DNA of 64,000 nt from an uncultured Pseudomonadota bacterium (lineage in GTDB: Bacteria; Myxococcota_A; Polyangia; Fen-1088). The notes beneath the pieces were generated by a model, which was not told the DNA's origin, searched no databases, and saw only the letters and a list, made by a program, of their open reading frames with translations. Position 1 is the stretch's first letter. Each line of letters begins with the position of its first letter. Shown here in pieces: positions 1-64,000 of the stretch. The stretch spans positions 32,001 to 96,000 of the forward strand of contig CAWKBC010000035.1 in NCBI GenBank assembly GCA_963847705.1, in the 5' to 3' direction. Position numbers and translations under genes: made by a program.

Positions 1-68
1 GCCGGCCGAGGTGCGACTTCGTGGTTTTCCCCCGAGGCCTTTGATACGTTCGAACCGGGTTTGGGCGC

Positions 69-872
69 ATGGATCAGGTGGGAACTTCGGCGAACGCCAG
101 GTCCGGGGCGACGATCGCGCTCATGTACCACGCGCTCTGGGCCGTGGCCGAAGACAGGGCAGGGGCCGATCCGCACTATGCCGTGGCGATGCCGCGCTTC
201 GCCGAGCAGCTCGCCCTCTGCCAGCGGATCGGCGGCGGCGCGGTCAGCGCGCGTGACTGGTTGAGCGGGCGGACGGGGATAATCCTGACCTTCGACGACG
301 GGCACCTGAGCAACCACCGGCTGGGGTTCCCCGCCCTGCGGGCGGCGGGCGCGGGCGCCGATTTCTTCGTGAACCCGGCGCAGGTCGGGACGAGCGGGTT
401 CGCCAGCTGGCCCGAGCTGCGCGAGATGGCCGAGGCGGGAATGTCGATCCAGTCGCACGGTCTCGATCACCGGAGCTATTTGACCACGCTCTCGCCGGCA
501 CGCTTGCGCGAAGACCTCCGCCGCGCGCGGCTGGAGATCGAAGAGAAGGTCGGACAGCCGGTGACGCTGCTGGCCCCCCCGGGCGGCCGCGTCCCGCAGG
601 ACCTCGAGCAGGTCGCCCAGGAGGTCGGCTACACCCACGTCTTCGGGTCGAACCCCGGAACGATCAGCCGCGATGGGCGCCACACCCACGGCCGTTTTCC
701 CGTGACCGCCGGGCTCGATCAACGCGCCTTCGAATCGCTGCTGCGCGGGGGACGCGCCCGCCTTCGCGCGCAGCTCCGCCATGCGGTGCTGGCGCTGGCC
801 AAACGGGCCCTCGGCGACGACAGGTACGAGCGCACGCGCGCGCGCTTCACCGGGACGACCGTCGAACACTGA
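69..872 (+). CDS. Polysaccharide deacetylase (NodB/CE4 family)
   Basis: LMYH, LTFDDG, SHGLDH and PGG motifs; first gene of a GT operon. Confidence 0.85.
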   Translation: MDQVGTSANARSGATIALMYHALWAVAEDRAGADPHYAVAMPRFAEQLALCQRIGGGAVSARDWLSGRTGIILTFDDGHLSNHRLGFPALRAAGAGADFFVNPAQVGTSGFASWPELREMAEAGMSIQSHGLDHRSYLTTLSPARLREDLRRARLEIEEKVGQPVTLLAPPGGRVPQDLEQVAQEVGYTHVFGSNPGTISRDGRHTHGRFPVTAGLDQRAFESLLRGGRARLRAQLRHAVLALAKRALGDDRYERTRARFTGTTVEH

Positions 873-874
873 TC

Positions 875-2095
875 TTGCGCCCCCCGCGGCTTCTCTACGT
901 CGTCTCGCTGTTTCCCTGCTGGTCGGAGACCTTCATCGTGCGTGAGATCGCCGCGCTGCTCGCCGCCGGCGCCGATGTCCGCATCCTTTCGCTGAAGCGG
1001 CCCTCCGAAGAACTGGTGCACCCGGAGGCCGAGCGGCTCCTGCCGCGCGTGCGACATCCCTTGCCGCCGGGGCCGGCCGCGCGGCGACGTGCCGCTGCCC
1101 TCTTGGCGCATCCGCGCGCGCTTGCGTCGCTGGCGCTGGCGCTGGGCCGGTCGCTGGCAAGGCGCCCGCTCGAGCTGGCGAAGTCACTCGAGGCCGTGGC
1201 CCGCGCCGTGGAGCAGCTCGACTGGGTGAGGGGGTTCGATCCCGACCTCATCCACGCCCACTGGGCCAGCTATCCGTCGACGGCGGCGCTGGCGCTGGGG
1301 CGTCTGGTCGGCAAGCCGTTCGGCTTCACCTGTCACGCCCACGACATCTTCGTGCACGATCACCTGTTGCGCGAGAAGCTCGAGTCGGCGGCGGTGCCCG
1401 TCACCGTCTCTCGCTACAACGTCGACTGGCTGGCCGCCCAGGTGACCGCGCGGGCGCGCGATCGGTTGACCGTCATTCATTGCGGCGTCGACCTGCCGAG
1501 CCTCCCGTTTCAAGCTGACGGACGGGAGGAGGCTCTGATCGTCACGGTGGGGCGGCTGGATCCGATCAAGGGATTCGGCGTCCTCATCGAGGCCCTGGCC
1601 GAGCTCAGACGGCAGGGGCGGCGCTTCCGCTGCCAGGTCATCGGCGAGGGGCCGCTTCGCGGCGAGCTGCAGGCCCACATCGATGGCCATGGGCTCTCCG
1701 GGCTGGTGGAGCTGGTCGGCGCCCGCCCCCAGGCAGAGGTGCGCGCGGCGCTGGGGGCGGCGACGATCTTCGCGCTCCCCAGCGTGATCGCCCCGAGCGG
1801 CGACCGGGACGGCATCCCGGTCTCGTTGATGGAGGCGATGGCGGCCGGCGCTCCGGTGGTGAGCACCCGCGTCTCGGGCATCCCGGAGCTGATCGAAGAC
1901 GAACGTGAAGGGCTGCTGGTCTCTCCGCGGGATTGGCGGGCGCTGGCCGGGGCGCTGGCGCGATTGCTCGACGACGGCGTGCTTCGTCGACGGCTGGCGG
2001 TCGGTGCGCGCGCCAAGGTCGAACGGGAGTTCGACGCCGCGCGCGAAGCGAACAAGCTGTTAGAGTTGTTCGCTCATGCTCGCGCCCGCGCCTGA
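875..2095 (+). CDS. GT4 glycosyltransferase (WcaL-like)
   Basis: SETFIVREI N-terminus, VGRLDPIKG, DGIPVSLMEAMA; TTG start. Confidence 0.88.
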   Translation: MRPPRLLYVVSLFPCWSETFIVREIAALLAAGADVRILSLKRPSEELVHPEAERLLPRVRHPLPPGPAARRRAAALLAHPRALASLALALGRSLARRPLELAKSLEAVARAVEQLDWVRGFDPDLIHAHWASYPSTAALALGRLVGKPFGFTCHAHDIFVHDHLLREKLESAAVPVTVSRYNVDWLAAQVTARARDRLTVIHCGVDLPSLPFQADGREEALIVTVGRLDPIKGFGVLIEALAELRRQGRRFRCQVIGEGPLRGELQAHIDGHGLSGLVELVGARPQAEVRAALGAATIFALPSVIAPSGDRDGIPVSLMEAMAAGAPVVSTRVSGIPELIEDEREGLLVSPRDWRALAGALARLLDDGVLRRRLAVGARAKVEREFDAAREANKLLELFAHARARA

Positions 2096-3347
2096 TTCGA
2101 CCGTCGGTCCAAGCGCGATCGGGGCCGTGCAGGAGCACAGGGTGCGGTCGCTGCGCGTGCTGATGGTCCTGGAGAGCGATTTCACCCCGCGGGGAGGCGG
2201 CGGCGCGGAGTCGCAGGTCCGGACGCTGGCGCTTCACCTGCTGCGGCTCGGGCACCGAGCGACCGTCGTGACGCCGCTCCTGGCCCGTGGTCGGCAGCTC
2301 ACCGCCGAGCGCCGTGATCGCATCCCGGTCGGTCGCATCCGTTACCCGCGCCTGCCGACGATCGGCGCGGCGGTGATGTGTCTCCGCTTCGGGGCGTTTC
2401 TGCTCGGTCACGGCCGGCGCTACGACGCCTGGCATGTTCACATCGGGCATCACCTGGGCGCCGTCACCTGCTTCGTCGGTGCGCTCGTCGGCAAACCGGT
2501 GGTGGTGAAGATCTCGGGCTCCTGGGAGCTCGAAGAAGGGGTCATGGCTCCCGGTGGCCACAAGCTCTTCGACCGTCTGGCGCTCCGCTGGTTGAAACGC
2601 GCCAGCGCCGTGCAGGCGCTCAGCACGCGCATGGCGGCCGAGCTGACCCGGCGAGGGTTCCCCGTCGAGCGCATCCTGGTGCTACCGAATGCCGTCGACA
2701 CCGCGCGCTTCCCGCCCCGGTCAGCCCCGCGCGCGCCTGGCGCGCCGTTCACCGCGGTGTTCGTGGGCCGGCTGGTCCCCGACAAGGATCTGGCCACGCT
2801 GCTCGAGGCCTGGGCGCAAGCGTTCCCGCCGGGGCAAGCGGTCGACGCCCGGCTGCGGCTCGTGGGTGGCGGACCGCTGGAGGGGCGGCTGCGGGCGCAG
2901 GCGGAGCGGCTGGGGCTGGCGCGGCAGGTCGAATTCCTGGGCCACCGCGATCGGGTCGAGGAGGTGCTGGCCGACGCCGACGTCGGCGTGCTGCCCTCGC
3001 GCATCGAGGGCCTTTCGAACACCCTGCTCGAGTTCATGGCCAGCGGGCTCCCCCCGCTGGCCAGCCGGGTGAGCGGGAGCGAAGACTTCGTGGTCCCCGG
3101 GCGCAACGGCTGGCTCTTCGAGGTCTCGGACGTCTCGGCGCTGGCCGAGGCGCTTCGTGAGGCGAAGGCCCTCCCGCCCGAGAGCCTGGCCGTGATGGGG
3201 CGTCAGGCCCGGGCCGACGTGGAGGTGACCGCGTCGCTCGACATCGTGGCGGCGAGGCTGCAGGCGCTCTATGCGGGCGTGCCCCCGCGCGAGCTGTGGC
3301 CGGGGCTGGCGCCCGGTCCCGCTCCCCCTCTCGCGAGAGGTGCCTAG
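2076..3347 (+). CDS. GT4 glycosyltransferase
   Basis: GGAE, FVGRLVPDK, EGLSNTLLEFMA; exact start uncertain. Confidence 0.88.
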   Translation: MLAPAPDSTVGPSAIGAVQEHRVRSLRVLMVLESDFTPRGGGGAESQVRTLALHLLRLGHRATVVTPLLARGRQLTAERRDRIPVGRIRYPRLPTIGAAVMCLRFGAFLLGHGRRYDAWHVHIGHHLGAVTCFVGALVGKPVVVKISGSWELEEGVMAPGGHKLFDRLALRWLKRASAVQALSTRMAAELTRRGFPVERILVLPNAVDTARFPPRSAPRAPGAPFTAVFVGRLVPDKDLATLLEAWAQAFPPGQAVDARLRLVGGGPLEGRLRAQAERLGLARQVEFLGHRDRVEEVLADADVGVLPSRIEGLSNTLLEFMASGLPPLASRVSGSEDFVVPGRNGWLFEVSDVSALAEALREAKALPPESLAVMGRQARADVEVTASLDIVAARLQALYAGVPPRELWPGLAPGPAPPLARGA

Positions 3348-3350
3348 CTC

Positions 3351-5249
3351 ATGTGTGGGATCGCCGGCATCGTCGCCAATCCGGGGGGCGGGCTCCCGGA
3401 CCAGACAATCGGACAGGCGATGACCGACGCCATCACCCACCGCGGCCCCGACGACGACGGGATCTACCGCGACGACCAGGCGATGCTGGGCGTGCGCCGT
3501 CTGTCGATCATCGATCTGCTCGGCGGCCACCAGCCGGCGCACAACGAGGACGGCTCCGTGCAGGCGGTCTGCAACGGCGAGATCTACAACTACCGCGAGC
3601 TGCGCGGCGAGCTCGAGGCGCAGGGACACCGCTTCCACACCCGCTCCGACACCGAGGTGATCGTCCATGCCTATGAAGAATGGGGCGACGATGCCTTCGC
3701 GCACCTGGAAGGCATGTTCGGAATCGCGCTGTGGGACAGGCGCGCGCGCGCGCTGGTCCTGGCCCGCGACCGCTTCGGCGAAAAGCCCCTCTTCTACAGT
3801 CTGCAGCCTGGAGAGACGGGAGACAGGGGAGGTCGGCTGCTCTTCGCCAGCGAGCTCAAGTCGCTGCTGGTGGTCCCTGGGTTCAAGCGCGAGATCGACC
3901 CCGCGGCGGTTCGTTCCTACCTCTGTTTCGGCTACGTCCCCATGCCGGGCAGCATCTTCCGAGACGTCCACAAGCTGCCGCCGGGTCATTCGCTCCGTTT
4001 CGTCGACGGGCGGCTCGAGCTGCGGCGCTACTACCACCTCGAGCTCGAGCCCAAGCACGCGCTCGACGAACACGAGGCCGAGGAACAGCTGGCCACCCTG
4101 CTCGACCAGGCGGTGAAGAGCCGCCTGGTCTCGGACGTTCCGTTCGGCGCCTTCTTGAGCGGCGGGCTCGACTCGAGCGTGGTGGTTGCGCTCATGGCGC
4201 GTCACCTCCAGGCGCCGGTGCAGACGTTCTCCCTCGGTTTCCGCGAGTCCCACTACAATGAGCTGTCCGATGCGCGTCGCGTGGCGAGTCACCTCGAGAC
4301 CGAGCACCACGAGCTGATCGTCAAACCCAACGCGGTCGAGCTCCTCGAGCAGCTGGTCTGGTATCTCGACGAGCCTTTCGCCGATTCGTCGGCGGTGCCG
4401 ACCTACCTGGCGGCCAAGCTCGCGCGCCAGCACGTCAAGATGGTGCTCACCGGCGACGGAGGCGATGAGGCGTTCGCCGGCTACGGCCGCTACCTCCGTT
4501 TCTTGGCGCTGGAGCGGGCGGGGTCCCTCCGGCCGGCGGCCGCCGCTGCGGTGAGGTTCGCGGGGCGATGCGTTCCCGGATCGCGGGGCTATCGCCTGCA
4601 GCGCATCGCGGAGCGCCTCCGGCTGGAGTTCCCCGAGAGCTACCTCTCGGGCGTGGCGCTGACCCGCGCCGACGTCGCCGATCACATCTTGGGCGACGCC
4701 GTCCGCGCCGACGGCGGGGGGCACTACGGCGGGCTCGCCGAGGTGGCCAGGGCGTTCTCCTCTCTTCACCCTCTCGATCGCTGCGTCTCGATCGACTTTG
4801 CCAGCTATCTGCCGGACGACATCCTGGTGAAGTTGGATCGCATGACGATGGCGAACTCGCTCGAAGGACGTGCGCCGTTCCTGAGCCATCACCTGGTGGA
4901 GTTCGCGGTCCGACTCCCCGATACGCTGCGCGTCCGCGACGGACGAGGCAAACATCTGCTCCGCCGCACGGCGGCCCGGTGGCTTCCGCCCGAGGTGCTG
5001 AACAAACCCAAGCAGGGTTTCGCGATCCCGCTCGGACAGTGGTTTCGAGGCCCCTTGGCCGCGCTGGCGGGGGACCTCTTTGCCAGTCGGGCGTTTCGCG
5101 ATCGCGGCCTGCTGCAGCCGGAGGCGGCGCGCCGCTATCTCGACGGTCACCTGCGCGGCGACGCCGATCATGGCGAGCTGCTCTGGTCGATGGTCTCGCT
5201 CGAGCTCTGGGCGCGGCGCTATCTCGACGCCGGGTCGAGTCCGACATAA
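3351..5249 (+). CDS. asnB: Asparagine synthase (glutamine-hydrolysing), EPS-associated amidotransferase
   Basis: MCGIAG N-terminal Cys, HRGPD, NGEIYN, LSGGLDSS, GDGGDE, KQGF. Confidence 0.93.
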   Translation: MCGIAGIVANPGGGLPDQTIGQAMTDAITHRGPDDDGIYRDDQAMLGVRRLSIIDLLGGHQPAHNEDGSVQAVCNGEIYNYRELRGELEAQGHRFHTRSDTEVIVHAYEEWGDDAFAHLEGMFGIALWDRRARALVLARDRFGEKPLFYSLQPGETGDRGGRLLFASELKSLLVVPGFKREIDPAAVRSYLCFGYVPMPGSIFRDVHKLPPGHSLRFVDGRLELRRYYHLELEPKHALDEHEAEEQLATLLDQAVKSRLVSDVPFGAFLSGGLDSSVVVALMARHLQAPVQTFSLGFRESHYNELSDARRVASHLETEHHELIVKPNAVELLEQLVWYLDEPFADSSAVPTYLAAKLARQHVKMVLTGDGGDEAFAGYGRYLRFLALERAGSLRPAAAAAVRFAGRCVPGSRGYRLQRIAERLRLEFPESYLSGVALTRADVADHILGDAVRADGGGHYGGLAEVARAFSSLHPLDRCVSIDFASYLPDDILVKLDRMTMANSLEGRAPFLSHHLVEFAVRLPDTLRVRDGRGKHLLRRTAARWLPPEVLNKPKQGFAIPLGQWFRGPLAALAGDLFASRAFRDRGLLQPEAARRYLDGHLRGDADHGELLWSMVSLELWARRYLDAGSSPT

Positions 5250-5269
5250 CATCGGTCGCGAGGAGATCG

Positions 5270-5545
5270 ATGGGGATCGACGGAAAATCACTGTCAGAGA
5301 AGGTCACGCGCCTGGTGTTGGAGTACGCACAGACGCCCCCGCCCGAGGCGTCAGCGGGTGCGCCGCTCGATGGAAAGCTGACCTTGCGCGGAGATCTCGC
5401 CGTCGACTCGCTGGCCCTCGTCTCGCTGACGATTCGGCTGGGAGAGGAGCTGGGGGTCGACGTCGTCGAGAGTGGTCTCGATTTCAGTCAACTGGAGACG
5501 ATGGGAGATCTCTTGGCCGTCGCCGAGAAACTCAATCGCCATTGA
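5270..5545 (+). CDS. Acyl/peptidyl carrier protein (91 aa)
   Basis: AGGAG RBS at 5261, ATG 5270; DLAVDSL phosphopantetheine-site motif; acidic helical C-terminus ETMGDL. Confidence 0.85.
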   Translation: MGIDGKSLSEKVTRLVLEYAQTPPPEASAGAPLDGKLTLRGDLAVDSLALVSLTIRLGEELGVDVVESGLDFSQLETMGDLLAVAEKLNRH

Positions 5546-5657
5546 CCGTTTGCGCGTCCTGACCGCCCTCTCCCCCGTCGCACTCAACCTGCCGTAATTG
5601 CTGTTTAATGTCCGGACGTCGGACCCGGAAACCTGGCGTGGCCGTGAAAATCTCCGA

Positions 5658-5687
5658 TTGACCGGGGAGGCCAAAGAATGGTACGAG
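5658..5687 (+). promoter_or_regulatory. Putative sigma70-type promoter of peptide gene 1
   Basis: TTGACC followed 17-18 nt later by a weak TG-GTACGA -10 element in an AT-richer intergenic gap. Confidence 0.3.
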
Positions 5688-5745
5688 TATGTGCTGGCAG
5701 GTGGTTGTTCAGAGGTCAGCAAACTCGAAGGGGACCAGAGAAATC

Positions 5746-5907
5746 ATGGACGCGAACAAAGACACGGTGACCGAGGGCAGCGAGAAGATCGGCCGGAACT
5801 CTGATGTGGCACCAGTCGCGGGAAACGCCGCCGACGAGGGTGAGTTCAAGATCGAGATCCGAAAGCTGGAAGTCCCGGTCCGCCCGCGCGGCGTCCTGGC
5901 TGAATAG
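5746..5907 (+). CDS. Putative RiPP-type precursor peptide 1 (53 aa, MDANK...EFKIEIRKLEVPVRPRGVLAE)
   Basis: Purine-rich RBS-like region before the ATG; last 21 aa identical to 10640-10795 with only synonymous DNA differences. Confidence 0.8.
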   Translation: MDANKDTVTEGSEKIGRNSDVAPVAGNAADEGEFKIEIRKLEVPVRPRGVLAE

Positions 5908-5919
5908 GCTCGCCTCAGC

Positions 5920-5949
5920 GCCGCGCCGGCGCAAGGGCGCGGCAAAAAA
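5920..5949. terminator. Stem-loop after peptide gene 1 (mRNA-stabilising hairpin or minus-strand terminator)
   Basis: GCCGCGCC-N8-GGCGCGGC followed by A6. Confidence 0.5.
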
Positions 5950-5964
5950 TCGAATGAGGGTTGG

Positions 5965-7905
5965 ATGACCGCGACGAACCTCGCGAAGGCGCCGGTTTAC
6001 TTTGGGACACCCGAGCGGCCTCTGTTCGGGTTCTACCACCCTCCCGCTGGCTCCCGGGTGCGCGGGACGGCGGTGTTGCTCTGCAATCCGCTGGGAGATG
6101 ATCTGATCCGCGCGCATCGTCCCTTCCGGCACCTGGCCGAGGATCTGTCTGCCGCGGGATTCCCCGTCCTTCGGTTCGACTTCGACGGGACGGGAGACTC
6201 GTCGGGAGACGAGCGGGATCCGAATCGCGTGGCCACCTGGCGCGCCGACGTCGGCCGCGCCGCGGCCGACTTGCGCGCGCGCAGCGGCGTGGAGCCGCTG
6301 GCCCTGGTCGGTCTCAGACTGGGGGGAACGTTTGCTGCGTTGGGCGCGGCGGATCTGGGCGGCGTCGACGCGCTCGTTCTGTGGGGCGCTTACGACAACG
6401 GCGGCGCGTTCGTTTCGGAGGCCACGAAAGCTCACAAGATGCACGTGATGCTGCAGCCGACCAGCTTCTCCGGTGGACCGCCGGCCAGCGACGGGCAAGA
6501 GGCGCTCGGCTTCCTGCTGGCGACGCAGACGATCGCCGATCTCGAGGCGATCGATCTCCTGTCGCTGCCCCGCTCGCCCGCCAGACGGACGCTGGTCCTC
6601 GACACCGCGAACGTCGAAACCGACAGCCCGCTGGTGGCGAAGCTGCGGGAGCTGGGTGGGGCGGTCACCCACCGTCACATCCCGGGCAACAAGTTCTTGA
6701 TCATCTCACCCCACCAGTCGGAGGTCCCCACGGCGGCCCTTTCGGCGATCACGGGTTGGCTTTCCGAGGAGTGCCCGTTCGCCGACCGCAGCTCGGCGAC
6801 CAGCGCGATGGCCGGTTCGGCGACCAGCGCGATGGCCGGTTCGGCGACCAGCGCCATGGCCGGTTCGGCGACCAGCGCCATGCCCGGCGTGGCGACCAGC
6901 GCGAGGCCCGGCCAGGCGTCCAACGACGCGAAGACGCCCCCGGCATGGGACGCGGCCCGCACGGTGAACAACCTGCGCGAGCGCCCCGTGTTCTTCGGGG
7001 GGCCTCGAAAACTGTTCGGGATCCTCACGGTGCCGCCGTCGAGCACCGCCCGACCCGATCTTCCGGCCATCATCCTGCTCAACGCCGGCACCGTTCATCG
7101 GGTGGGCTCGCACCGGCTCTACGTGCCGATGGCGCGCAAGTGGGCGGCGCTCGGGTTCCACGTGCTCCGCGTCGATCTCTCGGGGATTGGCGACAGCCCG
7201 GTTCCCGAGGGTCACCCCGAGAACCTCACCTACCCGCGCGAGGGCCTCGAGGACGCACGCGCCGCGATGGACTTCCTCGAGGACACCACGACGAGCGGGA
7301 AGTTCGTCGTCGCCGGTCTCTGTTCGGGCGGCGACATCGCCTTCCAGCTGGGGTTCAAGGAGCCGCGCGTGGCGAGCGCCATCATGATGAACCCGCGCAC
7401 TTTCTTGGTGAACGACCTGAGCATGGTCGATTCGTACGAACGGGCGCGCTGGTCCCAGCAGGCCGTGGCCCACAGCGACTCCTGGAAGGATCTTCTGAGC
7501 GGTGACGTGAACCTCACCCGCGCGTTCAAGCTGGCTGCACCGAAGGTGAAGGACCTGGTCGTGAGGCGTGCGAAACGAGCCATCACGGACCTCATGGGCG
7601 CCGTGCTCCCCAACGCGCCGGCCACCGAACAGCGTCGGGAGACCGACGTTCCCTACTGCCTCCGGTCGATGGCCGAACGCGGGGTCGACACCTACCTGTT
7701 CGTCACCGAGCACGACCCCGGCGTCGACTACGTCGATGCGAACTACGGACCGGCCATGAGCGCGCTCGCGTCGATCCCCAACTTCCGTCGAACCGACGTC
7801 AAGGGGACCGACCACACCTTCACCGCGCGCTGGGCACAGGAGCAGGTCAGCGCGATGATCACCGAGCACCTGACGCGACGATTCTTGGCGGCCCGGGCCG
7901 CGTAA
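5965..7905 (+). CDS. Fused tandem alpha/beta-hydrolase (Hydrolase_4-like), probable acyltransferase
   Basis: Two domains, each with a (F/V)D..G.GDS motif; nucleophile elbows GLRLGG and GLCSGG; C-terminal DHTF. Confidence 0.8.
   Translation: MTATNLAKAPVYFGTPERPLFGFYHPPAGSRVRGTAVLLCNPLGDDLIRAHRPFRHLAEDLSAAGFPVLRFDFDGTGDSSGDERDPNRVATWRADVGRAAADLRARSGVEPLALVGLRLGGTFAALGAADLGGVDALVLWGAYDNGGAFVSEATKAHKMHVMLQPTSFSGGPPASDGQEALGFLLATQTIADLEAIDLLSLPRSPARRTLVLDTANVETDSPLVAKLRELGGAVTHRHIPGNKFLIISPHQSEVPTAALSAITGWLSEECPFADRSSATSAMAGSATSAMAGSATSAMAGSATSAMPGVATSARPGQASNDAKTPPAWDAARTVNNLRERPVFFGGPRKLFGILTVPPSSTARPDLPAIILLNAGTVHRVGSHRLYVPMARKWAALGFHVLRVDLSGIGDSPVPEGHPENLTYPREGLEDARAAMDFLEDTTTSGKFVVAGLCSGGDIAFQLGFKEPRVASAIMMNPRTFLVNDLSMVDSYERARWSQQAVAHSDSWKDLLSGDVNLTRAFKLAAPKVKDLVVRRAKRAITDLMGAVLPNAPATEQRRETDVPYCLRSMAERGVDTYLFVTEHDPGVDYVDANYGPAMSALASIPNFRRTDVKGTDHTFTARWAQEQVSAMITEHLTRRFLAARAA
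6793..6903 (+). repeat. Coding 24-bp tandem repeat (SATSAMAG, about 4.5 copies) in the inter-domain linker
   Basis: TCGGCGACCAGCGC(G/C)ATGGCCGGT repeated. Confidence 0.9.
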
Positions 7906-8909
7906 TGGCCTTCAAGGCGCAAGCTGCGCTCGTCAAGGCGGGACCCCTCGAGCCGTTCGAATACGAGCCGCAGGAGCTGGGCGCGACGGACGTCGAGATC
8001 GAGATCTCGCACTGCGGCCTCTGCCACAGCGACATCCACCTGATCGACGACGGCTGGGGGCGCAGCAAGTACCCGCTGGTCCCGGGCCACGAGATCGCCG
8101 GGACTGTCGCGGCCGCAGGCTCGGCCGTCACTCACCTCACCGTCGGCCAGCGGGTCGGCGTCGGCTGGCAGCGAAGCGCTTGCCTGGAGTGCGATCTCTG
8201 CCTGGGCGGCGAAGAGAACCTGTGTCGCAAGCAGCAGGCGACCTGCATGGGCCATCACGGCGGCGTGGCCAACCGGATTCGCCTCGACGGCCGGTTCGCC
8301 TTCGCGCTGCCCGAGACGATGGACAGCGCCGTGGCCGCGCCGCTCCTCTGTGGCGGCGTCACCGTCTTCGCGCCGATGCGGCGCTTCGGGATCGGCGCCA
8401 CCAGCAGCGTGGCGGTGATCGGGATCGGCGGCCTCGGGCACATGGCGCTGCTGATGCTGCGCGCGCTCGGCTGCGAAACGACCGCCTTTTCGACCTCCGC
8501 CGCGAAGAAGGACGAAGCGCTGGCGATGGGAGCTGACCACTTTGCCTCCTCGACCGATCCGAGCGACATCCGTAAACACTTCGGCCGCTTCGATCTGGTG
8601 CTGTCGACCGTTCACGCCCGGCTCGACTGGACCACCTATCTCCAGACGCTGAGGGCCAACGGGACGCTCTGCCTGCTGGGGATGCCGCCGGGTGTCATTC
8701 AATTCCCGCCCGCCCTGCTGGTGACCGGCCAGCGCTCGATCACGGGCAGCGACATCGGCAGCCGGAAGGTCATTCGGGAGATGCTCGCCTTCGCGGCGCG
8801 CCACAAGGTGGCCCCGCAGATCGAGCGGATGCCGATGGCCGAGGCCAACGCGGCCTTGACGCGGCTGCGGCAGAACCAGGTGCGGTACCGCGTCGTCCTG
8901 GAGAATTAG
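7905..8909 (+). CDS. Zn-dependent alcohol dehydrogenase / aldehyde reductase (Ahr/CAD-like)
   Basis: CHSD, GHE, CxxCxxC-x7-C, GIGGLG. Confidence 0.92.
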   Translation: MAFKAQAALVKAGPLEPFEYEPQELGATDVEIEISHCGLCHSDIHLIDDGWGRSKYPLVPGHEIAGTVAAAGSAVTHLTVGQRVGVGWQRSACLECDLCLGGEENLCRKQQATCMGHHGGVANRIRLDGRFAFALPETMDSAVAAPLLCGGVTVFAPMRRFGIGATSSVAVIGIGGLGHMALLMLRALGCETTAFSTSAAKKDEALAMGADHFASSTDPSDIRKHFGRFDLVLSTVHARLDWTTYLQTLRANGTLCLLGMPPGVIQFPPALLVTGQRSITGSDIGSRKVIREMLAFAARHKVAPQIERMPMAEANAALTRLRQNQVRYRVVLEN

Positions 8910-8972
8910 ACGTCGGGCGGCCGCCCGGTGGTGGGCGGGGCACGACTCGCGTAGATTCTCGCTTCCGGGAGC

Positions 8973-10560
8973 ATGGAAATGAACGTTCAACTCTTCGACA
9001 GCACGTTGCGTGACGGCACGCAGAGCGAGGGTCTCTCCCTCTCCGTGGAGGACAAGCTCAAGATCTCGCGCCTGCTGGACGGCTTCGGCATCCACTACAT
9101 CGAGGGGGGCTACCCCGGGTCGAACCCGAAGGACGTCGAGTTCTTCCAGCGCGCCAAGTCGGTCACCTTCCGCCACGCCAAGCTGACCGCATTCGGGATG
9201 ACCCGCAAGCCGGGCGGGCGCGCCGACAGCGATCCGATCCTGGCGGCGATGGTGGCCGCCGAGACCCCCGCGGTCGCCGTGGTCGGAAAGACCTGGACGT
9301 TGCACGTCACCAAGATCGTCGGCACCACGCTGGAAGAGAACCTGGCGATGGTCGCGGACAGCGTCGCCTTCCTCAAGCAGAAGGGGCGCGAGGTGGTGTT
9401 CGACTGCGAGCACTTCTTCGACGGCTTCCGCGCCGATCCCGACTACGCGCTGGCGGTGGTCAAGGCCGCCTCGGCGGCGGGGGCCGACTGGATCGCCATG
9501 TGCGACACCAACGGCGGCAGCCTGCCGGGGACGATCACCGAGGTGGTTGGCGCGGTCAAACGGGCGGTCCTCACCCCGCTCGGGATTCACACCCACAATG
9601 ACTGCGACGTGGCGGTGGCCAACGCCTTCGCCGGGATCGAGGCCGGCTGTACCCAGGTGCAGGGGACGATGAACGGCTGGGGCGAGCGGTGCGGGAACGC
9701 CAATTTGATCTCGGTCATCGCCGGGCTGCAACTGAAGATGGGCCGGCGCTGCGTGCCGGAGGAGAACCTGGCCCGCCTCACCGAGCTCTCGCGGGCGGTC
9801 AGCGAGATCGCCAACATTCGCCCGCGCGCGCACGCCCCCTACGTGGGTCACTCGGCGTTCGCGCACAAAGGGGGGATGCACGTCGCCGCGGTGGAGAAGA
9901 TCCCCGCCAGCTACGAGCACATCGTCCCCGAGCGGGTCGGCAATCGGCGCCACATCGTCGTCTCGGAGCTGTCGGGGCGCGGCAACGTCCGCATGCGCGC
10001 CGGGGAGCTGGGAATCGACGTGCAAGGGAACGAAAAGCGCGTCCTCGAGCACATCAAGGAGCTGGAGAGCCAGGGCTACCAGTTCGAGGCGGCCGAGGGG
10101 TCGTTCGAGCTGCTCGGGCGACGCAGCCAGCCAAGCTACGTGGCCCCCTTCGACGTCCTCGACCTGGTCGTCATCTCGGAGCGGCGCCGCGGCAACTCGA
10201 TGTTCGCCGAGGCGACCGTGAAGCTGAAGATCGGCAACGAGAATCGTCCACGAGGTCGCGGAGGGGTCCGGGCCGGTGCACGCGCTCGACGGGGCCTTCC
10301 ACAAGGCGTTGAACCCTCACTTTCCGACGCTGCGCGACGTTCGCCTGGCCGACTACAAGGTTCGAATCCTAGATCCTGACGCGGCGACCAGCGCCAAGAC
10401 GCGCGTCCTCATCGAGGCGGCGCGCGGCGAGGAGCGCTGGAGCACCATCGGCGTGTCGCAGAACATCATCGAGGCCAGCGCCACAGCCCTGGCGGACGCT
10501 CTGGAGTTGCCGCTGGCCCGCCTCGCCTCCGCCCGGATTCCCGAGAGTGCCGCCGGCTGA
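8973..10560 (+). CDS. cimA: Citramalate synthase-like (LeuA/CimA family); +1 frameshift near 10242
   Basis: DSTLRDGTQ, IEGGYPGSNPKD, HTHND, GERCGN, AHKGGMH; removing one A at 10242-10243 joins the C-terminal domain (GPVHALD, DYKVRIL, TRVLIE, NIIEAS). Confidence 0.85.
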
Positions 10561-10639
10561 ATGCGCGGTTCCGGGGAAGAAAATGGTCAGCACTCCGTTG
10601 GTTGATTGGTTAGAATTCCAATACCACGGGGGAGCTCAA

Positions 10640-10795
10640 ATGGACGCCAACAAGAACCAGACCACCGACACCAAAGACACCATCATCCCGACCGACGGCG
10701 CGCCAGCGCCCGCGACCGGAGATGACGCCGAGTTCAAGATCGAGATCCGGAAGCTGGAAGTTCCGGTCCGCCCGCGCGGCGTCCTGGCAGAATAG
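10640..10795 (+). CDS. Putative RiPP-type precursor peptide 2 (51 aa, MDANK...EFKIEIRKLEVPVRPRGVLAE)
   Basis: GGGGGAG RBS, upstream TAGAAT (10611-10616); paralog of 5746-5907. Confidence 0.82.
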   Translation: MDANKNQTTDTKDTIIPTDGAPAPATGDDAEFKIEIRKLEVPVRPRGVLAE

Positions 10796-10809
10796 TCGCC
10801 TCGATCTCA

Positions 10810-10834
10810 CGCGGGATCCTCAAGGGATCCCGCG
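10810..10834. terminator. 10-bp stem hairpin between convergent genes (REP-like family member)
   Basis: CGCGGGATCC-TCAAG-GGATCCCGCG. Confidence 0.65.
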
Positions 10835-10849
10835 CCCTCGCAACACGCG

Positions 10850-12538
10850 TCAGTCCGCGCGCTCGATCCGGAGTGCTCCGCGGGAATTTCGAAACGGGGC
10901 GAACGCAGCGTGAAGCTTGCGCCGCTGGATCTTGCCGGTGTGCGTGCGGGGAATCGGCGTCGTGCCGTAGAGAATGATCTTGGGGCGCGCGTCGAGCGGC
11001 ATCTCGCCCACCACCTTGGTGAGGCGGGCGCGCAGCTCGTCGGCGAGCTCTTCATTCTCGAGGTAGAGGCCGATCTCCTCGCCGTGAACGTCGTGCGGAA
11101 ATCCGAGCGCGACCAGCCGGCCCTCGATCTCCGGCAGCTCGGTCACGATCCGCCGCTCGATCGCCAAAGGGCTGAACTTGTCGCCGTCCCGGATGATCGT
11201 CTCCTTGATCCGTCCGGTGATGAAGAACGCCGGCCCGCCCGCCGAGGCTTGGGGCTCGCCGGCTTGCTGTCCGCCTGCGGAGGCGAGGGGCCCGCCCGCG
11301 GAGCCTCGAGGCTGGCCTGCCTGCTGAAAGAAACCCTCGTCGCCCGTCCGCAGCCAGCCGTCTGCCCCGAGCGTCGCCGCCGTCGCGCCTTCATCACGAA
11401 AGTAAGACAGCATGGTGCTGTGGCCGCGCACGCACAGCTCGCCGCGCTGGTCGGCCGGCAGCGTCGCCCCATCGGCGCCGACGACCTTCACCTCGGTCCC
11501 CGGCAGCGGGCTCCCGATGCAGGTCAGCTCTCCGCCGTAAAGGAGCCGCCGTCGTTCATCCTCGGCCAGATCGGCCGGAAGGCAGCAGGCGAAGTTGGTG
11601 TACTCGGACAGCCCCCAACCTTGCAGCAGACGGAGGTTGGTCTTCTCCTCGAAGGCGCGGGCCAGACTCACGGTCAGGGGCGCCGACGAGACGAGAACTG
11701 CGCGCAGCGTCGGGAGCTTCTCGGCGCGGACGCCGAGCTGCAGGAGAGGCTGCAGCAGCGTCGGGACCACGCTGGTCAAGGTGACCGACTCGACCCGGAG
11801 GACCTCGCCCCAGGCGAACGGATCGAACCGCTCCATGAAGACGAGGTGCCCGCCGGTGGTCAGCGTGGTCATCAGGCCGAACCCCAGCGCGTGCGCGTGG
11901 TAGAGCGGCAGCACCGCCAGCTGCGTCTCGTCCTCGAAGCGAAAATTGAGCGCCATGCTCCAGGCGTTGGCGAGCAGGCTCCCTTGCCCCAGCGCGACGC
12001 CTTTGGGATTCCCGGTGGTCCCGGAGGTGTAAAGGACGATCGCCATCTGCTTCTCCAGCGACCTCGCGGCCGCGGGCGCCGCCGCCGCGGGAGGCGGTGA
12101 CGCGCCGCCGCCGCCGGCATCGGGCACCGTCTCGTCCTCGAAGGCACAGACGACGGCGGGACGGGCCACCAGCCAATCGAGCAGCTCACGCGCGCCGAAG
12201 ACGAGACGCGCCTCCGAGTGCGCCAGGATGTAGTCCCAGTCCGCGGGCGGCGTCGTTGGATTGAGCGGGACGACGGCGGCGCCGAGCTGCATGGCTGCCA
12301 GAAAGAGCGCTGGGACCTCCAGCCGATTGGGCGAGAGGACCGCGACGCAATCTCCCTGCCGCACGCCGAGCTCGTCCCTCAGCCGGCGCGTGAATCGCTC
12401 GACAGCGCCGAGCAGCTCCCCGTAGGTCCAGTGCCCCGCGCGTGTCTTGCCTTTGTAAAAGGTGAGCGCCGGCCGTCCCGCAGGGAGGCGGGCGAGACCG
12501 TCCAGCAGGGCGGGGATGTCCTCGAAGCGTGTCGTCAT
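10850..12538 (-). CDS. AMP-dependent acyl-CoA/acyl-ACP ligase (ANL superfamily)
   Basis: YTSGTTGNPKG, GWGLSE, RTGD, GRIKE, PRTHTGKIQR. Confidence 0.92.
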   Translation of the reverse strand: MTTRFEDIPALLDGLARLPAGRPALTFYKGKTRAGHWTYGELLGAVERFTRRLRDELGVRQGDCVAVLSPNRLEVPALFLAAMQLGAAVVPLNPTTPPADWDYILAHSEARLVFGARELLDWLVARPAVVCAFEDETVPDAGGGGASPPPAAAAPAAARSLEKQMAIVLYTSGTTGNPKGVALGQGSLLANAWSMALNFRFEDETQLAVLPLYHAHALGFGLMTTLTTGGHLVFMERFDPFAWGEVLRVESVTLTSVVPTLLQPLLQLGVRAEKLPTLRAVLVSSAPLTVSLARAFEEKTNLRLLQGWGLSEYTNFACCLPADLAEDERRRLLYGGELTCIGSPLPGTEVKVVGADGATLPADQRGELCVRGHSTMLSYFRDEGATAATLGADGWLRTGDEGFFQQAGQPRGSAGGPLASAGGQQAGEPQASAGGPAFFITGRIKETIIRDGDKFSPLAIERRIVTELPEIEGRLVALGFPHDVHGEEIGLYLENEELADELRARLTKVVGEMPLDARPKIILYGTTPIPRTHTGKIQRRKLHAAFAPFRNSRGALRIERAD

Positions 12539-13137
12539 CGTCTCATCACCGCGCGGGCCCGAACGCGTAGGCGTAGGAGGCCTGAATCCGCTCCGAGAGG
12601 ACGCTCAGAATCCTCCATCGAGTTTCTCCAGTCGATGTCGGGCGCCGCCTCTTCCAGCGTGGTGACGCCGAAGTAGAGCGGTTGGAAGCCCATCTTGACG
12701 TAGGCCTTGGCGTAGTCGGCGGCGACGGCCATCTCGTCGTCGAACACGGCCGCCCGGTGGCCGAGGCCAGGATAGTTGGACTTGGCGAACAATCCGACCT
12801 TACCGGCGTCGTTCCAGTGCAGCGCCACGCAGTGGCCGCACTCCTCGCCCGACACGGGATCGATGCGATGGATGGCCAGGAGGCGCCGTTTGACGTCGCC
12901 GAAGAGAAGCTCCAGCAGCCCGTAGGCGAGGATGGCGGAGTCGATGCAGGTGATCTTGGGGGCGTGCAGGGACGACCGGACCGACTGCACGCGGTAAGCG
13001 GTCCGCCAGTCCTCCAGATAGCCGATTCCGTCCAGCACGCGCCGGATGTCCTCTGGCGACTCGAACGGCCCGCCGCCGCCGAGCTCCCGAATGCGGCGGA
13101 ACTCGGCCTCTCCGTACGTGAGCGGCCCTGAGGACAA
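12535..13137 (-). CDS. Transglutaminase/papain-like Cys-His protein, possible peptidase; probable +1 error near 12609 (corrected stop at 12546)
   Basis: CIDSAILA...GHCVALHW...AKSNYPGL; tightly linked to the HDO and ligase genes. Confidence 0.55.
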   Translation of the reverse strand: MSSGPLTYGEAEFRRIRELGGGGPFESPEDIRRVLDGIGYLEDWRTAYRVQSVRSSLHAPKITCIDSAILAYGLLELLFGDVKRRLLAIHRIDPVSGEECGHCVALHWNDAGKVGLFAKSNYPGLGHRAAVFDDEMAVAADYAKAYVKMGFQPLYFGVTTLEEAAPDIDWRNSMEDSERPLGADSGLLRLRVRARAVMRR

Positions 13138-13146
13138 GCCCGCGGC

Positions 13147-14145
13147 CTACTCGGAGAGCAGATCGCTCGGCGCGCGCGGCATGGTCGGGAAGCGGGCGTA
13201 GAAGGTGTCGATTCCGTCCATGAAGAGATAGAGGTGCTCGGCCATCGAGCGGACGATGTTGAGCGCGTCGTCCACCTCGGCCCGCGTGAGCGGCGGAATG
13301 CTCTGGCACATCTCCAGGAAGACGTTCTCGTGCCCGAGCTTCTGGTCGGCGTTGGTGTGCGCGATGAAGGAGTCGATCACCTTGTCGGTGTACGGGTAGT
13401 GCTTGCGCATCGCCGCGTAGAAGTCGTCGATCGAGCTGGCGTCCTTGTCGTCGCCGGTGTTCTCGGTCATCTGCAGGAGCTCGTTCCCGGCGTAGTAGCC
13501 GAACGAGTTGCGCCCGGCCGACTCGCTGAGGAAGTTCACCAGCGCGCGCGTGCTCGGCAGCGGCTGCGCCCGCAGCACGGTGTCGTCCGGGAAGAGGCTG
13601 CGCAGCCCCTTGCGGTAGATGTCGCCGTGGTTGTACTCCTCGATGAAGTGCCGCGCGAGGTGCGGCATCATCTCGGGCGTGGCGTTGGCGGCCGCGATGG
13701 CCATGTGCTCGAACGCCCCCTCGATGTAGTGGTACTTCTCGAAGGCGAACCCCAGCACCTGCGCGCGCGAAGCCTTGCCGGTCACGATCTTCTCCCACAG
13801 CGGGTGGTCGTAGATCGGCTGCAGCCAGTGGGTCACGTACTTGCGGTGGATCTCGTAGAACTGCTCGCCGGAGATCCGCTCACCGTCGTCGTCCTTGAAC
13901 GCCAGCACGCCGGTCTGACCGAGCTGCTGCGAGAGCGACTGGACCCGCTTGGGTGACTCCGCGATCCGCTCGGCGATGCTCCCCACGCCGGTGGAGCCGT
14001 CGAGATAAGGCAGCATCTTGTCGAGCAGCCGCGCGGCCGCCCCCTCGAGCAAGACCTCTTGACCCATGTACTCGATGGCCAGCTTGTCGGCGTCACGTCG
14101 CACGACCTTGGCCGTGCGCTTCAGAACAGGTAATTGCGTCTGCAT
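13147..14145 (-). CDS. Heme-oxygenase-like diiron oxidase (PqqC/TenA/CADD fold) with N-terminal RRE-like domain
   Basis: HPLW, EKYHY, HFIEEYNH, GNE, HTNADQKLGH ligand pattern; about 85-aa N-terminal beta/wHTH-like extension. Confidence 0.75.
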   Translation of the reverse strand: MQTQLPVLKRTAKVVRRDADKLAIEYMGQEVLLEGAAARLLDKMLPYLDGSTGVGSIAERIAESPKRVQSLSQQLGQTGVLAFKDDDGERISGEQFYEIHRKYVTHWLQPIYDHPLWEKIVTGKASRAQVLGFAFEKYHYIEGAFEHMAIAAANATPEMMPHLARHFIEEYNHGDIYRKGLRSLFPDDTVLRAQPLPSTRALVNFLSESAGRNSFGYYAGNELLQMTENTGDDKDASSIDDFYAAMRKHYPYTDKVIDSFIAHTNADQKLGHENVFLEMCQSIPPLTRAEVDDALNIVRSMAEHLYLFMDGIDTFYARFPTMPRAPSDLLSE

Positions 14146-14157
14146 GGGGTCCCCTTA

Positions 14158-15153
14158 CTAATCGAGCAACTTGCTGAACTTCGGCCGCGGCATCGGGTTC
14201 GACTCGACGCCGTAGTACTTCTCGATGCTGTCCGTCCAGAGCCAGATGTGCTCGATGAGCTGGTGGCCGTACTCGAGGACGCGCCCGGCGCGCGTAGCCG
14301 GGATCTCCTTGACGGTGCTGAGGATGTCGAGGAACAGATCGGAGTGCTGGTACTGCACGTCCAGGTCGAGGTGCGCGTAGATGGGCGCGATTGACTCCGG
14401 CGGCAGCTTGTAAAGCTCGGCGCACTTTTCGTAGTACGGGTTGTAGGCGCCGCGGTTGACGGTGGTCCCCTCGAGAACTGCCGAGCAGATCGAGTAGGCG
14501 AGGATGTCTTCACGGGCGGCCTGGCGCATGAAGTTCGACAGCGCCAGCGACATGGGAAGCGGGACCGAGTTGATCACGCTCTCCTCGCTGAAGCCGAGCG
14601 CCTTGAGCGCCTTGAGGAAGTAGTGGTAGTGGTTCCACTCCTCCGCGTAGTGCTTGGCGCGCATGTTCTTGATCGACTTCTCCTTGGTGTGAGCACAGGA
14701 GAGCGGCATGTGGCGGTTGGCGTTCCGCGTGTAGTGATAGAGCTCGATGAGCCACCCCGAGTACATGCGGCGCGAGCCGTTCCCGCTGGTCATCCGCTCC
14801 CAGAACGGATGCGAGAACGCCTCGTCGAGCCAGCTCGGCAAGATCTTGTTGAAGAGCGTGTGGAGCTCGACGCCGCTCAACGTCGCCGGAACCGCGTCCT
14901 GGCGATAGAGGAGACCGGCGCTCTCCAGCGCCTTCGTCAGCCGGCCGAGGCGCGCCTCGTCCATCCCCAGATCGGCCGCGATCTCCTTCTGCGACTGGAC
15001 GCTCGGAACCCGCTCCGCCAACTTTTCGTAAAGGGCAAACTCACGGTTGCCGAGCTGGACCTCGCGGTCGCTCAGTCTGACGGATACGCTGTCCCCCTTC
15101 GGAGCCGCCTCATAGACTCTCCGAACCCCAAATTCTTGACCCATGGTTGCCAT
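14158..15153 (-). CDS. Heme-oxygenase-like diiron oxidase (PqqC/TenA/CADD fold) with N-terminal RRE-like domain
   Basis: HPFW, ELYHY, HYAEEWNH, LEG, HLDLDVQYQH; N-terminal IAADLGMDEARLGRLTKALESAGLL wHTH-like segment. Confidence 0.75.
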   Translation of the reverse strand: MATMGQEFGVRRVYEAAPKGDSVSVRLSDREVQLGNREFALYEKLAERVPSVQSQKEIAADLGMDEARLGRLTKALESAGLLYRQDAVPATLSGVELHTLFNKILPSWLDEAFSHPFWERMTSGNGSRRMYSGWLIELYHYTRNANRHMPLSCAHTKEKSIKNMRAKHYAEEWNHYHYFLKALKALGFSEESVINSVPLPMSLALSNFMRQAAREDILAYSICSAVLEGTTVNRGAYNPYYEKCAELYKLPPESIAPIYAHLDLDVQYQHSDLFLDILSTVKEIPATRAGRVLEYGHQLIEHIWLWTDSIEKYYGVESNPMPRPKFSKLLD

Positions 15154-15159
15154 CTCTAA

Positions 15160-15189
15160 ACGTTACAGCATCGGCAGAATTCCGGTCAA
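15160..15189 (-). promoter_or_regulatory. Putative promoter of the HDO operon
   Basis: Minus-strand TTGACC-N18-TAACGT; the same TTGACCGG occurs upstream of peptide gene 1. Confidence 0.3.
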
Positions 15190-15207
15190 CCTGTGGAGAA
15201 GCGGAAT

Positions 15208-15807
15208 TCATCGAACAATTTTGAGGCGGGACTCCAAATCCCTCTTCACCTCCGGCCACTCCGCATCGAGGATGCTGTAATAGACCGAATCTCGAACCCT
15301 CCCGCTGGACGTGATCATGTGACTGCGCAGAGTGCCCTCTTCCCGGGCGCCGATTCGGCGGATGGCGGCGCGGGAGCGCTCGTTCAGGGCGTCGGTCTTG
15401 AGCTCGACGCGAATGCAGCCGAGAGTCTCGAAAGCATGCTGCAAAAGCAGGTACTTAGCCTCGGTATTGGCGGCGGTGCGCTGCCAGGCTCGCCCGAGCC
15501 AGGTCCAGCCGATCTCGACCCGGCGGTGCGCCGGTTCGATGGCGGCAAATCGGGTGCTGCCGATGGCCTGGCCGGTCGCCCTGTCGATGACGGCGAAGGG
15601 AAGGGCCCGGCCCGCCGTCCTCTCGGCGAGGGCGAACGTGATGTAGGCACCCATGTCGGCGGCCGTCTGGACCGGTTTGGGGGCCCATTGCCACAGAGCG
15701 GCATCCAGCCCGACGGCGCAAAGCGCCCCGTGGTGGGCCTCGGCGAGCGGCTCCAGCCGAATCCGCGCCCCCTCGAGCGTCGTCGCTGTCAACCCGGTCT
15801 CCTTCAT
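15208..15807 (-). CDS. GNAT N-acetyltransferase (RimJ/RimL family)
   Basis: LEGARIRLEPL, EIGWTW, NTEAKYLLL, RVELKTD..NERS; GGGAGG RBS. Confidence 0.9.
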   Translation of the reverse strand: MKETGLTATTLEGARIRLEPLAEAHHGALCAVGLDAALWQWAPKPVQTAADMGAYITFALAERTAGRALPFAVIDRATGQAIGSTRFAAIEPAHRRVEIGWTWLGRAWQRTAANTEAKYLLLQHAFETLGCIRVELKTDALNERSRAAIRRIGAREEGTLRSHMITSSGRVRDSVYYSILDAEWPEVKRDLESRLKIVR

Positions 15808-15840
15808 GCGAGCCTCCCTTTTTAACAGCTCATGCCATCC

Positions 15841-17364
15841 ATGAGATCCACCATCACCTCCCTCGGGCATTCCGGGCTGGACATCCGTCTTGGATCCGCC
15901 CGGATCGTCTGCGACCCCTGGCTCTCCCAGCGTGGCGCCTACCTCGCCAGCTGGCACCAGTTTCCCCGCAACGATCACCTGGTGGCGAGCGATCTGCACG
16001 ACACCCCGAACCTCTTCATCAGCAGCCCCCGTCCGGATCACTTCGACGTCGAGACGTTGCGCGGATTCCCCAGGACCGTGCGCGTCATCCTTCCCAGGCT
16101 GGCCTCCCCCACGCTGGCCCAGCAGGTGCGTGCGCTCGGGTTCAGCCAGGTCCTGGAGCTCGGCGATGGCGAGCCGGTCGACCTCGGGGAGGGCGCGCGG
16201 CTTTTTCTGTTGGCCTCGCGGGCCCAGCACCTCCTGGGCGCCGCGCTGGTGATCGAACGCGAGGGCCAGGTGATCGTCGATCAAAACGACTGCCCGCTGG
16301 ATGATGCGGCGCTCGACCGGATCGCGGCGTTGAAGCCGGCCGTCCACCTCCTTCAGTTCTCGGGCGCCTCTTACTTCCCCGCGGTCTACGACTTCTCGCC
16401 GGAGCGAATGAAGACGGAGGTCGAACGGGAGGTCGCTGTCATCGCGCGGCGTTTCTTCGACACGGCCACGCGGGCCGGCGCGCGCCACGTCGTCCCCTCG
16501 GGGGGCCCCCCCTGCTTCGTCGACGAACGCGGGTTCGAGCTGAACTTCGGGGGGAGCATCTTCTTCGACGCCGACGAGCTCCTGGCGCGCGCCGCGCGCG
16601 AGGCGCCGCAGCTCCGCGACCGGCTGCACCCCCTCTATCCCGGAGACGTCGCCGCGCGCGACGGCGGAGACTGGAGCTTCGCCGGCCACAGACCGTATGA
16701 CGACAAGCGCAGCTACCTCGCTGCCCACCGCGACCTGCGGGGCCCGGTGCGCCAGAGCTACCTGACCGAGCGGCGCGCGGAGGCGGAGCCGGTCGACAGC
16801 AAGGACTTCCGATCTTACTTGCGCGATTTCTTCCAGTTCGAGGACATGACCGCGGACCTGAGAACCATCATTCAGTTTCGCCTCACCGACGGGCCGTCGG
16901 TCTGGATCGACTTTCGAAAAAAGCCGTACCGCTACCTGACGGAGTGCGAGGAGCCGGCCGCTCACGTCCTGACCCTGGAGAGCGCCTGGGTGAGCCTGGT
17001 GTTGCAGGGGAAGCTGACCTGGCACGAGCTTCTGATGAGCCGGGAGGTGACCATCACGCGCGATCCCGATCGCGAGGTCCCCAAGCTGATGCAACACTTC
17101 GACTACCGTCACGACGAGGCGCTGTTCGATCTGGTGCGGCTCCTCGATCCCGCGCTCATCACGGTGCAGGACGAGCAGATGGAGTACGTCTGCCAGCGCT
17201 TCTGTCCTCATCGCGGGCGCGACCTCGAGTACGCGGTCATCGAGCGCGGCGTGCTCACCTGCACCGCCCACGGCTGGCGGTTCGATCTCCGAAAGGGGGG
17301 GCGCTGCCTCTGGGGCGGTGAGACGCCGCTGCTGGTGAAAGAGATTCGCCCGCTCAGCCGGTAG
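15841..17364 (+). CDS. MBL-fold protein with C-terminal Rieske domain (CMP-Neu5Ac hydroxylase-like)
   Basis: GHSG, CDPW, degenerate SSPRPDH; Rieske CPH...CTAHGWRF. Confidence 0.75.
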   Translation: MRSTITSLGHSGLDIRLGSARIVCDPWLSQRGAYLASWHQFPRNDHLVASDLHDTPNLFISSPRPDHFDVETLRGFPRTVRVILPRLASPTLAQQVRALGFSQVLELGDGEPVDLGEGARLFLLASRAQHLLGAALVIEREGQVIVDQNDCPLDDAALDRIAALKPAVHLLQFSGASYFPAVYDFSPERMKTEVEREVAVIARRFFDTATRAGARHVVPSGGPPCFVDERGFELNFGGSIFFDADELLARAAREAPQLRDRLHPLYPGDVAARDGGDWSFAGHRPYDDKRSYLAAHRDLRGPVRQSYLTERRAEAEPVDSKDFRSYLRDFFQFEDMTADLRTIIQFRLTDGPSVWIDFRKKPYRYLTECEEPAAHVLTLESAWVSLVLQGKLTWHELLMSREVTITRDPDREVPKLMQHFDYRHDEALFDLVRLLDPALITVQDEQMEYVCQRFCPHRGRDLEYAVIERGVLTCTAHGWRFDLRKGGRCLWGGETPLLVKEIRPLSR

Positions 17365-17471
17365 CGGCCGCTGCCGTCTGCAAGGGGGTTGGTCGGCGAC
17401 GGCAAGAGGCGGTAGATTCGCTCCGTCCCGAGACGAGAGCGCCGCGTGATCCGCCCAGACAAAAGGTTCGT

Positions 17472-18377
17472 GTGACGTCGACCAGACCGTCCCGGCTGAA
17501 GGCAGCCCTGAAGGTGATCCGGCTGCACCAGTGGTCGAAGAACGCGCTGGTCGTGGTGCCCTTGCTCCTGGCGCCGCACGGCCTGTCGTCGATCCAGGTG
17601 GCGCACGCGGCGCTGGCGGCGCTGGCGCTCAGCCTGTGCGCCTCCGCCGGCTACGTCTTCAACGACCTCATGGACGTGGCGGCCGATCGCGCCCATCCCA
17701 CCAAGAACCGGCGGCCGTTCGCCTCCGGCGCGCTCCCGACCAGCTATGGTCCGCCGCTCATCCTCGGGCTCCTGGCGGTCAGCGTGGCCATCTCGCTTTA
17801 TGCCCTGCCGAAGTCGTTCTTCGCGATGCTGGTGCTCTACTTCGCTATCACGCTCAGCTACTCGTTCTACCTGAAGAGCCTGCTGCTGATCGACGTCATC
17901 GTCCTGGCCTGGCTCTACACCCAGCGCGTGCTGGCGGGGGGATTCGCCACCGGCGTCTCCATCAGCGCCTGGTTGCTGGCCTTCTCGATGTTCATCTTCC
18001 TGAGCCTGGCTTTTGCGAAACGCCACATCGAGCTGCGCCACGCCCTCGATGAGTCCGGGAAGCTGCGCAGCCGCGGCTACTACGCGCAAGATCTGAGCAT
18101 GGTCGTTTCGATGGGAACCACCGCCGGCTACCTGGCCGTGCTGGTGTTCTGCCTCTACATCGAGAGCAGCGCGGGGAACGTCATCTATTCACAGCCGAGG
18201 ATCCTCTGGCTGATCAGTCCGGTGTTGCTCTACTGGATCAGCCGCGTCTGGTTCCTGACCCATCGCGGGGAGATGCACGACGACCCCGTGAAGTTCGCTC
18301 TCACCGACCGCCGGAGCTGGCTCTGCGCGCTGGCCGTGGGCGCCATCGCGATCGCCGCCCGCTTCTGGCCGGCGTAG
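17472..18377 (+). CDS. UbiA-family prenyltransferase / polyprenyl-phosphate phosphoribosyltransferase
   Basis: RLHQWSKN, YVFNDLMD..ADRAHPTK.RRPFASG, DDPV. Confidence 0.88.
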   Translation: MTSTRPSRLKAALKVIRLHQWSKNALVVVPLLLAPHGLSSIQVAHAALAALALSLCASAGYVFNDLMDVAADRAHPTKNRRPFASGALPTSYGPPLILGLLAVSVAISLYALPKSFFAMLVLYFAITLSYSFYLKSLLLIDVIVLAWLYTQRVLAGGFATGVSISAWLLAFSMFIFLSLAFAKRHIELRHALDESGKLRSRGYYAQDLSMVVSMGTTAGYLAVLVFCLYIESSAGNVIYSQPRILWLISPVLLYWISRVWFLTHRGEMHDDPVKFALTDRRSWLCALAVGAIAIAARFWPA

Positions 18378-18381
18378 AGTG

Positions 18382-18490
18382 TGGGACCCTGGGAGGGTCC
18401 CACGCCCCCCGCGATGGCTCGCGCGAGCAAAGCTCGCGGTCCCCCTGCGCGATCAGCTCGGGTCCCTCCGAGGGTCCCGCGCCCCCCGCG
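18382..18490. repeat. REP-like palindromic element (two units) between convergent genes
   Basis: GGGACCC-N5-GGGTCCC-ACGCCCCCCGCG and GGGTCCCTCCGAGGGTCCCGCGCCCCCCGCG; similar to 59380-59412. Confidence 0.65.
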
Positions 18491-18491
18491 C

Positions 18492-20045
18492 TCAGGAGGT
18501 CGCGGCGCCGCGGAGCTTTCGCAATCCGGCGCGCCCCTTCATCACCAGGATGCGGGCGTCCGGGTCGATGAGAGCGATCAGCACGAGATAGACCGGGGGA
18601 CCGACCAGCGCGCGGACGACGACCGTCAGCAGGTGGCGGTCCGGACAGAGATAGGCGAGCGCCGCGTACATCGCGCTGGCGGCGAGCGACGCGCGCGCCA
18701 TCGTCGACCAGGGGAGCGTCACCGGCAGAAAGCGGCGGGCGGTGAACGCGAGCGCGCAGGAGGAGACCGCGTAGCTCACCAGCGTGGCGATGGCCGCGCC
18801 CATGATCCCGATGCGCGGCACCAGAATGAGGTTGAGGATCAGGTTGAGAAGGGCCGAGCTGAACACCACCGCCCCGATGTGCTTCGTCTTCCGGTGAATG
18901 AACAGCCCCGCGGCCACCATGGCGTTGGCCCCTTCGAGCACCATCCCGGCGATGACCCAGGGGAGGATGGCCGCCGCGCTGGCATATCGTTCGGAGGCCA
19001 GCGAGGGGAGCAGCTGCGGTCCCACCGAGGCGAGGCCGGCGATCACAGGGGCCCCGAAGAGGACGTAGGTCCGCAACGAGCGGCCGACGAACGCCGCTGT
19101 CTCCTCGGGTCCTTTCTGATCCCACATCTGGATGTAAAGCGGCATGACCGCCTGACCGACAGAGGCCACGAAGGTGGATTGCACGTAGGTGCAGAGGTTG
19201 TAGGCGGCCGAATAGAGGCCCAGGGCCGTGGCCCCGATCGCCCCGTGAATGACGTACCGGTCACCGACGGCCAGGATGATCCCCGACATCTCATACCCGA
19301 TCATCATCGGGATCCCGAACCCCAGCAGCTCATAATAGAGCGGCCGGGAGAAATCGCCGCGGTCGATGCGAATGCCGCCCTCGCGGCGGAAGAACACCGT
19401 CGCGAGGACGACGATCGCCAGCGCCTCCGTGGCCACCGTCGCCCAGTAGAACGCCATCAGGCTCCTGGAGATCACGAACAGCGTCAGCAGGACCAGGGTG
19501 AGGCCCAGGTACCTCTTGCCGACCTGGTACTTCATGAGCACCGTGGTCTCCTGGTCGGCGCGCAGAAAATTGAAGAGCACGCTCTCGAAGACCTGAATCA
19601 CGATGACCAGCGCACCGACAGCGAACAGCCCTTTGAGACGCGGATCGCCCAGCCAACGGCCCGGAAGCAGCACGATCGCGACGATCAAGCTGAACGTGAC
19701 GGCGAGCCCGCTGGCGGTCATCCCGAAGAAGGTCGTCGAATAGAGCTGCGCGGTGCTGAACCGCCCCTTGCCGGCGGTGATCTCGGAGCGGTACCGAATG
19801 ATCGAGTGCTGAACACCGAACTTTCCCAGCGCCACCGAGACCGTCAGCGTCGCGGAGATCAGGTTCATCACGCCGTAGTCGGCCACGGTGAAGATCCGCG
19901 TCATGAGCGGAAAGGTGATGAGCCCCGCCGCCGTCGTCAGCAGGTTCGCCACGGAGTAGTGGGACGCCTGAACGAACAGGCGTCTGATGGGAGACTGCGC
20001 CGCTTTCACGGCGGTCACTGGTGGCCAAGTTGGAGGGTCGGCCAT
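18492..20045 (-). CDS. Oligosaccharide flippase (Wzx/MOP family)
   Basis: Many TM segments, FTVADYG, DRYVI, LGLYSAAY, LVPRIGIMGAAIAT; start approximate. Confidence 0.85.
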   Translation of the reverse strand: MADPPTWPPVTAVKAAQSPIRRLFVQASHYSVANLLTTAAGLITFPLMTRIFTVADYGVMNLISATLTVSVALGKFGVQHSIIRYRSEITAGKGRFSTAQLYSTTFFGMTASGLAVTFSLIVAIVLLPGRWLGDPRLKGLFAVGALVIVIQVFESVLFNFLRADQETTVLMKYQVGKRYLGLTLVLLTLFVISRSLMAFYWATVATEALAIVVLATVFFRREGGIRIDRGDFSRPLYYELLGFGIPMMIGYEMSGIILAVGDRYVIHGAIGATALGLYSAAYNLCTYVQSTFVASVGQAVMPLYIQMWDQKGPEETAAFVGRSLRTYVLFGAPVIAGLASVGPQLLPSLASERYASAAAILPWVIAGMVLEGANAMVAAGLFIHRKTKHIGAVVFSSALLNLILNLILVPRIGIMGAAIATLVSYAVSSCALAFTARRFLPVTLPWSTMARASLAASAMYAALAYLCPDRHLLTVVVRALVGPPVYLVLIALIDPDARILVMKGRAGLRKLRGAATS

Positions 20046-20182
20046 CCCCACGGATCGATCATGGGAATGACGACGCTGGAGAGCGGCGCACGCACGTGGC
20101 CAGGGCACAATAGCAGACAAACGGGCGGCTCCCGCCGAACCTGAGGCGTGGGCGCTGAGCTTCTCGTCCTTATCTTTGCCGC

Positions 20183-21328
20183 ATGCCCGTCGTGAATCCG
20201 GCCGGAATGAGCAACAAGCCCGCCGAGCGCCCCGGCGGGCCTCCGGCGGCCCTGGAGAGCCTGGCACCCGTGTCCGGTGGCCGGGGCCGGTTCGCGGCGC
20301 TGGCCAGATCGATCGTCGACCTGGCGGCCGTGGCCTATCTGCTCGCGCTGCTGACGGTGGTGGCCGCGCTTCGGCTGATCGGAGAGCGCTGGTGGGTCAC
20401 GACGATTGCCCTCTACCTCCCCCGGATCGGCTTCGCGCTGCCGCTGCCGCTCTTGCTCGTGGCGCTCTCGCTCGCGCGCTCCTACCGGCTGCTGGCCACC
20501 CAGCTCGTGGCGGCGTTCGTCCTTCTCTTTCCGCTGATGGGCCTGCACCTGGGCGGGGCGCCCGCCCACACGCCCGGGGCGTTGCGTTTTCGCCTGTTCA
20601 CCCTGAACACCGGTCTGGGAAAGAACGGCACCGGTGAGATCCTCGATCGCATTCAGGGCGCCAACCCCGACCTGATCGCGCTCGAGGAGGTGGCCGACGA
20701 CGAGGTGGAGGCACTCCGCCTGGGCTTGCCAGGCTATGCCTTCCGGCACCTCGACCAGTTCGTGGTCGCCAGCCGATTTCCCATCGAGGAGGAGGCGGTG
20801 CCCCCGCCGATCCGGAGCGATGGCCGGACAGAGTCGGCCCAGTACACGTCCTGGCGGCTGATCACACCTGCCGGACCGATCCGCCTCTTCGCGGTCCATC
20901 CCGTCTCGCCCCACGACGCCTTCAATCAGCTGCGCGGCCGAGGGCTCCGATACGAGCTCCTGGGCGGCGGGATCCTCGGGTCTGCCTCCGCCCGGGCGAT
21001 GGAGGCGAACACCGAGGAGCGGCTCGAGCAGGTCCGGGCGCTGGCGGCCGCCGCCGCGACGCCCGCCGAGCCCGTGATCATCGCCGGTGACACCAACCTG
21101 CCCGGTCTGAGCTGGGCCTTCTCGCACTGGTTGGGCGGGTTCAGCGACGGCTTCGCCGAGGTGGGACGCGGATTCGGCTACAGCTACCCGGCGCAGAGAA
21201 TGGCCTGGATGCGCATCGACCGCATCCTGGCCGGGCCGCGCTTCCGCTTCCTCCACGTCGCGCCGATCTCGCCCCGCGTCTCCGATCACCTGGCGGTCGC
21301 CGCCGACCTCGAGCTCTTGCCGGACTAA
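20183..21328 (+). CDS. Membrane-anchored endonuclease/exonuclease/phosphatase family protein
   Basis: N-terminal TMs, TLN, IALEE, AGDTN, RIDRI, SDH. Confidence 0.85.
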   Translation: MPVVNPAGMSNKPAERPGGPPAALESLAPVSGGRGRFAALARSIVDLAAVAYLLALLTVVAALRLIGERWWVTTIALYLPRIGFALPLPLLLVALSLARSYRLLATQLVAAFVLLFPLMGLHLGGAPAHTPGALRFRLFTLNTGLGKNGTGEILDRIQGANPDLIALEEVADDEVEALRLGLPGYAFRHLDQFVVASRFPIEEEAVPPPIRSDGRTESAQYTSWRLITPAGPIRLFAVHPVSPHDAFNQLRGRGLRYELLGGGILGSASARAMEANTEERLEQVRALAAAAATPAEPVIIAGDTNLPGLSWAFSHWLGGFSDGFAEVGRGFGYSYPAQRMAWMRIDRILAGPRFRFLHVAPISPRVSDHLAVAADLELLPD

Positions 21329-22149
21329 GCCAGCTCGAAGCGGAGCAGGACGTTGCCGATTCGCATGACGTCGCCTGGAACGAGGAGGTGATCGTCGCGC
21401 AACCGCACGAACGTTCCGTTCGAGCTCCCCAGGTCTTCCAGCCGCACGTCGGAGCCCTGCAGCGAGAGGTGGGCGTGCCTGCGCGACATGAACTGGTCGT
21501 CGGAGAAAACGATGTCCCCCTGTTCACGCCCGATCACCACCCGATCGCGGCTGAGATGGAACACGTCGTGGGCCACGCCGGTGGGCCCAACCTGCCGCAG
21601 CCGCGCCCAGGAAGGGCGGCAGTTCGTTCCGAACTGTACGACGTTGTGTTGAACCGCGGGGCGAAGGTCCTTCTCGAAGTCGGGAATCAGCTGGAACTCC
21701 AGCACCTGCCGGCCGACCAGGATCAGATCGCCGTCTCGCAGCAGTGCGCCGGCACGCAGTCGGATGTAGATGCCGTTCTTGCTTTGCAGGTCGCTCAGCA
21801 CCTGGCCCGTCGGGGCCGACACGATGCGCGCATGCCGCGGCGACAGATAGGCATCCTCGAACAGGAGGTCGCCCTCGGTTCGCCCGATGTCGATCTGATT
21901 GCCGCGCAGGACGTAGCTGGCGCCGTCCGTGCCGTCGTGGTGCACGAAGATCAGGCGAAAGCCGCCCGGTGCCAGCGGCCGTTCGGCCATCCGGTGCGCC
22001 GCCAGGTGGTCCAACGCCGCGCGCAGCCTGGCCGCGCTGGCGTCCCCGTTCTGATCACGCCGCGGAGCGCCGGTGGCCAGGCGCGTCCCGCAAGCGAGGC
22101 AAAAGGACGCCTCCTCGGGGTTTTGCGTTCCGCACTGGCCACAGATCAT
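21325..22149 (-). CDS. Zinc-ribbon plus two FHA domains
   Basis: CxxC...CxxC; IGR...SPRH...SKNG and IGR...SRRH...SSNGT. Confidence 0.88.
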   Translation of the reverse strand: MICGQCGTQNPEEASFCLACGTRLATGAPRRDQNGDASAARLRAALDHLAAHRMAERPLAPGGFRLIFVHHDGTDGASYVLRGNQIDIGRTEGDLLFEDAYLSPRHARIVSAPTGQVLSDLQSKNGIYIRLRAGALLRDGDLILVGRQVLEFQLIPDFEKDLRPAVQHNVVQFGTNCRPSWARLRQVGPTGVAHDVFHLSRDRVVIGREQGDIVFSDDQFMSRRHAHLSLQGSDVRLEDLGSSNGTFVRLRDDHLLVPGDVMRIGNVLLRFELA

Positions 22150-22232
22150 CGCGCAATCCGTATGTAACCGCGACGATGTGGTCGGTCAAATGCCGGCCGC
22201 GCCGTCGTCTCTGGTAGTTTCGCGCCGAAGAC

Positions 22233-23393
22233 ATGATCCCGGTCGGTTCAAACGAGCGGCTGGCGCTGTTTCTTCCCACCCTCGACGACGGCGGAGCGGA
22301 ACGGGTGATGTTGCAGCTCGCGGCCTCCTTCTCGGCGCGCGGTCGCGCGGTCGACCTGGTGGTCGCCGTCCCGGGAGGCCCGCTCGAGGCGCAGGTTCCG
22401 CCGGGACCCCGTGTCGTGAGCCTGGGCGCGTCCCGCACCGTCCTGGCTCTCCCGGCGCTGATTCGTTACCTGCGGGGGGAGCGTCCGGCGGCGCTCCTGT
22501 CGACGCTCGAGCACGCCAACGTCCTCGCCGTCGGCGCCGGCGCGCTCGCTGGCGCCGGGGTTCCGATCGTCCTGCGGGAGGCCAACGTGCTGTTGCCGCG
22601 CGCCAGGCTCGGGCGGCAGGCGCGCCTGCTGCGTGGCCTCATGCGGCGGGCGTACCGAATGGCGGACCGAATCGTCGCGGTCTCGAGAAGCGTCGCCACC
22701 AGCTTGACCGCGGAGCTCGAGCTCGACGCGGGGCGCATCCGCACCATCTACAACCCCATCGTGACCGCCGTGCTGCACGAGAAGGCGAAGGCGCCCCTCG
22801 ACGATCCCTGGTTCGCGCCCGGTGCCCCCCCCGTCGTGCTCGGCGTCGGGCGGTTGGCTCCCCAGAAGGACTTCTCGACGCTGATCCGTGCCTTCGCCCA
22901 GCTCCGCGCCGGACGCCGGGCGCGACTGGTGATTCTGGGCGAGGGCCCCCAGCGCCGCCCCCTCGAAGAGCTGACCCGCCAGCTCGGCGTCGCCGCCGAC
23001 GTCAAGCTCCCCGGCCACGACCACAACCCATTTCGTTACATGGCGCGCGCGTCGGTCTTCGCGCTGTCGTCCCTCTACGAGGGTCTCCCCGGCGCGCTGA
23101 TCCAGGCGATGGCTTGCGGCTGCCGTGTCATCAGCACCGATGGCCCCGGCGGCGCGCGCGAGGTCCTCGAGGATGGCGAGAGTGGCGGCGACGGCAGGCG
23201 TGGCGAGAACAGAACGGCCGGTCCGCTGGTCCCGCCGGGTGATCCCGCCGCGCTGGCGCGCGGCCTCTCCGCCTTGCTCGACGACGCAGGCACCGGTCCG
23301 GCGCGCGTCCCTCATCGGGTGGACCGCTTCTCGGAGAGGGCCGCCGTCGACGCCTATCTCGACGTCCTCGGCGCCGACCGCGGCTCCTCCTGA
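22233..23393 (+). CDS. GT4 glycosyltransferase
   Basis: GGAER, GRLAPQKD, EGLPGALIQAMA. Confidence 0.88.
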   Translation: MIPVGSNERLALFLPTLDDGGAERVMLQLAASFSARGRAVDLVVAVPGGPLEAQVPPGPRVVSLGASRTVLALPALIRYLRGERPAALLSTLEHANVLAVGAGALAGAGVPIVLREANVLLPRARLGRQARLLRGLMRRAYRMADRIVAVSRSVATSLTAELELDAGRIRTIYNPIVTAVLHEKAKAPLDDPWFAPGAPPVVLGVGRLAPQKDFSTLIRAFAQLRAGRRARLVILGEGPQRRPLEELTRQLGVAADVKLPGHDHNPFRYMARASVFALSSLYEGLPGALIQAMACGCRVISTDGPGGAREVLEDGESGGDGRRGENRTAGPLVPPGDPAALARGLSALLDDAGTGPARVPHRVDRFSERAAVDAYLDVLGADRGSS

Positions 23394-23467
23394 CGAGAGG
23401 CCGGGCTCAGCCGCCGCGTCCATCGAGGGCGAGGGACCGGCGCCATCCGAATGAGGACACACCGGCG

Positions 23468-24556
23468 GTGATTACCTTTACGGACGTGGTGGTGGACGGG
23501 GCGGCAAGGCGCACGGCGCAGATGGTGGTGACGGGCGCGGCGACGGCGCTCATCATCGCCGTCGCCTTCCCGCTGTGGCGGCCGTTGCTGGTCGCCACGG
23601 TGCTGGCGGGCACACTTTCGCCCCTCTACGAATCCGCGGTGCGGCGCCTGGGCGGCCGGCGGTCCTTCGGGGCGGCGCTGTTTACGGCGGCCACTGTCAT
23701 CCTGATCCTGATTCCGGTCGCGCTGCTCGCGACCATCGCCGTCCGCGAGGCAGCGCAGGTGGTCGGGCTCGCTCGCGACATCATCGCCTCCGAGGGGATC
23801 ACGGGGCTGATCGCCAGAGCGCCCGATCCGATCGAGGGCTGGTTGCATCGCCTGGTGAAGTTGCTTCCGGGCGGGATCGATCGGGCGCAGTCGCCGTTCG
23901 CCGCCGGCGGGCGCTGGGCCCTGGGGGCGCTGTCGGGGGCGCTGGCGGTGCTGGCCCTGTTCGGCCTCCGGTTCTTGCTGATGTTGATCGCGCTCTTCTT
24001 CCTGTTGCGTGACGGCCCCGCGCTCGTCGACTGGTTCATCGGCGCGACACCGCTCGCACCCGAGCGCGTGCGCGCGATGATGCGGGAGTTTCGGGTCGTC
24101 GCCCGCTCCGTGGTGGGCGCCAACTTCATCACCGCGGCGGCGCAGGCCGCCGTCGCCACGATCGGATTCGCCATCGGCCGCGCTCCCAGCCCGATCTTCT
24201 TCGGGCTGCTCTGCCTCTTCTCGTCGCTGATTCCCTCGGTGGGGACCACGCTGGTGACGCTCCCCGTGGCCGGGCTGGTGCTGCTGCTCGGTCACCCCTG
24301 GTCGGCTCTCTTCCTGGCGGTGTGGGGGGCGGTGGTCGTTGGCCTGATCGACAACCTCCTGCGGCCGATGCTCATCCGAGGCGAGGACCAGCACAGCGCG
24401 CTGGTCTTCTTCTCTCTCATCGGCGCCATCAGCGCCTTCGGCGCCGCAGGCCTGTTCCTCGGACCGCTGGCGCTGGCCTTCTTTCTGGCCGTCGTTCGCA
24501 CCAGGCGGCGGGAGCGGGAGACGCCTGCCTCGGGGGGGCTGCGGCTGGACGGCTAG
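23468..24556 (+). CDS. AI-2E family transporter
   Basis: FFLLRDG, IPSVG, DNLLRP, GLFLGP. Confidence 0.88.
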   Translation: MITFTDVVVDGAARRTAQMVVTGAATALIIAVAFPLWRPLLVATVLAGTLSPLYESAVRRLGGRRSFGAALFTAATVILILIPVALLATIAVREAAQVVGLARDIIASEGITGLIARAPDPIEGWLHRLVKLLPGGIDRAQSPFAAGGRWALGALSGALAVLALFGLRFLLMLIALFFLLRDGPALVDWFIGATPLAPERVRAMMREFRVVARSVVGANFITAAAQAAVATIGFAIGRAPSPIFFGLLCLFSSLIPSVGTTLVTLPVAGLVLLLGHPWSALFLAVWGAVVVGLIDNLLRPMLIRGEDQHSALVFFSLIGAISAFGAAGLFLGPLALAFFLAVVRTRRRERETPASGGLRLDG

Positions 24557-24557
24557 G

Positions 24558-25187
24558 TCAGCTGCCGGCGCCCTTGCGCAAGTCCACGGCCACCGGCTCG
24601 GCGTAGGTGAGCACCACCGTGTCGCCGGGGGCGAGCGACCGCAGCTGCCGGCGCCCCGCCGGATCGCGCACCAGCAGGGTCTGCGGCAGCCCGTCCGGGG
24701 TGATGATCTGAAGCGCCCCTCCGTTCTTGTCGACCGCCGTCACGCGCGCCGCCGTGGTGATCGGCGGCGCGCCCACGGCGCCAAGGGCTGGAGCGCTGGC
24801 CCGGGTGGGCGTCTCTGGCGCTTCATCGGCGGGAGCATTGGTGGGACCAAAAGAAAGAACGGTTGACGGGTAATAGTCGAGCTCGACCTGATCGCCCTTC
24901 TCGAGCTTGTCGAACCCCTCGACGGTCGGGGCGACCCTGACCGTCATTTGAGAACCGTCCTGGCCTTGCACGACCATCGATCGATTCGACCGGTCAATCC
25001 TTTCGACCGAGAAGGAAGCCGTGGTGGCCTCGCTCGCCGACGGTCCGTCGACCGACGACGGTTGTAGCGTTGCGGTCGCCGCACTGTCAGCGCCGGTGTA
25101 GGCATCGGCCGCGACCGGAAAACCGATCCCCAAACTCAACAGCGCCGCCATCACACCGGCTCCGCTCATGTGAGCCTCCGTTGTCAA
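24558..25187 (-). CDS. Exported hypothetical protein with two OB-like repeats
   Basis: Signal-like N-terminus; repeated LxxGDxV segments. Confidence 0.6.
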   Translation of the reverse strand: MTTEAHMSGAGVMAALLSLGIGFPVAADAYTGADSAATATLQPSSVDGPSASEATTASFSVERIDRSNRSMVVQGQDGSQMTVRVAPTVEGFDKLEKGDQVELDYYPSTVLSFGPTNAPADEAPETPTRASAPALGAVGAPPITTAARVTAVDKNGGALQIITPDGLPQTLLVRDPAGRRQLRSLAPGDTVVLTYAEPVAVDLRKGAGS

Positions 25188-25269
25188 TATGCTGGCCGGA
25201 TGGTTTTCGGCAAGCAGAGGCGCGTGGTCGTCGTCACGACGGCGCGGCGGCGGATCGACCGCTCACGGA

Positions 25270-27105
25270 TCAGTGGAAGGCGGCGGCGCCGTGGCCGAGC
25301 ATCGGCTCGTCCAGCGAGCGCTTTTGCGACGCGCTCTCGATGATGCGCGCGGTGAGGATCAGCGCCAGGTGCGAGAACGCCTGGGGGAAGTTGCTGATCA
25401 GGCGCTGCAGCTTGGGGTCGTACTCCTCGGAGAGCAGCCCCAGGTGGTTGCGCAGGGAAAGCAGGCGCTCGAACAGCTCCTCGGCCTCGGCGATCCGCCC
25501 GGCGAAGGCGTAGTTGTCGGCGAGCCAGAAGCTGCAGGCCAGAAAGGCCCCCTCCGTCCCCGGCAGCCCGTCGGTTCCGTGCTCGGTCCCGTAGCGGAGC
25601 ACGAACCCGTCCCGGAGCAGCTCCTTCTCGATGGCGGCCACGGTCCCTCGCATGCGGGGATCGGTGCCGGGGAGAAACCCGTAGTGCGGAATCACCAGCA
25701 CGCTGGCGTCGAGCGCCTCCGCGCCATACGACTGGGTGAAGGCGCCGACGCGCGGGTTGAAGCCACGCTCGCAGACCTCGGCGTGGATCCGCTCCCGCAG
25801 CGCGCTCAGGTGAGCCAGCATCTTCTTGCCCTCGTCGCCGCCCAGCCCGAACTCGGCGATGGCCTTGACCAGGCGATCGAAGGCGACCCAGGCCATGACC
25901 TTGGAGTGCGTGAAGTGCCGGCGCCCGCCGCGCACCTCCCAGATGCCATCGTCGGGTTTCTGCCAGGCCTCCTCGAGGAAGGCGATCAGGTCCTTGGTGG
26001 CGCGCCACCCCGCCTCGGTCCCCTTCATTCCCATCCGGTACGCCGCGTAGATGGAGGCCATGACCTCGCCATAGACGTCGAGCTGGAACTGGCCCGAGGC
26101 CGCGTTGCCCACGCGGACCGGCTTCGAGCCCTCATACCCGGGCAACCAATCGAGCTCGAACTCGGTGAGGCGCCGCGCGCCGGAGATGCTGTACATGATC
26201 TGCAGGTCGGCCGGATCGCCCGCCACGGCGCGCAGCAGCCAGTCGCGGAAGGCCCGCGCCTCGTCGAGGTAGCCGCCGATCAAGAAGGCGTCGAGCGTGA
26301 GGCTGGCGTCGCGCAACCAGCAGAAGCGATAGTCCCAGTTGCGGACGCCGCCGATCGACTCCGGCAGCGAGCTGGTCGGCGCCGCCACGATCCCACCCGT
26401 GGGCGCGAAGGTCATCGCCTTGAGCGTGATCAGCGACCGCAGCACGGCATCGCGCCAGCGCCCTTCGTAGGTGCAGCGTGCCGCCCAGGTCTGCCAGTAC
26501 GACTCCGTGGCCGCCAGCGCCTTGTCGACGTCGAGACCTTGCGGGGGGCCCTCGTGCGAAGGGAACCAGGTCAGCTGCAGCGGGATGCGGTCCCCCTTCT
26601 TGACGTTCAGATAGGCTGACACGCGTTTGCCCTCGAACTGAAGGGGCGCCGGGCCCCGCAAGACCAGGGCGTCCGGCCCCGCCATGAAGCAGGTGCCCCC
26701 GTCGGGCGTCTTGTCGATGAGGGGCGCGTCGGCGCCGAACCCGAAGCGGACGTTCAGCAGCATCTCGATCGGCACCTCGCCCTCGAGCCCTTCGATGATC
26801 CGGACGACATCACACCGGCCGGTCCCCGTCGGCATGAAATCGATGAGGCGGGCCGCGCCGCCGTCGCAGGCGAACTCGGTCTCCAGGATCAGCGTCTCGT
26901 CCCGGTACCGCTGGCGCGTCTCGCGGATGCGCACCGTGGGCCGGATACCCCAGCGGCCGTGCTCGTCGTACCCGACGAGCGCCGTGAAGCAGGCGTCCGA
27001 GTCGAAGCGCGGCGCGCACAGCCAGTCGATCGACCCGCTGCGCGAGACCAGCGCGGTGGTGAGGGTGTTCCCGATCAACCCGTAGTCCTCGATTTTTGAT
27101 GCCAC
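25270..27105 (-). CDS. Glycoside hydrolase family 15 (trehalase/glucoamylase-like)
   Basis: IEDYGLIG, NWDYRFCWLRD, QLDVYGE, GIWE, NFPQAFSH; GTG start after AAGGAGG. Confidence 0.92.
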   Translation of the reverse strand: MASKIEDYGLIGNTLTTALVSRSGSIDWLCAPRFDSDACFTALVGYDEHGRWGIRPTVRIRETRQRYRDETLILETEFACDGGAARLIDFMPTGTGRCDVVRIIEGLEGEVPIEMLLNVRFGFGADAPLIDKTPDGGTCFMAGPDALVLRGPAPLQFEGKRVSAYLNVKKGDRIPLQLTWFPSHEGPPQGLDVDKALAATESYWQTWAARCTYEGRWRDAVLRSLITLKAMTFAPTGGIVAAPTSSLPESIGGVRNWDYRFCWLRDASLTLDAFLIGGYLDEARAFRDWLLRAVAGDPADLQIMYSISGARRLTEFELDWLPGYEGSKPVRVGNAASGQFQLDVYGEVMASIYAAYRMGMKGTEAGWRATKDLIAFLEEAWQKPDDGIWEVRGGRRHFTHSKVMAWVAFDRLVKAIAEFGLGGDEGKKMLAHLSALRERIHAEVCERGFNPRVGAFTQSYGAEALDASVLVIPHYGFLPGTDPRMRGTVAAIEKELLRDGFVLRYGTEHGTDGLPGTEGAFLACSFWLADNYAFAGRIAEAEELFERLLSLRNHLGLLSEEYDPKLQRLISNFPQAFSHLALILTARIIESASQKRSLDEPMLGHGAAAFH

Positions 27106-27359
27106 GTTCCCCTCCTTGCAGCCTCCGGAGAGCTGCGAAAACGAAGCGCGAGCGGACGAATCACACGCTCGTGCACCGGCAACCAATCAAGAACCTAAGT
27201 CACACGGAGGGGCGGGCAATCGATTCGACCGCTGCCTGAGTCAAGCTGGGCCGCCGGTTCGTTGCGCCGAATCAGCGCTTCCGTGGCGATCGTAAGCCGC
27301 TCGCTCAACTCGCGCGCTGCCCCGCTGCTGGGCGCGACGGCGGCCTCATATTTCCGTTC

Positions 27360-28805
27360 ATGCTCGACCTGGTCGACGTCGGTGAGTCGTCCCTGTCGTC
27401 CTACGCGGGGGTCGCCCCCGGCGATCTTCTCGACGCTGTGTCGCGCACCGCGCAAGCGCTCCGCGGCGCGCGCGTGCTGCACGTCAACGCCACACCTTAC
27501 GGCGGAGGTGTCTCGGAGCTGCTCCGCTCCGTGGTGCCGCTGCTCAACGATCAGGGCCTCTCGGCCGACTGGCGGATCATCAGCGGCGACGAGCCATTCT
27601 TCCAGGTGACCAAGGCGATCCACAACGGGCTGCAGGGGGCGAAGGTGCAGCTCTCCGACGCCGACAAGGCGCGCTACCTGGCGACCTCGCGCGCCAACGC
27701 CGTGGGCTTCGACCTGGGCTACGACTTCATCTTCATCCACGATCCGCAGCCGGCCGCGCTGCTGGGGTTCACCGGCAAGGGAGGGGCGCGGTGGATCTGG
27801 CGCTCGCACATCGACACCGCGAACGCGAATCCGGAGGTCTGGAGCTTTCTGCGCCCGTTCCTGGCCGAGTACGACGCGTCCATCTTCACGATGGCCGAGT
27901 TCGTCCCCGCCGACCTGCCCACGCCGGTCGTCGAGATCATCCCCCCCGCCATCGATCCCCGGAACCCGAAGAACCTGGCGCTCCCGGTGGCGACGGCCCG
28001 CCAGGTCCTGGAGTGGATCGGCGTCCGCACCGCGCACCCGCTGGTCACGCAGGTCTCACGCTTCGATCCCTGGAAGGATCCGCTGGGCGTCATCGAGGCC
28101 TGTCGGCTGGCCCGCCAGGAGGTGCCCGAGCTGCAGCTGGCCCTGGTGGGGTCGATGGCCTCCGACGATCCCGAGGGCTGGGACATGTACCGCGCCATCC
28201 GGAGCGCGATCGCCGGCGACAAGCGCACGCACCTGTTCACGAACCTGGTCGGCGTCGGCAACGTCGAGGTCAACGCCTTCCAGGCGCTGTCGAAGGTGGT
28301 GGTCCAGAAGTCGCTGCGCGAGGGGTTCGGGCTGGTCGTCGCCGAGGCGTTGTGGAAAGGGACGCCGGTCGTCGCCGGTCGGGCCGGCGGCATCCCCCTG
28401 CAGATGGCCGACGGGACGGGCGGCATCCTGGTCGACAGCGTCGAGGAGTGTGCGCGCGCGCTGGTCACACTGCTGCGCGACCAGGAGCGCGCACGCGCGC
28501 TGGGCGCCAGCGGCCGCGAGCGCGTGCGGCGGCACTTCCTGACCCCGCGGCTGGTCCTCGACGAGCTCTCGCTCATGCGGCGCATGGCGACCGGCGCCCC
28601 CGCGGGCCGCGCCTACGAGCTGGGGTCCCACCGCGATCCGGTCTGCGGCATGGCGGTCGAGGCGGGCGAGCAGACCACCACCCTCGACGGGTTCACGCTC
28701 AGGTTCTGCTCGTCCCAGTGTCGCGCGACCTTCGCGCGCGACCCCGAGCGCTACCTGGGCGCGACGGGGGCGCAGGCACTTGGCGCCGGAGCGACCGCCG
28801 GCTGA
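27360..28805 (+). CDS. treT: Trehalose synthase-like GT4 (TreT-like) with C-terminal YHS domain
   Basis: GGGVSE, HDPQP, WRSHID, SRFDPWKD, EGFGL; C-terminal DPVCGM...FCSSQC...F..DPERY. Confidence 0.8.
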   Translation: MLDLVDVGESSLSSYAGVAPGDLLDAVSRTAQALRGARVLHVNATPYGGGVSELLRSVVPLLNDQGLSADWRIISGDEPFFQVTKAIHNGLQGAKVQLSDADKARYLATSRANAVGFDLGYDFIFIHDPQPAALLGFTGKGGARWIWRSHIDTANANPEVWSFLRPFLAEYDASIFTMAEFVPADLPTPVVEIIPPAIDPRNPKNLALPVATARQVLEWIGVRTAHPLVTQVSRFDPWKDPLGVIEACRLARQEVPELQLALVGSMASDDPEGWDMYRAIRSAIAGDKRTHLFTNLVGVGNVEVNAFQALSKVVVQKSLREGFGLVVAEALWKGTPVVAGRAGGIPLQMADGTGGILVDSVEECARALVTLLRDQERARALGASGRERVRRHFLTPRLVLDELSLMRRMATGAPAGRAYELGSHRDPVCGMAVEAGEQTTTLDGFTLRFCSSQCRATFARDPERYLGATGAQALGAGATAG

Positions 28806-28808
28806 CGG

Positions 28809-29108
28809 CTACAGCTTGCCGCGCGGCGAGCGCTCGCCGGCCTCCCGTCGGGCGGCGTGCTCTTCGGAGGCCGCCTCGATGTCCTCGTCGTCCCCATCAC
28901 CAGCGTCCCGGGGCTTGGAGACCTGCGGCTGCTCGTCCAGGGAAGGGTGATGCAGACGGCGACTCTCCACGTCGGCGCGAACAGGGGCACTGCCCTCCGC
29001 ACGGTCGGCGGCACGTTCCGCTTGGTCGCCCGGTTTTTCCTCCACGGCGTCACCTTTCCAGTGCGATGGCTGCTCCCTGCTGGCCTTCTTGCCGCTCTTC
29101 TTCGCCAT
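28809..29108 (-). CDS. Small hydrophilic hypothetical protein
   Basis: MAKKSGKK... charged ORF filling the gap. Confidence 0.45.
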   Translation of the reverse strand: MAKKSGKKASREQPSHWKGDAVEEKPGDQAERAADRAEGSAPVRADVESRRLHHPSLDEQPQVSKPRDAGDGDDEDIEAASEEHAARREAGERSPRGKL

Positions 29109-29215
29109 GCCCGGAAGCTGTCCACCCGAGCAGAGTTCGTCAACTCGTGCCCCTCCGGGTCGAACCAGGTCGGCCGGGTTGCCGACCACGGCCGGCGGTC
29201 CTAAGCTCGAAGCCC

Positions 29216-29458
29216 ATGGGGCACCTCATGGACCGCTGCGATGTGATCGACGTGCTGGAAGAATCGGTGACGTTGCGCCGGCCGGTCACGGTCGAGCTGA
29301 AGGGGGGCAAACACTTCGTCGATCAACCGAAGGACGTCGTGACCGCCGACCACCGCGAGTGGGTGCAGTTCCACCAGCACGAGCAGATCGCCGTCGACGA
29401 CATCGCCTTCTGCGCGCCGGCGTCGCCGCCCGAGGCGACCTACCGCGGCAAGACCTAG
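29216..29458 (+). CDS. Small Rof/YaeO-like protein (Rho modulator family)
   Basis: CDVIDVLE...VTVELKGG...KDVVT..HREWV resembles Rof; strong GC3 codon bias. Confidence 0.55.
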   Translation: MGHLMDRCDVIDVLEESVTLRRPVTVELKGGKHFVDQPKDVVTADHREWVQFHQHEQIAVDDIAFCAPASPPEATYRGKT

Positions 29459-29473
29459 GTCCGGTTCAACCAG

Positions 29474-29615
29474 CGACCAGCGTGGGACGGTCCGAAACGA
29501 CCAGCATGGGACGGTCCGAAACGACCAGCATGGGACGGTCCGAAACGACCAGCATGGGACGGTCCGAAACGACCAGCATGGGACGGTCCGAAACGACCAG
29601 CGTTGGACGGTCCGA
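29474..29615. repeat. Intergenic 24-bp tandem repeat, 6 copies (last partial)
   Basis: CGACCAGCATGGGACGGTCCGAAA repeated without spacers. Confidence 0.92.
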
Positions 29616-29714
29616 GGTGATGCAGGTGTGGCCGCGGCGGAGCTCGAACCACTGCCCCCGCGTCGTATATCGGTGAGCGTGCCAGAGGCACAGCCAGGCG
29701 TTGCATTTTCGGGC

Positions 29715-30206
29715 ATGAGGACCACTCTTGCGTGGATGCGTGCATTTCACGGGCGTCTCATCGGTGCCACCTGCTTGCTTGCTTCGGCGTCGTTCGGATG
29801 CACGCGTGCGTCCGAAAGCTCGACGCCTGGCGCAGCAGGGACGGCCGGGAGCGTCGTGCGCGACGACATGAGAGGCGTGGCCAAAACGACCGAGAAGACG
29901 GCGAAAGACATCGGCCACGCCGCCGTCGACCTCGCCGACAAGGCGGGCAGCGGCCTCCAGGACGCGACCCACAAAGCCAGCGCCGGCGGCCAGGACGCCT
30001 GGATCACGACAAAGGTCAAAAGCGCGCTGACGAGCGATGGCTTGGACCCCCTCCACATCCACGTCGACACCGACGCCGAGGTCGTCACGCTCTCCGGTTC
30101 CGTCGATTCGGCGGCCAACAGAGAGAAGGCGGTCAGCGTGGCCAGGCACGTCACTGGCGTGCTCGGGGTGAAGGACCACCTGTTCGTAAAGCCCGATACC
30201 CGTTAG
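29715..30206 (+). CDS. BON-domain (OsmY-like) lipoprotein
   Basis: Lipobox-like SFGC; DAWITTKVKSAL...IHVDT...VTLSG...A..V.GV..V.D.L. Confidence 0.85.
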   Translation: MRTTLAWMRAFHGRLIGATCLLASASFGCTRASESSTPGAAGTAGSVVRDDMRGVAKTTEKTAKDIGHAAVDLADKAGSGLQDATHKASAGGQDAWITTKVKSALTSDGLDPLHIHVDTDAEVVTLSGSVDSAANREKAVSVARHVTGVLGVKDHLFVKPDTR

Positions 30207-30251
30207 GCGCCGCGAAGGCCCGGTGCTGTGCCCAGTTCAGATGACTTCGAC

Positions 30252-30296
30252 TTGTGGGCGCGGCGGGACTCGAACCCACTACCCCCGGCTTCGGAG
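30252..30296. repeat. att core, left copy (duplicated tRNA-Arg 3' portion)
   Basis: TTGTGGGCGCGGCGGGACTCGAACCCACTACCCCCGGCTTCGGAG, identical to 52782-52826. Confidence 0.95.
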
Positions 30297-30644
30297 TTAT
30301 CGAAAATCCATCAGCAACGCGTTGCAAGCGTTAGCAAGGGCGCGACAGTATTGCATTTACTTGGCGCGTCAGAGCTTGACCAGTTGCAGCAACAAGCACC
30401 GTTTAGCAGTCCGTTTGCTACATCTGTGCTACAGGCGGCTGTAGCAAATCGAGCCGGGGGTAGTGGGTCTGGGGGACCCTTGCTGACCGTGCGGGAGGTG
30501 GCCGAGCGGCTACGCGTCTGTACCGCGACGGTGTACCGACTGTGCGAGTCGGGAAGGCTCTGGCACCTCCGCGTCTCGAACGCCGTGCGGGTGCCAGAGA
30601 TGGCGCTACAGGCGTTAATGGGCCCGACGGCGCCTGGTCCATAG
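30297..30644 (+). CDS. Detached C-terminal segment of the integrase, ending in an HTH_17/excisionase-like domain
   Basis: In frame with the att-core peptide LWARRDSNPLPPASE; LLTVREVAERLRVCTATVYRLCESGRL. Confidence 0.7.
   Translation, partial: LSKIHQQRVASVSKGATVLHLLGASELDQLQQQAPFSSPFATSVLQAAVANRAGGSGSGGPLLTVREVAERLRVCTATVYRLCESGRLWHLRVSNAVRVPEMALQALMGPTAPGP
30413..30433. promoter_or_regulatory. Putative integrase arm-type site
   Basis: GTTTGCTACATCTGTGCTACA, identical to 52691-52711; inverted TGTAGCAAA at 30440. Confidence 0.7.
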
Positions 30645-30776
30645 CTAAGACGGCTGAGAGGCGGCGACCACCCGACTATCGTTCCCTGTCGGGAAGGTAG
30701 AGGGCACGAAGCACCTCCTCAATCTGCTGCAGCGTCCAGGGCTTCAGCATGCCTGAATTCTAGTACGCTGCCCCTC

Positions 30777-31499
30777 ATGGGCGACGTAGATCAGGAATCG
30801 TTTTCGGGCGTGCCGAACGCGGTCCTGGACACGAATGTCGGCCTCACGATCTATTCGTGGCACGACCTGCTCGATGCGCTGAGGGCGCTCTTGGACCAAG
30901 ACCAGAACGCGACGCTGGCGCACCCGGCCCTTGAATTTCGGCGACGACGGGCACGCAACGCCTTCTTGCTGGCTCTGTTTTTTCACCAAAACGAGTGGAA
31001 GGCCCTCGTGCCACTCAACGAGTTGCTTAGGATTCTGCTTGCGAAGGTGCCCCCGACCGGCGCCGAGCACGGCTACAAGTCCAACTTTGTCCGGCTGTAC
31101 CTGTACTTCGTCAAAGACAAGCTACTGTCAGGATGGGAAGCGGGCGGAGACCTCAACAGCGATGCGACCCTCAAGGGCAGCGATGTCGACCGGCTCTGCC
31201 TCGACCTGGCGGCACACCACCAGATCCCGCTCATCAGTTGGGAGGGCGACGGGCCTACCGGCCCCGATCCTTCTAAGCTGATCCCTCGCGAAGCGAGGGC
31301 GCGAGGGATCAATCTGGTCACACCGGAGGAGCTGTTGCTAAGGCACAAATTCGACCCGGCCCCGGCTGCCGCCCGGTTTCTCTCAGACTGGGACCGACAC
31401 GTGGCCGACTACGTATCGGAAAGCCCAGATGCGCGAGAAACGCTGGAATACGCTCGCCCGTTTTTCCAACGCTTGGCAGAGAACGATTGGACACCCTGA
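30777..31499 (+). CDS. Hypothetical protein, possible PIN-like fold
   Basis: N-terminal AVLDTNV; later SDVD...LISWE. Confidence 0.5.
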   Translation: MGDVDQESFSGVPNAVLDTNVGLTIYSWHDLLDALRALLDQDQNATLAHPALEFRRRRARNAFLLALFFHQNEWKALVPLNELLRILLAKVPPTGAEHGYKSNFVRLYLYFVKDKLLSGWEAGGDLNSDATLKGSDVDRLCLDLAAHHQIPLISWEGDGPTGPDPSKLIPREARARGINLVTPEELLLRHKFDPAPAAARFLSDWDRHVADYVSESPDARETLEYARPFFQRLAENDWTP

Positions 31500-31500
31500 C

Positions 31501-32358
31501 TTATCGGGAGAGGCGCCGCTTCAGCTGTAGACGCGATCCCAGGTCTTCTTCTATCTGAAGTCCGCACGCCTGAAGCATGCTTGCGACGAGAGCGCGTCGT
31601 TCCTCGAAGCGATCGAACACGTCGTCATTCACCTTCCGACATCGGCGGACGTAGCGCTTCAACTGTTCCAGGGGCATCGCTTCAACGAGGGAGCGGTGAA
31701 GCACGACGTGCCTAGAGTTCGAGTTCCCGAAAGATCGCAGCGCGAGAGAATCCGCCACCGTCGAAAGATCCGTCCTGCTCGGGTCATCGAGGGGCATGGC
31801 GACGAGCGCGCGCGTCGGATGGACCGGCAGAGCCGCTCCAACTCCCAACCCGGAAAGGCAGCGGTGATCGGTGAAATAGACCGAGAAGATGCCTGTGGAG
31901 GGCACCGCCATAGGGGTCGACGCGACTACTAGACTTAGCGAGACTTGCTCGAGGTATTGGCGAACAAACTCGTCGATCTCATCGAGTGGCCACGTGGCTA
32001 GTCCCTCAAGGGTCCGGCTCGCATGTTGGCCGATCGGTGAGGCGACCCCTTCGAGGGCCGTCGAGGTTCGCGACCCCTGGAGCGCCAGCATCAAGACAGC
32101 AGCTCGTCGAGATTTTGGATCCTCTAGTGCCGAAGAATCTCCAGCTTCCAGGCGGGGGCGGGCGTCCCCAAACGGCGTTTCAACGACATCCCGGAGCCAA
32201 CTCTCGAGCGTCGGGCTGTTGAGATCGTCCTTGGCGTAGACGTCTTTCCATCGAGGGCTTCCAAGCACGTCGGTTGCCAAATCGAAGTGGTGCAGGAAGT
32301 CGCGGTCGATGCGCCAGCGCTTAGTGAGGGACTTCGAGAAGTAGTGGTCGAACGCCAT
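31501..32358 (-). CDS. DUF4238-like hypothetical protein
   Basis: N-terminal DHYFSKSLTKRW, late LPVHPTRALV. Confidence 0.45.
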   Translation of the reverse strand: MAFDHYFSKSLTKRWRIDRDFLHHFDLATDVLGSPRWKDVYAKDDLNSPTLESWLRDVVETPFGDARPRLEAGDSSALEDPKSRRAAVLMLALQGSRTSTALEGVASPIGQHASRTLEGLATWPLDEIDEFVRQYLEQVSLSLVVASTPMAVPSTGIFSVYFTDHRCLSGLGVGAALPVHPTRALVAMPLDDPSRTDLSTVADSLALRSFGNSNSRHVVLHRSLVEAMPLEQLKRYVRRCRKVNDDVFDRFEERRALVASMLQACGLQIEEDLGSRLQLKRRLSR

Positions 32359-32473
32359 CCTCAATCGCCGAGAGTCCGAGGCTAGCATGTGGCTGCTCAC
32401 CGAGATTCAGCACCGACCGCGCGGAGTTCTCCCGACCTCCCTCGCCGGGCGGTCGATCTACGTAGCGCCCACC

Positions 32474-33343
32474 ATGGCCGAAGGCGCTGGTAGAGTCGTC
32501 ATCGGCATGGCCCCCGCAGTGAAAGACGGGCGTGATCTAGAGCGTGCTGTCTTACTTATCGAGAAAATGATCCTGGATGAGTTCGGGCTCCCCAAGGGAC
32601 GGATCACCCTGGAGCCTCGCAAGAGAGTCGTCAGTCCCGAGGGGGTGCCGGACGAGATCGATCTTCACGTCCGAGTTGAACACGCTCCCGGCTACGAGTC
32701 TGTCGTCCTGTTCGAGTGCAAGGATTGGTCGACCCCCTCAGACAAGGACGACGTAGAAATACTGAAAGGGAAGATGGGCCGGGCGAATGCTTCGGGGGGC
32801 GTTCTCGTCGCGCGAGCCTTCACCAGAGGTGCGCGGGCGCTGGCCGATGCGAGCCGGAACATAAAGCTTCGTTTGGCCATGAATATCCCGGTCTCATCGT
32901 TTCTCGAACAGTACGAGGCTTCGTACTTCCACTTTCGAGATCTTCAATACAACGTTCTTTCGAAGCACGACCTCGTGACGGGAGATCCAGAAGCGGTCCC
33001 GGTCACATTCCGCGGCCTTTCAACCAACCTGGACGCTCTTGCTAGACAGCTAGCCATGGACTCAGCGAGCATTCGTCTCAACGACGAGCCCTGGCCGCTG
33101 CCGGACCCCTACTTCGGACAGAGCTACATCATGAAGCCCGGCGAGCTATCGGTCGGCGGTTTCCCGGCACTTGCTCTCACCGTCCAGGCAACGATCGACG
33201 CGATCGGATCTCCTCCGATTCGAGTCGTTGGATTCGATCTCGAAGGCCGGGGCAAGGTCATCCAATTCGTCTATCGCTGGCCGAGTGGCGAAGAGCATTT
33301 CGTCGCTTTAGCGGCCCCGCCTGAAACGGATAGGGTGAAGTAG
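32474..33343 (+). CDS. Restriction-endonuclease-like protein (Mrr_cat, PD-(D/E)xK)
   Basis: EIDL...FECKDW...GVLVA..FT.GA; start uncertain. Confidence 0.7.
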   Translation: MAEGAGRVVIGMAPAVKDGRDLERAVLLIEKMILDEFGLPKGRITLEPRKRVVSPEGVPDEIDLHVRVEHAPGYESVVLFECKDWSTPSDKDDVEILKGKMGRANASGGVLVARAFTRGARALADASRNIKLRLAMNIPVSSFLEQYEASYFHFRDLQYNVLSKHDLVTGDPEAVPVTFRGLSTNLDALARQLAMDSASIRLNDEPWPLPDPYFGQSYIMKPGELSVGGFPALALTVQATIDAIGSPPIRVVGFDLEGRGKVIQFVYRWPSGEEHFVALAAPPETDRVK

Positions 33344-33582
33344 ACCAGTCGACGCGAGGTTCGCCCGGCCTTCAAGGCCGGGTGACTCCTACTTGACCGG
33401 CAGAGGCGAGCGATCCAAGCTCTTCCCTGGTCGGTCGGTTCCGGCCTCACCTCGCACAGACTGCCGGCACGCAGTCCCCGGCGGGGCGAAGGGGGGATGT
33501 CCTCAGAGCCGAGATGCTCGTTTCCTCGCTGAGAGTCACCAGGTGCCGCTGCGCTGGCGCTCGGCTGGAAGGAAACAGTGTC

Positions 33583-34668
33583 ATGGGAAGCAAGTTCAAA
33601 GACTTGGTCAGGGCGCGGATGGCGAAGACGAACGAGGGGTGGGAGACGGCTGTGCGCCACGTCCGGGCCCAAACCCAGGCTGTGGGTGGCCAAGGTGGAG
33701 GCGGGCAGCAGCAGCCGCCCGCGAGGCCGCCGATCGAGGCGTTGATGGAGCAGCCGCCCGGCCGTAGGTCGGCCGACGAGCTGTTGGCGCTGTTGCACAC
33801 GACGAGCACCTTCGCCGTGCTCGTCGGTAGAATCCCGGCCGCGGCCGGCGGAGCGAACCTCGCGCTCGTGATGAAGCAAGTGGACGACCTCGCTCGGAAT
33901 CCGAAGTATTACGCGAAGACGGGCGGGGTCGACATGACGGTATCACTGGACGAGCACAACGCGCTGATCGCCGCCGGCGCCATCGACGACCGCAAGGGCC
34001 AGATCATCCGCTCGCACCGGTTCGCGGCCGGGGAGCCATTCCAAAGACTCACGTTCTCCGACCAGTGCAAGGAGTGCCGTCGGTGGATCTGGTGCGGCGA
34101 GGCGGATCGCGAGTCGAAGTGTATCTGTGGGCATACATACCGCGTGTCCTTCGACCTGGTTGCCGAGCTGGTCTGGGGAAAGAAGCAACACCAACACTGC
34201 ATGGACTGCGGTGCGGATTTCGCGATGCACCCCGTGAGCGAGGGCAATAGCCCCTGGCACCCAGTGAGCATGTGGCAGTTGCAGTGCGACAACTGCCGTC
34301 GGTCCGCAACGCCCAACAGCGGCGCCCGTCAAACGGCGACGACCGATGGCCATCGGATGGATCGCGACGACATCGACGAGACCGTCCGACTCCTGGAACA
34401 ACAGGCGACCTTGCTTGGCGCACGCTCGGAGGCCCGAGCGGCGGTTATCGCAGAGTTGCAGGCGCTCCTTCCTCGGCTGTCTGAGAAGGTCAATCCACCT
34501 AGGACGAGGCCCGTCAGTTTCACGCGATCGAGTTCGGCACCACGCGGCCGTCCCGAACGTGACCGCTACAGGGCGCTCATGGGCCGCGTCTACGACGCGC
34601 TCGAAAAGCTGAATGCTCCTTTCTCCGAACCGGCCGAGCCCTGGGACAGCGATTCCGTCGGTCCCTGA
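33583..34668 (+). CDS. Hypothetical Cys-rich (Zn-ribbon) protein
   Basis: KDLVRARMAKT N-terminus; CKEC, CICG, CMDC, CDNC. Confidence 0.6.
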   Translation: MGSKFKDLVRARMAKTNEGWETAVRHVRAQTQAVGGQGGGGQQQPPARPPIEALMEQPPGRRSADELLALLHTTSTFAVLVGRIPAAAGGANLALVMKQVDDLARNPKYYAKTGGVDMTVSLDEHNALIAAGAIDDRKGQIIRSHRFAAGEPFQRLTFSDQCKECRRWIWCGEADRESKCICGHTYRVSFDLVAELVWGKKQHQHCMDCGADFAMHPVSEGNSPWHPVSMWQLQCDNCRRSATPNSGARQTATTDGHRMDRDDIDETVRLLEQQATLLGARSEARAAVIAELQALLPRLSEKVNPPRTRPVSFTRSSSAPRGRPERDRYRALMGRVYDALEKLNAPFSEPAEPWDSDSVGP

Positions 34669-34698
34669 TTTTTCGGTGTCTCAGGCTGCTTGAACTGT

Positions 34699-34736
34699 GA
34701 GAGACCCGCAATCTTCGGGGTGCGGGCCTCTCTTTT
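34699..34736 (+). terminator. Rho-independent terminator
   Basis: GAGAGACCCGCA-loop-TGCGGGCCTCTC-TTTT. Confidence 0.65.
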
Positions 34737-34819
34737 GGCCGGGTGTGACCGAGGCCGATGCCAGCTGACCGCGCGCGTGTCGCGCCGATCGCCCGGCCCG
34801 CCACGCCGGAGGTCATCCT

Positions 34820-36181
34820 CTACTGGTAAATCAGGGTGAATCCGGTGAGCACAGACGTGCCGAATCCAGTGATCGTGAGGTCATGCCAGCCGGCTTCCAG
34901 CGGCCGGTCGAAACGGAGCACGAAAGGGTCGCTCCACGCTCCGGGCCTCTGCCTTTCGTGCGAGGCGCGCACGTCCCAGCGTTGACTTACTGCAGTCCCC
35001 ATCTTGATCTCTAGAGAGAAAGTGTCGCCGAGCCCGAACGCTCGTACGCGAGCGATGAACGATTGGGTCCTGGCAGCGATGTAAACGGGCAGCGAGCCGA
35101 GTTCATCAACGGCAGGGAGTGCGTTCACACGACCAGGCACAATCGCCTGAGAAAGGTTGCAGTCCGTGTTCGAATTTGTGGAGAGAAACGAGAAGGCGGT
35201 GAGGCCCTTGACGCTCGCGCTGACGGCTAGCCGATCATCAATCTCGCGCAACAACATGGCTCCATCTCGAATCGTTACTTCGTCCCGCCGAGTGACGATG
35301 CACTTTCCCAGCAACGAGAGCGTCTGGTGCATTCCCTGCGCGTCGGGATACCTCGCGGCCAAAGCCGGCCCCTCCCTGTAAAACTGTGAGGCCATTACGT
35401 TGTTCCCAGCGAGCAGAAAGTAGATGACCTTCGCCAGAGCGAAGACATCGACCTCTGGCCCATAGTCGCGTTCGTCTCCGAATTGCACCCAATCGGGCAC
35501 CCAGTCACGACTGTGGACCGGATCCATGCCGGTCATTCTGGTTGTATCAGCCGTTGGGAGAACGATTCCAAGGTCTCCGAGGATGAGACGGTCGTCGTCC
35601 CCAACAAAGATGTTCTTCAACTTTACGTCTCGATGAACGGCGCCGCCGGCATGCATCTGTGCCAGTGCTTCGGCGAGCGGTCGAACGGCTCGAAGCACCC
35701 CGAAGGGGCTCCCGCGAAACTTGGAGCGATGCTGCTCAGCGTCGAGGGAACCCCCAAGATGCGCTTGCATCGCGAACCAGCGCGGCGGATTCGATTGGTC
35801 GCAGTCTATGAGTCGGATGAGTGCCGGGTGTGGAAACTTGCGCATGGCTTCCACCTCCCTCTGAAAACGCGCCAGGTCAGGACCATCTGAGGCATGAGGG
35901 ATCTTTACGGCGGTTAGAGCTTCCCCGGTGCGACTCGCCCTGAGTAAACGCTCGACGAGAACTTCTGCATTCGGCGAACTTGGGGCGGCAACTCGGAAAC
36001 CGCCCCCCGCGGCGTTGTGGGCCAGGTTCAGGATCCAGCGTTCGTAGTTCGTGAACCAACCTACTAGAAAGCGTTCAACGCAGAGGAACACAGCCCCGCC
36101 GCCACCGCGACCAAGCTCTCGAAGTGGTTGCCACCGCGTTGTCTCTAGGAGCTTTCGAACTTCATCCGTGGCGTCCGCCAT
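34820..36181 (-). CDS. Ser/Thr protein kinase (island cargo)
   Basis: LGRGGGG, AVK, RFQRE, HRDVKLKN, DLG, DVFAL. Confidence 0.85.
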   Translation of the reverse strand: MADATDEVRKLLETTRWQPLRELGRGGGGAVFLCVERFLVGWFTNYERWILNLAHNAAGGGFRVAAPSSPNAEVLVERLLRASRTGEALTAVKIPHASDGPDLARFQREVEAMRKFPHPALIRLIDCDQSNPPRWFAMQAHLGGSLDAEQHRSKFRGSPFGVLRAVRPLAEALAQMHAGGAVHRDVKLKNIFVGDDDRLILGDLGIVLPTADTTRMTGMDPVHSRDWVPDWVQFGDERDYGPEVDVFALAKVIYFLLAGNNVMASQFYREGPALAARYPDAQGMHQTLSLLGKCIVTRRDEVTIRDGAMLLREIDDRLAVSASVKGLTAFSFLSTNSNTDCNLSQAIVPGRVNALPAVDELGSLPVYIAARTQSFIARVRAFGLGDTFSLEIKMGTAVSQRWDVRASHERQRPGAWSDPFVLRFDRPLEAGWHDLTITGFGTSVLTGFTLIYQ

Positions 36182-36366
36182 GGATGCGCACTCTATGCCG
36201 CAATACCGCCACCGAACAGAGCCGTCGAACGTGCGGTGCTGGCTTCGTCCGGCCCACGCCGCCGGATTGACGTCGAGGGTGATTCTCGGCCAAGCTCATC
36301 TGTGCTCGGGCCATGGGGGGGCGGTTTCGACCGCGGTCGCGAGGAACAGTTCGCTGGAGAAAACTC

Positions 36367-36663
36367 ATGGCAAACACTGTCGTCGTTACCGTCACCCGCG
36401 ATGCCGACTCGCTGATCTTCGACGTGGGGCAAGGCGCCGAGGATGTTCGAAAGCTGCCAGGCTTCAAAGACACCCGGTTCAAGATCAAAGTGTCTGACCT
36501 GTCGACAGGCCCGGACTCGAAGGAAACGATGCTGGCGGCCTGCCGTCAGCTCGGCGGAGACCAGTGGCGTGCAGATCTGAACTGGCAACTGGTGGACGAA
36601 CGGGGAAACGGCATCGAGGAGTTTCCAGCGTTCAGTGAACGTGGCGGGACGCTCGGTGCCTGA
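36367..36663 (+). CDS. Hypothetical protein
   Basis: GGAG RBS, 98-aa ORF. Confidence 0.5.
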   Translation: MANTVVVTVTRDADSLIFDVGQGAEDVRKLPGFKDTRFKIKVSDLSTGPDSKETMLAACRQLGGDQWRADLNWQLVDERGNGIEEFPAFSERGGTLGA

Positions 36664-36934
36664 ACAAAAACGGTTTACCGGCGGACTCCCAGGTGACGCC
36701 CGAATCACATGCAGAGGGCCGTGCGGTCGAATCGTCGACCCGATCGAGGCGCTCACCAGCAGATGGACGAATATTCTGAAGGTCGTGGGAGAGGAACGCG
36801 CCTATCGAGGCACGTGCCCTGATTGCGTCATGGCCAGCATCGACGAACTGCGGGAAAAGCCGAAACGTCCAAGGCGAGCAGCCCCCAAAAAGAGAAGGGT
36901 GGGCACTGGAAGCGCCAAGCGGAAACGGCGTTAG
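36635..36934 (+). CDS. Hypothetical small Zn-binding/basic protein
   Basis: CRGPC...CPDC with a basic tail. Confidence 0.4.
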   Translation: MNVAGRSVPEQKRFTGGLPGDARITCRGPCGRIVDPIEALTSRWTNILKVVGEERAYRGTCPDCVMASIDELREKPKRPRRAAPKKRRVGTGSAKRKRR

Positions 36935-37024
36935 CTCGCGACCGCTCGACCGCGTAACCGGTCTCGCCTGAATGGGTTTCGGGGACCAGCGTTCTCCCGG
37001 CATGCCTAGCCGGGTCGAGAGTAG

Positions 37025-37504
37025 CTAGGGCAGTTCATCGAAATGTGCTCCGAGCCTCGTTCGGTTCCGATTTCGATATGAGACGGACCAGATCTGAAGT
37101 TCAGAAGTTGTCACGACGAGGTAGATCGTGGAGACCGCTCGTCCTGAATCAAGATGAGCGATCGCAAGGTCTGGTAGCCCGACACGGCTCATTACGATCG
37201 ACGTTCGAAGATATCTATCGTCGAGACGGAGAACGCTTTCTTGGTCCGATAGCTGAATCGCTTTGCGTCGCTCTTCGATGATCTTGGGACCGAAGGGCTC
37301 CCATGGCATTACCCTGACTAGCCCCGGGGCATCTAGAACGAGCAGGCAGGTGCAGTTTTCGGTCGTCTCGGCCCAAGGCAACAAAGACAGGATTCGGGCG
37401 GGGAGGGTAAATCTGCCTCGGCTGTCTACCGGCCGAACCTCGATGGCACCACCCGCCCCGTCTGCTTGATCAAGAGCCCAGGCCGGGGGTCGTCCCGTCT
37501 TCAT
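37025..37504 (-). CDS. MraZ/AbrB-like DNA-binding protein
   Basis: VDSRGRFTLP and a second degenerate SRVGLP repeat. Confidence 0.55.
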   Translation of the reverse strand: MKTGRPPAWALDQADGAGGAIEVRPVDSRGRFTLPARILSLLPWAETTENCTCLLVLDAPGLVRVMPWEPFGPKIIEERRKAIQLSDQESVLRLDDRYLRTSIVMSRVGLPDLAIAHLDSGRAVSTIYLVVTTSELQIWSVSYRNRNRTRLGAHFDELP

Positions 37505-37698
37505 GGGCGTGATTGGGTAAAAGTATTTGTGAGCATGGATGCTGTATCATCCTGAAAAACTTGACTGAACGGATTGACAGCTCAGATCGAGTCGATAGAA
37601 TTGGGAACAAGTAGTAGGTCACAAGGAAGAGCGGGAGGTCAACCGATGCCGCATCACAGCAGGGTCGCCGCACACCCAGCACGGCTATCTTTCTAGCT

Positions 37699-38505
37699 GT
37701 GACTCGCCCCGTAGACCTGCCGGACTTCGACGCGCCACCGGTGATCGAGGTGGTCATTGGGGTGCAGTTCCCGACGATCGACCAGTTGTCTTCGGCGCAC
37801 GTAGGAGCGTTCTGGCAACGCGTTCGAGCCACCTATCCACGTCTGCAGGACGCGCCGCCACTTCCAGCCGTCTACGAGACTCCACCTTCGTCCGCGGCAG
37901 GGCTGGAGGTCTCGCTACTTCCCCTTCGACGTACCTTCTTCATCAGTTCCGATGGAGCCTGGCTTGCACAGCTTCAAGGGAACCGTCTCCTTCACAATTG
38001 GCGGAAGCAATCGGACACCGACTCGTACCCTCGATACGAGTCATGCTTCGATCGCTTCCGGACCGTGTGGAACGAGTTCCGGTACTTCTTGCGGGAGGAG
38101 GGCATCCCAACGCCGATTGCCGATCAGCTCGAGCTCACATACGTGAACCACATTCCGTTCGGTAAACCGATGAGTTCCCTCGCAGACATCGGCGATGTCT
38201 TCCCAGACATAAAATGGCGATCATCTCGGTCGTTCCTGCCGTCGCCTACAGGTCTGCGTTGGAGCTTGAATTTTGAGCTCCCTAACAAGACTGGCAAGCT
38301 GCACGTGGATGTGAAGACGGCCACACGGGCCGCTGATAACGTACCCTTGCTGGTCTGCGAGCTCACGACGCGCGGTGCACCGGCCGATTCTGACGATGAC
38401 ACCCTGGTTGATTGGTTCGGCCAGGGTCGAGAGTGGATCGTAAAGGGATTCGCCGATCTCACCGGCCAGACCGTTCAAAAAGACGTGTGGCGGAGGGTGA
38501 CATGA
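37699..38505 (+). CDS. TIGR04255-like protein
   Basis: PDFDAPPVIEVVIGVQF, NWRK..YPRY, LTYVNHI. Confidence 0.7.
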   Translation: MTRPVDLPDFDAPPVIEVVIGVQFPTIDQLSSAHVGAFWQRVRATYPRLQDAPPLPAVYETPPSSAAGLEVSLLPLRRTFFISSDGAWLAQLQGNRLLHNWRKQSDTDSYPRYESCFDRFRTVWNEFRYFLREEGIPTPIADQLELTYVNHIPFGKPMSSLADIGDVFPDIKWRSSRSFLPSPTGLRWSLNFELPNKTGKLHVDVKTATRAADNVPLLVCELTTRGAPADSDDDTLVDWFGQGREWIVKGFADLTGQTVQKDVWRRVT

Positions 38506-39218
38506 CAACCGCGCTATTGGACGAGTGGCCTCTTGCTCCGGTGGTTCGCCGGCAGGTCGGCGATCCGAAGGGTCCTCAGACCCTGGAATGCGCTTATCTA
38601 GTCTCCGGGGTGGTCGACCCGGGCTCGACGATGTCTGGCGCGACCCTTGACTGTAGGCGAGAGCTCGTGGGGCAGGTGGCCTCCGGAAGCGCCGCGATGG
38701 GTTTGACGATCGCGCGCGAGATCGTCAAGCATCTGTTCGTTGAGGCGGATCCTCTAAGGGCACTTGTTGTTGGATCTCTGACAACTGTTGTAGCCGAACG
38801 GATCGGCCAGGCGACTACCTCGCTCGTTGGTACTCGAATTCGAAAAGTGATTGGTCCAATTCAGACGCCGTACGTCGACGACGTAGGAGTGACGTGTCTG
38901 AGGAACATAACGGGATCTATGGGCCGGATACGGAACTGGGCAGATCGCGTGGAGTATGCCGTTAGCGACGGAGGCAGATCTTGGTATGTAGACCATGAAC
39001 CTTTGTCGGTAGCCGATCCTGCAAGAGCCAATTCTCTGAACGACTCTAAAGCTAACGCGAGCTGGCTCAAGGAGAACTCCGCGAGCTTTCGGGGACAATG
39101 GATCGCGCTCAAAGAGGGCAACCTCCTCGGAGCCGATCCGAGCAGGCTGGAACTTACTCGCAAGCTCCGAGCTGCAAAGAACTTGGCTGGAGCCTTTCTC
39201 GTCTCACTGAAGAATTGA
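38502..39218 (+). CDS. Hypothetical protein with C-terminal DUF5678-like domain
   Basis: WLKEN...FRGQWIAL..G.LL; ATGA overlap with the upstream gene. Confidence 0.55.
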   Translation: MTTALLDEWPLAPVVRRQVGDPKGPQTLECAYLVSGVVDPGSTMSGATLDCRRELVGQVASGSAAMGLTIAREIVKHLFVEADPLRALVVGSLTTVVAERIGQATTSLVGTRIRKVIGPIQTPYVDDVGVTCLRNITGSMGRIRNWADRVEYAVSDGGRSWYVDHEPLSVADPARANSLNDSKANASWLKENSASFRGQWIALKEGNLLGADPSRLELTRKLRAAKNLAGAFLVSLKN

Positions 39219-39219
39219 C

Positions 39220-39687
39220 GTGCTGTTTCGGCGTGGTGTTCCTCGCGGAGACACGAGGTGGAGTACGGGATCGGCTCTTGCCTACGTAGATGACATGACG
39301 TCCAACGCCAGGCTCATTGTCGGTGTCAAGTGTCAGATCGCTGCTCTTGAGTACTATGAGAAAGCCCTTCTGGACACCGCATGTTATTGGTCGGTCCTCA
39401 GCTCTGGGCTGGCCGACGATCTGACTGATACGATCGGCCCTGCGTCCGAGAGCATCTCCATGGACACAAGGCACGGCAAGTTTTCTGGAGGCCTTCACCG
39501 TATCCCAATTCGACTAGTCGCCGACGACGGCGACCATCTGGATGTGGAAGCCACCGTCGCGATCCTGACCGGATGGGACGGTCCAACCGTATTGGGCTTT
39601 CATGGATTCATCGAGCGAATTCGGTTCGCGTTCGATCCAGGCTACGAAGCCGGAGAGGACCCGTTAGTGTTTTTTGGAAAGCCGTGA
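39220..39687 (+). CDS. Retropepsin-like aspartyl protease
   Basis: ALLDTA catalytic motif, C-terminal VLG..GF.ERIRF.FD. Confidence 0.65.
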   Translation: MLFRRGVPRGDTRWSTGSALAYVDDMTSNARLIVGVKCQIAALEYYEKALLDTACYWSVLSSGLADDLTDTIGPASESISMDTRHGKFSGGLHRIPIRLVADDGDHLDVEATVAILTGWDGPTVLGFHGFIERIRFAFDPGYEAGEDPLVFFGKP

Positions 39688-39728
39688 CTCTGGCTGCTGG
39701 TCCTCGCCGACGCCTCCAGCGGCGCGAG

Positions 39729-42700
39729 TCACGACTTCCTCCGGGCGGTAGGCACCCTACTCGCTGAACCCTTCCCAGCCTTCCTCGTCGTTGCAGCCTT
39801 CTTACTCGTCACCTTATTCTTCGTCGCAGCCTTCGTGCTCGTGGCCTTCGTCAACCGCGGCTTTAGAGCTCCCTCGGTGAGCACCACACGCCAAGCATTG
39901 GACTGCTCTCGCTGGAGAACCACGAGCCACTTGGGTGGTGGCGAGGGATAGGGCCGTAGCTCCCGTTCGCCGAACGCGAACCATACGGTGGCGCGCTCGC
40001 CCACATACGTTCGAAGCAGGTCTTCTCGAACGTATAGGATATCGCCCTCAAGTCCGTCGACGCCCCGGAGTGTGATCGTGGCCCTCGTCCCATCCGGGAG
40101 GAACTGGTCGAACACCTGCGGCGCGCCGCGCAGGTCGAACCGTGAGGAGAAGGAGCGTGACGGCACACGTGCGTTGCCCGCATGGTTCATTTCGCTGTGG
40201 TAGCTCTCCCACGCGTAGTCGTGAGCGAGGACCTCGACTTCTACTTTGCCCCCTCCAACACGAACGCTCTCCAGGTAGGCACGCTCGGGACCCGCGTCCG
40301 CTCGCGCCCCGACAGCGAAACTCCGAAGCCACGGAATTTCGCCAGCGAATGCGTAGTCGTCACTAGGAACTTCGCGGGCCACCCATGGCCGCTCCCCCGC
40401 ATTGAGGGCGGCAACTAAAGCCGGCACACCCTGCTTGGGCGTCACCAGTGCGGACAGGAACGCCCGTACCTCGCGCCCGAGCACCCTGTCGGAAGCTTTG
40501 AGGAAGGCGTGGACGGCGATCCACGGTCCGTGATGTTCGCCGATCTTCTTTCGAACGATGAGCTTCTGAGGCACTTCGGTGCGGCTTCCGCGAGCCCAAC
40601 GCTCGTGGCTCTCGACACTCGGCGTGAGCCATGCCTGCGGAACCGTCGGCTCCCCGTCCACTACTGGTCGCTCAGGGAACGAGGGATCGATATCGACGTC
40701 GGAAAGCCGTCTGCCATCGGGCAGGAGTCCCTGTGCCTCGAGCATACCGGCGTAGGTGAAGAAACCAATCCAGCCGTACTTCTTGCCGTAACGTTCGGCT
40801 CGAGGGCGAAGCCCACGTCCTTCGGCGCGGAAGGCATCCTCTGCGATATTGCGGTCCAAGGTTTCGAATGCCGAGGCTCTCCACCCGAGCGACCACACAA
40901 CTCCGCAAACATGGGCGATGGCCGCTTGGTGTCCCTGATGATTCATGTCGTAGTTGCCCCGGTCGTCGAAGAGGCGCCCGAGAGTGTAGTTCTCGAAGTC
41001 CATGTGGAGGGTGCGTCCAACCTCTTCCGCACGTGTGTCGCCTGCCGGGACCGCGGCGACTTGCGACGCTGCGGCGAAGGACCACTGGCCAAGCAGGCTG
41101 TCGGGAACGAGCGCGTGGTAGAACTTCGTTGCGAACGCGATAATGCCGCGGACATAGAGGCGCGCGAGGTAGTGATTGGTCGGCGTCGTCGCCGCGGAGC
41201 CCGCCAATGCGCGCGTGAGCTGGTTCAGAAACTCTTTCAGGGGTACCCCGAAGTCGGTGTCTTCCCGCTGGTGGCTCATCACGACGCCATACGATGCCGC
41301 GAGCATGCGCTCGCTAACGTAGGCGTCGTTCACTGCGAGCGAGTCGACGGTCAGCTCGAAGAGTCCTTCTGGATCCCCTCGACCGAACCAATAGAGCGAG
41401 CGAGTCGCTTGATCGCGGAGGCGCCGGACCGTGCTCGTGAGCGTCCACACGACCCAACCAGCGCGAAGCCGATCGCCGAAGCCTCTGCCCCCTTTTCGCC
41501 AGCGCTGCTCCAAAAACTCGAGGTCGCGCAACATTTCTTCGTGGTTCCTTCGAAGCCACTCCGTCCAGCGCAAGTCCCGGTCCGCGACGCCCATCGGCTG
41601 GAGCACCCGATCCAGCGCCTCGGCATTCAGCGGATGACTCGCGGCCCCACGCATCTCCCAGAGCTTCTCAAGGATCCCGGCGTCTCCTTCGCGTACGAGA
41701 TTGAGGAGCGCATCGACAGTTGCGGCGTCCAGGTAGGCCGCCTCGAGCCCTGCAGCGGATCGCAAGGCCTGAGAGCGCAGCGGCTCCCCGACCAACTGCC
41801 AGAGCTGCTTGGCGTGGAAGCGCCGAGGGATCTGCCCAACCAACGAGTACACGACATCGTCGGCGAGCGGGTGCCGGTCCTCGTGGCCTCCGGTCAGCAG
41901 GGTCGTTGTAGGCGCCTCGCGGATCCAGGTTTCGAAGCCAATCTGACCGTGCTTCGAGAGCAGCGCGTTGGCGATGATGTGCCCTCCTAGCCGGTCGTAC
42001 ACAGGAACATACGCGCCGTTTCCGTTGGAGGGCATGCGCAACAGGATCCCCTCGTGCTCAAGCGCACGCACGAGGCTTTGATCCCACGGGCGTCTTTCGT
42101 CACCAAGCGCACGGCGCAGTTCGTCGATGTCGAGAGAGCGGGTCCGCTTGTCCCAGAGAGTGCTGGCAACAACACCTAGGGCAGCACGAACATCGTGCGC
42201 GTAGTACCGCTGCGTGCTGGGGGCCAACTCTGCCACTCGGTCGGCCACCTGATCGAGGTAGCGGTCGAAGAGCGCAGTCAACGATCCCGGCATCGCGTCG
42301 ATCCCGACTACCTTCGCTCTGGCCGGGTTCGTCACCTCGCAAAACAGTCTCAAGGTCAGTGGATGCTTAAGGAATTGCAGAGGGATCGAAGCATCGGTCG
42401 CCTCGATCTTGTAAAAGCGAAAGTGCTCGCGGATTGCTTCGATCGTTTCGGATCCGTAGCCTTCAATCTCCACGCGCCGAGTCCCGTCGGGCAGCGCCTC
42501 TGCTGCAAACTCTGGCCGCAATGTGCAGACCACAAGGACGTAGGGGTACTTCGCCAGCATGCTCTCCAGCGCGGCGATCAGCGGCTTCCATGCTCGCGGG
42601 TCTTCTGATTCGTTGAGCCCGTCGATGACCACCGGCAACCGGTGCCGCGCGCGCTGCCCCGCCGCGTCCACGGCCGCGAGCAGGGACTCCATGCTGGGGA

Positions 42701-43835
42701 CGGGATGAGCCGCGATCGACACCCGTCGCGCTAGGTCATCGATCGTGTGGTTCGCGTGAAGGTCGCGACCGTGAAGCAGCACGCCATGAGGGCGCGCGCC
42801 GGTGCTTACTGTAAGCTGCGCTGCAAGGTGGGTCTTGCCACACCCGGCCGGTGCAACGACCGCGACGACGCGCGAGGAGAATGCAGCCTCAGCATCGGCA
42901 ATCAATCGCAGTGACCCACGGCAGCCTGCTACCGCGTTCGTCACGTATAGACTGGCCGGATGGTTTCCAGAACGTAGCCTTCGAGGGACGGTGGTGACGT
43001 CTGGAGTAAGCGTCTGCGGTTGTGAGGAGAGCTCGTCGCGAAGCAGGTCCAGATCACCATCGCGGATCCCGTCGGCGATTCGCTCGAGCGCATCAGCAGT
43101 TTGCCTTGCCGTCTCGACAACGCCCGCCACTAGAAGCGCAAGAGGCGCGGGCACCTTTGGCGCCCCCTCCACGGCCTGGACCTGCGAATGCAAATCCACA
43201 TTCAGCTCGCGGAGCGCGTCCCACGACTCGGACTCTCCGAGCATGCGACGTAACTGGCGTTCTGCGTAGAGGACATGATGAACCTCAGGCCGCCATCTCG
43301 GTCGAATAGGGGCGACCGCCTGCTCATGCCGTTCGCGTAGGATCTCCGGCGTCACCACCAGCTCGCCGAAATAGGTGCTTCGAAGAACGAGCGCTTGACC
43401 CGTGAGGTAGTTGTCGATCTCGTCGCTGGTCCAGAGATGCAGCGTCATCTTGTGCGAGAGGCCGTTGAACCACTTCTGGTCCGCGCTGGTCAGCGTACGG
43501 CGCGTCCACAGAACCCAGTCCGTGACTCCGGGGACATGGGCCTCCGTTTTGTAGATCCCCTCCTCGATCTTGGCTCTTCTGGTCGACCCTAGTTCGCCAC
43601 TGGCGGGGAGGTCGTACCACTTGCACTGCCACCCCCACCAACGCCCTGGATCTCCAAGAGCACCACAGCGTCGTTCGAGCCTCAGATGGAATTCGACCCC
43701 CGGCTGATTCGCGAGGGCCCGAAGCACACCGAGACGTCCGAAGTTCTCGCGAACCACGCCCCGGCAAAGCAGCTCGAAGTTCTTCTCGGCGCTCCCTGGC
43801 AGCTTGGCGAAGGCGTCCCAGTTCAGTGCGGGCAT
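39729..43835 (-). CDS. Large STAND/NACHT NTPase with N-terminal nuclease-like domain, Avs2-like (1368 aa)
   Basis: GVEF...WQCKWY; Walker A APAGCGKT, Walker B VVIDGLNE; NDAYVSERMLAASYG and ERYGKKYGWI motifs; GGAG RBS. Confidence 0.72.
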   Translation of the reverse strand: MPALNWDAFAKLPGSAEKNFELLCRGVVRENFGRLGVLRALANQPGVEFHLRLERRCGALGDPGRWWGWQCKWYDLPASGELGSTRRAKIEEGIYKTEAHVPGVTDWVLWTRRTLTSADQKWFNGLSHKMTLHLWTSDEIDNYLTGQALVLRSTYFGELVVTPEILRERHEQAVAPIRPRWRPEVHHVLYAERQLRRMLGESESWDALRELNVDLHSQVQAVEGAPKVPAPLALLVAGVVETARQTADALERIADGIRDGDLDLLRDELSSQPQTLTPDVTTVPRRLRSGNHPASLYVTNAVAGCRGSLRLIADAEAAFSSRVVAVVAPAGCGKTHLAAQLTVSTGARPHGVLLHGRDLHANHTIDDLARRVSIAAHPVPSMESLLAAVDAAGQRARHRLPVVIDGLNESEDPRAWKPLIAALESMLAKYPYVLVVCTLRPEFAAEALPDGTRRVEIEGYGSETIEAIREHFRFYKIEATDASIPLQFLKHPLTLRLFCEVTNPARAKVVGIDAMPGSLTALFDRYLDQVADRVAELAPSTQRYYAHDVRAALGVVASTLWDKRTRSLDIDELRRALGDERRPWDQSLVRALEHEGILLRMPSNGNGAYVPVYDRLGGHIIANALLSKHGQIGFETWIREAPTTTLLTGGHEDRHPLADDVVYSLVGQIPRRFHAKQLWQLVGEPLRSQALRSAAGLEAAYLDAATVDALLNLVREGDAGILEKLWEMRGAASHPLNAEALDRVLQPMGVADRDLRWTEWLRRNHEEMLRDLEFLEQRWRKGGRGFGDRLRAGWVVWTLTSTVRRLRDQATRSLYWFGRGDPEGLFELTVDSLAVNDAYVSERMLAASYGVVMSHQREDTDFGVPLKEFLNQLTRALAGSAATTPTNHYLARLYVRGIIAFATKFYHALVPDSLLGQWSFAAASQVAAVPAGDTRAEEVGRTLHMDFENYTLGRLFDDRGNYDMNHQGHQAAIAHVCGVVWSLGWRASAFETLDRNIAEDAFRAEGRGLRPRAERYGKKYGWIGFFTYAGMLEAQGLLPDGRRLSDVDIDPSFPERPVVDGEPTVPQAWLTPSVESHERWARGSRTEVPQKLIVRKKIGEHHGPWIAVHAFLKASDRVLGREVRAFLSALVTPKQGVPALVAALNAGERPWVAREVPSDDYAFAGEIPWLRSFAVGARADAGPERAYLESVRVGGGKVEVEVLAHDYAWESYHSEMNHAGNARVPSRSFSSRFDLRGAPQVFDQFLPDGTRATITLRGVDGLEGDILYVREDLLRTYVGERATVWFAFGERELRPYPSPPPKWLVVLQREQSNAWRVVLTEGALKPRLTKATSTKAATKNKVTSKKAATTRKAGKGSASRVPTARRKS

Positions 43836-43851
43836 AGCGACTCCGACATGG

Positions 43852-44262
43852 TCACCGCCCCCGACCGTGACCGGTACCTGGATGGTCGTGCGCGGAGTAC
43901 ACCTCGATGCGCGCACCGCGATGGAACATGACCTTCAAGAAGGCCGAGATGTCGAGTTCCTCCGTCGTCACAACGACGTCGCTTCCTTCAACCTTCACGC
44001 TGACCTCGTAGGCGAACTGTTCGAGCTCCTGCGGTCCGATCGAGCCGATGTTCAGGCGCCCGAAAAGGTCGAGCATCTCCTTGCCAAAGCGTTCGGATGG
44101 ACTCCCGATGACCAACGATCCCTTGTCCTGGTCTTCCGCGACCTGCTTCGAGATCGCGTCGATGATCTCTTTTGCCTTGGTGGCCTCGGTCGCATCCTCG
44201 AAATGGCCGATCATCACCAGGTTCGCGGAGTGCTCAGAGCCGTGCTGGTACCAGATCTTCAT
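43852..44262 (-). CDS. DUF6375-like protein
   Basis: MKIW..HGSEHS.NLVMIGHF N-terminus, EVYSAHD C-terminus. Confidence 0.65.
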   Translation of the reverse strand: MKIWYQHGSEHSANLVMIGHFEDATEATKAKEIIDAISKQVAEDQDKGSLVIGSPSERFGKEMLDLFGRLNIGSIGPQELEQFAYEVSVKVEGSDVVVTTEELDISAFLKVMFHRGARIEVYSAHDHPGTGHGRGR

Positions 44263-45203
44263 GGGTCGTTCTCCCCGAGGGCGTGAGCGAGGCGGTCGAG
44301 GGCGCTCAGCACGCCGTCGGCGCCAATCGGCACGCCGGTTGAGTGGTAGGAGGTCGGCTTGAGGACACCTGCCGCGTCGATGTGAGCGTAGGCACGAAGC
44401 CCACGCTCCTCGGGCAGCGGGTCACAGGTCGGGAAGCCGTCGGCGTTCGCCTCGTTGATAGAGAGCTTCAGTGGACCGCCATACGCTTCAACCCAGCGTC
44501 GAAGCTCCTGCAAAGTCTGGCCACTGATCCCAGGCTGCCCGCGGACTGGCGCCTGAGGCAAGAGCAAGAACTCGCAGGCGCCGAGGTCGGCAGCCACCGC
44601 GGCGGCCTCATCGAGGTCGGGCAGCGTGAGTTCATTCACGACGATGTTGATGCCAAACTGAGAGATCGAGCGGACCAGCTTTATGCGGGCTTGAAGCTCG
44701 CGGAAGGAGCGTCGTCGAATCGCCTCGTAGGTCGCTCCTACTCCATCCATGCTTACGCGGATGAAATGAATACCGCCCCGCAGCGCTTCGGCGAGGGCTT
44801 CGTCGATGTGGTGCCCGTGCGTCGTGAACGACACGGAGAGGCGTGTTTCGCGCGCAGCGTATTGGCACAGCTCCACGAAGTCGGTGTGGAGCGTCGGCTC
44901 ACCTCCGCCGAAGCCCACTCCGAGCGCGCCGTTCGCATCAAGCTCGGAGAGCCACCGTGTGACAAAGTGGCGGCGAAGCCCGTCGCGGGACTTGGGGGCG
45001 TAGCAGTGCGCACACGCGAGATCGCACCGGTTCGTGAGGGCGATCGAGACTTGGCGAGGTGCTCGGGACCAAAGCGACGCTGGAGCGGGGATCTCGTTTA
45101 GCAGGACATTCAGGCCGGTACTGCGGTCGAACAGATGGAGGCCCGCTGGCGAGCAGCGCTGCTTCCACTGCCGCTTGAGATCCTCGAGCGACGCGTCGGA
45201 CAT
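44259..45203 (-). CDS. Radical SAM protein
   Basis: LTNRCDLACAHCY (CxxxCxxC), GGGEP, TTHG, RVSMDG. Confidence 0.88.
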   Translation of the reverse strand: MSDASLEDLKRQWKQRCSPAGLHLFDRSTGLNVLLNEIPAPASLWSRAPRQVSIALTNRCDLACAHCYAPKSRDGLRRHFVTRWLSELDANGALGVGFGGGEPTLHTDFVELCQYAARETRLSVSFTTHGHHIDEALAEALRGGIHFIRVSMDGVGATYEAIRRRSFRELQARIKLVRSISQFGINIVVNELTLPDLDEAAAVAADLGACEFLLLPQAPVRGQPGISGQTLQELRRWVEAYGGPLKLSINEANADGFPTCDPLPEERGLRAYAHIDAAGVLKPTSYHSTGVPIGADGVLSALDRLAHALGENDP

Positions 45204-45241
45204 CGAGTCGAGGATGCGGCTCCTGCCTGAGCGACGTCAAG

Positions 45242-46804
45242 CTACGGCCCGCTATCGCGGGTCCGCTGATGCTGGCGCCGTCGAAGTTGATCTGGAAGCC
45301 ATTGAAGTGGCTCCCAGGTCCCCAAGGCTCTCGATCCGGCGTCAGCGATACTGTAGAGCCGGTCGCCGACCCTACCCGGTAGAGTCACGATAGCGCGCGC
45401 CGTGGAGGGGATCCGCCGGCGCCCGCGTGGTGGATCCTGCGCGCGGATCGTCCACCGCTTCGGTGCCTTCGCGCGTCCTACAACCTCGTCAGGTAACGGG
45501 CCAATCCATAGCCACCGGTCTCGGGCATCAAGGTCCACGAGTCGCTTCCATTGCCGTTGGGGGAGATCCAGGATCCGTTCGACGGGATCTTCATAGTGGC
45601 GACCGAAGGTAAGCACGTTAAGAGTATCCTCGGTGCCCGATGGAACTAGGACGAGAAAGATGGGCGACATGACGTTCTGAGCGCCGTCCGGGTGCGTGGC
45701 GTGAACGAGAAATTGCAGCTCGTAGGCGCCCGGCAAGGTGTCTTCATCCAGTTCAATTCGCAGAATCGTCATCGTGTTGCCGGGGAGAGACACGACCTTT
45801 CCGCCCAGAACATCTGTCTCACCGGACGCAAGCGTCGAGGGTCTATAGGTCAGCTTCTCAGGTTCGAAGAGTCCCTTGGCCTTCGTCTGGACAAGAAGGC
45901 GCAAACGCCCAAGGTCAGCGCGCGCGATGGTGCGACACCGAAGCTGCCTGACGATGACGTCTTTGCGTCCGCGGTTTCCAAGAAGGACGTCGAGCTTGAA
46001 TTCTAAGCTCGTAAATGACTTGACCAGTGCCCCACCCTCCGGCTTGTAGAACGCAAATTGGCGTGGCGGGTTTTGCGTATGGATCAGGTCGAACAATAGA
46101 GGTCCACGTGGAAGATAGACGTGCCCCGGAGTCGGCAAGGGCCCGGGATTTTCGGTTAGCCTCAAAGCCCGCAGCGCGAGTGCGCTCGCCGTCACCAGCC
46201 GGAACAGCGTATCTCCCGTCCAGAGTTCGATGGGGAACGAGTAAGGATGCGACTCTAAGAAATGGATAAGATCATTGGCCGGAGGCGAGGTGCTTACGAG
46301 GACAAACCGATCGATCGTAGCCGACGCCGAGTGCCAGATTAGCTTGGGCGCTACGTCGTCCAGCGCAAGTGGCTTGCCCAAGTTCTTGCATTCGATCTTC
46401 CAGATCTCGAACTCGCCCTGGTGGTTCGGAACGCGCGCCCAGATATCGAAGCCGAACTGTGTCCCGGAAAGTTGGCGCCGAACCTCGATAGCGCCGAGGT
46501 CCTTGAGTACGCCCACGGCGACTCTCTCTAGCAAGGGCCCCTTCGCTGCCCCGGAACGAAGACGTTTCTGCACCTGGTCGACGAGCTGTCCCGCCGGATC
46601 CGCCCTTGCCGTTCGTCGAGGCACGATCGAATGATGCCACGAAGCTTGCGCTGATCTGCCATGGCCCATAGGTGCAGCGGGCTCACGCAATTGTGCGCCG
46701 CCCGCGCAGGTAGCTGGATCTCCCGCCAGGTCCCAAAATCGGGCGTCGGCCTGGCGTTGCTCCTCGGCGCGCTTTCGCTGCTCGCGAATTTTCACGACGG
46801 CCAA
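45242..46804 (-). CDS. Protein with restriction-endonuclease-like domain
   Basis: QFGFDI...KIECKN; start uncertain. Confidence 0.6.
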   Translation of the reverse strand: MAVVKIREQRKRAEEQRQADARFWDLAGDPATCAGGAQLREPAAPMGHGRSAQASWHHSIVPRRTARADPAGQLVDQVQKRLRSGAAKGPLLERVAVGVLKDLGAIEVRRQLSGTQFGFDIWARVPNHQGEFEIWKIECKNLGKPLALDDVAPKLIWHSASATIDRFVLVSTSPPANDLIHFLESHPYSFPIELWTGDTLFRLVTASALALRALRLTENPGPLPTPGHVYLPRGPLLFDLIHTQNPPRQFAFYKPEGGALVKSFTSLEFKLDVLLGNRGRKDVIVRQLRCRTIARADLGRLRLLVQTKAKGLFEPEKLTYRPSTLASGETDVLGGKVVSLPGNTMTILRIELDEDTLPGAYELQFLVHATHPDGAQNVMSPIFLVLVPSGTEDTLNVLTFGRHYEDPVERILDLPQRQWKRLVDLDARDRWLWIGPLPDEVVGRAKAPKRWTIRAQDPPRGRRRIPSTARAIVTLPGRVGDRLYSIADAGSRALGTWEPLQWLPDQLRRRQHQRTRDSGP

Positions 46805-46857
46805 CCGGACTCGGGCCGTTCCAAATGCAAGAAGGGCCGAACAGCACTAGAGGTATT

Positions 46858-47139
46858 TCAAAGGACCTCCGAGCCGGCGCAGAAGCTCGAGCTCGCCGTC
46901 CCGACCTTCGAACCGAATGAAGTTCTGTTCGTGCTCGCGGAGCCGGGCCCGAATCTCCAGGCCTGGCGGACTGAACGCGTAGCTGGCCGCTCGCTGCGCG
47001 TAAGCGCCCCCCGGTGCTCGACCTTCTCGCCGTCGCCGCCCGCGCCCGGCCCGGCGATGTAGTCGGCCAGGGCGCGCACGTTTGCCGCCTTGCTCTTGGG
47101 CGCTGCCGTCTGCGAGGTGGCGACCTTCTTGACGATCAC
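46858..47139 (-). pseudogene. Truncated MOBP/TraI-like relaxase (N-terminal fragment only)
   Basis: MIVKKV...KSKAANVRALADYI...EKVE, then similarity is lost; coupled to the mobB-like gene. Confidence 0.65.
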
Positions 47140-47459
47140 GGCGCCGCGCCCTCGCCGCTGGCGAGCCGCCGGATGGCGGCGTGCAGCGCGTTCAGGGCGG
47201 CGGCGGTCTCGCGGCTGTAGGCGCCCCCGCTCTCGACGTGGACCATCTTGAGAAGGCCACCGAGGCGCCGCAGCTCGCGGATCGTGGTCGCGTCGGTACG
47301 CGACACGACGGGCCGCCCGAGCGCCCGCCGCCGCACCAACTCCGCGACGACGATTCCGGCAGCGTCGGCTATCGCCCGAAGCTGCGCCTTCTCGCCGGGC
47401 GCCACGCGCACGTCGAGCCGCTCGGTAAGCCCGGTGGCGCCCTTCTTACCGAACGGCAT
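47136..47459 (-). CDS. Relaxosome RHH accessory protein (MobB/TraJ-like)
   Basis: RLDVRV...A..AG...AELVRRRALG...ELRRLGGLLK. Confidence 0.8.
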   Translation of the reverse strand: MPFGKKGATGLTERLDVRVAPGEKAQLRAIADAAGIVVAELVRRRALGRPVVSRTDATTIRELRRLGGLLKMVHVESGGAYSRETAAALNALHAAIRRLASGEGAAP

Positions 47460-47579
47460 CGGCGGCGCCTCCGTTCTGATGGTTGCGAGAAGCCTTGGCG
47501 CCGAGCAGCTCTGCTTCTGGCGAAGCCTCGCACGAGAGAAGCGGAGCGCCGAGCGGGCGGGGCGAAGCGGGCCTTGGGA

Positions 47580-47630
47580 GGACACATGCGGCGCCAGCCG
47601 CATGTGTCCGGACAAGGCCCCATCTTGCTA
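47580..47630 (+). promoter_or_regulatory. Origin of transfer (oriT), MOBP-type
   Basis: 13-bp perfect inverted repeat GGACACATGCGGC-GCCA-GCCGCATGTGTCC followed by nic-like CATCTTGC, between divergent mob genes. Confidence 0.7.
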
Positions 47631-47715
47631 TCCGTGATCGACAGCCGGTGAGACCAGGGTCGGAAGCAGCGGTGTTCACGTACTGGTTCTCGGCCAGGAA
47701 CGCGAGAATGTTGCT

Positions 47716-47867
47716 CGAACCAAGCAACTTTTTTCGCGCGTGGCCGAGAACCCCCTGCGAGGAGCGCTCCGTGAACAACGTCCACGCGGAAAAAGAGAAA
47801 AAGTTACCCGAACCAGGCAACTTTTTTCGTCGCCTGGCCGAGAACCCCCTGCGAGGAGCGCTCCGTG
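47716..47867. repeat. Two about 58-bp direct repeats upstream of the mobC-like gene
   Basis: 47716-47773 and 47809-47867 share ...TGGCCGAGAACCCCCTGCGAGGAGCGCTCCGTG. Confidence 0.85.
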
Positions 47868-47912
47868 CCGTGAGCGACGACTAGATGCGAGCTCCATCGC
47901 GCTGAGGAGATC

Positions 47913-48380
47913 ATGGACTACACACTCGAGACCGCGAGACGCGTCGCTGAGGAGCTTCGCGCCATCCCTCCGAAAGACCCGTCGAAGCGACGGCTCGACA
48001 AGCAAGGGATGGTGAAAGAGCTCACGGACGAAATCATTGCGCTGCAGCAGCGCGGGTACACGATCGAAGAGGTCGCCGAAAGCCTGCGCGAGCGCGGACT
48101 AGAGATCACAACCCCGACCCTCAAGAACTACCTCCAACGGGTCAAGCGCGCCGGAGGGAACGGCCGCAAGCATCGGCGGACGGCGGGCTCGCCGCGCACC
48201 CGCGCCGAAACGAACGAGTCCGCGGTGTCCAGACCCGGACCCGAGTCAGCCCTTTCCGAATCGGATTCAAAGGGGGCAGCAACCAGCGCGAAAGCAGAAT
48301 CGCCCCCGCGAACGCCGAACGAGCCGGCCCTCCGCAGCGGCAAGAGCGCGTTCCTCGTCAAAGACAAAGAGAGCTACTAA
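47913..48380 (+). CDS. MobC/TraK-like DNA-binding protein
   Basis: EIIALQQRGYTIEEVAESL...ITTPTLKNYL; GAGGAG RBS. Confidence 0.7.
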   Translation: MDYTLETARRVAEELRAIPPKDPSKRRLDKQGMVKELTDEIIALQQRGYTIEEVAESLRERGLEITTPTLKNYLQRVKRAGGNGRKHRRTAGSPRTRAETNESAVSRPGPESALSESDSKGAATSAKAESPPRTPNEPALRSGKSAFLVKDKESY

Positions 48381-48398
48381 CCGAAAGGACGGAGAGTC

Positions 48399-49082
48399 AT
48401 GTCGAACACGATTTTTTTGATTGGGGGGGGCAAGGGCGGAGTGGGCAAGTCGCTCATGTCGATGGCGGTTCTCGACTTCCTGCAGGCGACCGGGAAACGT
48501 CCGTTCCTCGTGGAGACCGATACGTCGGTCCCCGACGTATTCAAGACGTACGGGGAATCGGTCGGGGGAGAGCTGGTGAACCTCGACGAACGGGAGGGAT
48601 GGATCGATCTCGTCAACCTGATCGAAAGCAGTCCCGAGAGCACCGTCGTCATCAACACGGGAGCACGAAACCAAACCGGCATCAGCAACTTCGGCCGCAC
48701 GCTCAGCAAGGCCCTCCCCGAGCTGGGTCGGAAGCTGTTGGTGCTCTGGATGATTGACCGGAAGAGGGAAAGTCTGGAGCTGCTCTCGGATTTTACGGAA
48801 GCCATCCCGGAAGCCGAGGTCCACGTCGTCCGGAACATGTACCTCGGTGCCGAGAAGAAGTTCGAGCTCTACAACGCGTCCAAGATGAAGTCGGCGATCG
48901 AGGCCAAGGGAGGTCGGTCGCTGAACCTGGCCGAGCTGGCCGATCGGGTGACGGACGCGATGAACAAGCATCGTCTCACGATCGAGAGAGCGGTCGGCGA
49001 GCTTTCGCTCGGCGACCGCATGGAGCTGGAGCGCTGGCGCGACGAGTGTAAGACGATGCTGTCCGGGGTGGTCGGTGGGTGA
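48399..49082 (+). CDS. MobD/TraL-like P-loop protein
   Basis: GGKGGVGKS, ETDTS.PDV, VINT.AR, HVVRN. Confidence 0.75.
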   Translation: MSNTIFLIGGGKGGVGKSLMSMAVLDFLQATGKRPFLVETDTSVPDVFKTYGESVGGELVNLDEREGWIDLVNLIESSPESTVVINTGARNQTGISNFGRTLSKALPELGRKLLVLWMIDRKRESLELLSDFTEAIPEAEVHVVRNMYLGAEKKFELYNASKMKSAIEAKGGRSLNLAELADRVTDAMNKHRLTIERAVGELSLGDRMELERWRDECKTMLSGVVGG

Positions 49083-49749
49083 GCTCGACGACAGCTTCGC
49101 TGTGCTCCTCGGACGCCAACCGAGCGATAAAGAGAAGCAGGCTCTCTACCGCGTTCGGGACGCGCTGAAGCTCAAAGCGACAGATGCCGTCTGGATGCTG
49201 CTGATGGCCCTCCAGCATTACCAGACGCTCTATGAGCAATTCCCGGCCCGGATCGCGGAGGCGGCACGCGACGTCACCAAGACGGCACGCGCGACGGCGG
49301 AAGCGGAAACGAAAGCAGCACAGGAAGCCACGAAGAGAGCGCTGATGACGGCCGTCCACGAGGCGGCTGTGAAATCATCGGCGAAAGCCGCGGGCGCCCA
49401 GCTAGCGAAGTGGGTGAGCGTCGCCGGCGGTGTGGTGTGCGTCAGCCTTCTCGCAGTGGGGTGGAGCGCGTTCGGTCAGGGACGCGAGAAAGGCCAGGCG
49501 GTAGGAGAAAACGTGGCCAGAAAGCAGTGCGCGGCGCTCGTGGCCGCGTCGTCCTGGGCAAACACTCCCGAGGGACAGCTCGCATACGCGTTTGCGAAAG
49601 CAGGAGGCCTCGGCGAGGTCGCCCACTGTGCGGGCCGAGGGATGGTCCCGCGAGACGGTTGGTGCCTGGTTTCGTCCGAGCGGGGAAGACCACTTGCGCG
49701 CTGGCCGGTGCCAACCGGAAACGTCAGGACCATAGGAGAGAGCCCATGA
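49075..49749 (+). CDS. MobE/TraM-like protein
   Basis: LLGRQPSD.E.Q.LYRVRDAL...DA.W, coiled coil plus TM. Confidence 0.65.
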   Translation: MGELDDSFAVLLGRQPSDKEKQALYRVRDALKLKATDAVWMLLMALQHYQTLYEQFPARIAEAARDVTKTARATAEAETKAAQEATKRALMTAVHEAAVKSSAKAAGAQLAKWVSVAGGVVCVSLLAVGWSAFGQGREKGQAVGENVARKQCAALVAASSWANTPEGQLAYAFAKAGGLGEVAHCAGRGMVPRDGWCLVSSERGRPLARWPVPTGNVRTIGESP

Positions 49750-50075
49750 GGAAGGATGACCGATACGTCGACGACGAAGCTCCGACAGGCGTCTTCACGC
49801 GACCGGATGCGATAGACGTCACACCCGCACCCCGTAGGGATGATCATCAGCTCTGGAACACGAACGACGTCGCCCGATACCTGAGGGTTAGTCGGTCGTG
49901 GGTCTACCATCGTGCCGAGGCGGGCCTGTTGCCGCTAAGGAGGGTGGGAGGTCTCCTCCGGTTCGACCCGGCGGCGATTCGAGCGTTCGCCACCGGAGAG
50001 GCGACGAACCCTGCAAGCGACGGCGGCGGGGGATCACGAACGGCAGGGCCGCTCGGACGGCGGACGCATCGATGA
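49746..50075 (+). CDS. Excisionase-like HTH_17 protein
   Basis: WNTNDVARYLRVSRSWVY...G.LP..RVGGLLRF. Confidence 0.8.
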   Translation: MRKDDRYVDDEAPTGVFTRPDAIDVTPAPRRDDHQLWNTNDVARYLRVSRSWVYHRAEAGLLPLRRVGGLLRFDPAAIRAFATGEATNPASDGGGGSRTAGPLGRRTHR

Positions 50076-50217
50076 GAAGATCGGCGCCCGAGGAGGGTGG
50101 GCCCGCCGAGCGACAGATGAGTCCAAGGAAAGGGACTTTCTTACGTCGACGTGCTAAGAAAAGTTCGTGGCATAAGTTTTCTTATCTATTGGCGCTCGGC
50201 AAAAAGGTTTCCTAGCG

Positions 50218-51387
50218 ATGACCTCATCCCAGCAGAGGAACACGGGCAAGTTCATGACCCGCCGAATCGGCGGGGAGGAGGTGCGCCTCTATGTTCCGCG
50301 TCCGCTGCCACCGGAGCCAGCCCTCGCGCTCGGCTCCGACGACATCGACCGGCTCGAGCGGGCGAACCGTGCGCTTGGCCGCCTGGATGGTCTGTCGCAG
50401 CTGCTCCCCGATCCCGATCTCTTTCTCTACGTCTACGTCCGCAAGGAGGCCGTCCTCTCCTCCCAGATCGAGGGGACGCAGTCTTCGCTGTCGGACCTGC
50501 TGCTTTTCGAGAACGACTCGGCGCCGGGCGTCCCGCTCGACGACGTGCAGGAGGTGTCGCGCTACGTGGCCGCGATGAATCACGGTCTCGAACGGCTGCG
50601 CGGCGACTTCCCTCTCAGTCTCCGGCTGATCCGGGAGATCCACGAGAAGCTCCTCGCGAAGGGTCGGGGGGCCGGGAAGGAACCCGGGCAGTTCAGGCGA
50701 TCGCAAAACTGGATCGGCGGCAGCCGGCCTGGAAATGCGTTCTTCGTGCCGCCGCCCCCGGAGATGCTCCTCGACTGCCTCGGGCGCCTGGAAAAATTTA
50801 TCCACGACGATCCGGTTAAGACGCCGACGCTGCTTAAGGCGGCTCTGGTCCACGTCCAGTTCGAGACGATTCACCCATTTCTCGACGGGAACGGGCGTCT
50901 CGGGCGCCTGCTCATCACGCTCATCCTCTGCAACGAGGGCGCGCTCCGGCAGCCGCTCCTCTACCTCAGCCTTTACTTCAAGCAGAACCGCGCGCGGTAC
51001 TACGAGCTCCTGCAGCAGGTCCGGACGACCGGCGATTGGGAGAGCTGGATCCGGTTCTTCTTGGAGGGGGTCGAGCAAACGGCCGGCCAGGCGGTCGATC
51101 TCGCGACAAAGGTTAGAGAGCTGTTCGCGCGCGACCGCGCGCGTATCGCCAAGCTCGGGCGAGTGGCGGGCTCGGCGCTCCGCGTACACGAGCTGCTCCA
51201 GAACCATCCCCTCATCTCGGTTCCCAAGGCCTCGAAGTTGCTGACCCTCACCCCTCCTACCGTCCGAGCCTCCCTGACCGCCCTCGGCGAAGTGGGAATC
51301 GTGAATGAGGTTTCGGGCAGGCGCCGGGATCGCGTCTTCGGCTATCGCCGGTACCTCGACCTAATCGGGAGCGACACGAATGCATGA
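50218..51387 (+). CDS. Fic family protein
   Basis: EAVLSSQIEGT, HPFLDGNGRLGR. Confidence 0.92.
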   Translation: MTSSQQRNTGKFMTRRIGGEEVRLYVPRPLPPEPALALGSDDIDRLERANRALGRLDGLSQLLPDPDLFLYVYVRKEAVLSSQIEGTQSSLSDLLLFENDSAPGVPLDDVQEVSRYVAAMNHGLERLRGDFPLSLRLIREIHEKLLAKGRGAGKEPGQFRRSQNWIGGSRPGNAFFVPPPPEMLLDCLGRLEKFIHDDPVKTPTLLKAALVHVQFETIHPFLDGNGRLGRLLITLILCNEGALRQPLLYLSLYFKQNRARYYELLQQVRTTGDWESWIRFFLEGVEQTAGQAVDLATKVRELFARDRARIAKLGRVAGSALRVHELLQNHPLISVPKASKLLTLTPPTVRASLTALGEVGIVNEVSGRRRDRVFGYRRYLDLIGSDTNA

Positions 51388-51470
51388 GCTAGACAGGCGC
51401 TTCCCTTCGGGGAGAACCTTGTTTCTGAGTACGGGCGAGTACGGGGTACCCGCCAAGTGGGAGGTGTGAG

Positions 51471-52847
51471 ATGTCGTCCGTATACAAGAGAGGCAAGCGC
51501 TGGTGGATCCGCTATCGGGATGCCCATCGGCAGTGGCAGAGCGAGGCGTGCACTGCCACCACCAAGACGGAGGCCAAGGACCTCGCCACCGATGTCGAGC
51601 GACGCTGTGAGCGTCAGCGACGCGGCCTCGAGCCGATACCGCCGAGGGACGGCGGCGGAAGCCTCGGCGATCTCTTCTGCTGGTGGCTGGAGACCTACTC
51701 CCAGCCGCGCACCTCTCACGTGCGCGACACGTACACCGTCGAGAGGCATTTCCTCTCCGACCCCATCGCCCGCATCAAGCTCGTCGACGTCACGCCCGGG
51801 TTGATCGAGCGATTCCTGCAAGCCAAGGCGCGGACGCACGGCCCCCAGACGCTGAACCACCTGCGCCGCTACGTGCTCAGCGCCTTCAACTGCGCCCGTC
51901 GAACGGAGCGCTACATGGGGCCGAACCCCGCCAAGGAGGTCTTGCGGCGCACCGTTCCCAAGCGGAAGCCCGACTTTCTGCGCGTCGACGAAGTACCTCG
52001 GGTGCTGGCGGCCATGGACGATCGCTGGCTGCCGCTTTTCGCGGCGGCGATCTACACCGGCCTGCGCAAGGGCGAGCTGCTCGGGCTCCAGAAGAGCAAG
52101 GTGGACCTCCGCGATCGCCTGCTCTACGTCGCCCGTTCCTACGACCGGGCCACCAACAAGAGCAAGCGCGAGGAGGTCATCCCGATCGCGACCGAGCTCG
52201 TCCCCTTCCTCGAGCTGGCGATAAAGGCGTCAAAGTCGGAGCTGGTCTTCCCTCGGCCAGACGGCTCGATGATGAAAGAGGACGTCGACATCGAGAACGT
52301 GCTCCGTCGGGCGCTCGCCCGGGCCGGGATCGTGCTCGGATACGACCACGCCTGCCGCCGGAAAGGATGCGGCTATTCCATGCGGCATGACGACGCCGAG
52401 CTGCGGAATTGCCCGACCTGCAACATGAAGCTCTGGCCGAAGCCGCTGGTCCGCAAAATTCGGTTCCACGATCTGCGCCACACCACCGCCAGCCTGCTGC
52501 TCATGGCGGGCGCGAACCCGGCCGCCGTGCAGCGGATCCTCCGTCACAGCGATCCGCGGATCACCACCGAGGTCTACGGCCACCTCGTGCCCGACTACCT
52601 CCGCGCGGAGATCGATCGGCTCTCGTTCGGGATCGCGCCGTCGCCAAAACCGTCCAGCGATTCGCCAACTTTGGGCGCGCTTCCCACAGGGTTTGCTACA
52701 TCTGTGCTACATCCGGGCCCGATCGAGGCTGCCGATAAGAAAATCGGGCCAACGGCCTCGAACGATTCCGAGGAGATGCAGTTGTGGGCGCGGCGGGACT
52801 CGAACCCACTACCCCCGGCTTCGGAGGCCGGTACTCTATCCAGATGA
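51471..52847 (+). CDS. Tyrosine integrase; 3' end runs through the att core into the tRNA antisense strand
   Basis: TGLRKGEL, FHDLRH, LRHS...T..VY. Confidence 0.93.
   Translation: MSSVYKRGKRWWIRYRDAHRQWQSEACTATTKTEAKDLATDVERRCERQRRGLEPIPPRDGGGSLGDLFCWWLETYSQPRTSHVRDTYTVERHFLSDPIARIKLVDVTPGLIERFLQAKARTHGPQTLNHLRRYVLSAFNCARRTERYMGPNPAKEVLRRTVPKRKPDFLRVDEVPRVLAAMDDRWLPLFAAAIYTGLRKGELLGLQKSKVDLRDRLLYVARSYDRATNKSKREEVIPIATELVPFLELAIKASKSELVFPRPDGSMMKEDVDIENVLRRALARAGIVLGYDHACRRKGCGYSMRHDDAELRNCPTCNMKLWPKPLVRKIRFHDLRHTTASLLLMAGANPAAVQRILRHSDPRITTEVYGHLVPDYLRAEIDRLSFGIAPSPKPSSDSPTLGALPTGFATSVLHPGPIEAADKKIGPTASNDSEEMQLWARRDSNPLPPASEAGTLSR
52691..52711. promoter_or_regulatory. Putative integrase arm-type site
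   Basis: Identical to 30413-30433. Confidence 0.7.
52782..52826. repeat. att core, right copy
   Basis: 45-bp identity with 30252-30296. Confidence 0.95.
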
Positions 52848-52858
52848 GCTACGCGCCC
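52785..52858 (-). tRNA. tRNA-Arg(CCG)
   Basis: GGGCGCG/CGCGCCC acceptor stem, CCGGC-CT-CCG-AA-GCCGG anticodon arm, GGTTCGAGT T-loop; no encoded CCA. Confidence 0.95.
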
Positions 52859-53027
52859 GACTTTGATGCGGGCGCAGAGACTAACCAAATCGGCCGGCCG
52901 CGGCCAGCCTGGATTCCTTTCGTTTTTTCGGCCTTGGCGCCGCCCGCCCCGGAGCCTTCGCCGTCACGCGTCATTAAATTTGCATGAACAGCGCCGGGCG
53001 CCCGTCCCAGGAGATGGAGGGCTCTCA

Positions 53028-53693
53028 ATGAATCCGACGCCGCAATCTTCCCTGGGTGAGCGCGAAGCCATCGATCCGCGACGGCAAACGGAGACCGCGC
53101 GGGTCGTCGTGGTCGACGACAACCAGCTGCGCGCCTCCGCGCTGGCGGCCGCGCTGAAGGGGGCGTCGGACACCATCGTCGTCGTCACCGGACCCGACAG
53201 CCGGGCGATGCAGCATGATCTGTTTCCTGCGGATCTGGTGCTGCTGGCCCTGGGCGGGCGGCAGGTCTCGGCGCTGGCCACGGGCGCAGAAGCCGTGCAG
53301 CGCAATCCCTACGCCGAGGTGATCTTCTACTGCGACGATCCGGACGCGCCCGAGGTCGCTGCGGCGGCGGTCCTCGGGATCACGCGGATTGTCCCGGCGC
53401 AGAACATGGCCGCCTGGCTGTCGCGCGCTGGCGCGCTGCTGGCGCGCGGCGCCTTTCTCCGGCGAGCGGCGGCCGCGACCATCGCGGTCGCGCCCGAGCC
53501 CCCGACGCTGGCGACCTCCGCACTGGACGCCGCGCGCTTGCCGCTGCCGACGGCCGAGATGCGCTTCCGGGAGAGCTACATCCGCTGCCTGCTGACCCAG
53601 AGCGGAAGCCGGCAAGAGGCGGCGCGCCGTGCGGGCGTTCCCTACCGGACGATGTGCGAGATGATCCGCAAGCTCGGCATCTCGACGAAGTAA
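53028..53693 (+). CDS. Pseudo-receiver domain plus Fis-type HTH regulator
   Basis: VVVVDD, phospho-Asp apparently absent; C-terminal EAARRAGV...IRKLGI. Confidence 0.65.
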   Translation: MNPTPQSSLGEREAIDPRRQTETARVVVVDDNQLRASALAAALKGASDTIVVVTGPDSRAMQHDLFPADLVLLALGGRQVSALATGAEAVQRNPYAEVIFYCDDPDAPEVAAAAVLGITRIVPAQNMAAWLSRAGALLARGAFLRRAAAATIAVAPEPPTLATSALDAARLPLPTAEMRFRESYIRCLLTQSGSRQEAARRAGVPYRTMCEMIRKLGISTK

Positions 53694-53830
53694 CCTTTTC
53701 TGAGCCCGGCAGCCTCGGGTCCGCAAGCTCGGCATCTCGACGAGTAGCCTTTTCCGGGGCGCCAGCAGCCTCGGATCCGCAAGCTGCTCTCGACCAAGTA
53801 GCCTTTTCCGGAGCCCGGCAGCGTCGGGAT
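53665..53830. repeat. Three degenerate about 55-bp tandem copies of the regulator's 3' end
   Basis: TCCGCAAGCT...CTCGAC..AGTA.CCTTTTC...GCAGC.TCGG x3. Confidence 0.75.
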
Positions 53831-53846
53831 TGGCGCTGGGGGGCCG

Positions 53847-54314
53847 TCAGCTCTTGCGCCGCTGACCGAGATCGTCGGCCGCCGCCTCGGCGCGCCGCTC
53901 CTGCTCGCGGCGGCGGAGGGCTTCACGGCGCGCGATCGCCTTTTCGACCACCTCGCGCCGCTGCCGCGCCCGCAGGTGCGCCGCCCGCGCGGCCGCCTCG
54001 GCGCGCTCGGCCGCAGCGACGACCTCGGTGCGATGACGGTCGAGCGCCTCGACCGCCGTGCGCGTCGCCAGGCGGAGCCGTTCGGAGAACCGCCGCGCCG
54101 TCTGCGCTCGGGCTGCAGTCGCCGAGGCAGAGGCGGCCTCCGTCGCGCGGGCCGCCGCCTCGGCCGCGCGCGCCTCGGCCGTTCGCCCGGTGAGGCGCGC
54201 CGTCTCGACCTCCGCCCGACGCACGACCGCCGCCGCCTCGCCGAGCGCCCGCTCGGCCTGGAGCTCCTCGGCAACACGCAGATCGCGCAGCGTGTAAAGC
54301 GCGTAACTGGACAT
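53847..54314 (-). CDS. Coiled-coil protein, YscO/FliJ-like
   Basis: Y.L.TL..LR N-terminus, Ala/Arg/Glu coiled coil, E...DDL C-terminus. Confidence 0.5.
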   Translation of the reverse strand: MSSYALYTLRDLRVAEELQAERALGEAAAVVRRAEVETARLTGRTAEARAAEAAARATEAASASATAARAQTARRFSERLRLATRTAVEALDRHRTEVVAAAERAEAAARAAHLRARQRREVVEKAIARREALRRREQERRAEAAADDLGQRRKS

Positions 54315-54350
54315 TGAATCTTGCGGGTCGAGATCCTACCCTCGACCGGG

Positions 54351-56264
54351 ATGGCCGCCACCTCCGAGCAGATGCCCGCCCGTCGTTACCGGATCGAACG
54401 GTACCTGACGGAGGGGGGAATGGGCGCCATCTACGTCGGCAAGAAGCTGGGCCCCGGCGGCTTCGAGAAGGAGGTGGTGCTCAAGCAGCTCCTCCCGGAG
54501 TACACCGCGCGGCCCGAGTTCCGCGATCTGTTTTTTCGCGAGGCGAAGATCTCCGCCACGCTCGATCACGCCAACATCGTTCACGTCTTCGATCTGGTGG
54601 AGTCCGACGAATCGCTGTTCATCGTCATGGAGTACGTGCGCGGCGTCGACCTGCGCACCATCATCCGCCGCTCCAAGCTGCGCCGGCGCGAGCTGTCACC
54701 GGCCGCCGCGCTGCACATCGCGCTGGAGGTGCTGGCTGGCCTCTCCTACGCGCACAACCGGCGGACGCAGGCGGGCGCGTCGATGGCCATCATCCATCGC
54801 GACGTCTCCCCCTCGAACATTCTTTGTTCCGTGCAAGGCGAGGTGAAGCTCTCCGACTTCGGGATCGCCAAGGCCGCAACCCACTCTTCCGCCTTTTACC
54901 GCGTGCGCGGAAAGGTCGGCTACATGTCGCCCGAGCAGGCGCGCAACCAGCCGATCGATCACCGCACCGATCTCTATTCGGTGGCGGTCTGCCTCTACGA
55001 GGCGCTCACCGCCGAGCGGCTGTTCGTCGGCGATCTCAGCACGCCCGCCGACGTCATCTATTCGCAGACGATCGTGCCGCCGTCGCAGAAGCGCAAGGGA
55101 CTGCCGACGGCGCTGGACGTCGTGCTCTCCACGGCGCTCTCTGCCAAGCCCGACGATCGCTACCAGGATTCGGTGGCGTTCGCGGACGCGCTCCGGCAGG
55201 TCGCCCACCGCCACGGCCTGCTGTACTCGGCACCCCAGCTGGGGGAGCACCTCCGGCACATCCTGGGCAGCGATCCGCAGAAGTGGCTGACGGACGACAA
55301 GCCGGGCGCCTCGGGCGATCCGTCGACGCAAAGGATCCCTGCCAAGGAGCTGGAAGGCAAGGAGGCCGCCTCCATCGGGGTGGTGGAAGCGTCGACCTTG
55401 TACGTCATGAGCGGAAACGACATTGTTAATGCTCCGGTGCCGCCCAAGAGCCCGAAAGCCGATCCGCAGCGCCGGCTCCCGCCGACCATCGGGACGCCCG
55501 GCCTGATCATCCCGATCGAGGAGGAGGATCCGAACGAGGCGCCGACCCGCGTGCGCCATGCCGGCCCCGACGCCACGCCACCGCCGCCGATGTACACGCC
55601 GCCGCCGCGGATGGCGCCGCCACCGCCGCCGCGGCCGCCGCGCCGGACCACGATCCCGCCGCCGCTGCCCCTGCCCCCGGTGGCCGCCACACCGATGCCG
55701 CTGCCCGAGTCGCCGTTCGACATTCCGCCGACGCCCGGACCGGTGATGGTGGAGGAGTTTCCGCCAACCCCGCCTCCCTACACCGGGGCCCCCGCGTACG
55801 TTCCGGGCTCGCCCGGCGGTCGCCCCGCTCTTCCCCGGCCGGGCGGTTACCTGGCGCCGCCCGGATTCCGTCCCGCCCTGCCGGCACCCCTCCCGGCGCC
55901 CGCTCCTGCTCCCCCGGCCGGCTACAATCCCGGGCCCAACGGCTTGGACACCGGTTACGGCGTGAACGCCGGCTTCAACGACGGCGGGTTCAACAACACG
56001 GGGTTCAACCCGCAGGGCGGCTTCAACCTGGCGCCGCCCGCGACGATCGACTTCGGCGCCGACGTGGCGCCCATGGTGACGGCGCGCCGCTCGGGACCGC
56101 CCGGTCTGGTGATTCTGATCGTGCTCTTGGGCGCCGCGATTGGTGGAGCGAAGCTGGGGCAGCTGGCGACGCGCGCCGACCTGGCGGCGCTGGAGGCGGA
56201 GGCCGGGGGGGACGACCGGGACGCAGTTCCCACGGCGGCGCGACCCGCCCCCGAAAACAAATGA
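54351..56264 (+). CDS. Ser/Thr protein kinase with Pro-rich linker and TM
   Basis: GGMGAIY, HRDVSPSN, DFGIAK, GYMSPEQ. Confidence 0.93.
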   Translation: MAATSEQMPARRYRIERYLTEGGMGAIYVGKKLGPGGFEKEVVLKQLLPEYTARPEFRDLFFREAKISATLDHANIVHVFDLVESDESLFIVMEYVRGVDLRTIIRRSKLRRRELSPAAALHIALEVLAGLSYAHNRRTQAGASMAIIHRDVSPSNILCSVQGEVKLSDFGIAKAATHSSAFYRVRGKVGYMSPEQARNQPIDHRTDLYSVAVCLYEALTAERLFVGDLSTPADVIYSQTIVPPSQKRKGLPTALDVVLSTALSAKPDDRYQDSVAFADALRQVAHRHGLLYSAPQLGEHLRHILGSDPQKWLTDDKPGASGDPSTQRIPAKELEGKEAASIGVVEASTLYVMSGNDIVNAPVPPKSPKADPQRRLPPTIGTPGLIIPIEEEDPNEAPTRVRHAGPDATPPPPMYTPPPRMAPPPPPRPPRRTTIPPPLPLPPVAATPMPLPESPFDIPPTPGPVMVEEFPPTPPPYTGAPAYVPGSPGGRPALPRPGGYLAPPGFRPALPAPLPAPAPAPPAGYNPGPNGLDTGYGVNAGFNDGGFNNTGFNPQGGFNLAPPATIDFGADVAPMVTARRSGPPGLVILIVLLGAAIGGAKLGQLATRADLAALEAEAGGDDRDAVPTAARPAPENK

Positions 56265-57598
56265 TCGAGAGGAGCTCGACACGCGTCCTCGACGCGGGAG
56301 CACCGGTCATTCGGCAACTGGGCGGCGGGCGGCTGCTGGTCGTCAAGGGCCCCGACCGCGGCGAGTCGATCGAGATCGGGACGGTGGCGTTCACGCTCGG
56401 CTCGGGGAGCGGGTGCGACGTGCCGCTCTCCGACCCGACCATCTCCCGCCGCCACCTCGGCATGGAGCCGGGGCCGGAAGGCGTGATCGCGCGCGATCTC
56501 GGGTCGACCAACGGTTCCTTCGTGCAGGGGGCGCGGTTCACCGAGCTGACGCTCGGCTTCGGTACCGAAATCACCATCGGCAAGACGGTGCTGAAGTTCG
56601 TCCCCAACGAGGAGGCGATCGATCTCGGCCCGTCCGATGCGGAGAGCTACGGCGCGCTGGTCGGCCGCGACCCCAAGCTGCGCCGGCTGTTCCGTCTGCT
56701 CGACGACGTCGCCGCCACCGACGCGACGGTGCTCATCGAGGGGGAGACGGGAACCGGCAAGGAGCTGTTCGCCGAGGAGATTCACCGCCACAGCCCCCGC
56801 AAGGACGGCCCCTTCATCGTCTTCGATTGCGGTGCTCTCCCCCCCGAGCAGGTCGAGTCGGCGCTGTTCGGCCACGTCCAGGGCGCCTTTGCGGGCGCCG
56901 TCGCCGATCGGCGCGGCGCCTTCGAGGAGGCGCACGGGGGCACCCTCTTCCTCGACGAAATCGGCGAGCTGCCCTCGGCGGTGCAGCCGGTGCTGTTGCG
57001 CGCGATCGACAAGCAGAGCGTCCGGCCGGTCGGCGGCACCAGCACCACCCCCGCCTCGGTGCGGGTGGTCGCAGCGACCAACCGGAACCTGCGCGCCGAG
57101 ATCGCCGCCAAGCAGTTTCGCGAGGACCTCTACTACCGCGTGGCGGTGATCCGGATGTTGGTCCCGCCGCTGCGGGATCGCCCCGAGGACATCCCCCTGC
57201 TGGTCCAGCACTTCATTGGCCAGTTTCGCTCTGACCGACCGCTCACCGTCGCGCCGCAAGACATCGAACGCCTGCAGCGGCACACCTGGCTGGGGAACGC
57301 GCGCGAGCTGCGCAACGTCGTCGAGCGGGCCTGTGCGCTCAGCCGGGGCAGCCAACTCCTCATCGACGACGCGCTCGAGGAACGGCCGGCCGGTGGCGCC
57401 GCCGCGGCGCCGGACATCGATCTGCCTTTCAAAGAGGCGAAGGCCAAGGTCGTCGACGCGTTCGAGCGCGGCTACATCGACGCGCTCCTCAAGCGCCACG
57501 GGGGAAACCTCTCCGCCGCGGCGCGCGCCGCCGACATCGATCGCAAGCACCTGCGCGAGCTCTTGCGCAAGCATGGCCTGCGCGAATCCACGGAGTGA
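56261..57598 (+). CDS. FHA-domain sigma54-dependent activator
   Basis: SRRH...STNG FHA, GETGTGKE, GAFAGA, FLDEIGE, FREDLYYR, Fis HTH. Confidence 0.92.
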   Translation: MIERSSTRVLDAGAPVIRQLGGGRLLVVKGPDRGESIEIGTVAFTLGSGSGCDVPLSDPTISRRHLGMEPGPEGVIARDLGSTNGSFVQGARFTELTLGFGTEITIGKTVLKFVPNEEAIDLGPSDAESYGALVGRDPKLRRLFRLLDDVAATDATVLIEGETGTGKELFAEEIHRHSPRKDGPFIVFDCGALPPEQVESALFGHVQGAFAGAVADRRGAFEEAHGGTLFLDEIGELPSAVQPVLLRAIDKQSVRPVGGTSTTPASVRVVAATNRNLRAEIAAKQFREDLYYRVAVIRMLVPPLRDRPEDIPLLVQHFIGQFRSDRPLTVAPQDIERLQRHTWLGNARELRNVVERACALSRGSQLLIDDALEERPAGGAAAAPDIDLPFKEAKAKVVDAFERGYIDALLKRHGGNLSAAARAADIDRKHLRELLRKHGLRESTE

Positions 57599-57599
57599 C

Positions 57600-58379
57600 G
57601 TGAAGCTACTCGACGAGCTGCGCGCGCGGTTCCGTGAGCTCGGGCGCGAGATCGCCGGGGGCGTGACCGACTCGGGACACTCGGCGATCTATCTGCGGCA
57701 GCTCATCCGCGGCAACCGCGCGCCTCACGCTCAGGCCGCCCCAACGCCCAACGCGGCCCAGCCGCCCGTGCTGCTCATCCACGGCTACCTCGCCACCCGC
57801 GGTTCGCTGCATCTGCTCGAGCAGCACCTGGCCGACCGCGGCCACATCGTCATCAGCTACCCGCTGGGGTTCGGGGTGAACCTGGGCGACATCCGCGACT
57901 CCGCCGGCCTCATCGCGCGCAAGGTCGAGTCGATCGTCGCCCAGACCGGCGTCACCGAGATCGACGTCGTGGGCCACTCGCTGGGGGGGCTGGTCGGGCT
58001 CTACTATCTGAAGCGCCTGGGGGGGCGCCACCGGGTGCGCCGGCTCATCATGCTGGGGACGCCCACCCAGGGGACCTGGTCGGCCCTGCTCGGCCTGGTG
58101 ACGGCGCCGCTCGGGCGCGCCAGCCTCCAGCTGCTCCCCGGCAGCCCCTTTCTGCGCGAGCTGGGCGAAGTGCCGCTCCCCAAGGGGGCGGAGGTCATCT
58201 CGATCGGCGCCATGCGCGACTGGATGGCGCCCCTGTCGACGACGGTCCTCGACGGGGTCCGCCACATCGCGCTGCCCACCGGCCATTCGGGCCTGCTCGT
58301 CGACGGTGAGGTGGCAGAGGTGGTCGCGGACCTCCTGTCCGACCGGCCCCCCGTTGACGGAACCGGGGCGCCACCCTAA
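57600..58379 (+). CDS. Alpha/beta hydrolase (lipase/esterase)
   Basis: LIHG, GHSLGG, GTP..G, GH. Confidence 0.85.
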   Translation: MKLLDELRARFRELGREIAGGVTDSGHSAIYLRQLIRGNRAPHAQAAPTPNAAQPPVLLIHGYLATRGSLHLLEQHLADRGHIVISYPLGFGVNLGDIRDSAGLIARKVESIVAQTGVTEIDVVGHSLGGLVGLYYLKRLGGRHRVRRLIMLGTPTQGTWSALLGLVTAPLGRASLQLLPGSPFLRELGEVPLPKGAEVISIGAMRDWMAPLSTTVLDGVRHIALPTGHSGLLVDGEVAEVVADLLSDRPPVDGTGAPP

Positions 58380-58391
58380 AATTGCTAGGTT

Positions 58392-59375
58392 TTGAGTACC
58401 TTTAGGCCGCGCGACTTTTCCGACGGCAACGCGGAGGGACAGGGTGAATCGCCCCTGTGGGCGTTGCGTTTCATCTCTGGGAAGTACCAGGGTGGCGAGT
58501 TTCCATTGCGCCCCCACCGGGAGATCATCATCGGTCGCTCGTCGGATCTCGACATGGTGCTGGTCGAGGACATGGTGTCGCGCAAGCACGCCAAGATCAC
58601 CACCGACGACTCCGTCGTCACGATCCAGGACTTGGGATCGACGAATGGGACTTTCGTCAATGGAGAGAAAGTCCGTAAAGCGGAGCTGAAGGACGGTGAC
58701 CGCATTCTCATCGGCACCTCCATCATCAAGATGGTCTTTGTGGAAGGCGACGCCACCAACAACGCGCTCAACGTCAGCGAGACCGAGGCGCGTTCGAAGA
58801 TGGCCGTGGCCGCCAACAAGCGCACCACGCCGAAGTCGATGTCGGGGAGCATCGAGGAGATCCCGCTCCCCGATCTGATCCAGCTGCTGTCGACCAGCCG
58901 GAAGTCGGGCGTGCTGTTCGTTCGCACCGACCACGCCGCCGGGCGGCTGTTCCTGCGCAAGGGACAGATCTACTTCGCCAACCTGGAGGGCAACGCCGGC
59001 GTCTCGTCGCGAAAAGCGATCATGCGGATGCTCAGCTGGGCCCAGGGCTCGTTCGAGCTGGAGCCGCCCGACGAATCGCCGGTGGCCGAGGAGATGGAAG
59101 AGTCGACCGAGGCGCTGCTCATGGAGGGGATGCGCCAGCTCGACGAGTACCGCGTGCAGCTCGAGAAGCTGCCGCCGTTCACCGCGTCGCTCACCGTCCC
59201 GCGCCCGCTCGAGCCCAAGCTCCGCGACCTCGCCCCCGAGGAGCTGGACGTCTTCCAGGCCGTGCTCGAGGTCGAGACGATCTCGGCGCTGTTCGACAAG
59301 TCCCAGCTGACCGACCTCGCCCTGGCCGAGAAGCTGCGCGCCCTCATCGAAAAGGGCTACGTCATCGCCAGGTAG
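58392..59375 (+). CDS. FHA plus DUF4388 protein
   Basis: IGR, SRKH, STNGT; GSIEE..LPDLIQLL..RKSG.L, W..G.F. Confidence 0.88.
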   Translation: MSTFRPRDFSDGNAEGQGESPLWALRFISGKYQGGEFPLRPHREIIIGRSSDLDMVLVEDMVSRKHAKITTDDSVVTIQDLGSTNGTFVNGEKVRKAELKDGDRILIGTSIIKMVFVEGDATNNALNVSETEARSKMAVAANKRTTPKSMSGSIEEIPLPDLIQLLSTSRKSGVLFVRTDHAAGRLFLRKGQIYFANLEGNAGVSSRKAIMRMLSWAQGSFELEPPDESPVAEEMEESTEALLMEGMRQLDEYRVQLEKLPPFTASLTVPRPLEPKLRDLAPEELDVFQAVLEVETISALFDKSQLTDLALAEKLRALIEKGYVIAR

Positions 59376-59379
59376 GGTC

Positions 59380-59412
59380 GGGACCTCAAAGGGTCCCGCG
59401 CCCCCCGCGATG
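59380..59412. repeat. REP-like palindromic element between convergent genes
   Basis: GGGACCTCAAAGGGTCCCGCGCCCCCCGCGATG. Confidence 0.6.
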
Positions 59413-59460
59413 AGCTCGAGCCGGCGAAGCCGTCTCTCCCTCACGCGATTTCGCCCTGCT

Positions 59461-60312
59461 CTAAATCGTGAGGGCGGCGCCCTCGATGGCGCCTGACAGC
59501 TCGATGTGTTGGCCGCCGCGTGCGTCGAGCAGACGTCGCCCGCGCAGGCAGAGCGCGTCGACCTCGGCGTCGCTGTAGTCCTGGTCGTAGTGGAACAGGA
59601 CCAGGCGCTTGACCCCGCCCGCGATCGCCGCGCCCACCGCATCCTCCACCGACGAGTAACCACGATCGGCGTAGCGCCGCCCGTCGTCCGGCGTGTAGGT
59701 GCTGTCGTGGATCAGGACGTCGGCGCCGCGGTAGAGCTCGATCGCCGCGGCGGGAGGGCCATCCGGTCCGTAGCCGGCGTCGCTGGCGTAGACCACGGAG
59801 CGCGCGCCGTCCTCGATGCGGAACGCCAGCGCGCCGGCGCGCCCGTGCGGATTGGTGCAGGCCCGCACCGCGCAGCCGGCAACCTGGATCGGCTTTCCCT
59901 CATCGATGGCGGCGATGTCGATCCCGGCGCCCATGTTCTTCAGCGTCTGCACCGGGAAGTACTGCGGCGCCATCTGCCCTTCGAGAATTCCCTCCAGCAT
60001 CGCCGAGCTCTGGGCGCCGCCGTAGATGTGGAACCTGTTTCCCGGCTGGTAGAGAGGGACGAAGAAGGGAAAGCCCTGGATGTGATCCCAGTGGGCGTGC
60101 GACAGCAGGATGCTCGCCTCTCCGCGCCCCTGACCGAAGGGCCCGTCCATGAGCGCCATCCCCAGGTTGCGCGCCCCGGTTCCGCAATCGAGCACAATCA
60201 ACCCGCCGCCGGCGGGCCGGAGAGAGACACAGGAGGTGTTGCCGCCATAGCGAACCGTGGCCGGCCCAGGGGCTGGAATTGACCCGCGCACGCCCCAGAA
60301 TGCGATCTCCAT
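59461..60312 (-). CDS. MBL-fold metallo-hydrolase
   Basis: FWGVRGS, GGNTSC, SHAHWDHIQG. Confidence 0.9.
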   Translation of the reverse strand: MEIAFWGVRGSIPAPGPATVRYGGNTSCVSLRPAGGGLIVLDCGTGARNLGMALMDGPFGQGRGEASILLSHAHWDHIQGFPFFVPLYQPGNRFHIYGGAQSSAMLEGILEGQMAPQYFPVQTLKNMGAGIDIAAIDEGKPIQVAGCAVRACTNPHGRAGALAFRIEDGARSVVYASDAGYGPDGPPAAAIELYRGADVLIHDSTYTPDDGRRYADRGYSSVEDAVGAAIAGGVKRLVLFHYDQDYSDAEVDALCLRGRRLLDARGGQHIELSGAIEGAALTI

Positions 60313-61247
60313 CAGGGCTTTCCGATCTCGCCGATCTCGATGTCCAGCCCCTCGTAGGCGGCGGCGACCTCCAGCTCGATCGCCTCGTGCTCGGCCAGGG
60401 CGCGCGTGTCGGCGAGGATGCGGTCGATCTCGGCGTCGCTGCGCTCCGGCGCGTGATGAAAAAGCACCAGCCGCTTGGCCCCCGCCTCGCGGCAGATGTC
60501 GACGGCGTCGCTGGGGCGCGAGTGGCCGTAGTGGGGAATTCGCCGGTAGTCGTTGGCGGTGAACATCGTGTCGTAGACGACCAGATCGGCTCCCTCGCAG
60601 AGGCGAACCACGCCCTCGCGCATCTTCGCCAGCTTCATCTTGTCCTTGGCCGGCAGCTCCGCGCCGGGCGAGGGGGGCCGCTCGACGAACTCGTCCTCGA
60701 ACAGGATGTCGCTGAAGGGGGCGGTGTCCGACACGTAGACGACCGAGGCGCCGTCAGCCGTCAAACGATAGGCGGTGGCGATGTACGGGTGGTTGAGCCG
60801 CGCGCAGGCGACCTTCACGTCGGAGATCTCGAACTTGGCCGCGTCGGCCAGCTCGCGAAAGGCGATCTCCGCCCGGGTCTCGGAGAACGGGACCGGGAAG
60901 TACGGATCCTCGGTCTGCGAGGCGAACACCGCCTGCAGGTGGAGGTCGTCGCGTTTGCGCGCGTAGACCGAGAGCTTGTTGCCACTCTGGTAGAGCGGCG
61001 AGAAGTACGGCAGCCCCTGGATGTGATCCCAGTGGGTATGACTAATGAGCAGGTGAACATCGCTGTGCCCGGCCTCGCCCTCGGCAAGTTCCTTGCCGAG
61101 CTTGCGGATGCCGGTGCCGGCGTCCACGACGACGCGCGTCCCTGCGGCCGAGCGCACCTCGACGCATGACGTGTTGCCGCCGTAGCGCTCGGTTTTCGGA
61201 CCGGGAACCGGCAGCGACCCACGCACGCCCCAGAATCGAACTCTCAT
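60312..61247 (-). CDS. MBL-fold metallo-hydrolase (paralog)
   Basis: FWGVRGS, SHTHWDHIQG, GHS, FHH.P. Confidence 0.9.
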   Translation of the reverse strand: MRVRFWGVRGSLPVPGPKTERYGGNTSCVEVRSAAGTRVVVDAGTGIRKLGKELAEGEAGHSDVHLLISHTHWDHIQGLPYFSPLYQSGNKLSVYARKRDDLHLQAVFASQTEDPYFPVPFSETRAEIAFRELADAAKFEISDVKVACARLNHPYIATAYRLTADGASVVYVSDTAPFSDILFEDEFVERPPSPGAELPAKDKMKLAKMREGVVRLCEGADLVVYDTMFTANDYRRIPHYGHSRPSDAVDICREAGAKRLVLFHHAPERSDAEIDRILADTRALAEHEAIELEVAAAYEGLDIEIGEIGKP

Positions 61248-61431
61248 GACAGGCGCAGGCCACGACGAGCGCGACGGAATCCGAACGCGCGTAGGTTCGC
61301 GCGAGGCCGCGGGACCATGGGAAGAGAATAACACGATGCCCCGCCGGGCCGCGATTTCCGCCGTGGGATAAAGTGCCGGGCCAGCCCGCCACAACCTAGG
61401 GGGAGGGGCGCGGACTGGCCCGGCGGATGAC

Positions 61432-62094
61432 CTATGAGAAGCGCACCAGATAGCCTGCCCCGTCGGGCAGGGTCGTGATCGTCGCCCCGATTCGGGCGGC
61501 GAGGTCAGAGGAGAGGGCGAACCGCCAGGAGTCGATGGGCGGACGCTGACCGGCGCTCTCGATCGAGAGCACCAGAGCGCCGCGGGTCGCCTCGACGTGG
61601 ATGTCGATCTGCAGCGGGCCGCCGTCGGGGGCCGAGCTCCGGGGGTCGGCTTGCGCGAGGTCGATCAGCAGGGCCGCCAGCATCGATTCGAAGGCACTTC
61701 CCCGGTTGGCGACACCGGTCCGGCGCTCCTTGTGGAGAGACACCGTCGTCCGTCCTATCGTCGGCGCCGCCAGGCGCACCGCCCGGGCGACCACTTCATC
61801 CAGGTCGGCGATGACCGCCGTGCCATCTCGCATGGCGGCGTCGACGAACCCGACCAGCGCGTTCAAGCGGAGGACGTTCGACTCGGTCTCGGCCAGCGCG
61901 TCCGCGACGGCACGGATTCCGGAGGGCGAGGTCGCCACCCGAATCTCGTTCGCCGCCGCCAGGAGCACGGTGAGATGGTTTCGAAACTCGTGCAGGATCC
62001 CGTCCCAGACGGGAACCAACCGGACGAGCTCCGAATCGGCCTCCACCCCGGATTCATGCCGGGCAACTGCAAAGAGGGGCTCGCTAGTCATCAC
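61432..62094 (-). CDS. Degenerate histidine-kinase-like protein
   Basis: H-box-like LHEFRNHL; eroded ATP-binding boxes. Confidence 0.5.
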   Translation of the reverse strand: MMTSEPLFAVARHESGVEADSELVRLVPVWDGILHEFRNHLTVLLAAANEIRVATSPSGIRAVADALAETESNVLRLNALVGFVDAAMRDGTAVIADLDEVVARAVRLAAPTIGRTTVSLHKERRTGVANRGSAFESMLAALLIDLAQADPRSSAPDGGPLQIDIHVEATRGALVLSIESAGQRPPIDSWRFALSSDLAARIGATITTLPDGAGYLVRFS

Positions 62095-62239
62095 TAGTCA
62101 TGTTCCTGGCGCCCCGATGGGCACATGTTGAGGCTATGCCTTACAAAATCCGTGCCGACGGGCATCCTGACCTTTGAGGTCCGCTGCCCCCCGACCGTCC
62201 TGGCACCGCCCGTCGGTTCACGGTAGAAGGCGGGCCGCG

Positions 62240-62851
62240 ATGTCGAACCGGGCCGTCACCACGATGGTTTTCGCGCTGACGTCAGCGCTGGCCCTCGCGT
62301 CCTGCGGCAAGAAGATCGGTGACAGCTGCCAGACCGCTTCGGACTGCGATCCGAATGGCACGCGCATCTGTGACATCTCCCAGCCAGGCGGGTACTGCAC
62401 GATCCAGGGATGTGACGAGACCACCTGCCCGAGCGAGGCGGCCTGCATCCGCTACTTTCCGGTCCAATTTCTGACCACGCCCTGCAATCCCTACTGCGAA
62501 GATCGCCAGGGGTTGCCCGTCCCAGACGCCGGCAGCGACGCCGGGATGAGCGTCGATGCGGGCGCGCTGCCTCTTTGTCCGGGGCTCTTTCCGGCAGCTC
62601 CGGCCAGTCAGGCCGGCAACGCGGACGTCTGTCCGAACGGCCCGACCAACGACTGCACCGCCGACGAGATCTGCCTCGACAGTGGCCTCTGTGCGCCGCG
62701 CTCGACCGAGACACGGTACTGCGCCCTCGTCTGTTCCAGCAACAACGACTGCCGCAGCGGCTACGTCTGCCGCCCGACCGGCGTCGAAGGCAGCGTGCTG
62801 CTCTCGGCGACCCCCTGCGCGCAGACCTCCTTCTGCGCCCCCGCAGACTAG
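62240..62851 (+). CDS. Cys-rich lipoprotein
   Basis: Lipobox LASC, PGGYCT, many paired Cys. Confidence 0.75.
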   Translation: MSNRAVTTMVFALTSALALASCGKKIGDSCQTASDCDPNGTRICDISQPGGYCTIQGCDETTCPSEAACIRYFPVQFLTTPCNPYCEDRQGLPVPDAGSDAGMSVDAGALPLCPGLFPAAPASQAGNADVCPNGPTNDCTADEICLDSGLCAPRSTETRYCALVCSSNNDCRSGYVCRPTGVEGSVLLSATPCAQTSFCAPAD

Positions 62852-62935
62852 CTCGCCTCGGGGCAGCCCATCGCGGTGGGTGGGTCCCGAAGTCGTAGTC
62901 AGCAACCGGCCTCGCGCGCGGGCCGACAACCGGGC

Positions 62936-63409
62936 GTGCGTCGTGTCGCGGCCATCCTCGGTCTCGCCTTGCTGTGGGTGCTTCCCGCCGGACGCGCGCG
63001 GGCCGGCAAGGGGGTCGACGGCGTCGTCAACCTGAACACCGCGCCTGCGGACCTGCTGTCCCTCCTGCCGGGCGTCGGCCCGGCCAAGGCGGGCGCCATC
63101 GTGATCTATCGAACGCGACGTCCGTTTCGCACCGTCGACGAGCTGGTCCGGATCAAGGGGATTGGCCGCAAGATGGTCCGCCGGCTCCGGCCGCACCTGG
63201 CGGTGGCCGGCCCCACCACCGCCACACCCGCTGAAGCCAAGCCCGGTGTCCCTGGCCTGCCCGCACTTCCCAAGCAGGCGCCGCCCATTCACCCGACCGG
63301 CGCGCCGCGCTGTCCGCCACCCAGGCCGTTGCTCCGGGCGCCACGGGTGAGAGACCGCGACCCGCGGGCCGAGCGCCCCTTTGCCGCGCCCTGCCTCGGT
63401 CCACGCTGA
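62936..63409 (+). CDS. ComEA-like helix-hairpin-helix protein
   Basis: VNLNTA, LPGVGP.KA, F..VDEL..IKGIG. Confidence 0.82.
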   Translation: MRRVAAILGLALLWVLPAGRARAGKGVDGVVNLNTAPADLLSLLPGVGPAKAGAIVIYRTRRPFRTVDELVRIKGIGRKMVRRLRPHLAVAGPTTATPAEAKPGVPGLPALPKQAPPIHPTGAPRCPPPRPLLRAPRVRDRDPRAERPFAAPCLGPR

Positions 63410-63418
63410 ACTCCAGAG

Positions 63419-64000
63419 CTAACGCGGCGCCGGCGCCTTGTCGAGCTGTCGCGCAGGGCTACCTGGCGGAGGCAGGGCCTCGGTTGGCGCCGCCTGCAGC
63501 GGCATCACGAATGAGAGCGCCTGCGTCTTGTCATAGCGGACGATCGCCCGCGCCGGGTGAAAGCCCGGCAGCGTCGCCTCGATGACGTGGTCGAGGAGAT
63601 CGCGCCGGACCAGGACCGTGGTCGGCGAGGATCCTGGCAGGTTGACCCCGTCGAGGCGCAGGCTGGCCCCGTTCGGATCGGTGGCGATCGACAGCCCGGC
63701 AGGGTTGCGCCAAACGAGCAGCACGTCGAGCGGCACGACCCAGTGGTGCACGGCCGCGGCGCCGCCTGCGACGATCACCAGCAGGAACAGCAGCGCCCTC
63801 CCCCAGCGCCTTCGCGGGCGGAGCTGCTGGACCCGCGCCGTCTCCCGCTGCGGGCGTCCCGGCGCGAAGGCCGGCAGCGGGGCCGGCATGCCGAACGACG
63901 CCGACTGCGTGCGCCTCATCTGGACGCCGGGCTGCCCGGTCGTTGCCACCCGACCGGACCCACCCGTGGCCGGCCCCTGCGGCGCCGCCGCGTACTGACC
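63419..64000 (-). CDS. C-terminal part of a TM plus PEGA-domain protein (5' end outside the window)
   Basis: TM followed by SIATDPNGA.L.LDG...SPT...H.IEATLPGF. Confidence 0.65.
   Translation of the reverse strand, partial: GQYAAAPQGPATGGSGRVATTGQPGVQMRRTQSASFGMPAPLPAFAPGRPQRETARVQQLRPRRRWGRALLFLLVIVAGGAAAVHHWVVPLDVLLVWRNPAGLSIATDPNGASLRLDGVNLPGSSPTTVLVRRDLLDHVIEATLPGFHPARAIVRYDKTQALSFVMPLQAAPTEALPPPGSPARQLDKAPAPR

What the first reader, a model, noticed from the sequence alone, without database searches (positions are those of the whole stretch)
5270..17364. Candidate undescribed peptide-guided (RiPP-like) diiron-oxidase pathway embedded in an exopolysaccharide locus
Seen: two short paralogous peptide genes; a minus-strand operon of HDO-HDO-transglutaminase-like-AMP ligase converging on peptide 2; and ACP, double alpha/beta hydrolase, ADH and CimA-like genes around peptide 1. 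The block is flanked by GT4s, deacetylase and AsnB on one side and UbiA and flippase on the other. Known: RRE domains bring RiPP enzymes to leader peptides; HDO-fold enzymes (PqqC, CADD, BesC, UndA, SznF) do oxidative chemistry; ligase-ACP-hydrolase sets occur in EPS loci. Inference: the peptide C-terminus (...PRGVLAE) is oxidised and released, and the product is either a new RiPP or a small acyl unit loaded on the ACP and transferred to the glycan. I do not recognise this gene combination as a characterised pathway.
Basis: partly seen in the sequence, partly recalled or inferred. Interest (0 to 1): 0.92.

Follow-up and report, generated by a model that had tools for sequence, protein, structure and literature searches.

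The report
Peptide-fed iron-oxidase acyl-donor pathway
Soil myxobacteria carry a tightly co-inherited gene set (a short peptide with a fixed tail, two iron oxidases built with peptide-gripping domains, a protease, a reductase, a ligase, a carrier protein and a transferase-like hydrolase) that likely cuts a small oxidised acid out of the peptide and likely attaches it to surface sugars, which would be a new route from a ribosomal peptide to a cell-surface decoration.

Summary
Observation confirmed, with corrections. Both peptides exist and end PRGVLAE. In 26 same-genus genomes the peptide, oxidase pair, double hydrolase and ADH occur in the same 12 and not in the other 14. All 25 peptide-bearing GTDB genomes hold the oxidase pair. 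The HDO_B model has an N-terminal RRE fold (PbtF, Z 11.5) on an HDO fold (CADD, Z 19.1). The Cys protein is a CPR-C4/vasohibin-type protease. CimA (26 of 26), GNAT, UbiA and flippase are the chromosomal landing site, not pathway genes. The last residue switches E/D/DG with no tracking enzyme change, so the target probably lies in invariant PRGVLA. Best model (0.5): the oxidases modify the peptide; protease and ADH free a small acid; the ligase loads the ACP; a Cys-nucleophile hydrolase or starter-type NRPS passes it on, usually in glycan loci. No description found in ten paper searches; closest are VarO, PQQ/PqqCD and pearlins. The scan noted the oxidase pair and peptide before on another genome (e1-4452381).

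The parts
69..5249 (+). Polysaccharide deacetylase, two GT4 glycosyltransferases, AsnB-type amidotransferase: glycan genes that came in with the cassette in this lineage (accessory; likely make the acceptor)
   Evidence: Pfam/NCBIfam; absent from the empty site in G436, G417, G403, where cimA is followed directly by the small gene that precedes the deacetylase here; AsnB/GT4 also beside the cassette in L028, L029, L038, L047
5270..5545 (+). Acyl carrier protein (core)
   Evidence: PF00550 E 0.002; homologue in 20 of 25 peptide loci; (D/E)S(L/F)xxxSL motif kept
5746..5907 (+). Peptide 1, 53 aa, variable acidic N-terminus, conserved 21-residue tail ending PRGVLAE (core)
5965..7905 (+). Fused hydrolase-2 / hydrolase-1-like protein; N-domain GLRLG (no nucleophile), C-domain GLCSG with Cys at the nucleophile elbow and a C-terminal DH(T/S)F; likely thioester acyltransferase (core)
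   Evidence: TIGR03101 and TIGR03100, both below cut-off; motifs; 12 of 26 genomes, the same as the oxidases
7905..8909 (+). Zn-dependent Ahr-like aldehyde reductase (core)
   Evidence: NF047908 417.8 bits, cut-off 470; 12 of 26 genomes, the same set
8973..10560 (+). cimA citramalate synthase, one-base slip near 10242; housekeeping landing site, not a pathway gene
   Evidence: TIGR00977 above cut-off; 26 of 26 genomes, one copy each
10640..10795 (+). Peptide 2, 51 aa, same conserved tail (core; the duplication is lineage-specific)
10850..12538 (-). Adenylate-forming (ANL) ligase; best solved match oxalate-CoA ligase (core)
   Evidence: PF00501; 5ie0 E 2.6e-61, next hits within two orders of magnitude; far below TIGR03098 cut-off
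12546..13137 (-). CPR-C4/vasohibin-type cysteine protease, Cys64-His102-Leu125; one-base slip near 12609 (core)
   Evidence: profile hit to CPR-C4 7pjo/7ob6, E 4e-10; residues invariant in 18 of 18; triad definition in PMC9108980
13147..14145 (-). HDO_B: RRE (residues 1-85) fused to a heme-oxygenase-like domain; E170, H173, H263, D267, H272 invariant, Gln225 where CADD has a Glu ligand (core)
   Evidence: model pLDDT 93.7; fold matches 8t19 PbtF Z 11.5, 3h5a MccB Z 9.2, 5v1u TbiB1 Z 9.0, 3dde Z 21.1, 8va9 CADD Z 19.1
14158..15153 (-). HDO_A: paralogous RRE-like + HDO protein with a full His3/carboxylate3 set (E172, H175, E228, H261, D265, H270) (core)
   Evidence: profile-profile match to HDO_B over 316 columns, 99.9%; five residues in 43 of 43, E228 in 41 of 43; not folded
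15208..15807 (-). RimJ/RimL-type GNAT; landing-site gene
   Evidence: PF13302; present next to cimA in 2 of 5 cassette-less genomes tested
15832..17364 (+). Metallo-beta-lactamase / SCP2 / Rieske protein; genus-specific accessory
   Evidence: 11 of the 12 cassette genomes, 0 of the 14 others; not found in 10 of 10 distant cassette genomes
17472..20267 (.). UbiA-family gene (+) and flippase (-): flank, also present where the cassette is missing
   Evidence: L205, L206

Best explanation
The peptide is likely a sacrificial precursor: the two RRE-bearing iron oxidases likely grip its conserved tail and oxidise a residue inside the invariant PRGVLA stretch, the protease and reductase likely free a small modified acid, the ligase would load it on the carrier protein, and the Cys-hydrolase would pass it to a surface polysaccharide. 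Shown: gene content, co-inheritance, RRE and HDO folds of HDO_B, ligand and triad residues, glycan-gene neighbourhood. Inferred: binding through the strand EF(K/R)xxI(R/K)KLE; every chemical step; the acceptor. I favour side-chain desaturation plus an oxidative cut that leaves a carbonyl for the ADH. The residue is open: Arg of Pro-Arg (about 0.35, by the VarO and MboA precedents), Val/Leu (0.35), the terminal acid (0.15), Gly/Ala/backbone (0.15). In some genomes a starter-type NRPS would take the unit instead of, or after, the hydrolase.
For: Peptide, oxidase pair, hydrolase and ADH in the same 12 of 26 genus genomes, with close cassette-less relatives showing an empty site. Oxidase pair in 25 of 25 peptide genomes. 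In 30 metagenome loci of 12 kb or more: protease 29, ligase 28, ADH 23, ACP 20, hydrolase 20, peptide 20. RRE fold. Protease triad. No transporter among the core genes. Glycan-type gene in 14 of 20 GTDB loci (2 by self-hit only) and 10 of 18 metagenome loci against 203 of 4951 background windows. Second hydrolase paralogues occur in 7 of 12 cassette genomes and 0 of 14 others and sit with an ACP among GT2/GT4/Wzy/flippase genes. A C-A-T-TE NRPS whose C domain best matches 7c1k and CDA synthetase I (starter C domains, recalled) occurs in 5 of 12 and 0 of 14 and lies directly beside HDO_A in L204. The hydrolase-less locus L211 has a two-module NRPS instead.
Against: No biochemical data. 6 of 20 GTDB and 8 of 18 metagenome loci show no glycan-type gene with my queries; those queries came partly from the loci, the background is one genome, and the loci are kin. 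Ligase-ACP-hydrolase sets exist in XrtA loci without any peptide (TIGR03098/03100/03101), so the ligase could use an acid from ordinary metabolism. Freeing an internal residue needs two cuts and only one protease is present. The ligase match to oxalate-CoA ligase is barely better than to aromatic and fatty acyl-CoA ligases. Distant RRE-HDO relatives on five plasmid loci have no such peptide and other neighbours. The 12 cassette genomes are related, and the genomes are 68-95% complete.
Confidence: 0.5

Rival explanations
1. The product is a free acylated RiPP: the oxidases modify the tail, the protease removes the leader, and ligase, ACP and hydrolase add an acyl group from ordinary metabolism to the peptide.
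For: RRE, protease and a strictly conserved core are the normal RiPP layout; needs only one cut; VarO leaves a modified tripeptide.
Against: No exporter in the core; core sequence does not diversify (160 of 173 peptides end VRPRGVLAE), which fits a fixed metabolite better than a bioactive peptide (inference); extra ACP-hydrolase and NRPS modules elsewhere in the genome track the cassette; glycan enrichment.
Confidence: 0.25
2. The cassette makes a small diffusible metabolite from the peptide; the ACP is a transient handle, the hydrolase releases the product, and the glycan neighbourhood reflects where such islands insert.
For: Several loci have no glycan gene (L027, L034, L036, L040, L041, L049); PQQ and mycofactocin work this way (recalled); the L211 locus has an NRPS with a thioesterase.
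Against: The hydrolase families are defined from exopolysaccharide loci; paralogous ACP-hydrolase pairs sit inside glycan loci; CelD-type GNATs, Wzy and Wzz recur beside the cassette in unrelated chromosomal contexts.
Confidence: 0.13
3. The peptide is a reusable carrier: a substrate is tethered to its acidic end (as on LysW-type amino-group carriers, recalled), oxidised there, and released by the transglutaminase-fold enzyme acting as an isopeptidase.
For: An acidic side chain is kept at that position in all 55 loci typed (E 43, DG 8, D 4); the N-terminus is acidic and variable; the Cys protein has transglutaminase-family features.
Against: No ATP-grasp or PEARL enzyme in the core; one ligase would have to serve both peptide and ACP; E/D/DG switches occur with near-identical HDO_A (L106 versus L107).
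Confidence: 0.12

Closest known systems
Thiovarsolin pathway, VarO (PMC6511847 / 10.1101/494286; passages read)
   Same: Heme-oxygenase-like protein tied to a ribosomal peptide; puts a C-beta/C-gamma double bond in the Arg of an (A/G)PR unit; our invariant core also holds Pro-Arg.
   Different: Single enzyme known from genetics only, with YcaO-TfuA and a repeating precursor; no ACP, ligase, hydrolase or protease. The passages read mention no RRE in VarO. I could not compare sequences.
PQQ pathway, including the natural PqqCD fusion (PDB 5vrd, Z 16.5)
   Same: Small conserved peptide, RRE, HO-fold oxidase; a small molecule is cut out of the peptide (recalled).
   Different: PqqC is metal-free (review) and acts late on a free intermediate (recalled); no radical SAM PqqE here; peptide lacks ExxxY; two RRE-HDO paralogues with metal ligands; ACP branch.
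Pearlins / scaffold-peptide pathways (Ting et al. 2019; seen only as a reference title, content recalled)
   Same: A ribosomal peptide serves as a handle for making an amino-acid-derived small molecule.
   Different: No PEARL ligase among the core genes; oxidases are HDO-fold; product appears routed to an ACP.
MboA, CADD, BesC, UndA, FlcD/E, HrmI and other HDOs (PMC13108848, PMC13185094; first sixth of each text plus passages)
   Same: Fold and His3/carboxylate3 pattern; MboA desaturates the C-terminal residue of a Leu-Ala-X tripeptide.
   Different: 10-20% identity in the structural alignments; none of those read has an RRE; last His is shifted by two residues; the B paralogue has Gln at one Glu site (24 of 35).
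XrtA/PEP-CTERM exopolysaccharide ligase-ACP-hydrolase 1/2 set (TIGR03098, 03100, 03101, 03108)
   Same: Ligase, ACP, both hydrolases and AsnB in a glycan locus.
   Different: All four score below cut-off; hydrolases are fused; the upstream supply is a peptide-oxidase unit rather than the PLP decarboxylase (recalled).
CPR-C4 and vasohibins (PMC9108980, passages)
   Same: Cys-His-Leu(carbonyl) protease; vasohibins clip a C-terminal residue.
   Different: CPR-C4 has no known substrate; this locus offers a candidate substrate for a bacterial member of the family.

Membership tests
RRE-dependent RiPP-type pathway | Small gene-encoded peptide with a conserved region next to the enzymes | tested here: met
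RRE-dependent RiPP-type pathway | RRE fold (three strands, three helices) on the enzyme | tested here: met
   HDO_B model, (PbtF Z 11.5, rmsd 2.7, 84 of 86 aligned); HDO_A only by homology
RRE-dependent RiPP-type pathway | The RRE binds the peptide and the peptide is modified | not testable with these tools
   needs experiment; no complex prediction could be run
HDO superfamily | Heme-oxygenase-like helical fold | tested here: met
   (3dde Z 21.1, CADD Z 19.1); Pfam PF14518 and PF03070 above cut-off
HDO superfamily | Three His and three carboxylate ligands | tested here: inconclusive
   HDO_A has all six by alignment; HDO_B has five plus Gln225, with extra invariant E136/H139; geometry and metal not examined
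PQQ biosynthesis | PqqC family membership, ExxxY peptide, radical SAM PqqE | tested here: not met
   no TIGR02111 hit for the window proteins, weak in 4 of 43 distant members; no Tyr in the peptide tail; no radical SAM gene among the 21 window proteins scanned
Thiovarsolin-type (VarO) pathway | YcaO-TfuA pair and repeating APR/GPR precursor | tested here: not met
   neither among the window genes; peptide has one Pro-Arg-Gly unit
Thiovarsolin-type (VarO) pathway | Sequence kinship of the oxidases to VarO | not testable with these tools
   no VarO sequence obtained; supplement search found no VarO entry in a file cut when stored
Pearlins | PEARL (LanB-like) aminoacyl-tRNA ligase | tested here: not met
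   none among the window proteins scanned; the whole genome was not searched for it
XrtA/PEP-CTERM ligase-hydrolase set | Scores above the cut-offs of TIGR03098, 03100, 03101, 03108 | tested here: not met
   130/592, 122/168, 99/203, 627/817 bits
CPR-C4/vasohibin proteases | Homology and Cys-His-Leu(carbonyl) triad | tested here: met
   (sequence level; no model could be folded)
CPR-C4/vasohibin proteases | Carboxypeptidase specificity | not testable with these tools
   needs assay; the position matching the vasohibin carboxylate-binding Arg (numbering recalled) is Asn/Ser here

The most novel reading that the evidence does not exclude
A ribosomal peptide is sacrificed to make an unusual (unsaturated, alkynyl or hydroxy) acyl unit through a pair of RRE-guided dimetal oxidases, and that unit is loaded on a carrier protein and distributed to glycan acyltransferases and starter NRPS modules across the genome: a direct bridge from RiPP chemistry to thiotemplate chemistry and cell-surface decoration, and the first view into a family of several hundred RRE-HDO enzymes.
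Probability: 0.4. Interest if true: 0.93.

Novelty: categorically new. Interest (0 to 1): 0.82.

Why it matters
Only about a dozen HDOs are characterised, and the 2026 review cites one paper (thiovarsolin) for peptide modification. This locus gives a defined 21-residue substrate candidate for an RRE-fused HDO pair from a family of 677 representatives, so the chemistry is directly testable by co-expression. It also offers a candidate substrate for a bacterial vasohibin-like protease, and a candidate cargo for the long-unexplained ligase-ACP-hydrolase sets of exopolysaccharide loci. The rating 'categorically new' rests on the combination, which failed every family test run; if the product is a free peptide it would instead be a new RiPP class.

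Tried and rejected
CimA as a pathway enzyme: rejected, 26 of 26. GNAT as self-resistance or tailoring: rejected as core, it marks the empty site. MBL-Rieske as the required redox partner: not found in 10 of 10 distant cassette genomes (no positive control in those calls, genomes incomplete), so accessory. Terminal Glu as the product: disfavoured; E/D/DG switches recur on the HDO_A tree and no position tracked them across lineages (only 3-4 D and 8 DG rows). One hit (G417) was dropped because the codon after it is Trp, not a stop; three duplicate loci (L042, L050, L053) were dropped. A draw of 400 phylum genomes had no HDO_A match, and 16 other-genus relatives none: the cassette is patchy. Promoter scan: 0 sites against 0.8 expected; terminators 7 against 6.1, uninformative. 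Sequence-only RRE tests were weak (PbtF E 0.02, mixed with generic winged helices). Three RNA-library runs hold contigs of relatives over the oxidases and peptide ends, but shares were 0.05-0.07 and contigs cannot show transcription, so not used. Paper searches that found no description: motif, 0 papers; 0; listings only; main texts of two RRE surveys have no heme-oxygenase term; their supplements were not searched and may list such fusions; subscription papers are not in the library.


Full report
What is there. The two peptides lie at 5746-5907 and 10640-10795 and share their last 21 residues. Family scans give deacetylase, two GT4, AsnB, ACP, a fused hydrolase-2/hydrolase-1 protein, an Ahr-like ADH, CimA, an AMP ligase, a protein without family, two PF14518/PF03070 proteins, a GNAT, an MBL-SCP2-Rieske protein, UbiA and a flippase. 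Close homologues are labelled Polyangia, so the host is probably a myxobacterium. cimA and the Cys gene each have a one-base insertion that three contigs of relatives lack.

The peptide family. 109 homologues keep E-x7-L-x2-P-x2-P-R-G-V-L-A in 109 of 109 while the N-terminal 30 residues vary freely; a profile finds 1029 clusters (best 120 seen). Loci found through the oxidase, without using the peptide, add ends in D and DG and a Q before PRG; PRGVLA never changed.

Co-inheritance. A DNA pattern for the tail found 28 loci in GTDB genomes, 25 after removing duplicates, nearly all Myxococcota-labelled or unclassified, one labelled Dormibacteria (the pattern cannot see DG ends). The oxidase pair lies in the locus in 18 of 25 and elsewhere in the genome in the other 7. 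In 26 genomes of the genus, oxidases are in 12, the peptide in the same 12 (after dropping one hit not followed by a stop), the double hydrolase in the same 12 and the ADH in the same 12. These sets overlap the 25 above and are kin, so they are not independent counts; but genomes with 89-94% identical CimA lack all four, which points to joint loss or gain. Among 30 metagenome loci of 12 kb or more, HDO_B is in 30, protease 29, ligase 28, ADH 23, ACP 20, hydrolase 20, peptide 20, PaiB 15, CimA 7 (misses were not checked one by one against contig ends). A draw of 400 phylum genomes had none.

What is not part of it. CimA is single-copy in 26 of 26. In two cassette-less genomes the order is flippase-UbiA-GNAT-cimA-small gene: an empty site. 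The deacetylase, GT4s and AsnB are missing there, so in this lineage they arrived with the cassette. The Rieske protein follows the cassette in the genus (11 of 12, 0 of 14) but was not found in 10 distant cassette genomes.

The oxidases. HDO_A and HDO_B are paralogues over their full length. The HDO_B model (pLDDT 93.7) has three strands and three helices at the N-terminus that match the RREs of PbtF (Z 11.5, rmsd 2.7, 84 aligned), MccB (9.2) and TbiB1 (9.0), and a C-terminal domain matching 3dde (21.1), CADD (19.1), PqqC, HrmI, UndA, FlcD and BesC. HDO_A keeps six candidate ligands in 41-43 of 43 sequences; B-type proteins keep five and mostly have Gln at CADD's middle Glu (24 of 35), plus invariant E136 and H139. 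A profile search found 677 representatives, among them A-B fusions, which suggests the two work as a unit. Five distant plasmid members sit with MFS, EamA, GNAT or aminotransferase genes and no such peptide, so the wider family serves other pathways.

The downstream enzymes. The Cys protein matches CPR-C4 (E 4e-10), a protease with the vasohibin Cys-His-Leu triad (passages); the three residues are invariant in 18 of 18. The ligase's best solved match is oxalate-CoA ligase, by a small margin. The hydrolase has Arg at the first nucleophile elbow and Cys at the second, the layout expected of a thioester acyltransferase (inference from alpha/beta-hydrolase knowledge).

Where the product goes. Glycan-type genes lie in 14 of 20 GTDB loci and 10 of 18 metagenome loci against 4.1% of background windows (queries partly from the loci, two self-hits, one background genome). 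Second hydrolase paralogues occur only in cassette genomes (7 of 12, 0 of 14), paired with an ACP amid GT2, GT4, Wzy and flippase genes, including G000:C30. Five of them adjoin a C-A-T-TE NRPS that is likewise confined to cassette genomes and whose C domain best matches 7c1k and CDA synthetase I (starter role recalled). The Dormibacteria-labelled locus lacks the hydrolase and has a two-module NRPS. Against this, 6 of 20 and 8 of 18 loci show no glycan gene.

Which residue. Ends in E (43 loci), DG (8) and D (4) alternate several times on the HDO_A tree; L106 (E) and L107 (DG) have near-identical HDO_A, and no enzyme position tracked the change. The last residue is therefore more likely a handle than the product. 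VarO desaturates the Arg of (A/G)PR and MboA makes an alkyne on Leu-Ala-citrulline, which makes the Pro-Arg a lead, not a result.

Mechanism and rivals. I put 0.5 on a peptide-derived acid loaded on the ACP and passed to a glycan or NRPS, 0.25 on a free acylated RiPP, 0.13 on a diffusible metabolite and 0.12 on a reusable carrier peptide. Gene content, folds and neighbourhoods are shown; binding and all chemistry are inferred.

Literature. Ten searches showed no description. Seen: first sixth plus passages of PMC13108848; first sixth of PMC13185094; passages of 10.1101/494286, PMC6511847 (and one truncated supplement), PMC9108980 and PMC12186529; zero-hit term searches in the main texts of PMC12710340 and PMC7470986, whose supplements I did not search. 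PQQ, mycofactocin, pearlin and LysW details are recalled.

Verdict. A real, strongly co-inherited and apparently undescribed peptide-oxidase-carrier cassette. Interest 0.82.

Noticed in passing
G000:C30:120000-134900: Second double hydrolase (41% identical) with an ACP, two hexapeptide-repeat transferases, GT4s, Wzy-like and flippase-like genes; no oxidases or peptide.
   Followed up: partly
L200-L204 (for example L204:7394-13745): GT2 + double hydrolase + ACP + single-module C-A-T-TE NRPS, found only in cassette genomes (5 of 12); A-domain specificity not examined.
   Followed up: partly
L211:9692-18215: Dormibacteria-labelled contig: cassette without hydrolase, beside a C-A-T-C-A-T-TE NRPS and a 326-aa protein of no Pfam family.
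   Followed up: partly
L026:15469-16071 and 15 of 30 large metagenome loci: PaiB-like gene (PF04299) divergent from HDO_A in the distant clade; G000 has one elsewhere. Landing site or partner is undecided.
   Followed up: no
L026:16365-17336, L052, L096, L106, L122, L130, L132: A roughly 325-aa protein without Pfam family recurs beside the cassette.
   Followed up: no
P0236, P0239, P0242, P0247, P0250, P0269 and others: Natural fusions of the A and B oxidases, 570-716 aa; neighbourhoods not obtained.
   Followed up: no
L071:7776-13944 (Robbsia andropogonis plasmid): Three consecutive HDO-like genes with an aminotransferase, EamA transporter and GNAT; no PRGVLA peptide; looks like a separate amino-acid-metabolite cluster.
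   Followed up: no
L055:9594-10822 (Rhizobium etli plasmid); L070, L054, L072: Lone or paired distant RRE-HDO relatives; in L055 a 67-aa ORF directly upstream is a candidate precursor of another type.
   Followed up: no
window 6800-6950 and 11255-11325: Low-complexity insertions in the hydrolase linker (a repeated AMAGSATS unit) and in the ligase that contigs of relatives skip.
   Followed up: partly
window 10242 and 12609: One-base insertions that shift the frames of cimA and the protease gene; relatives are intact.
   Followed up: yes
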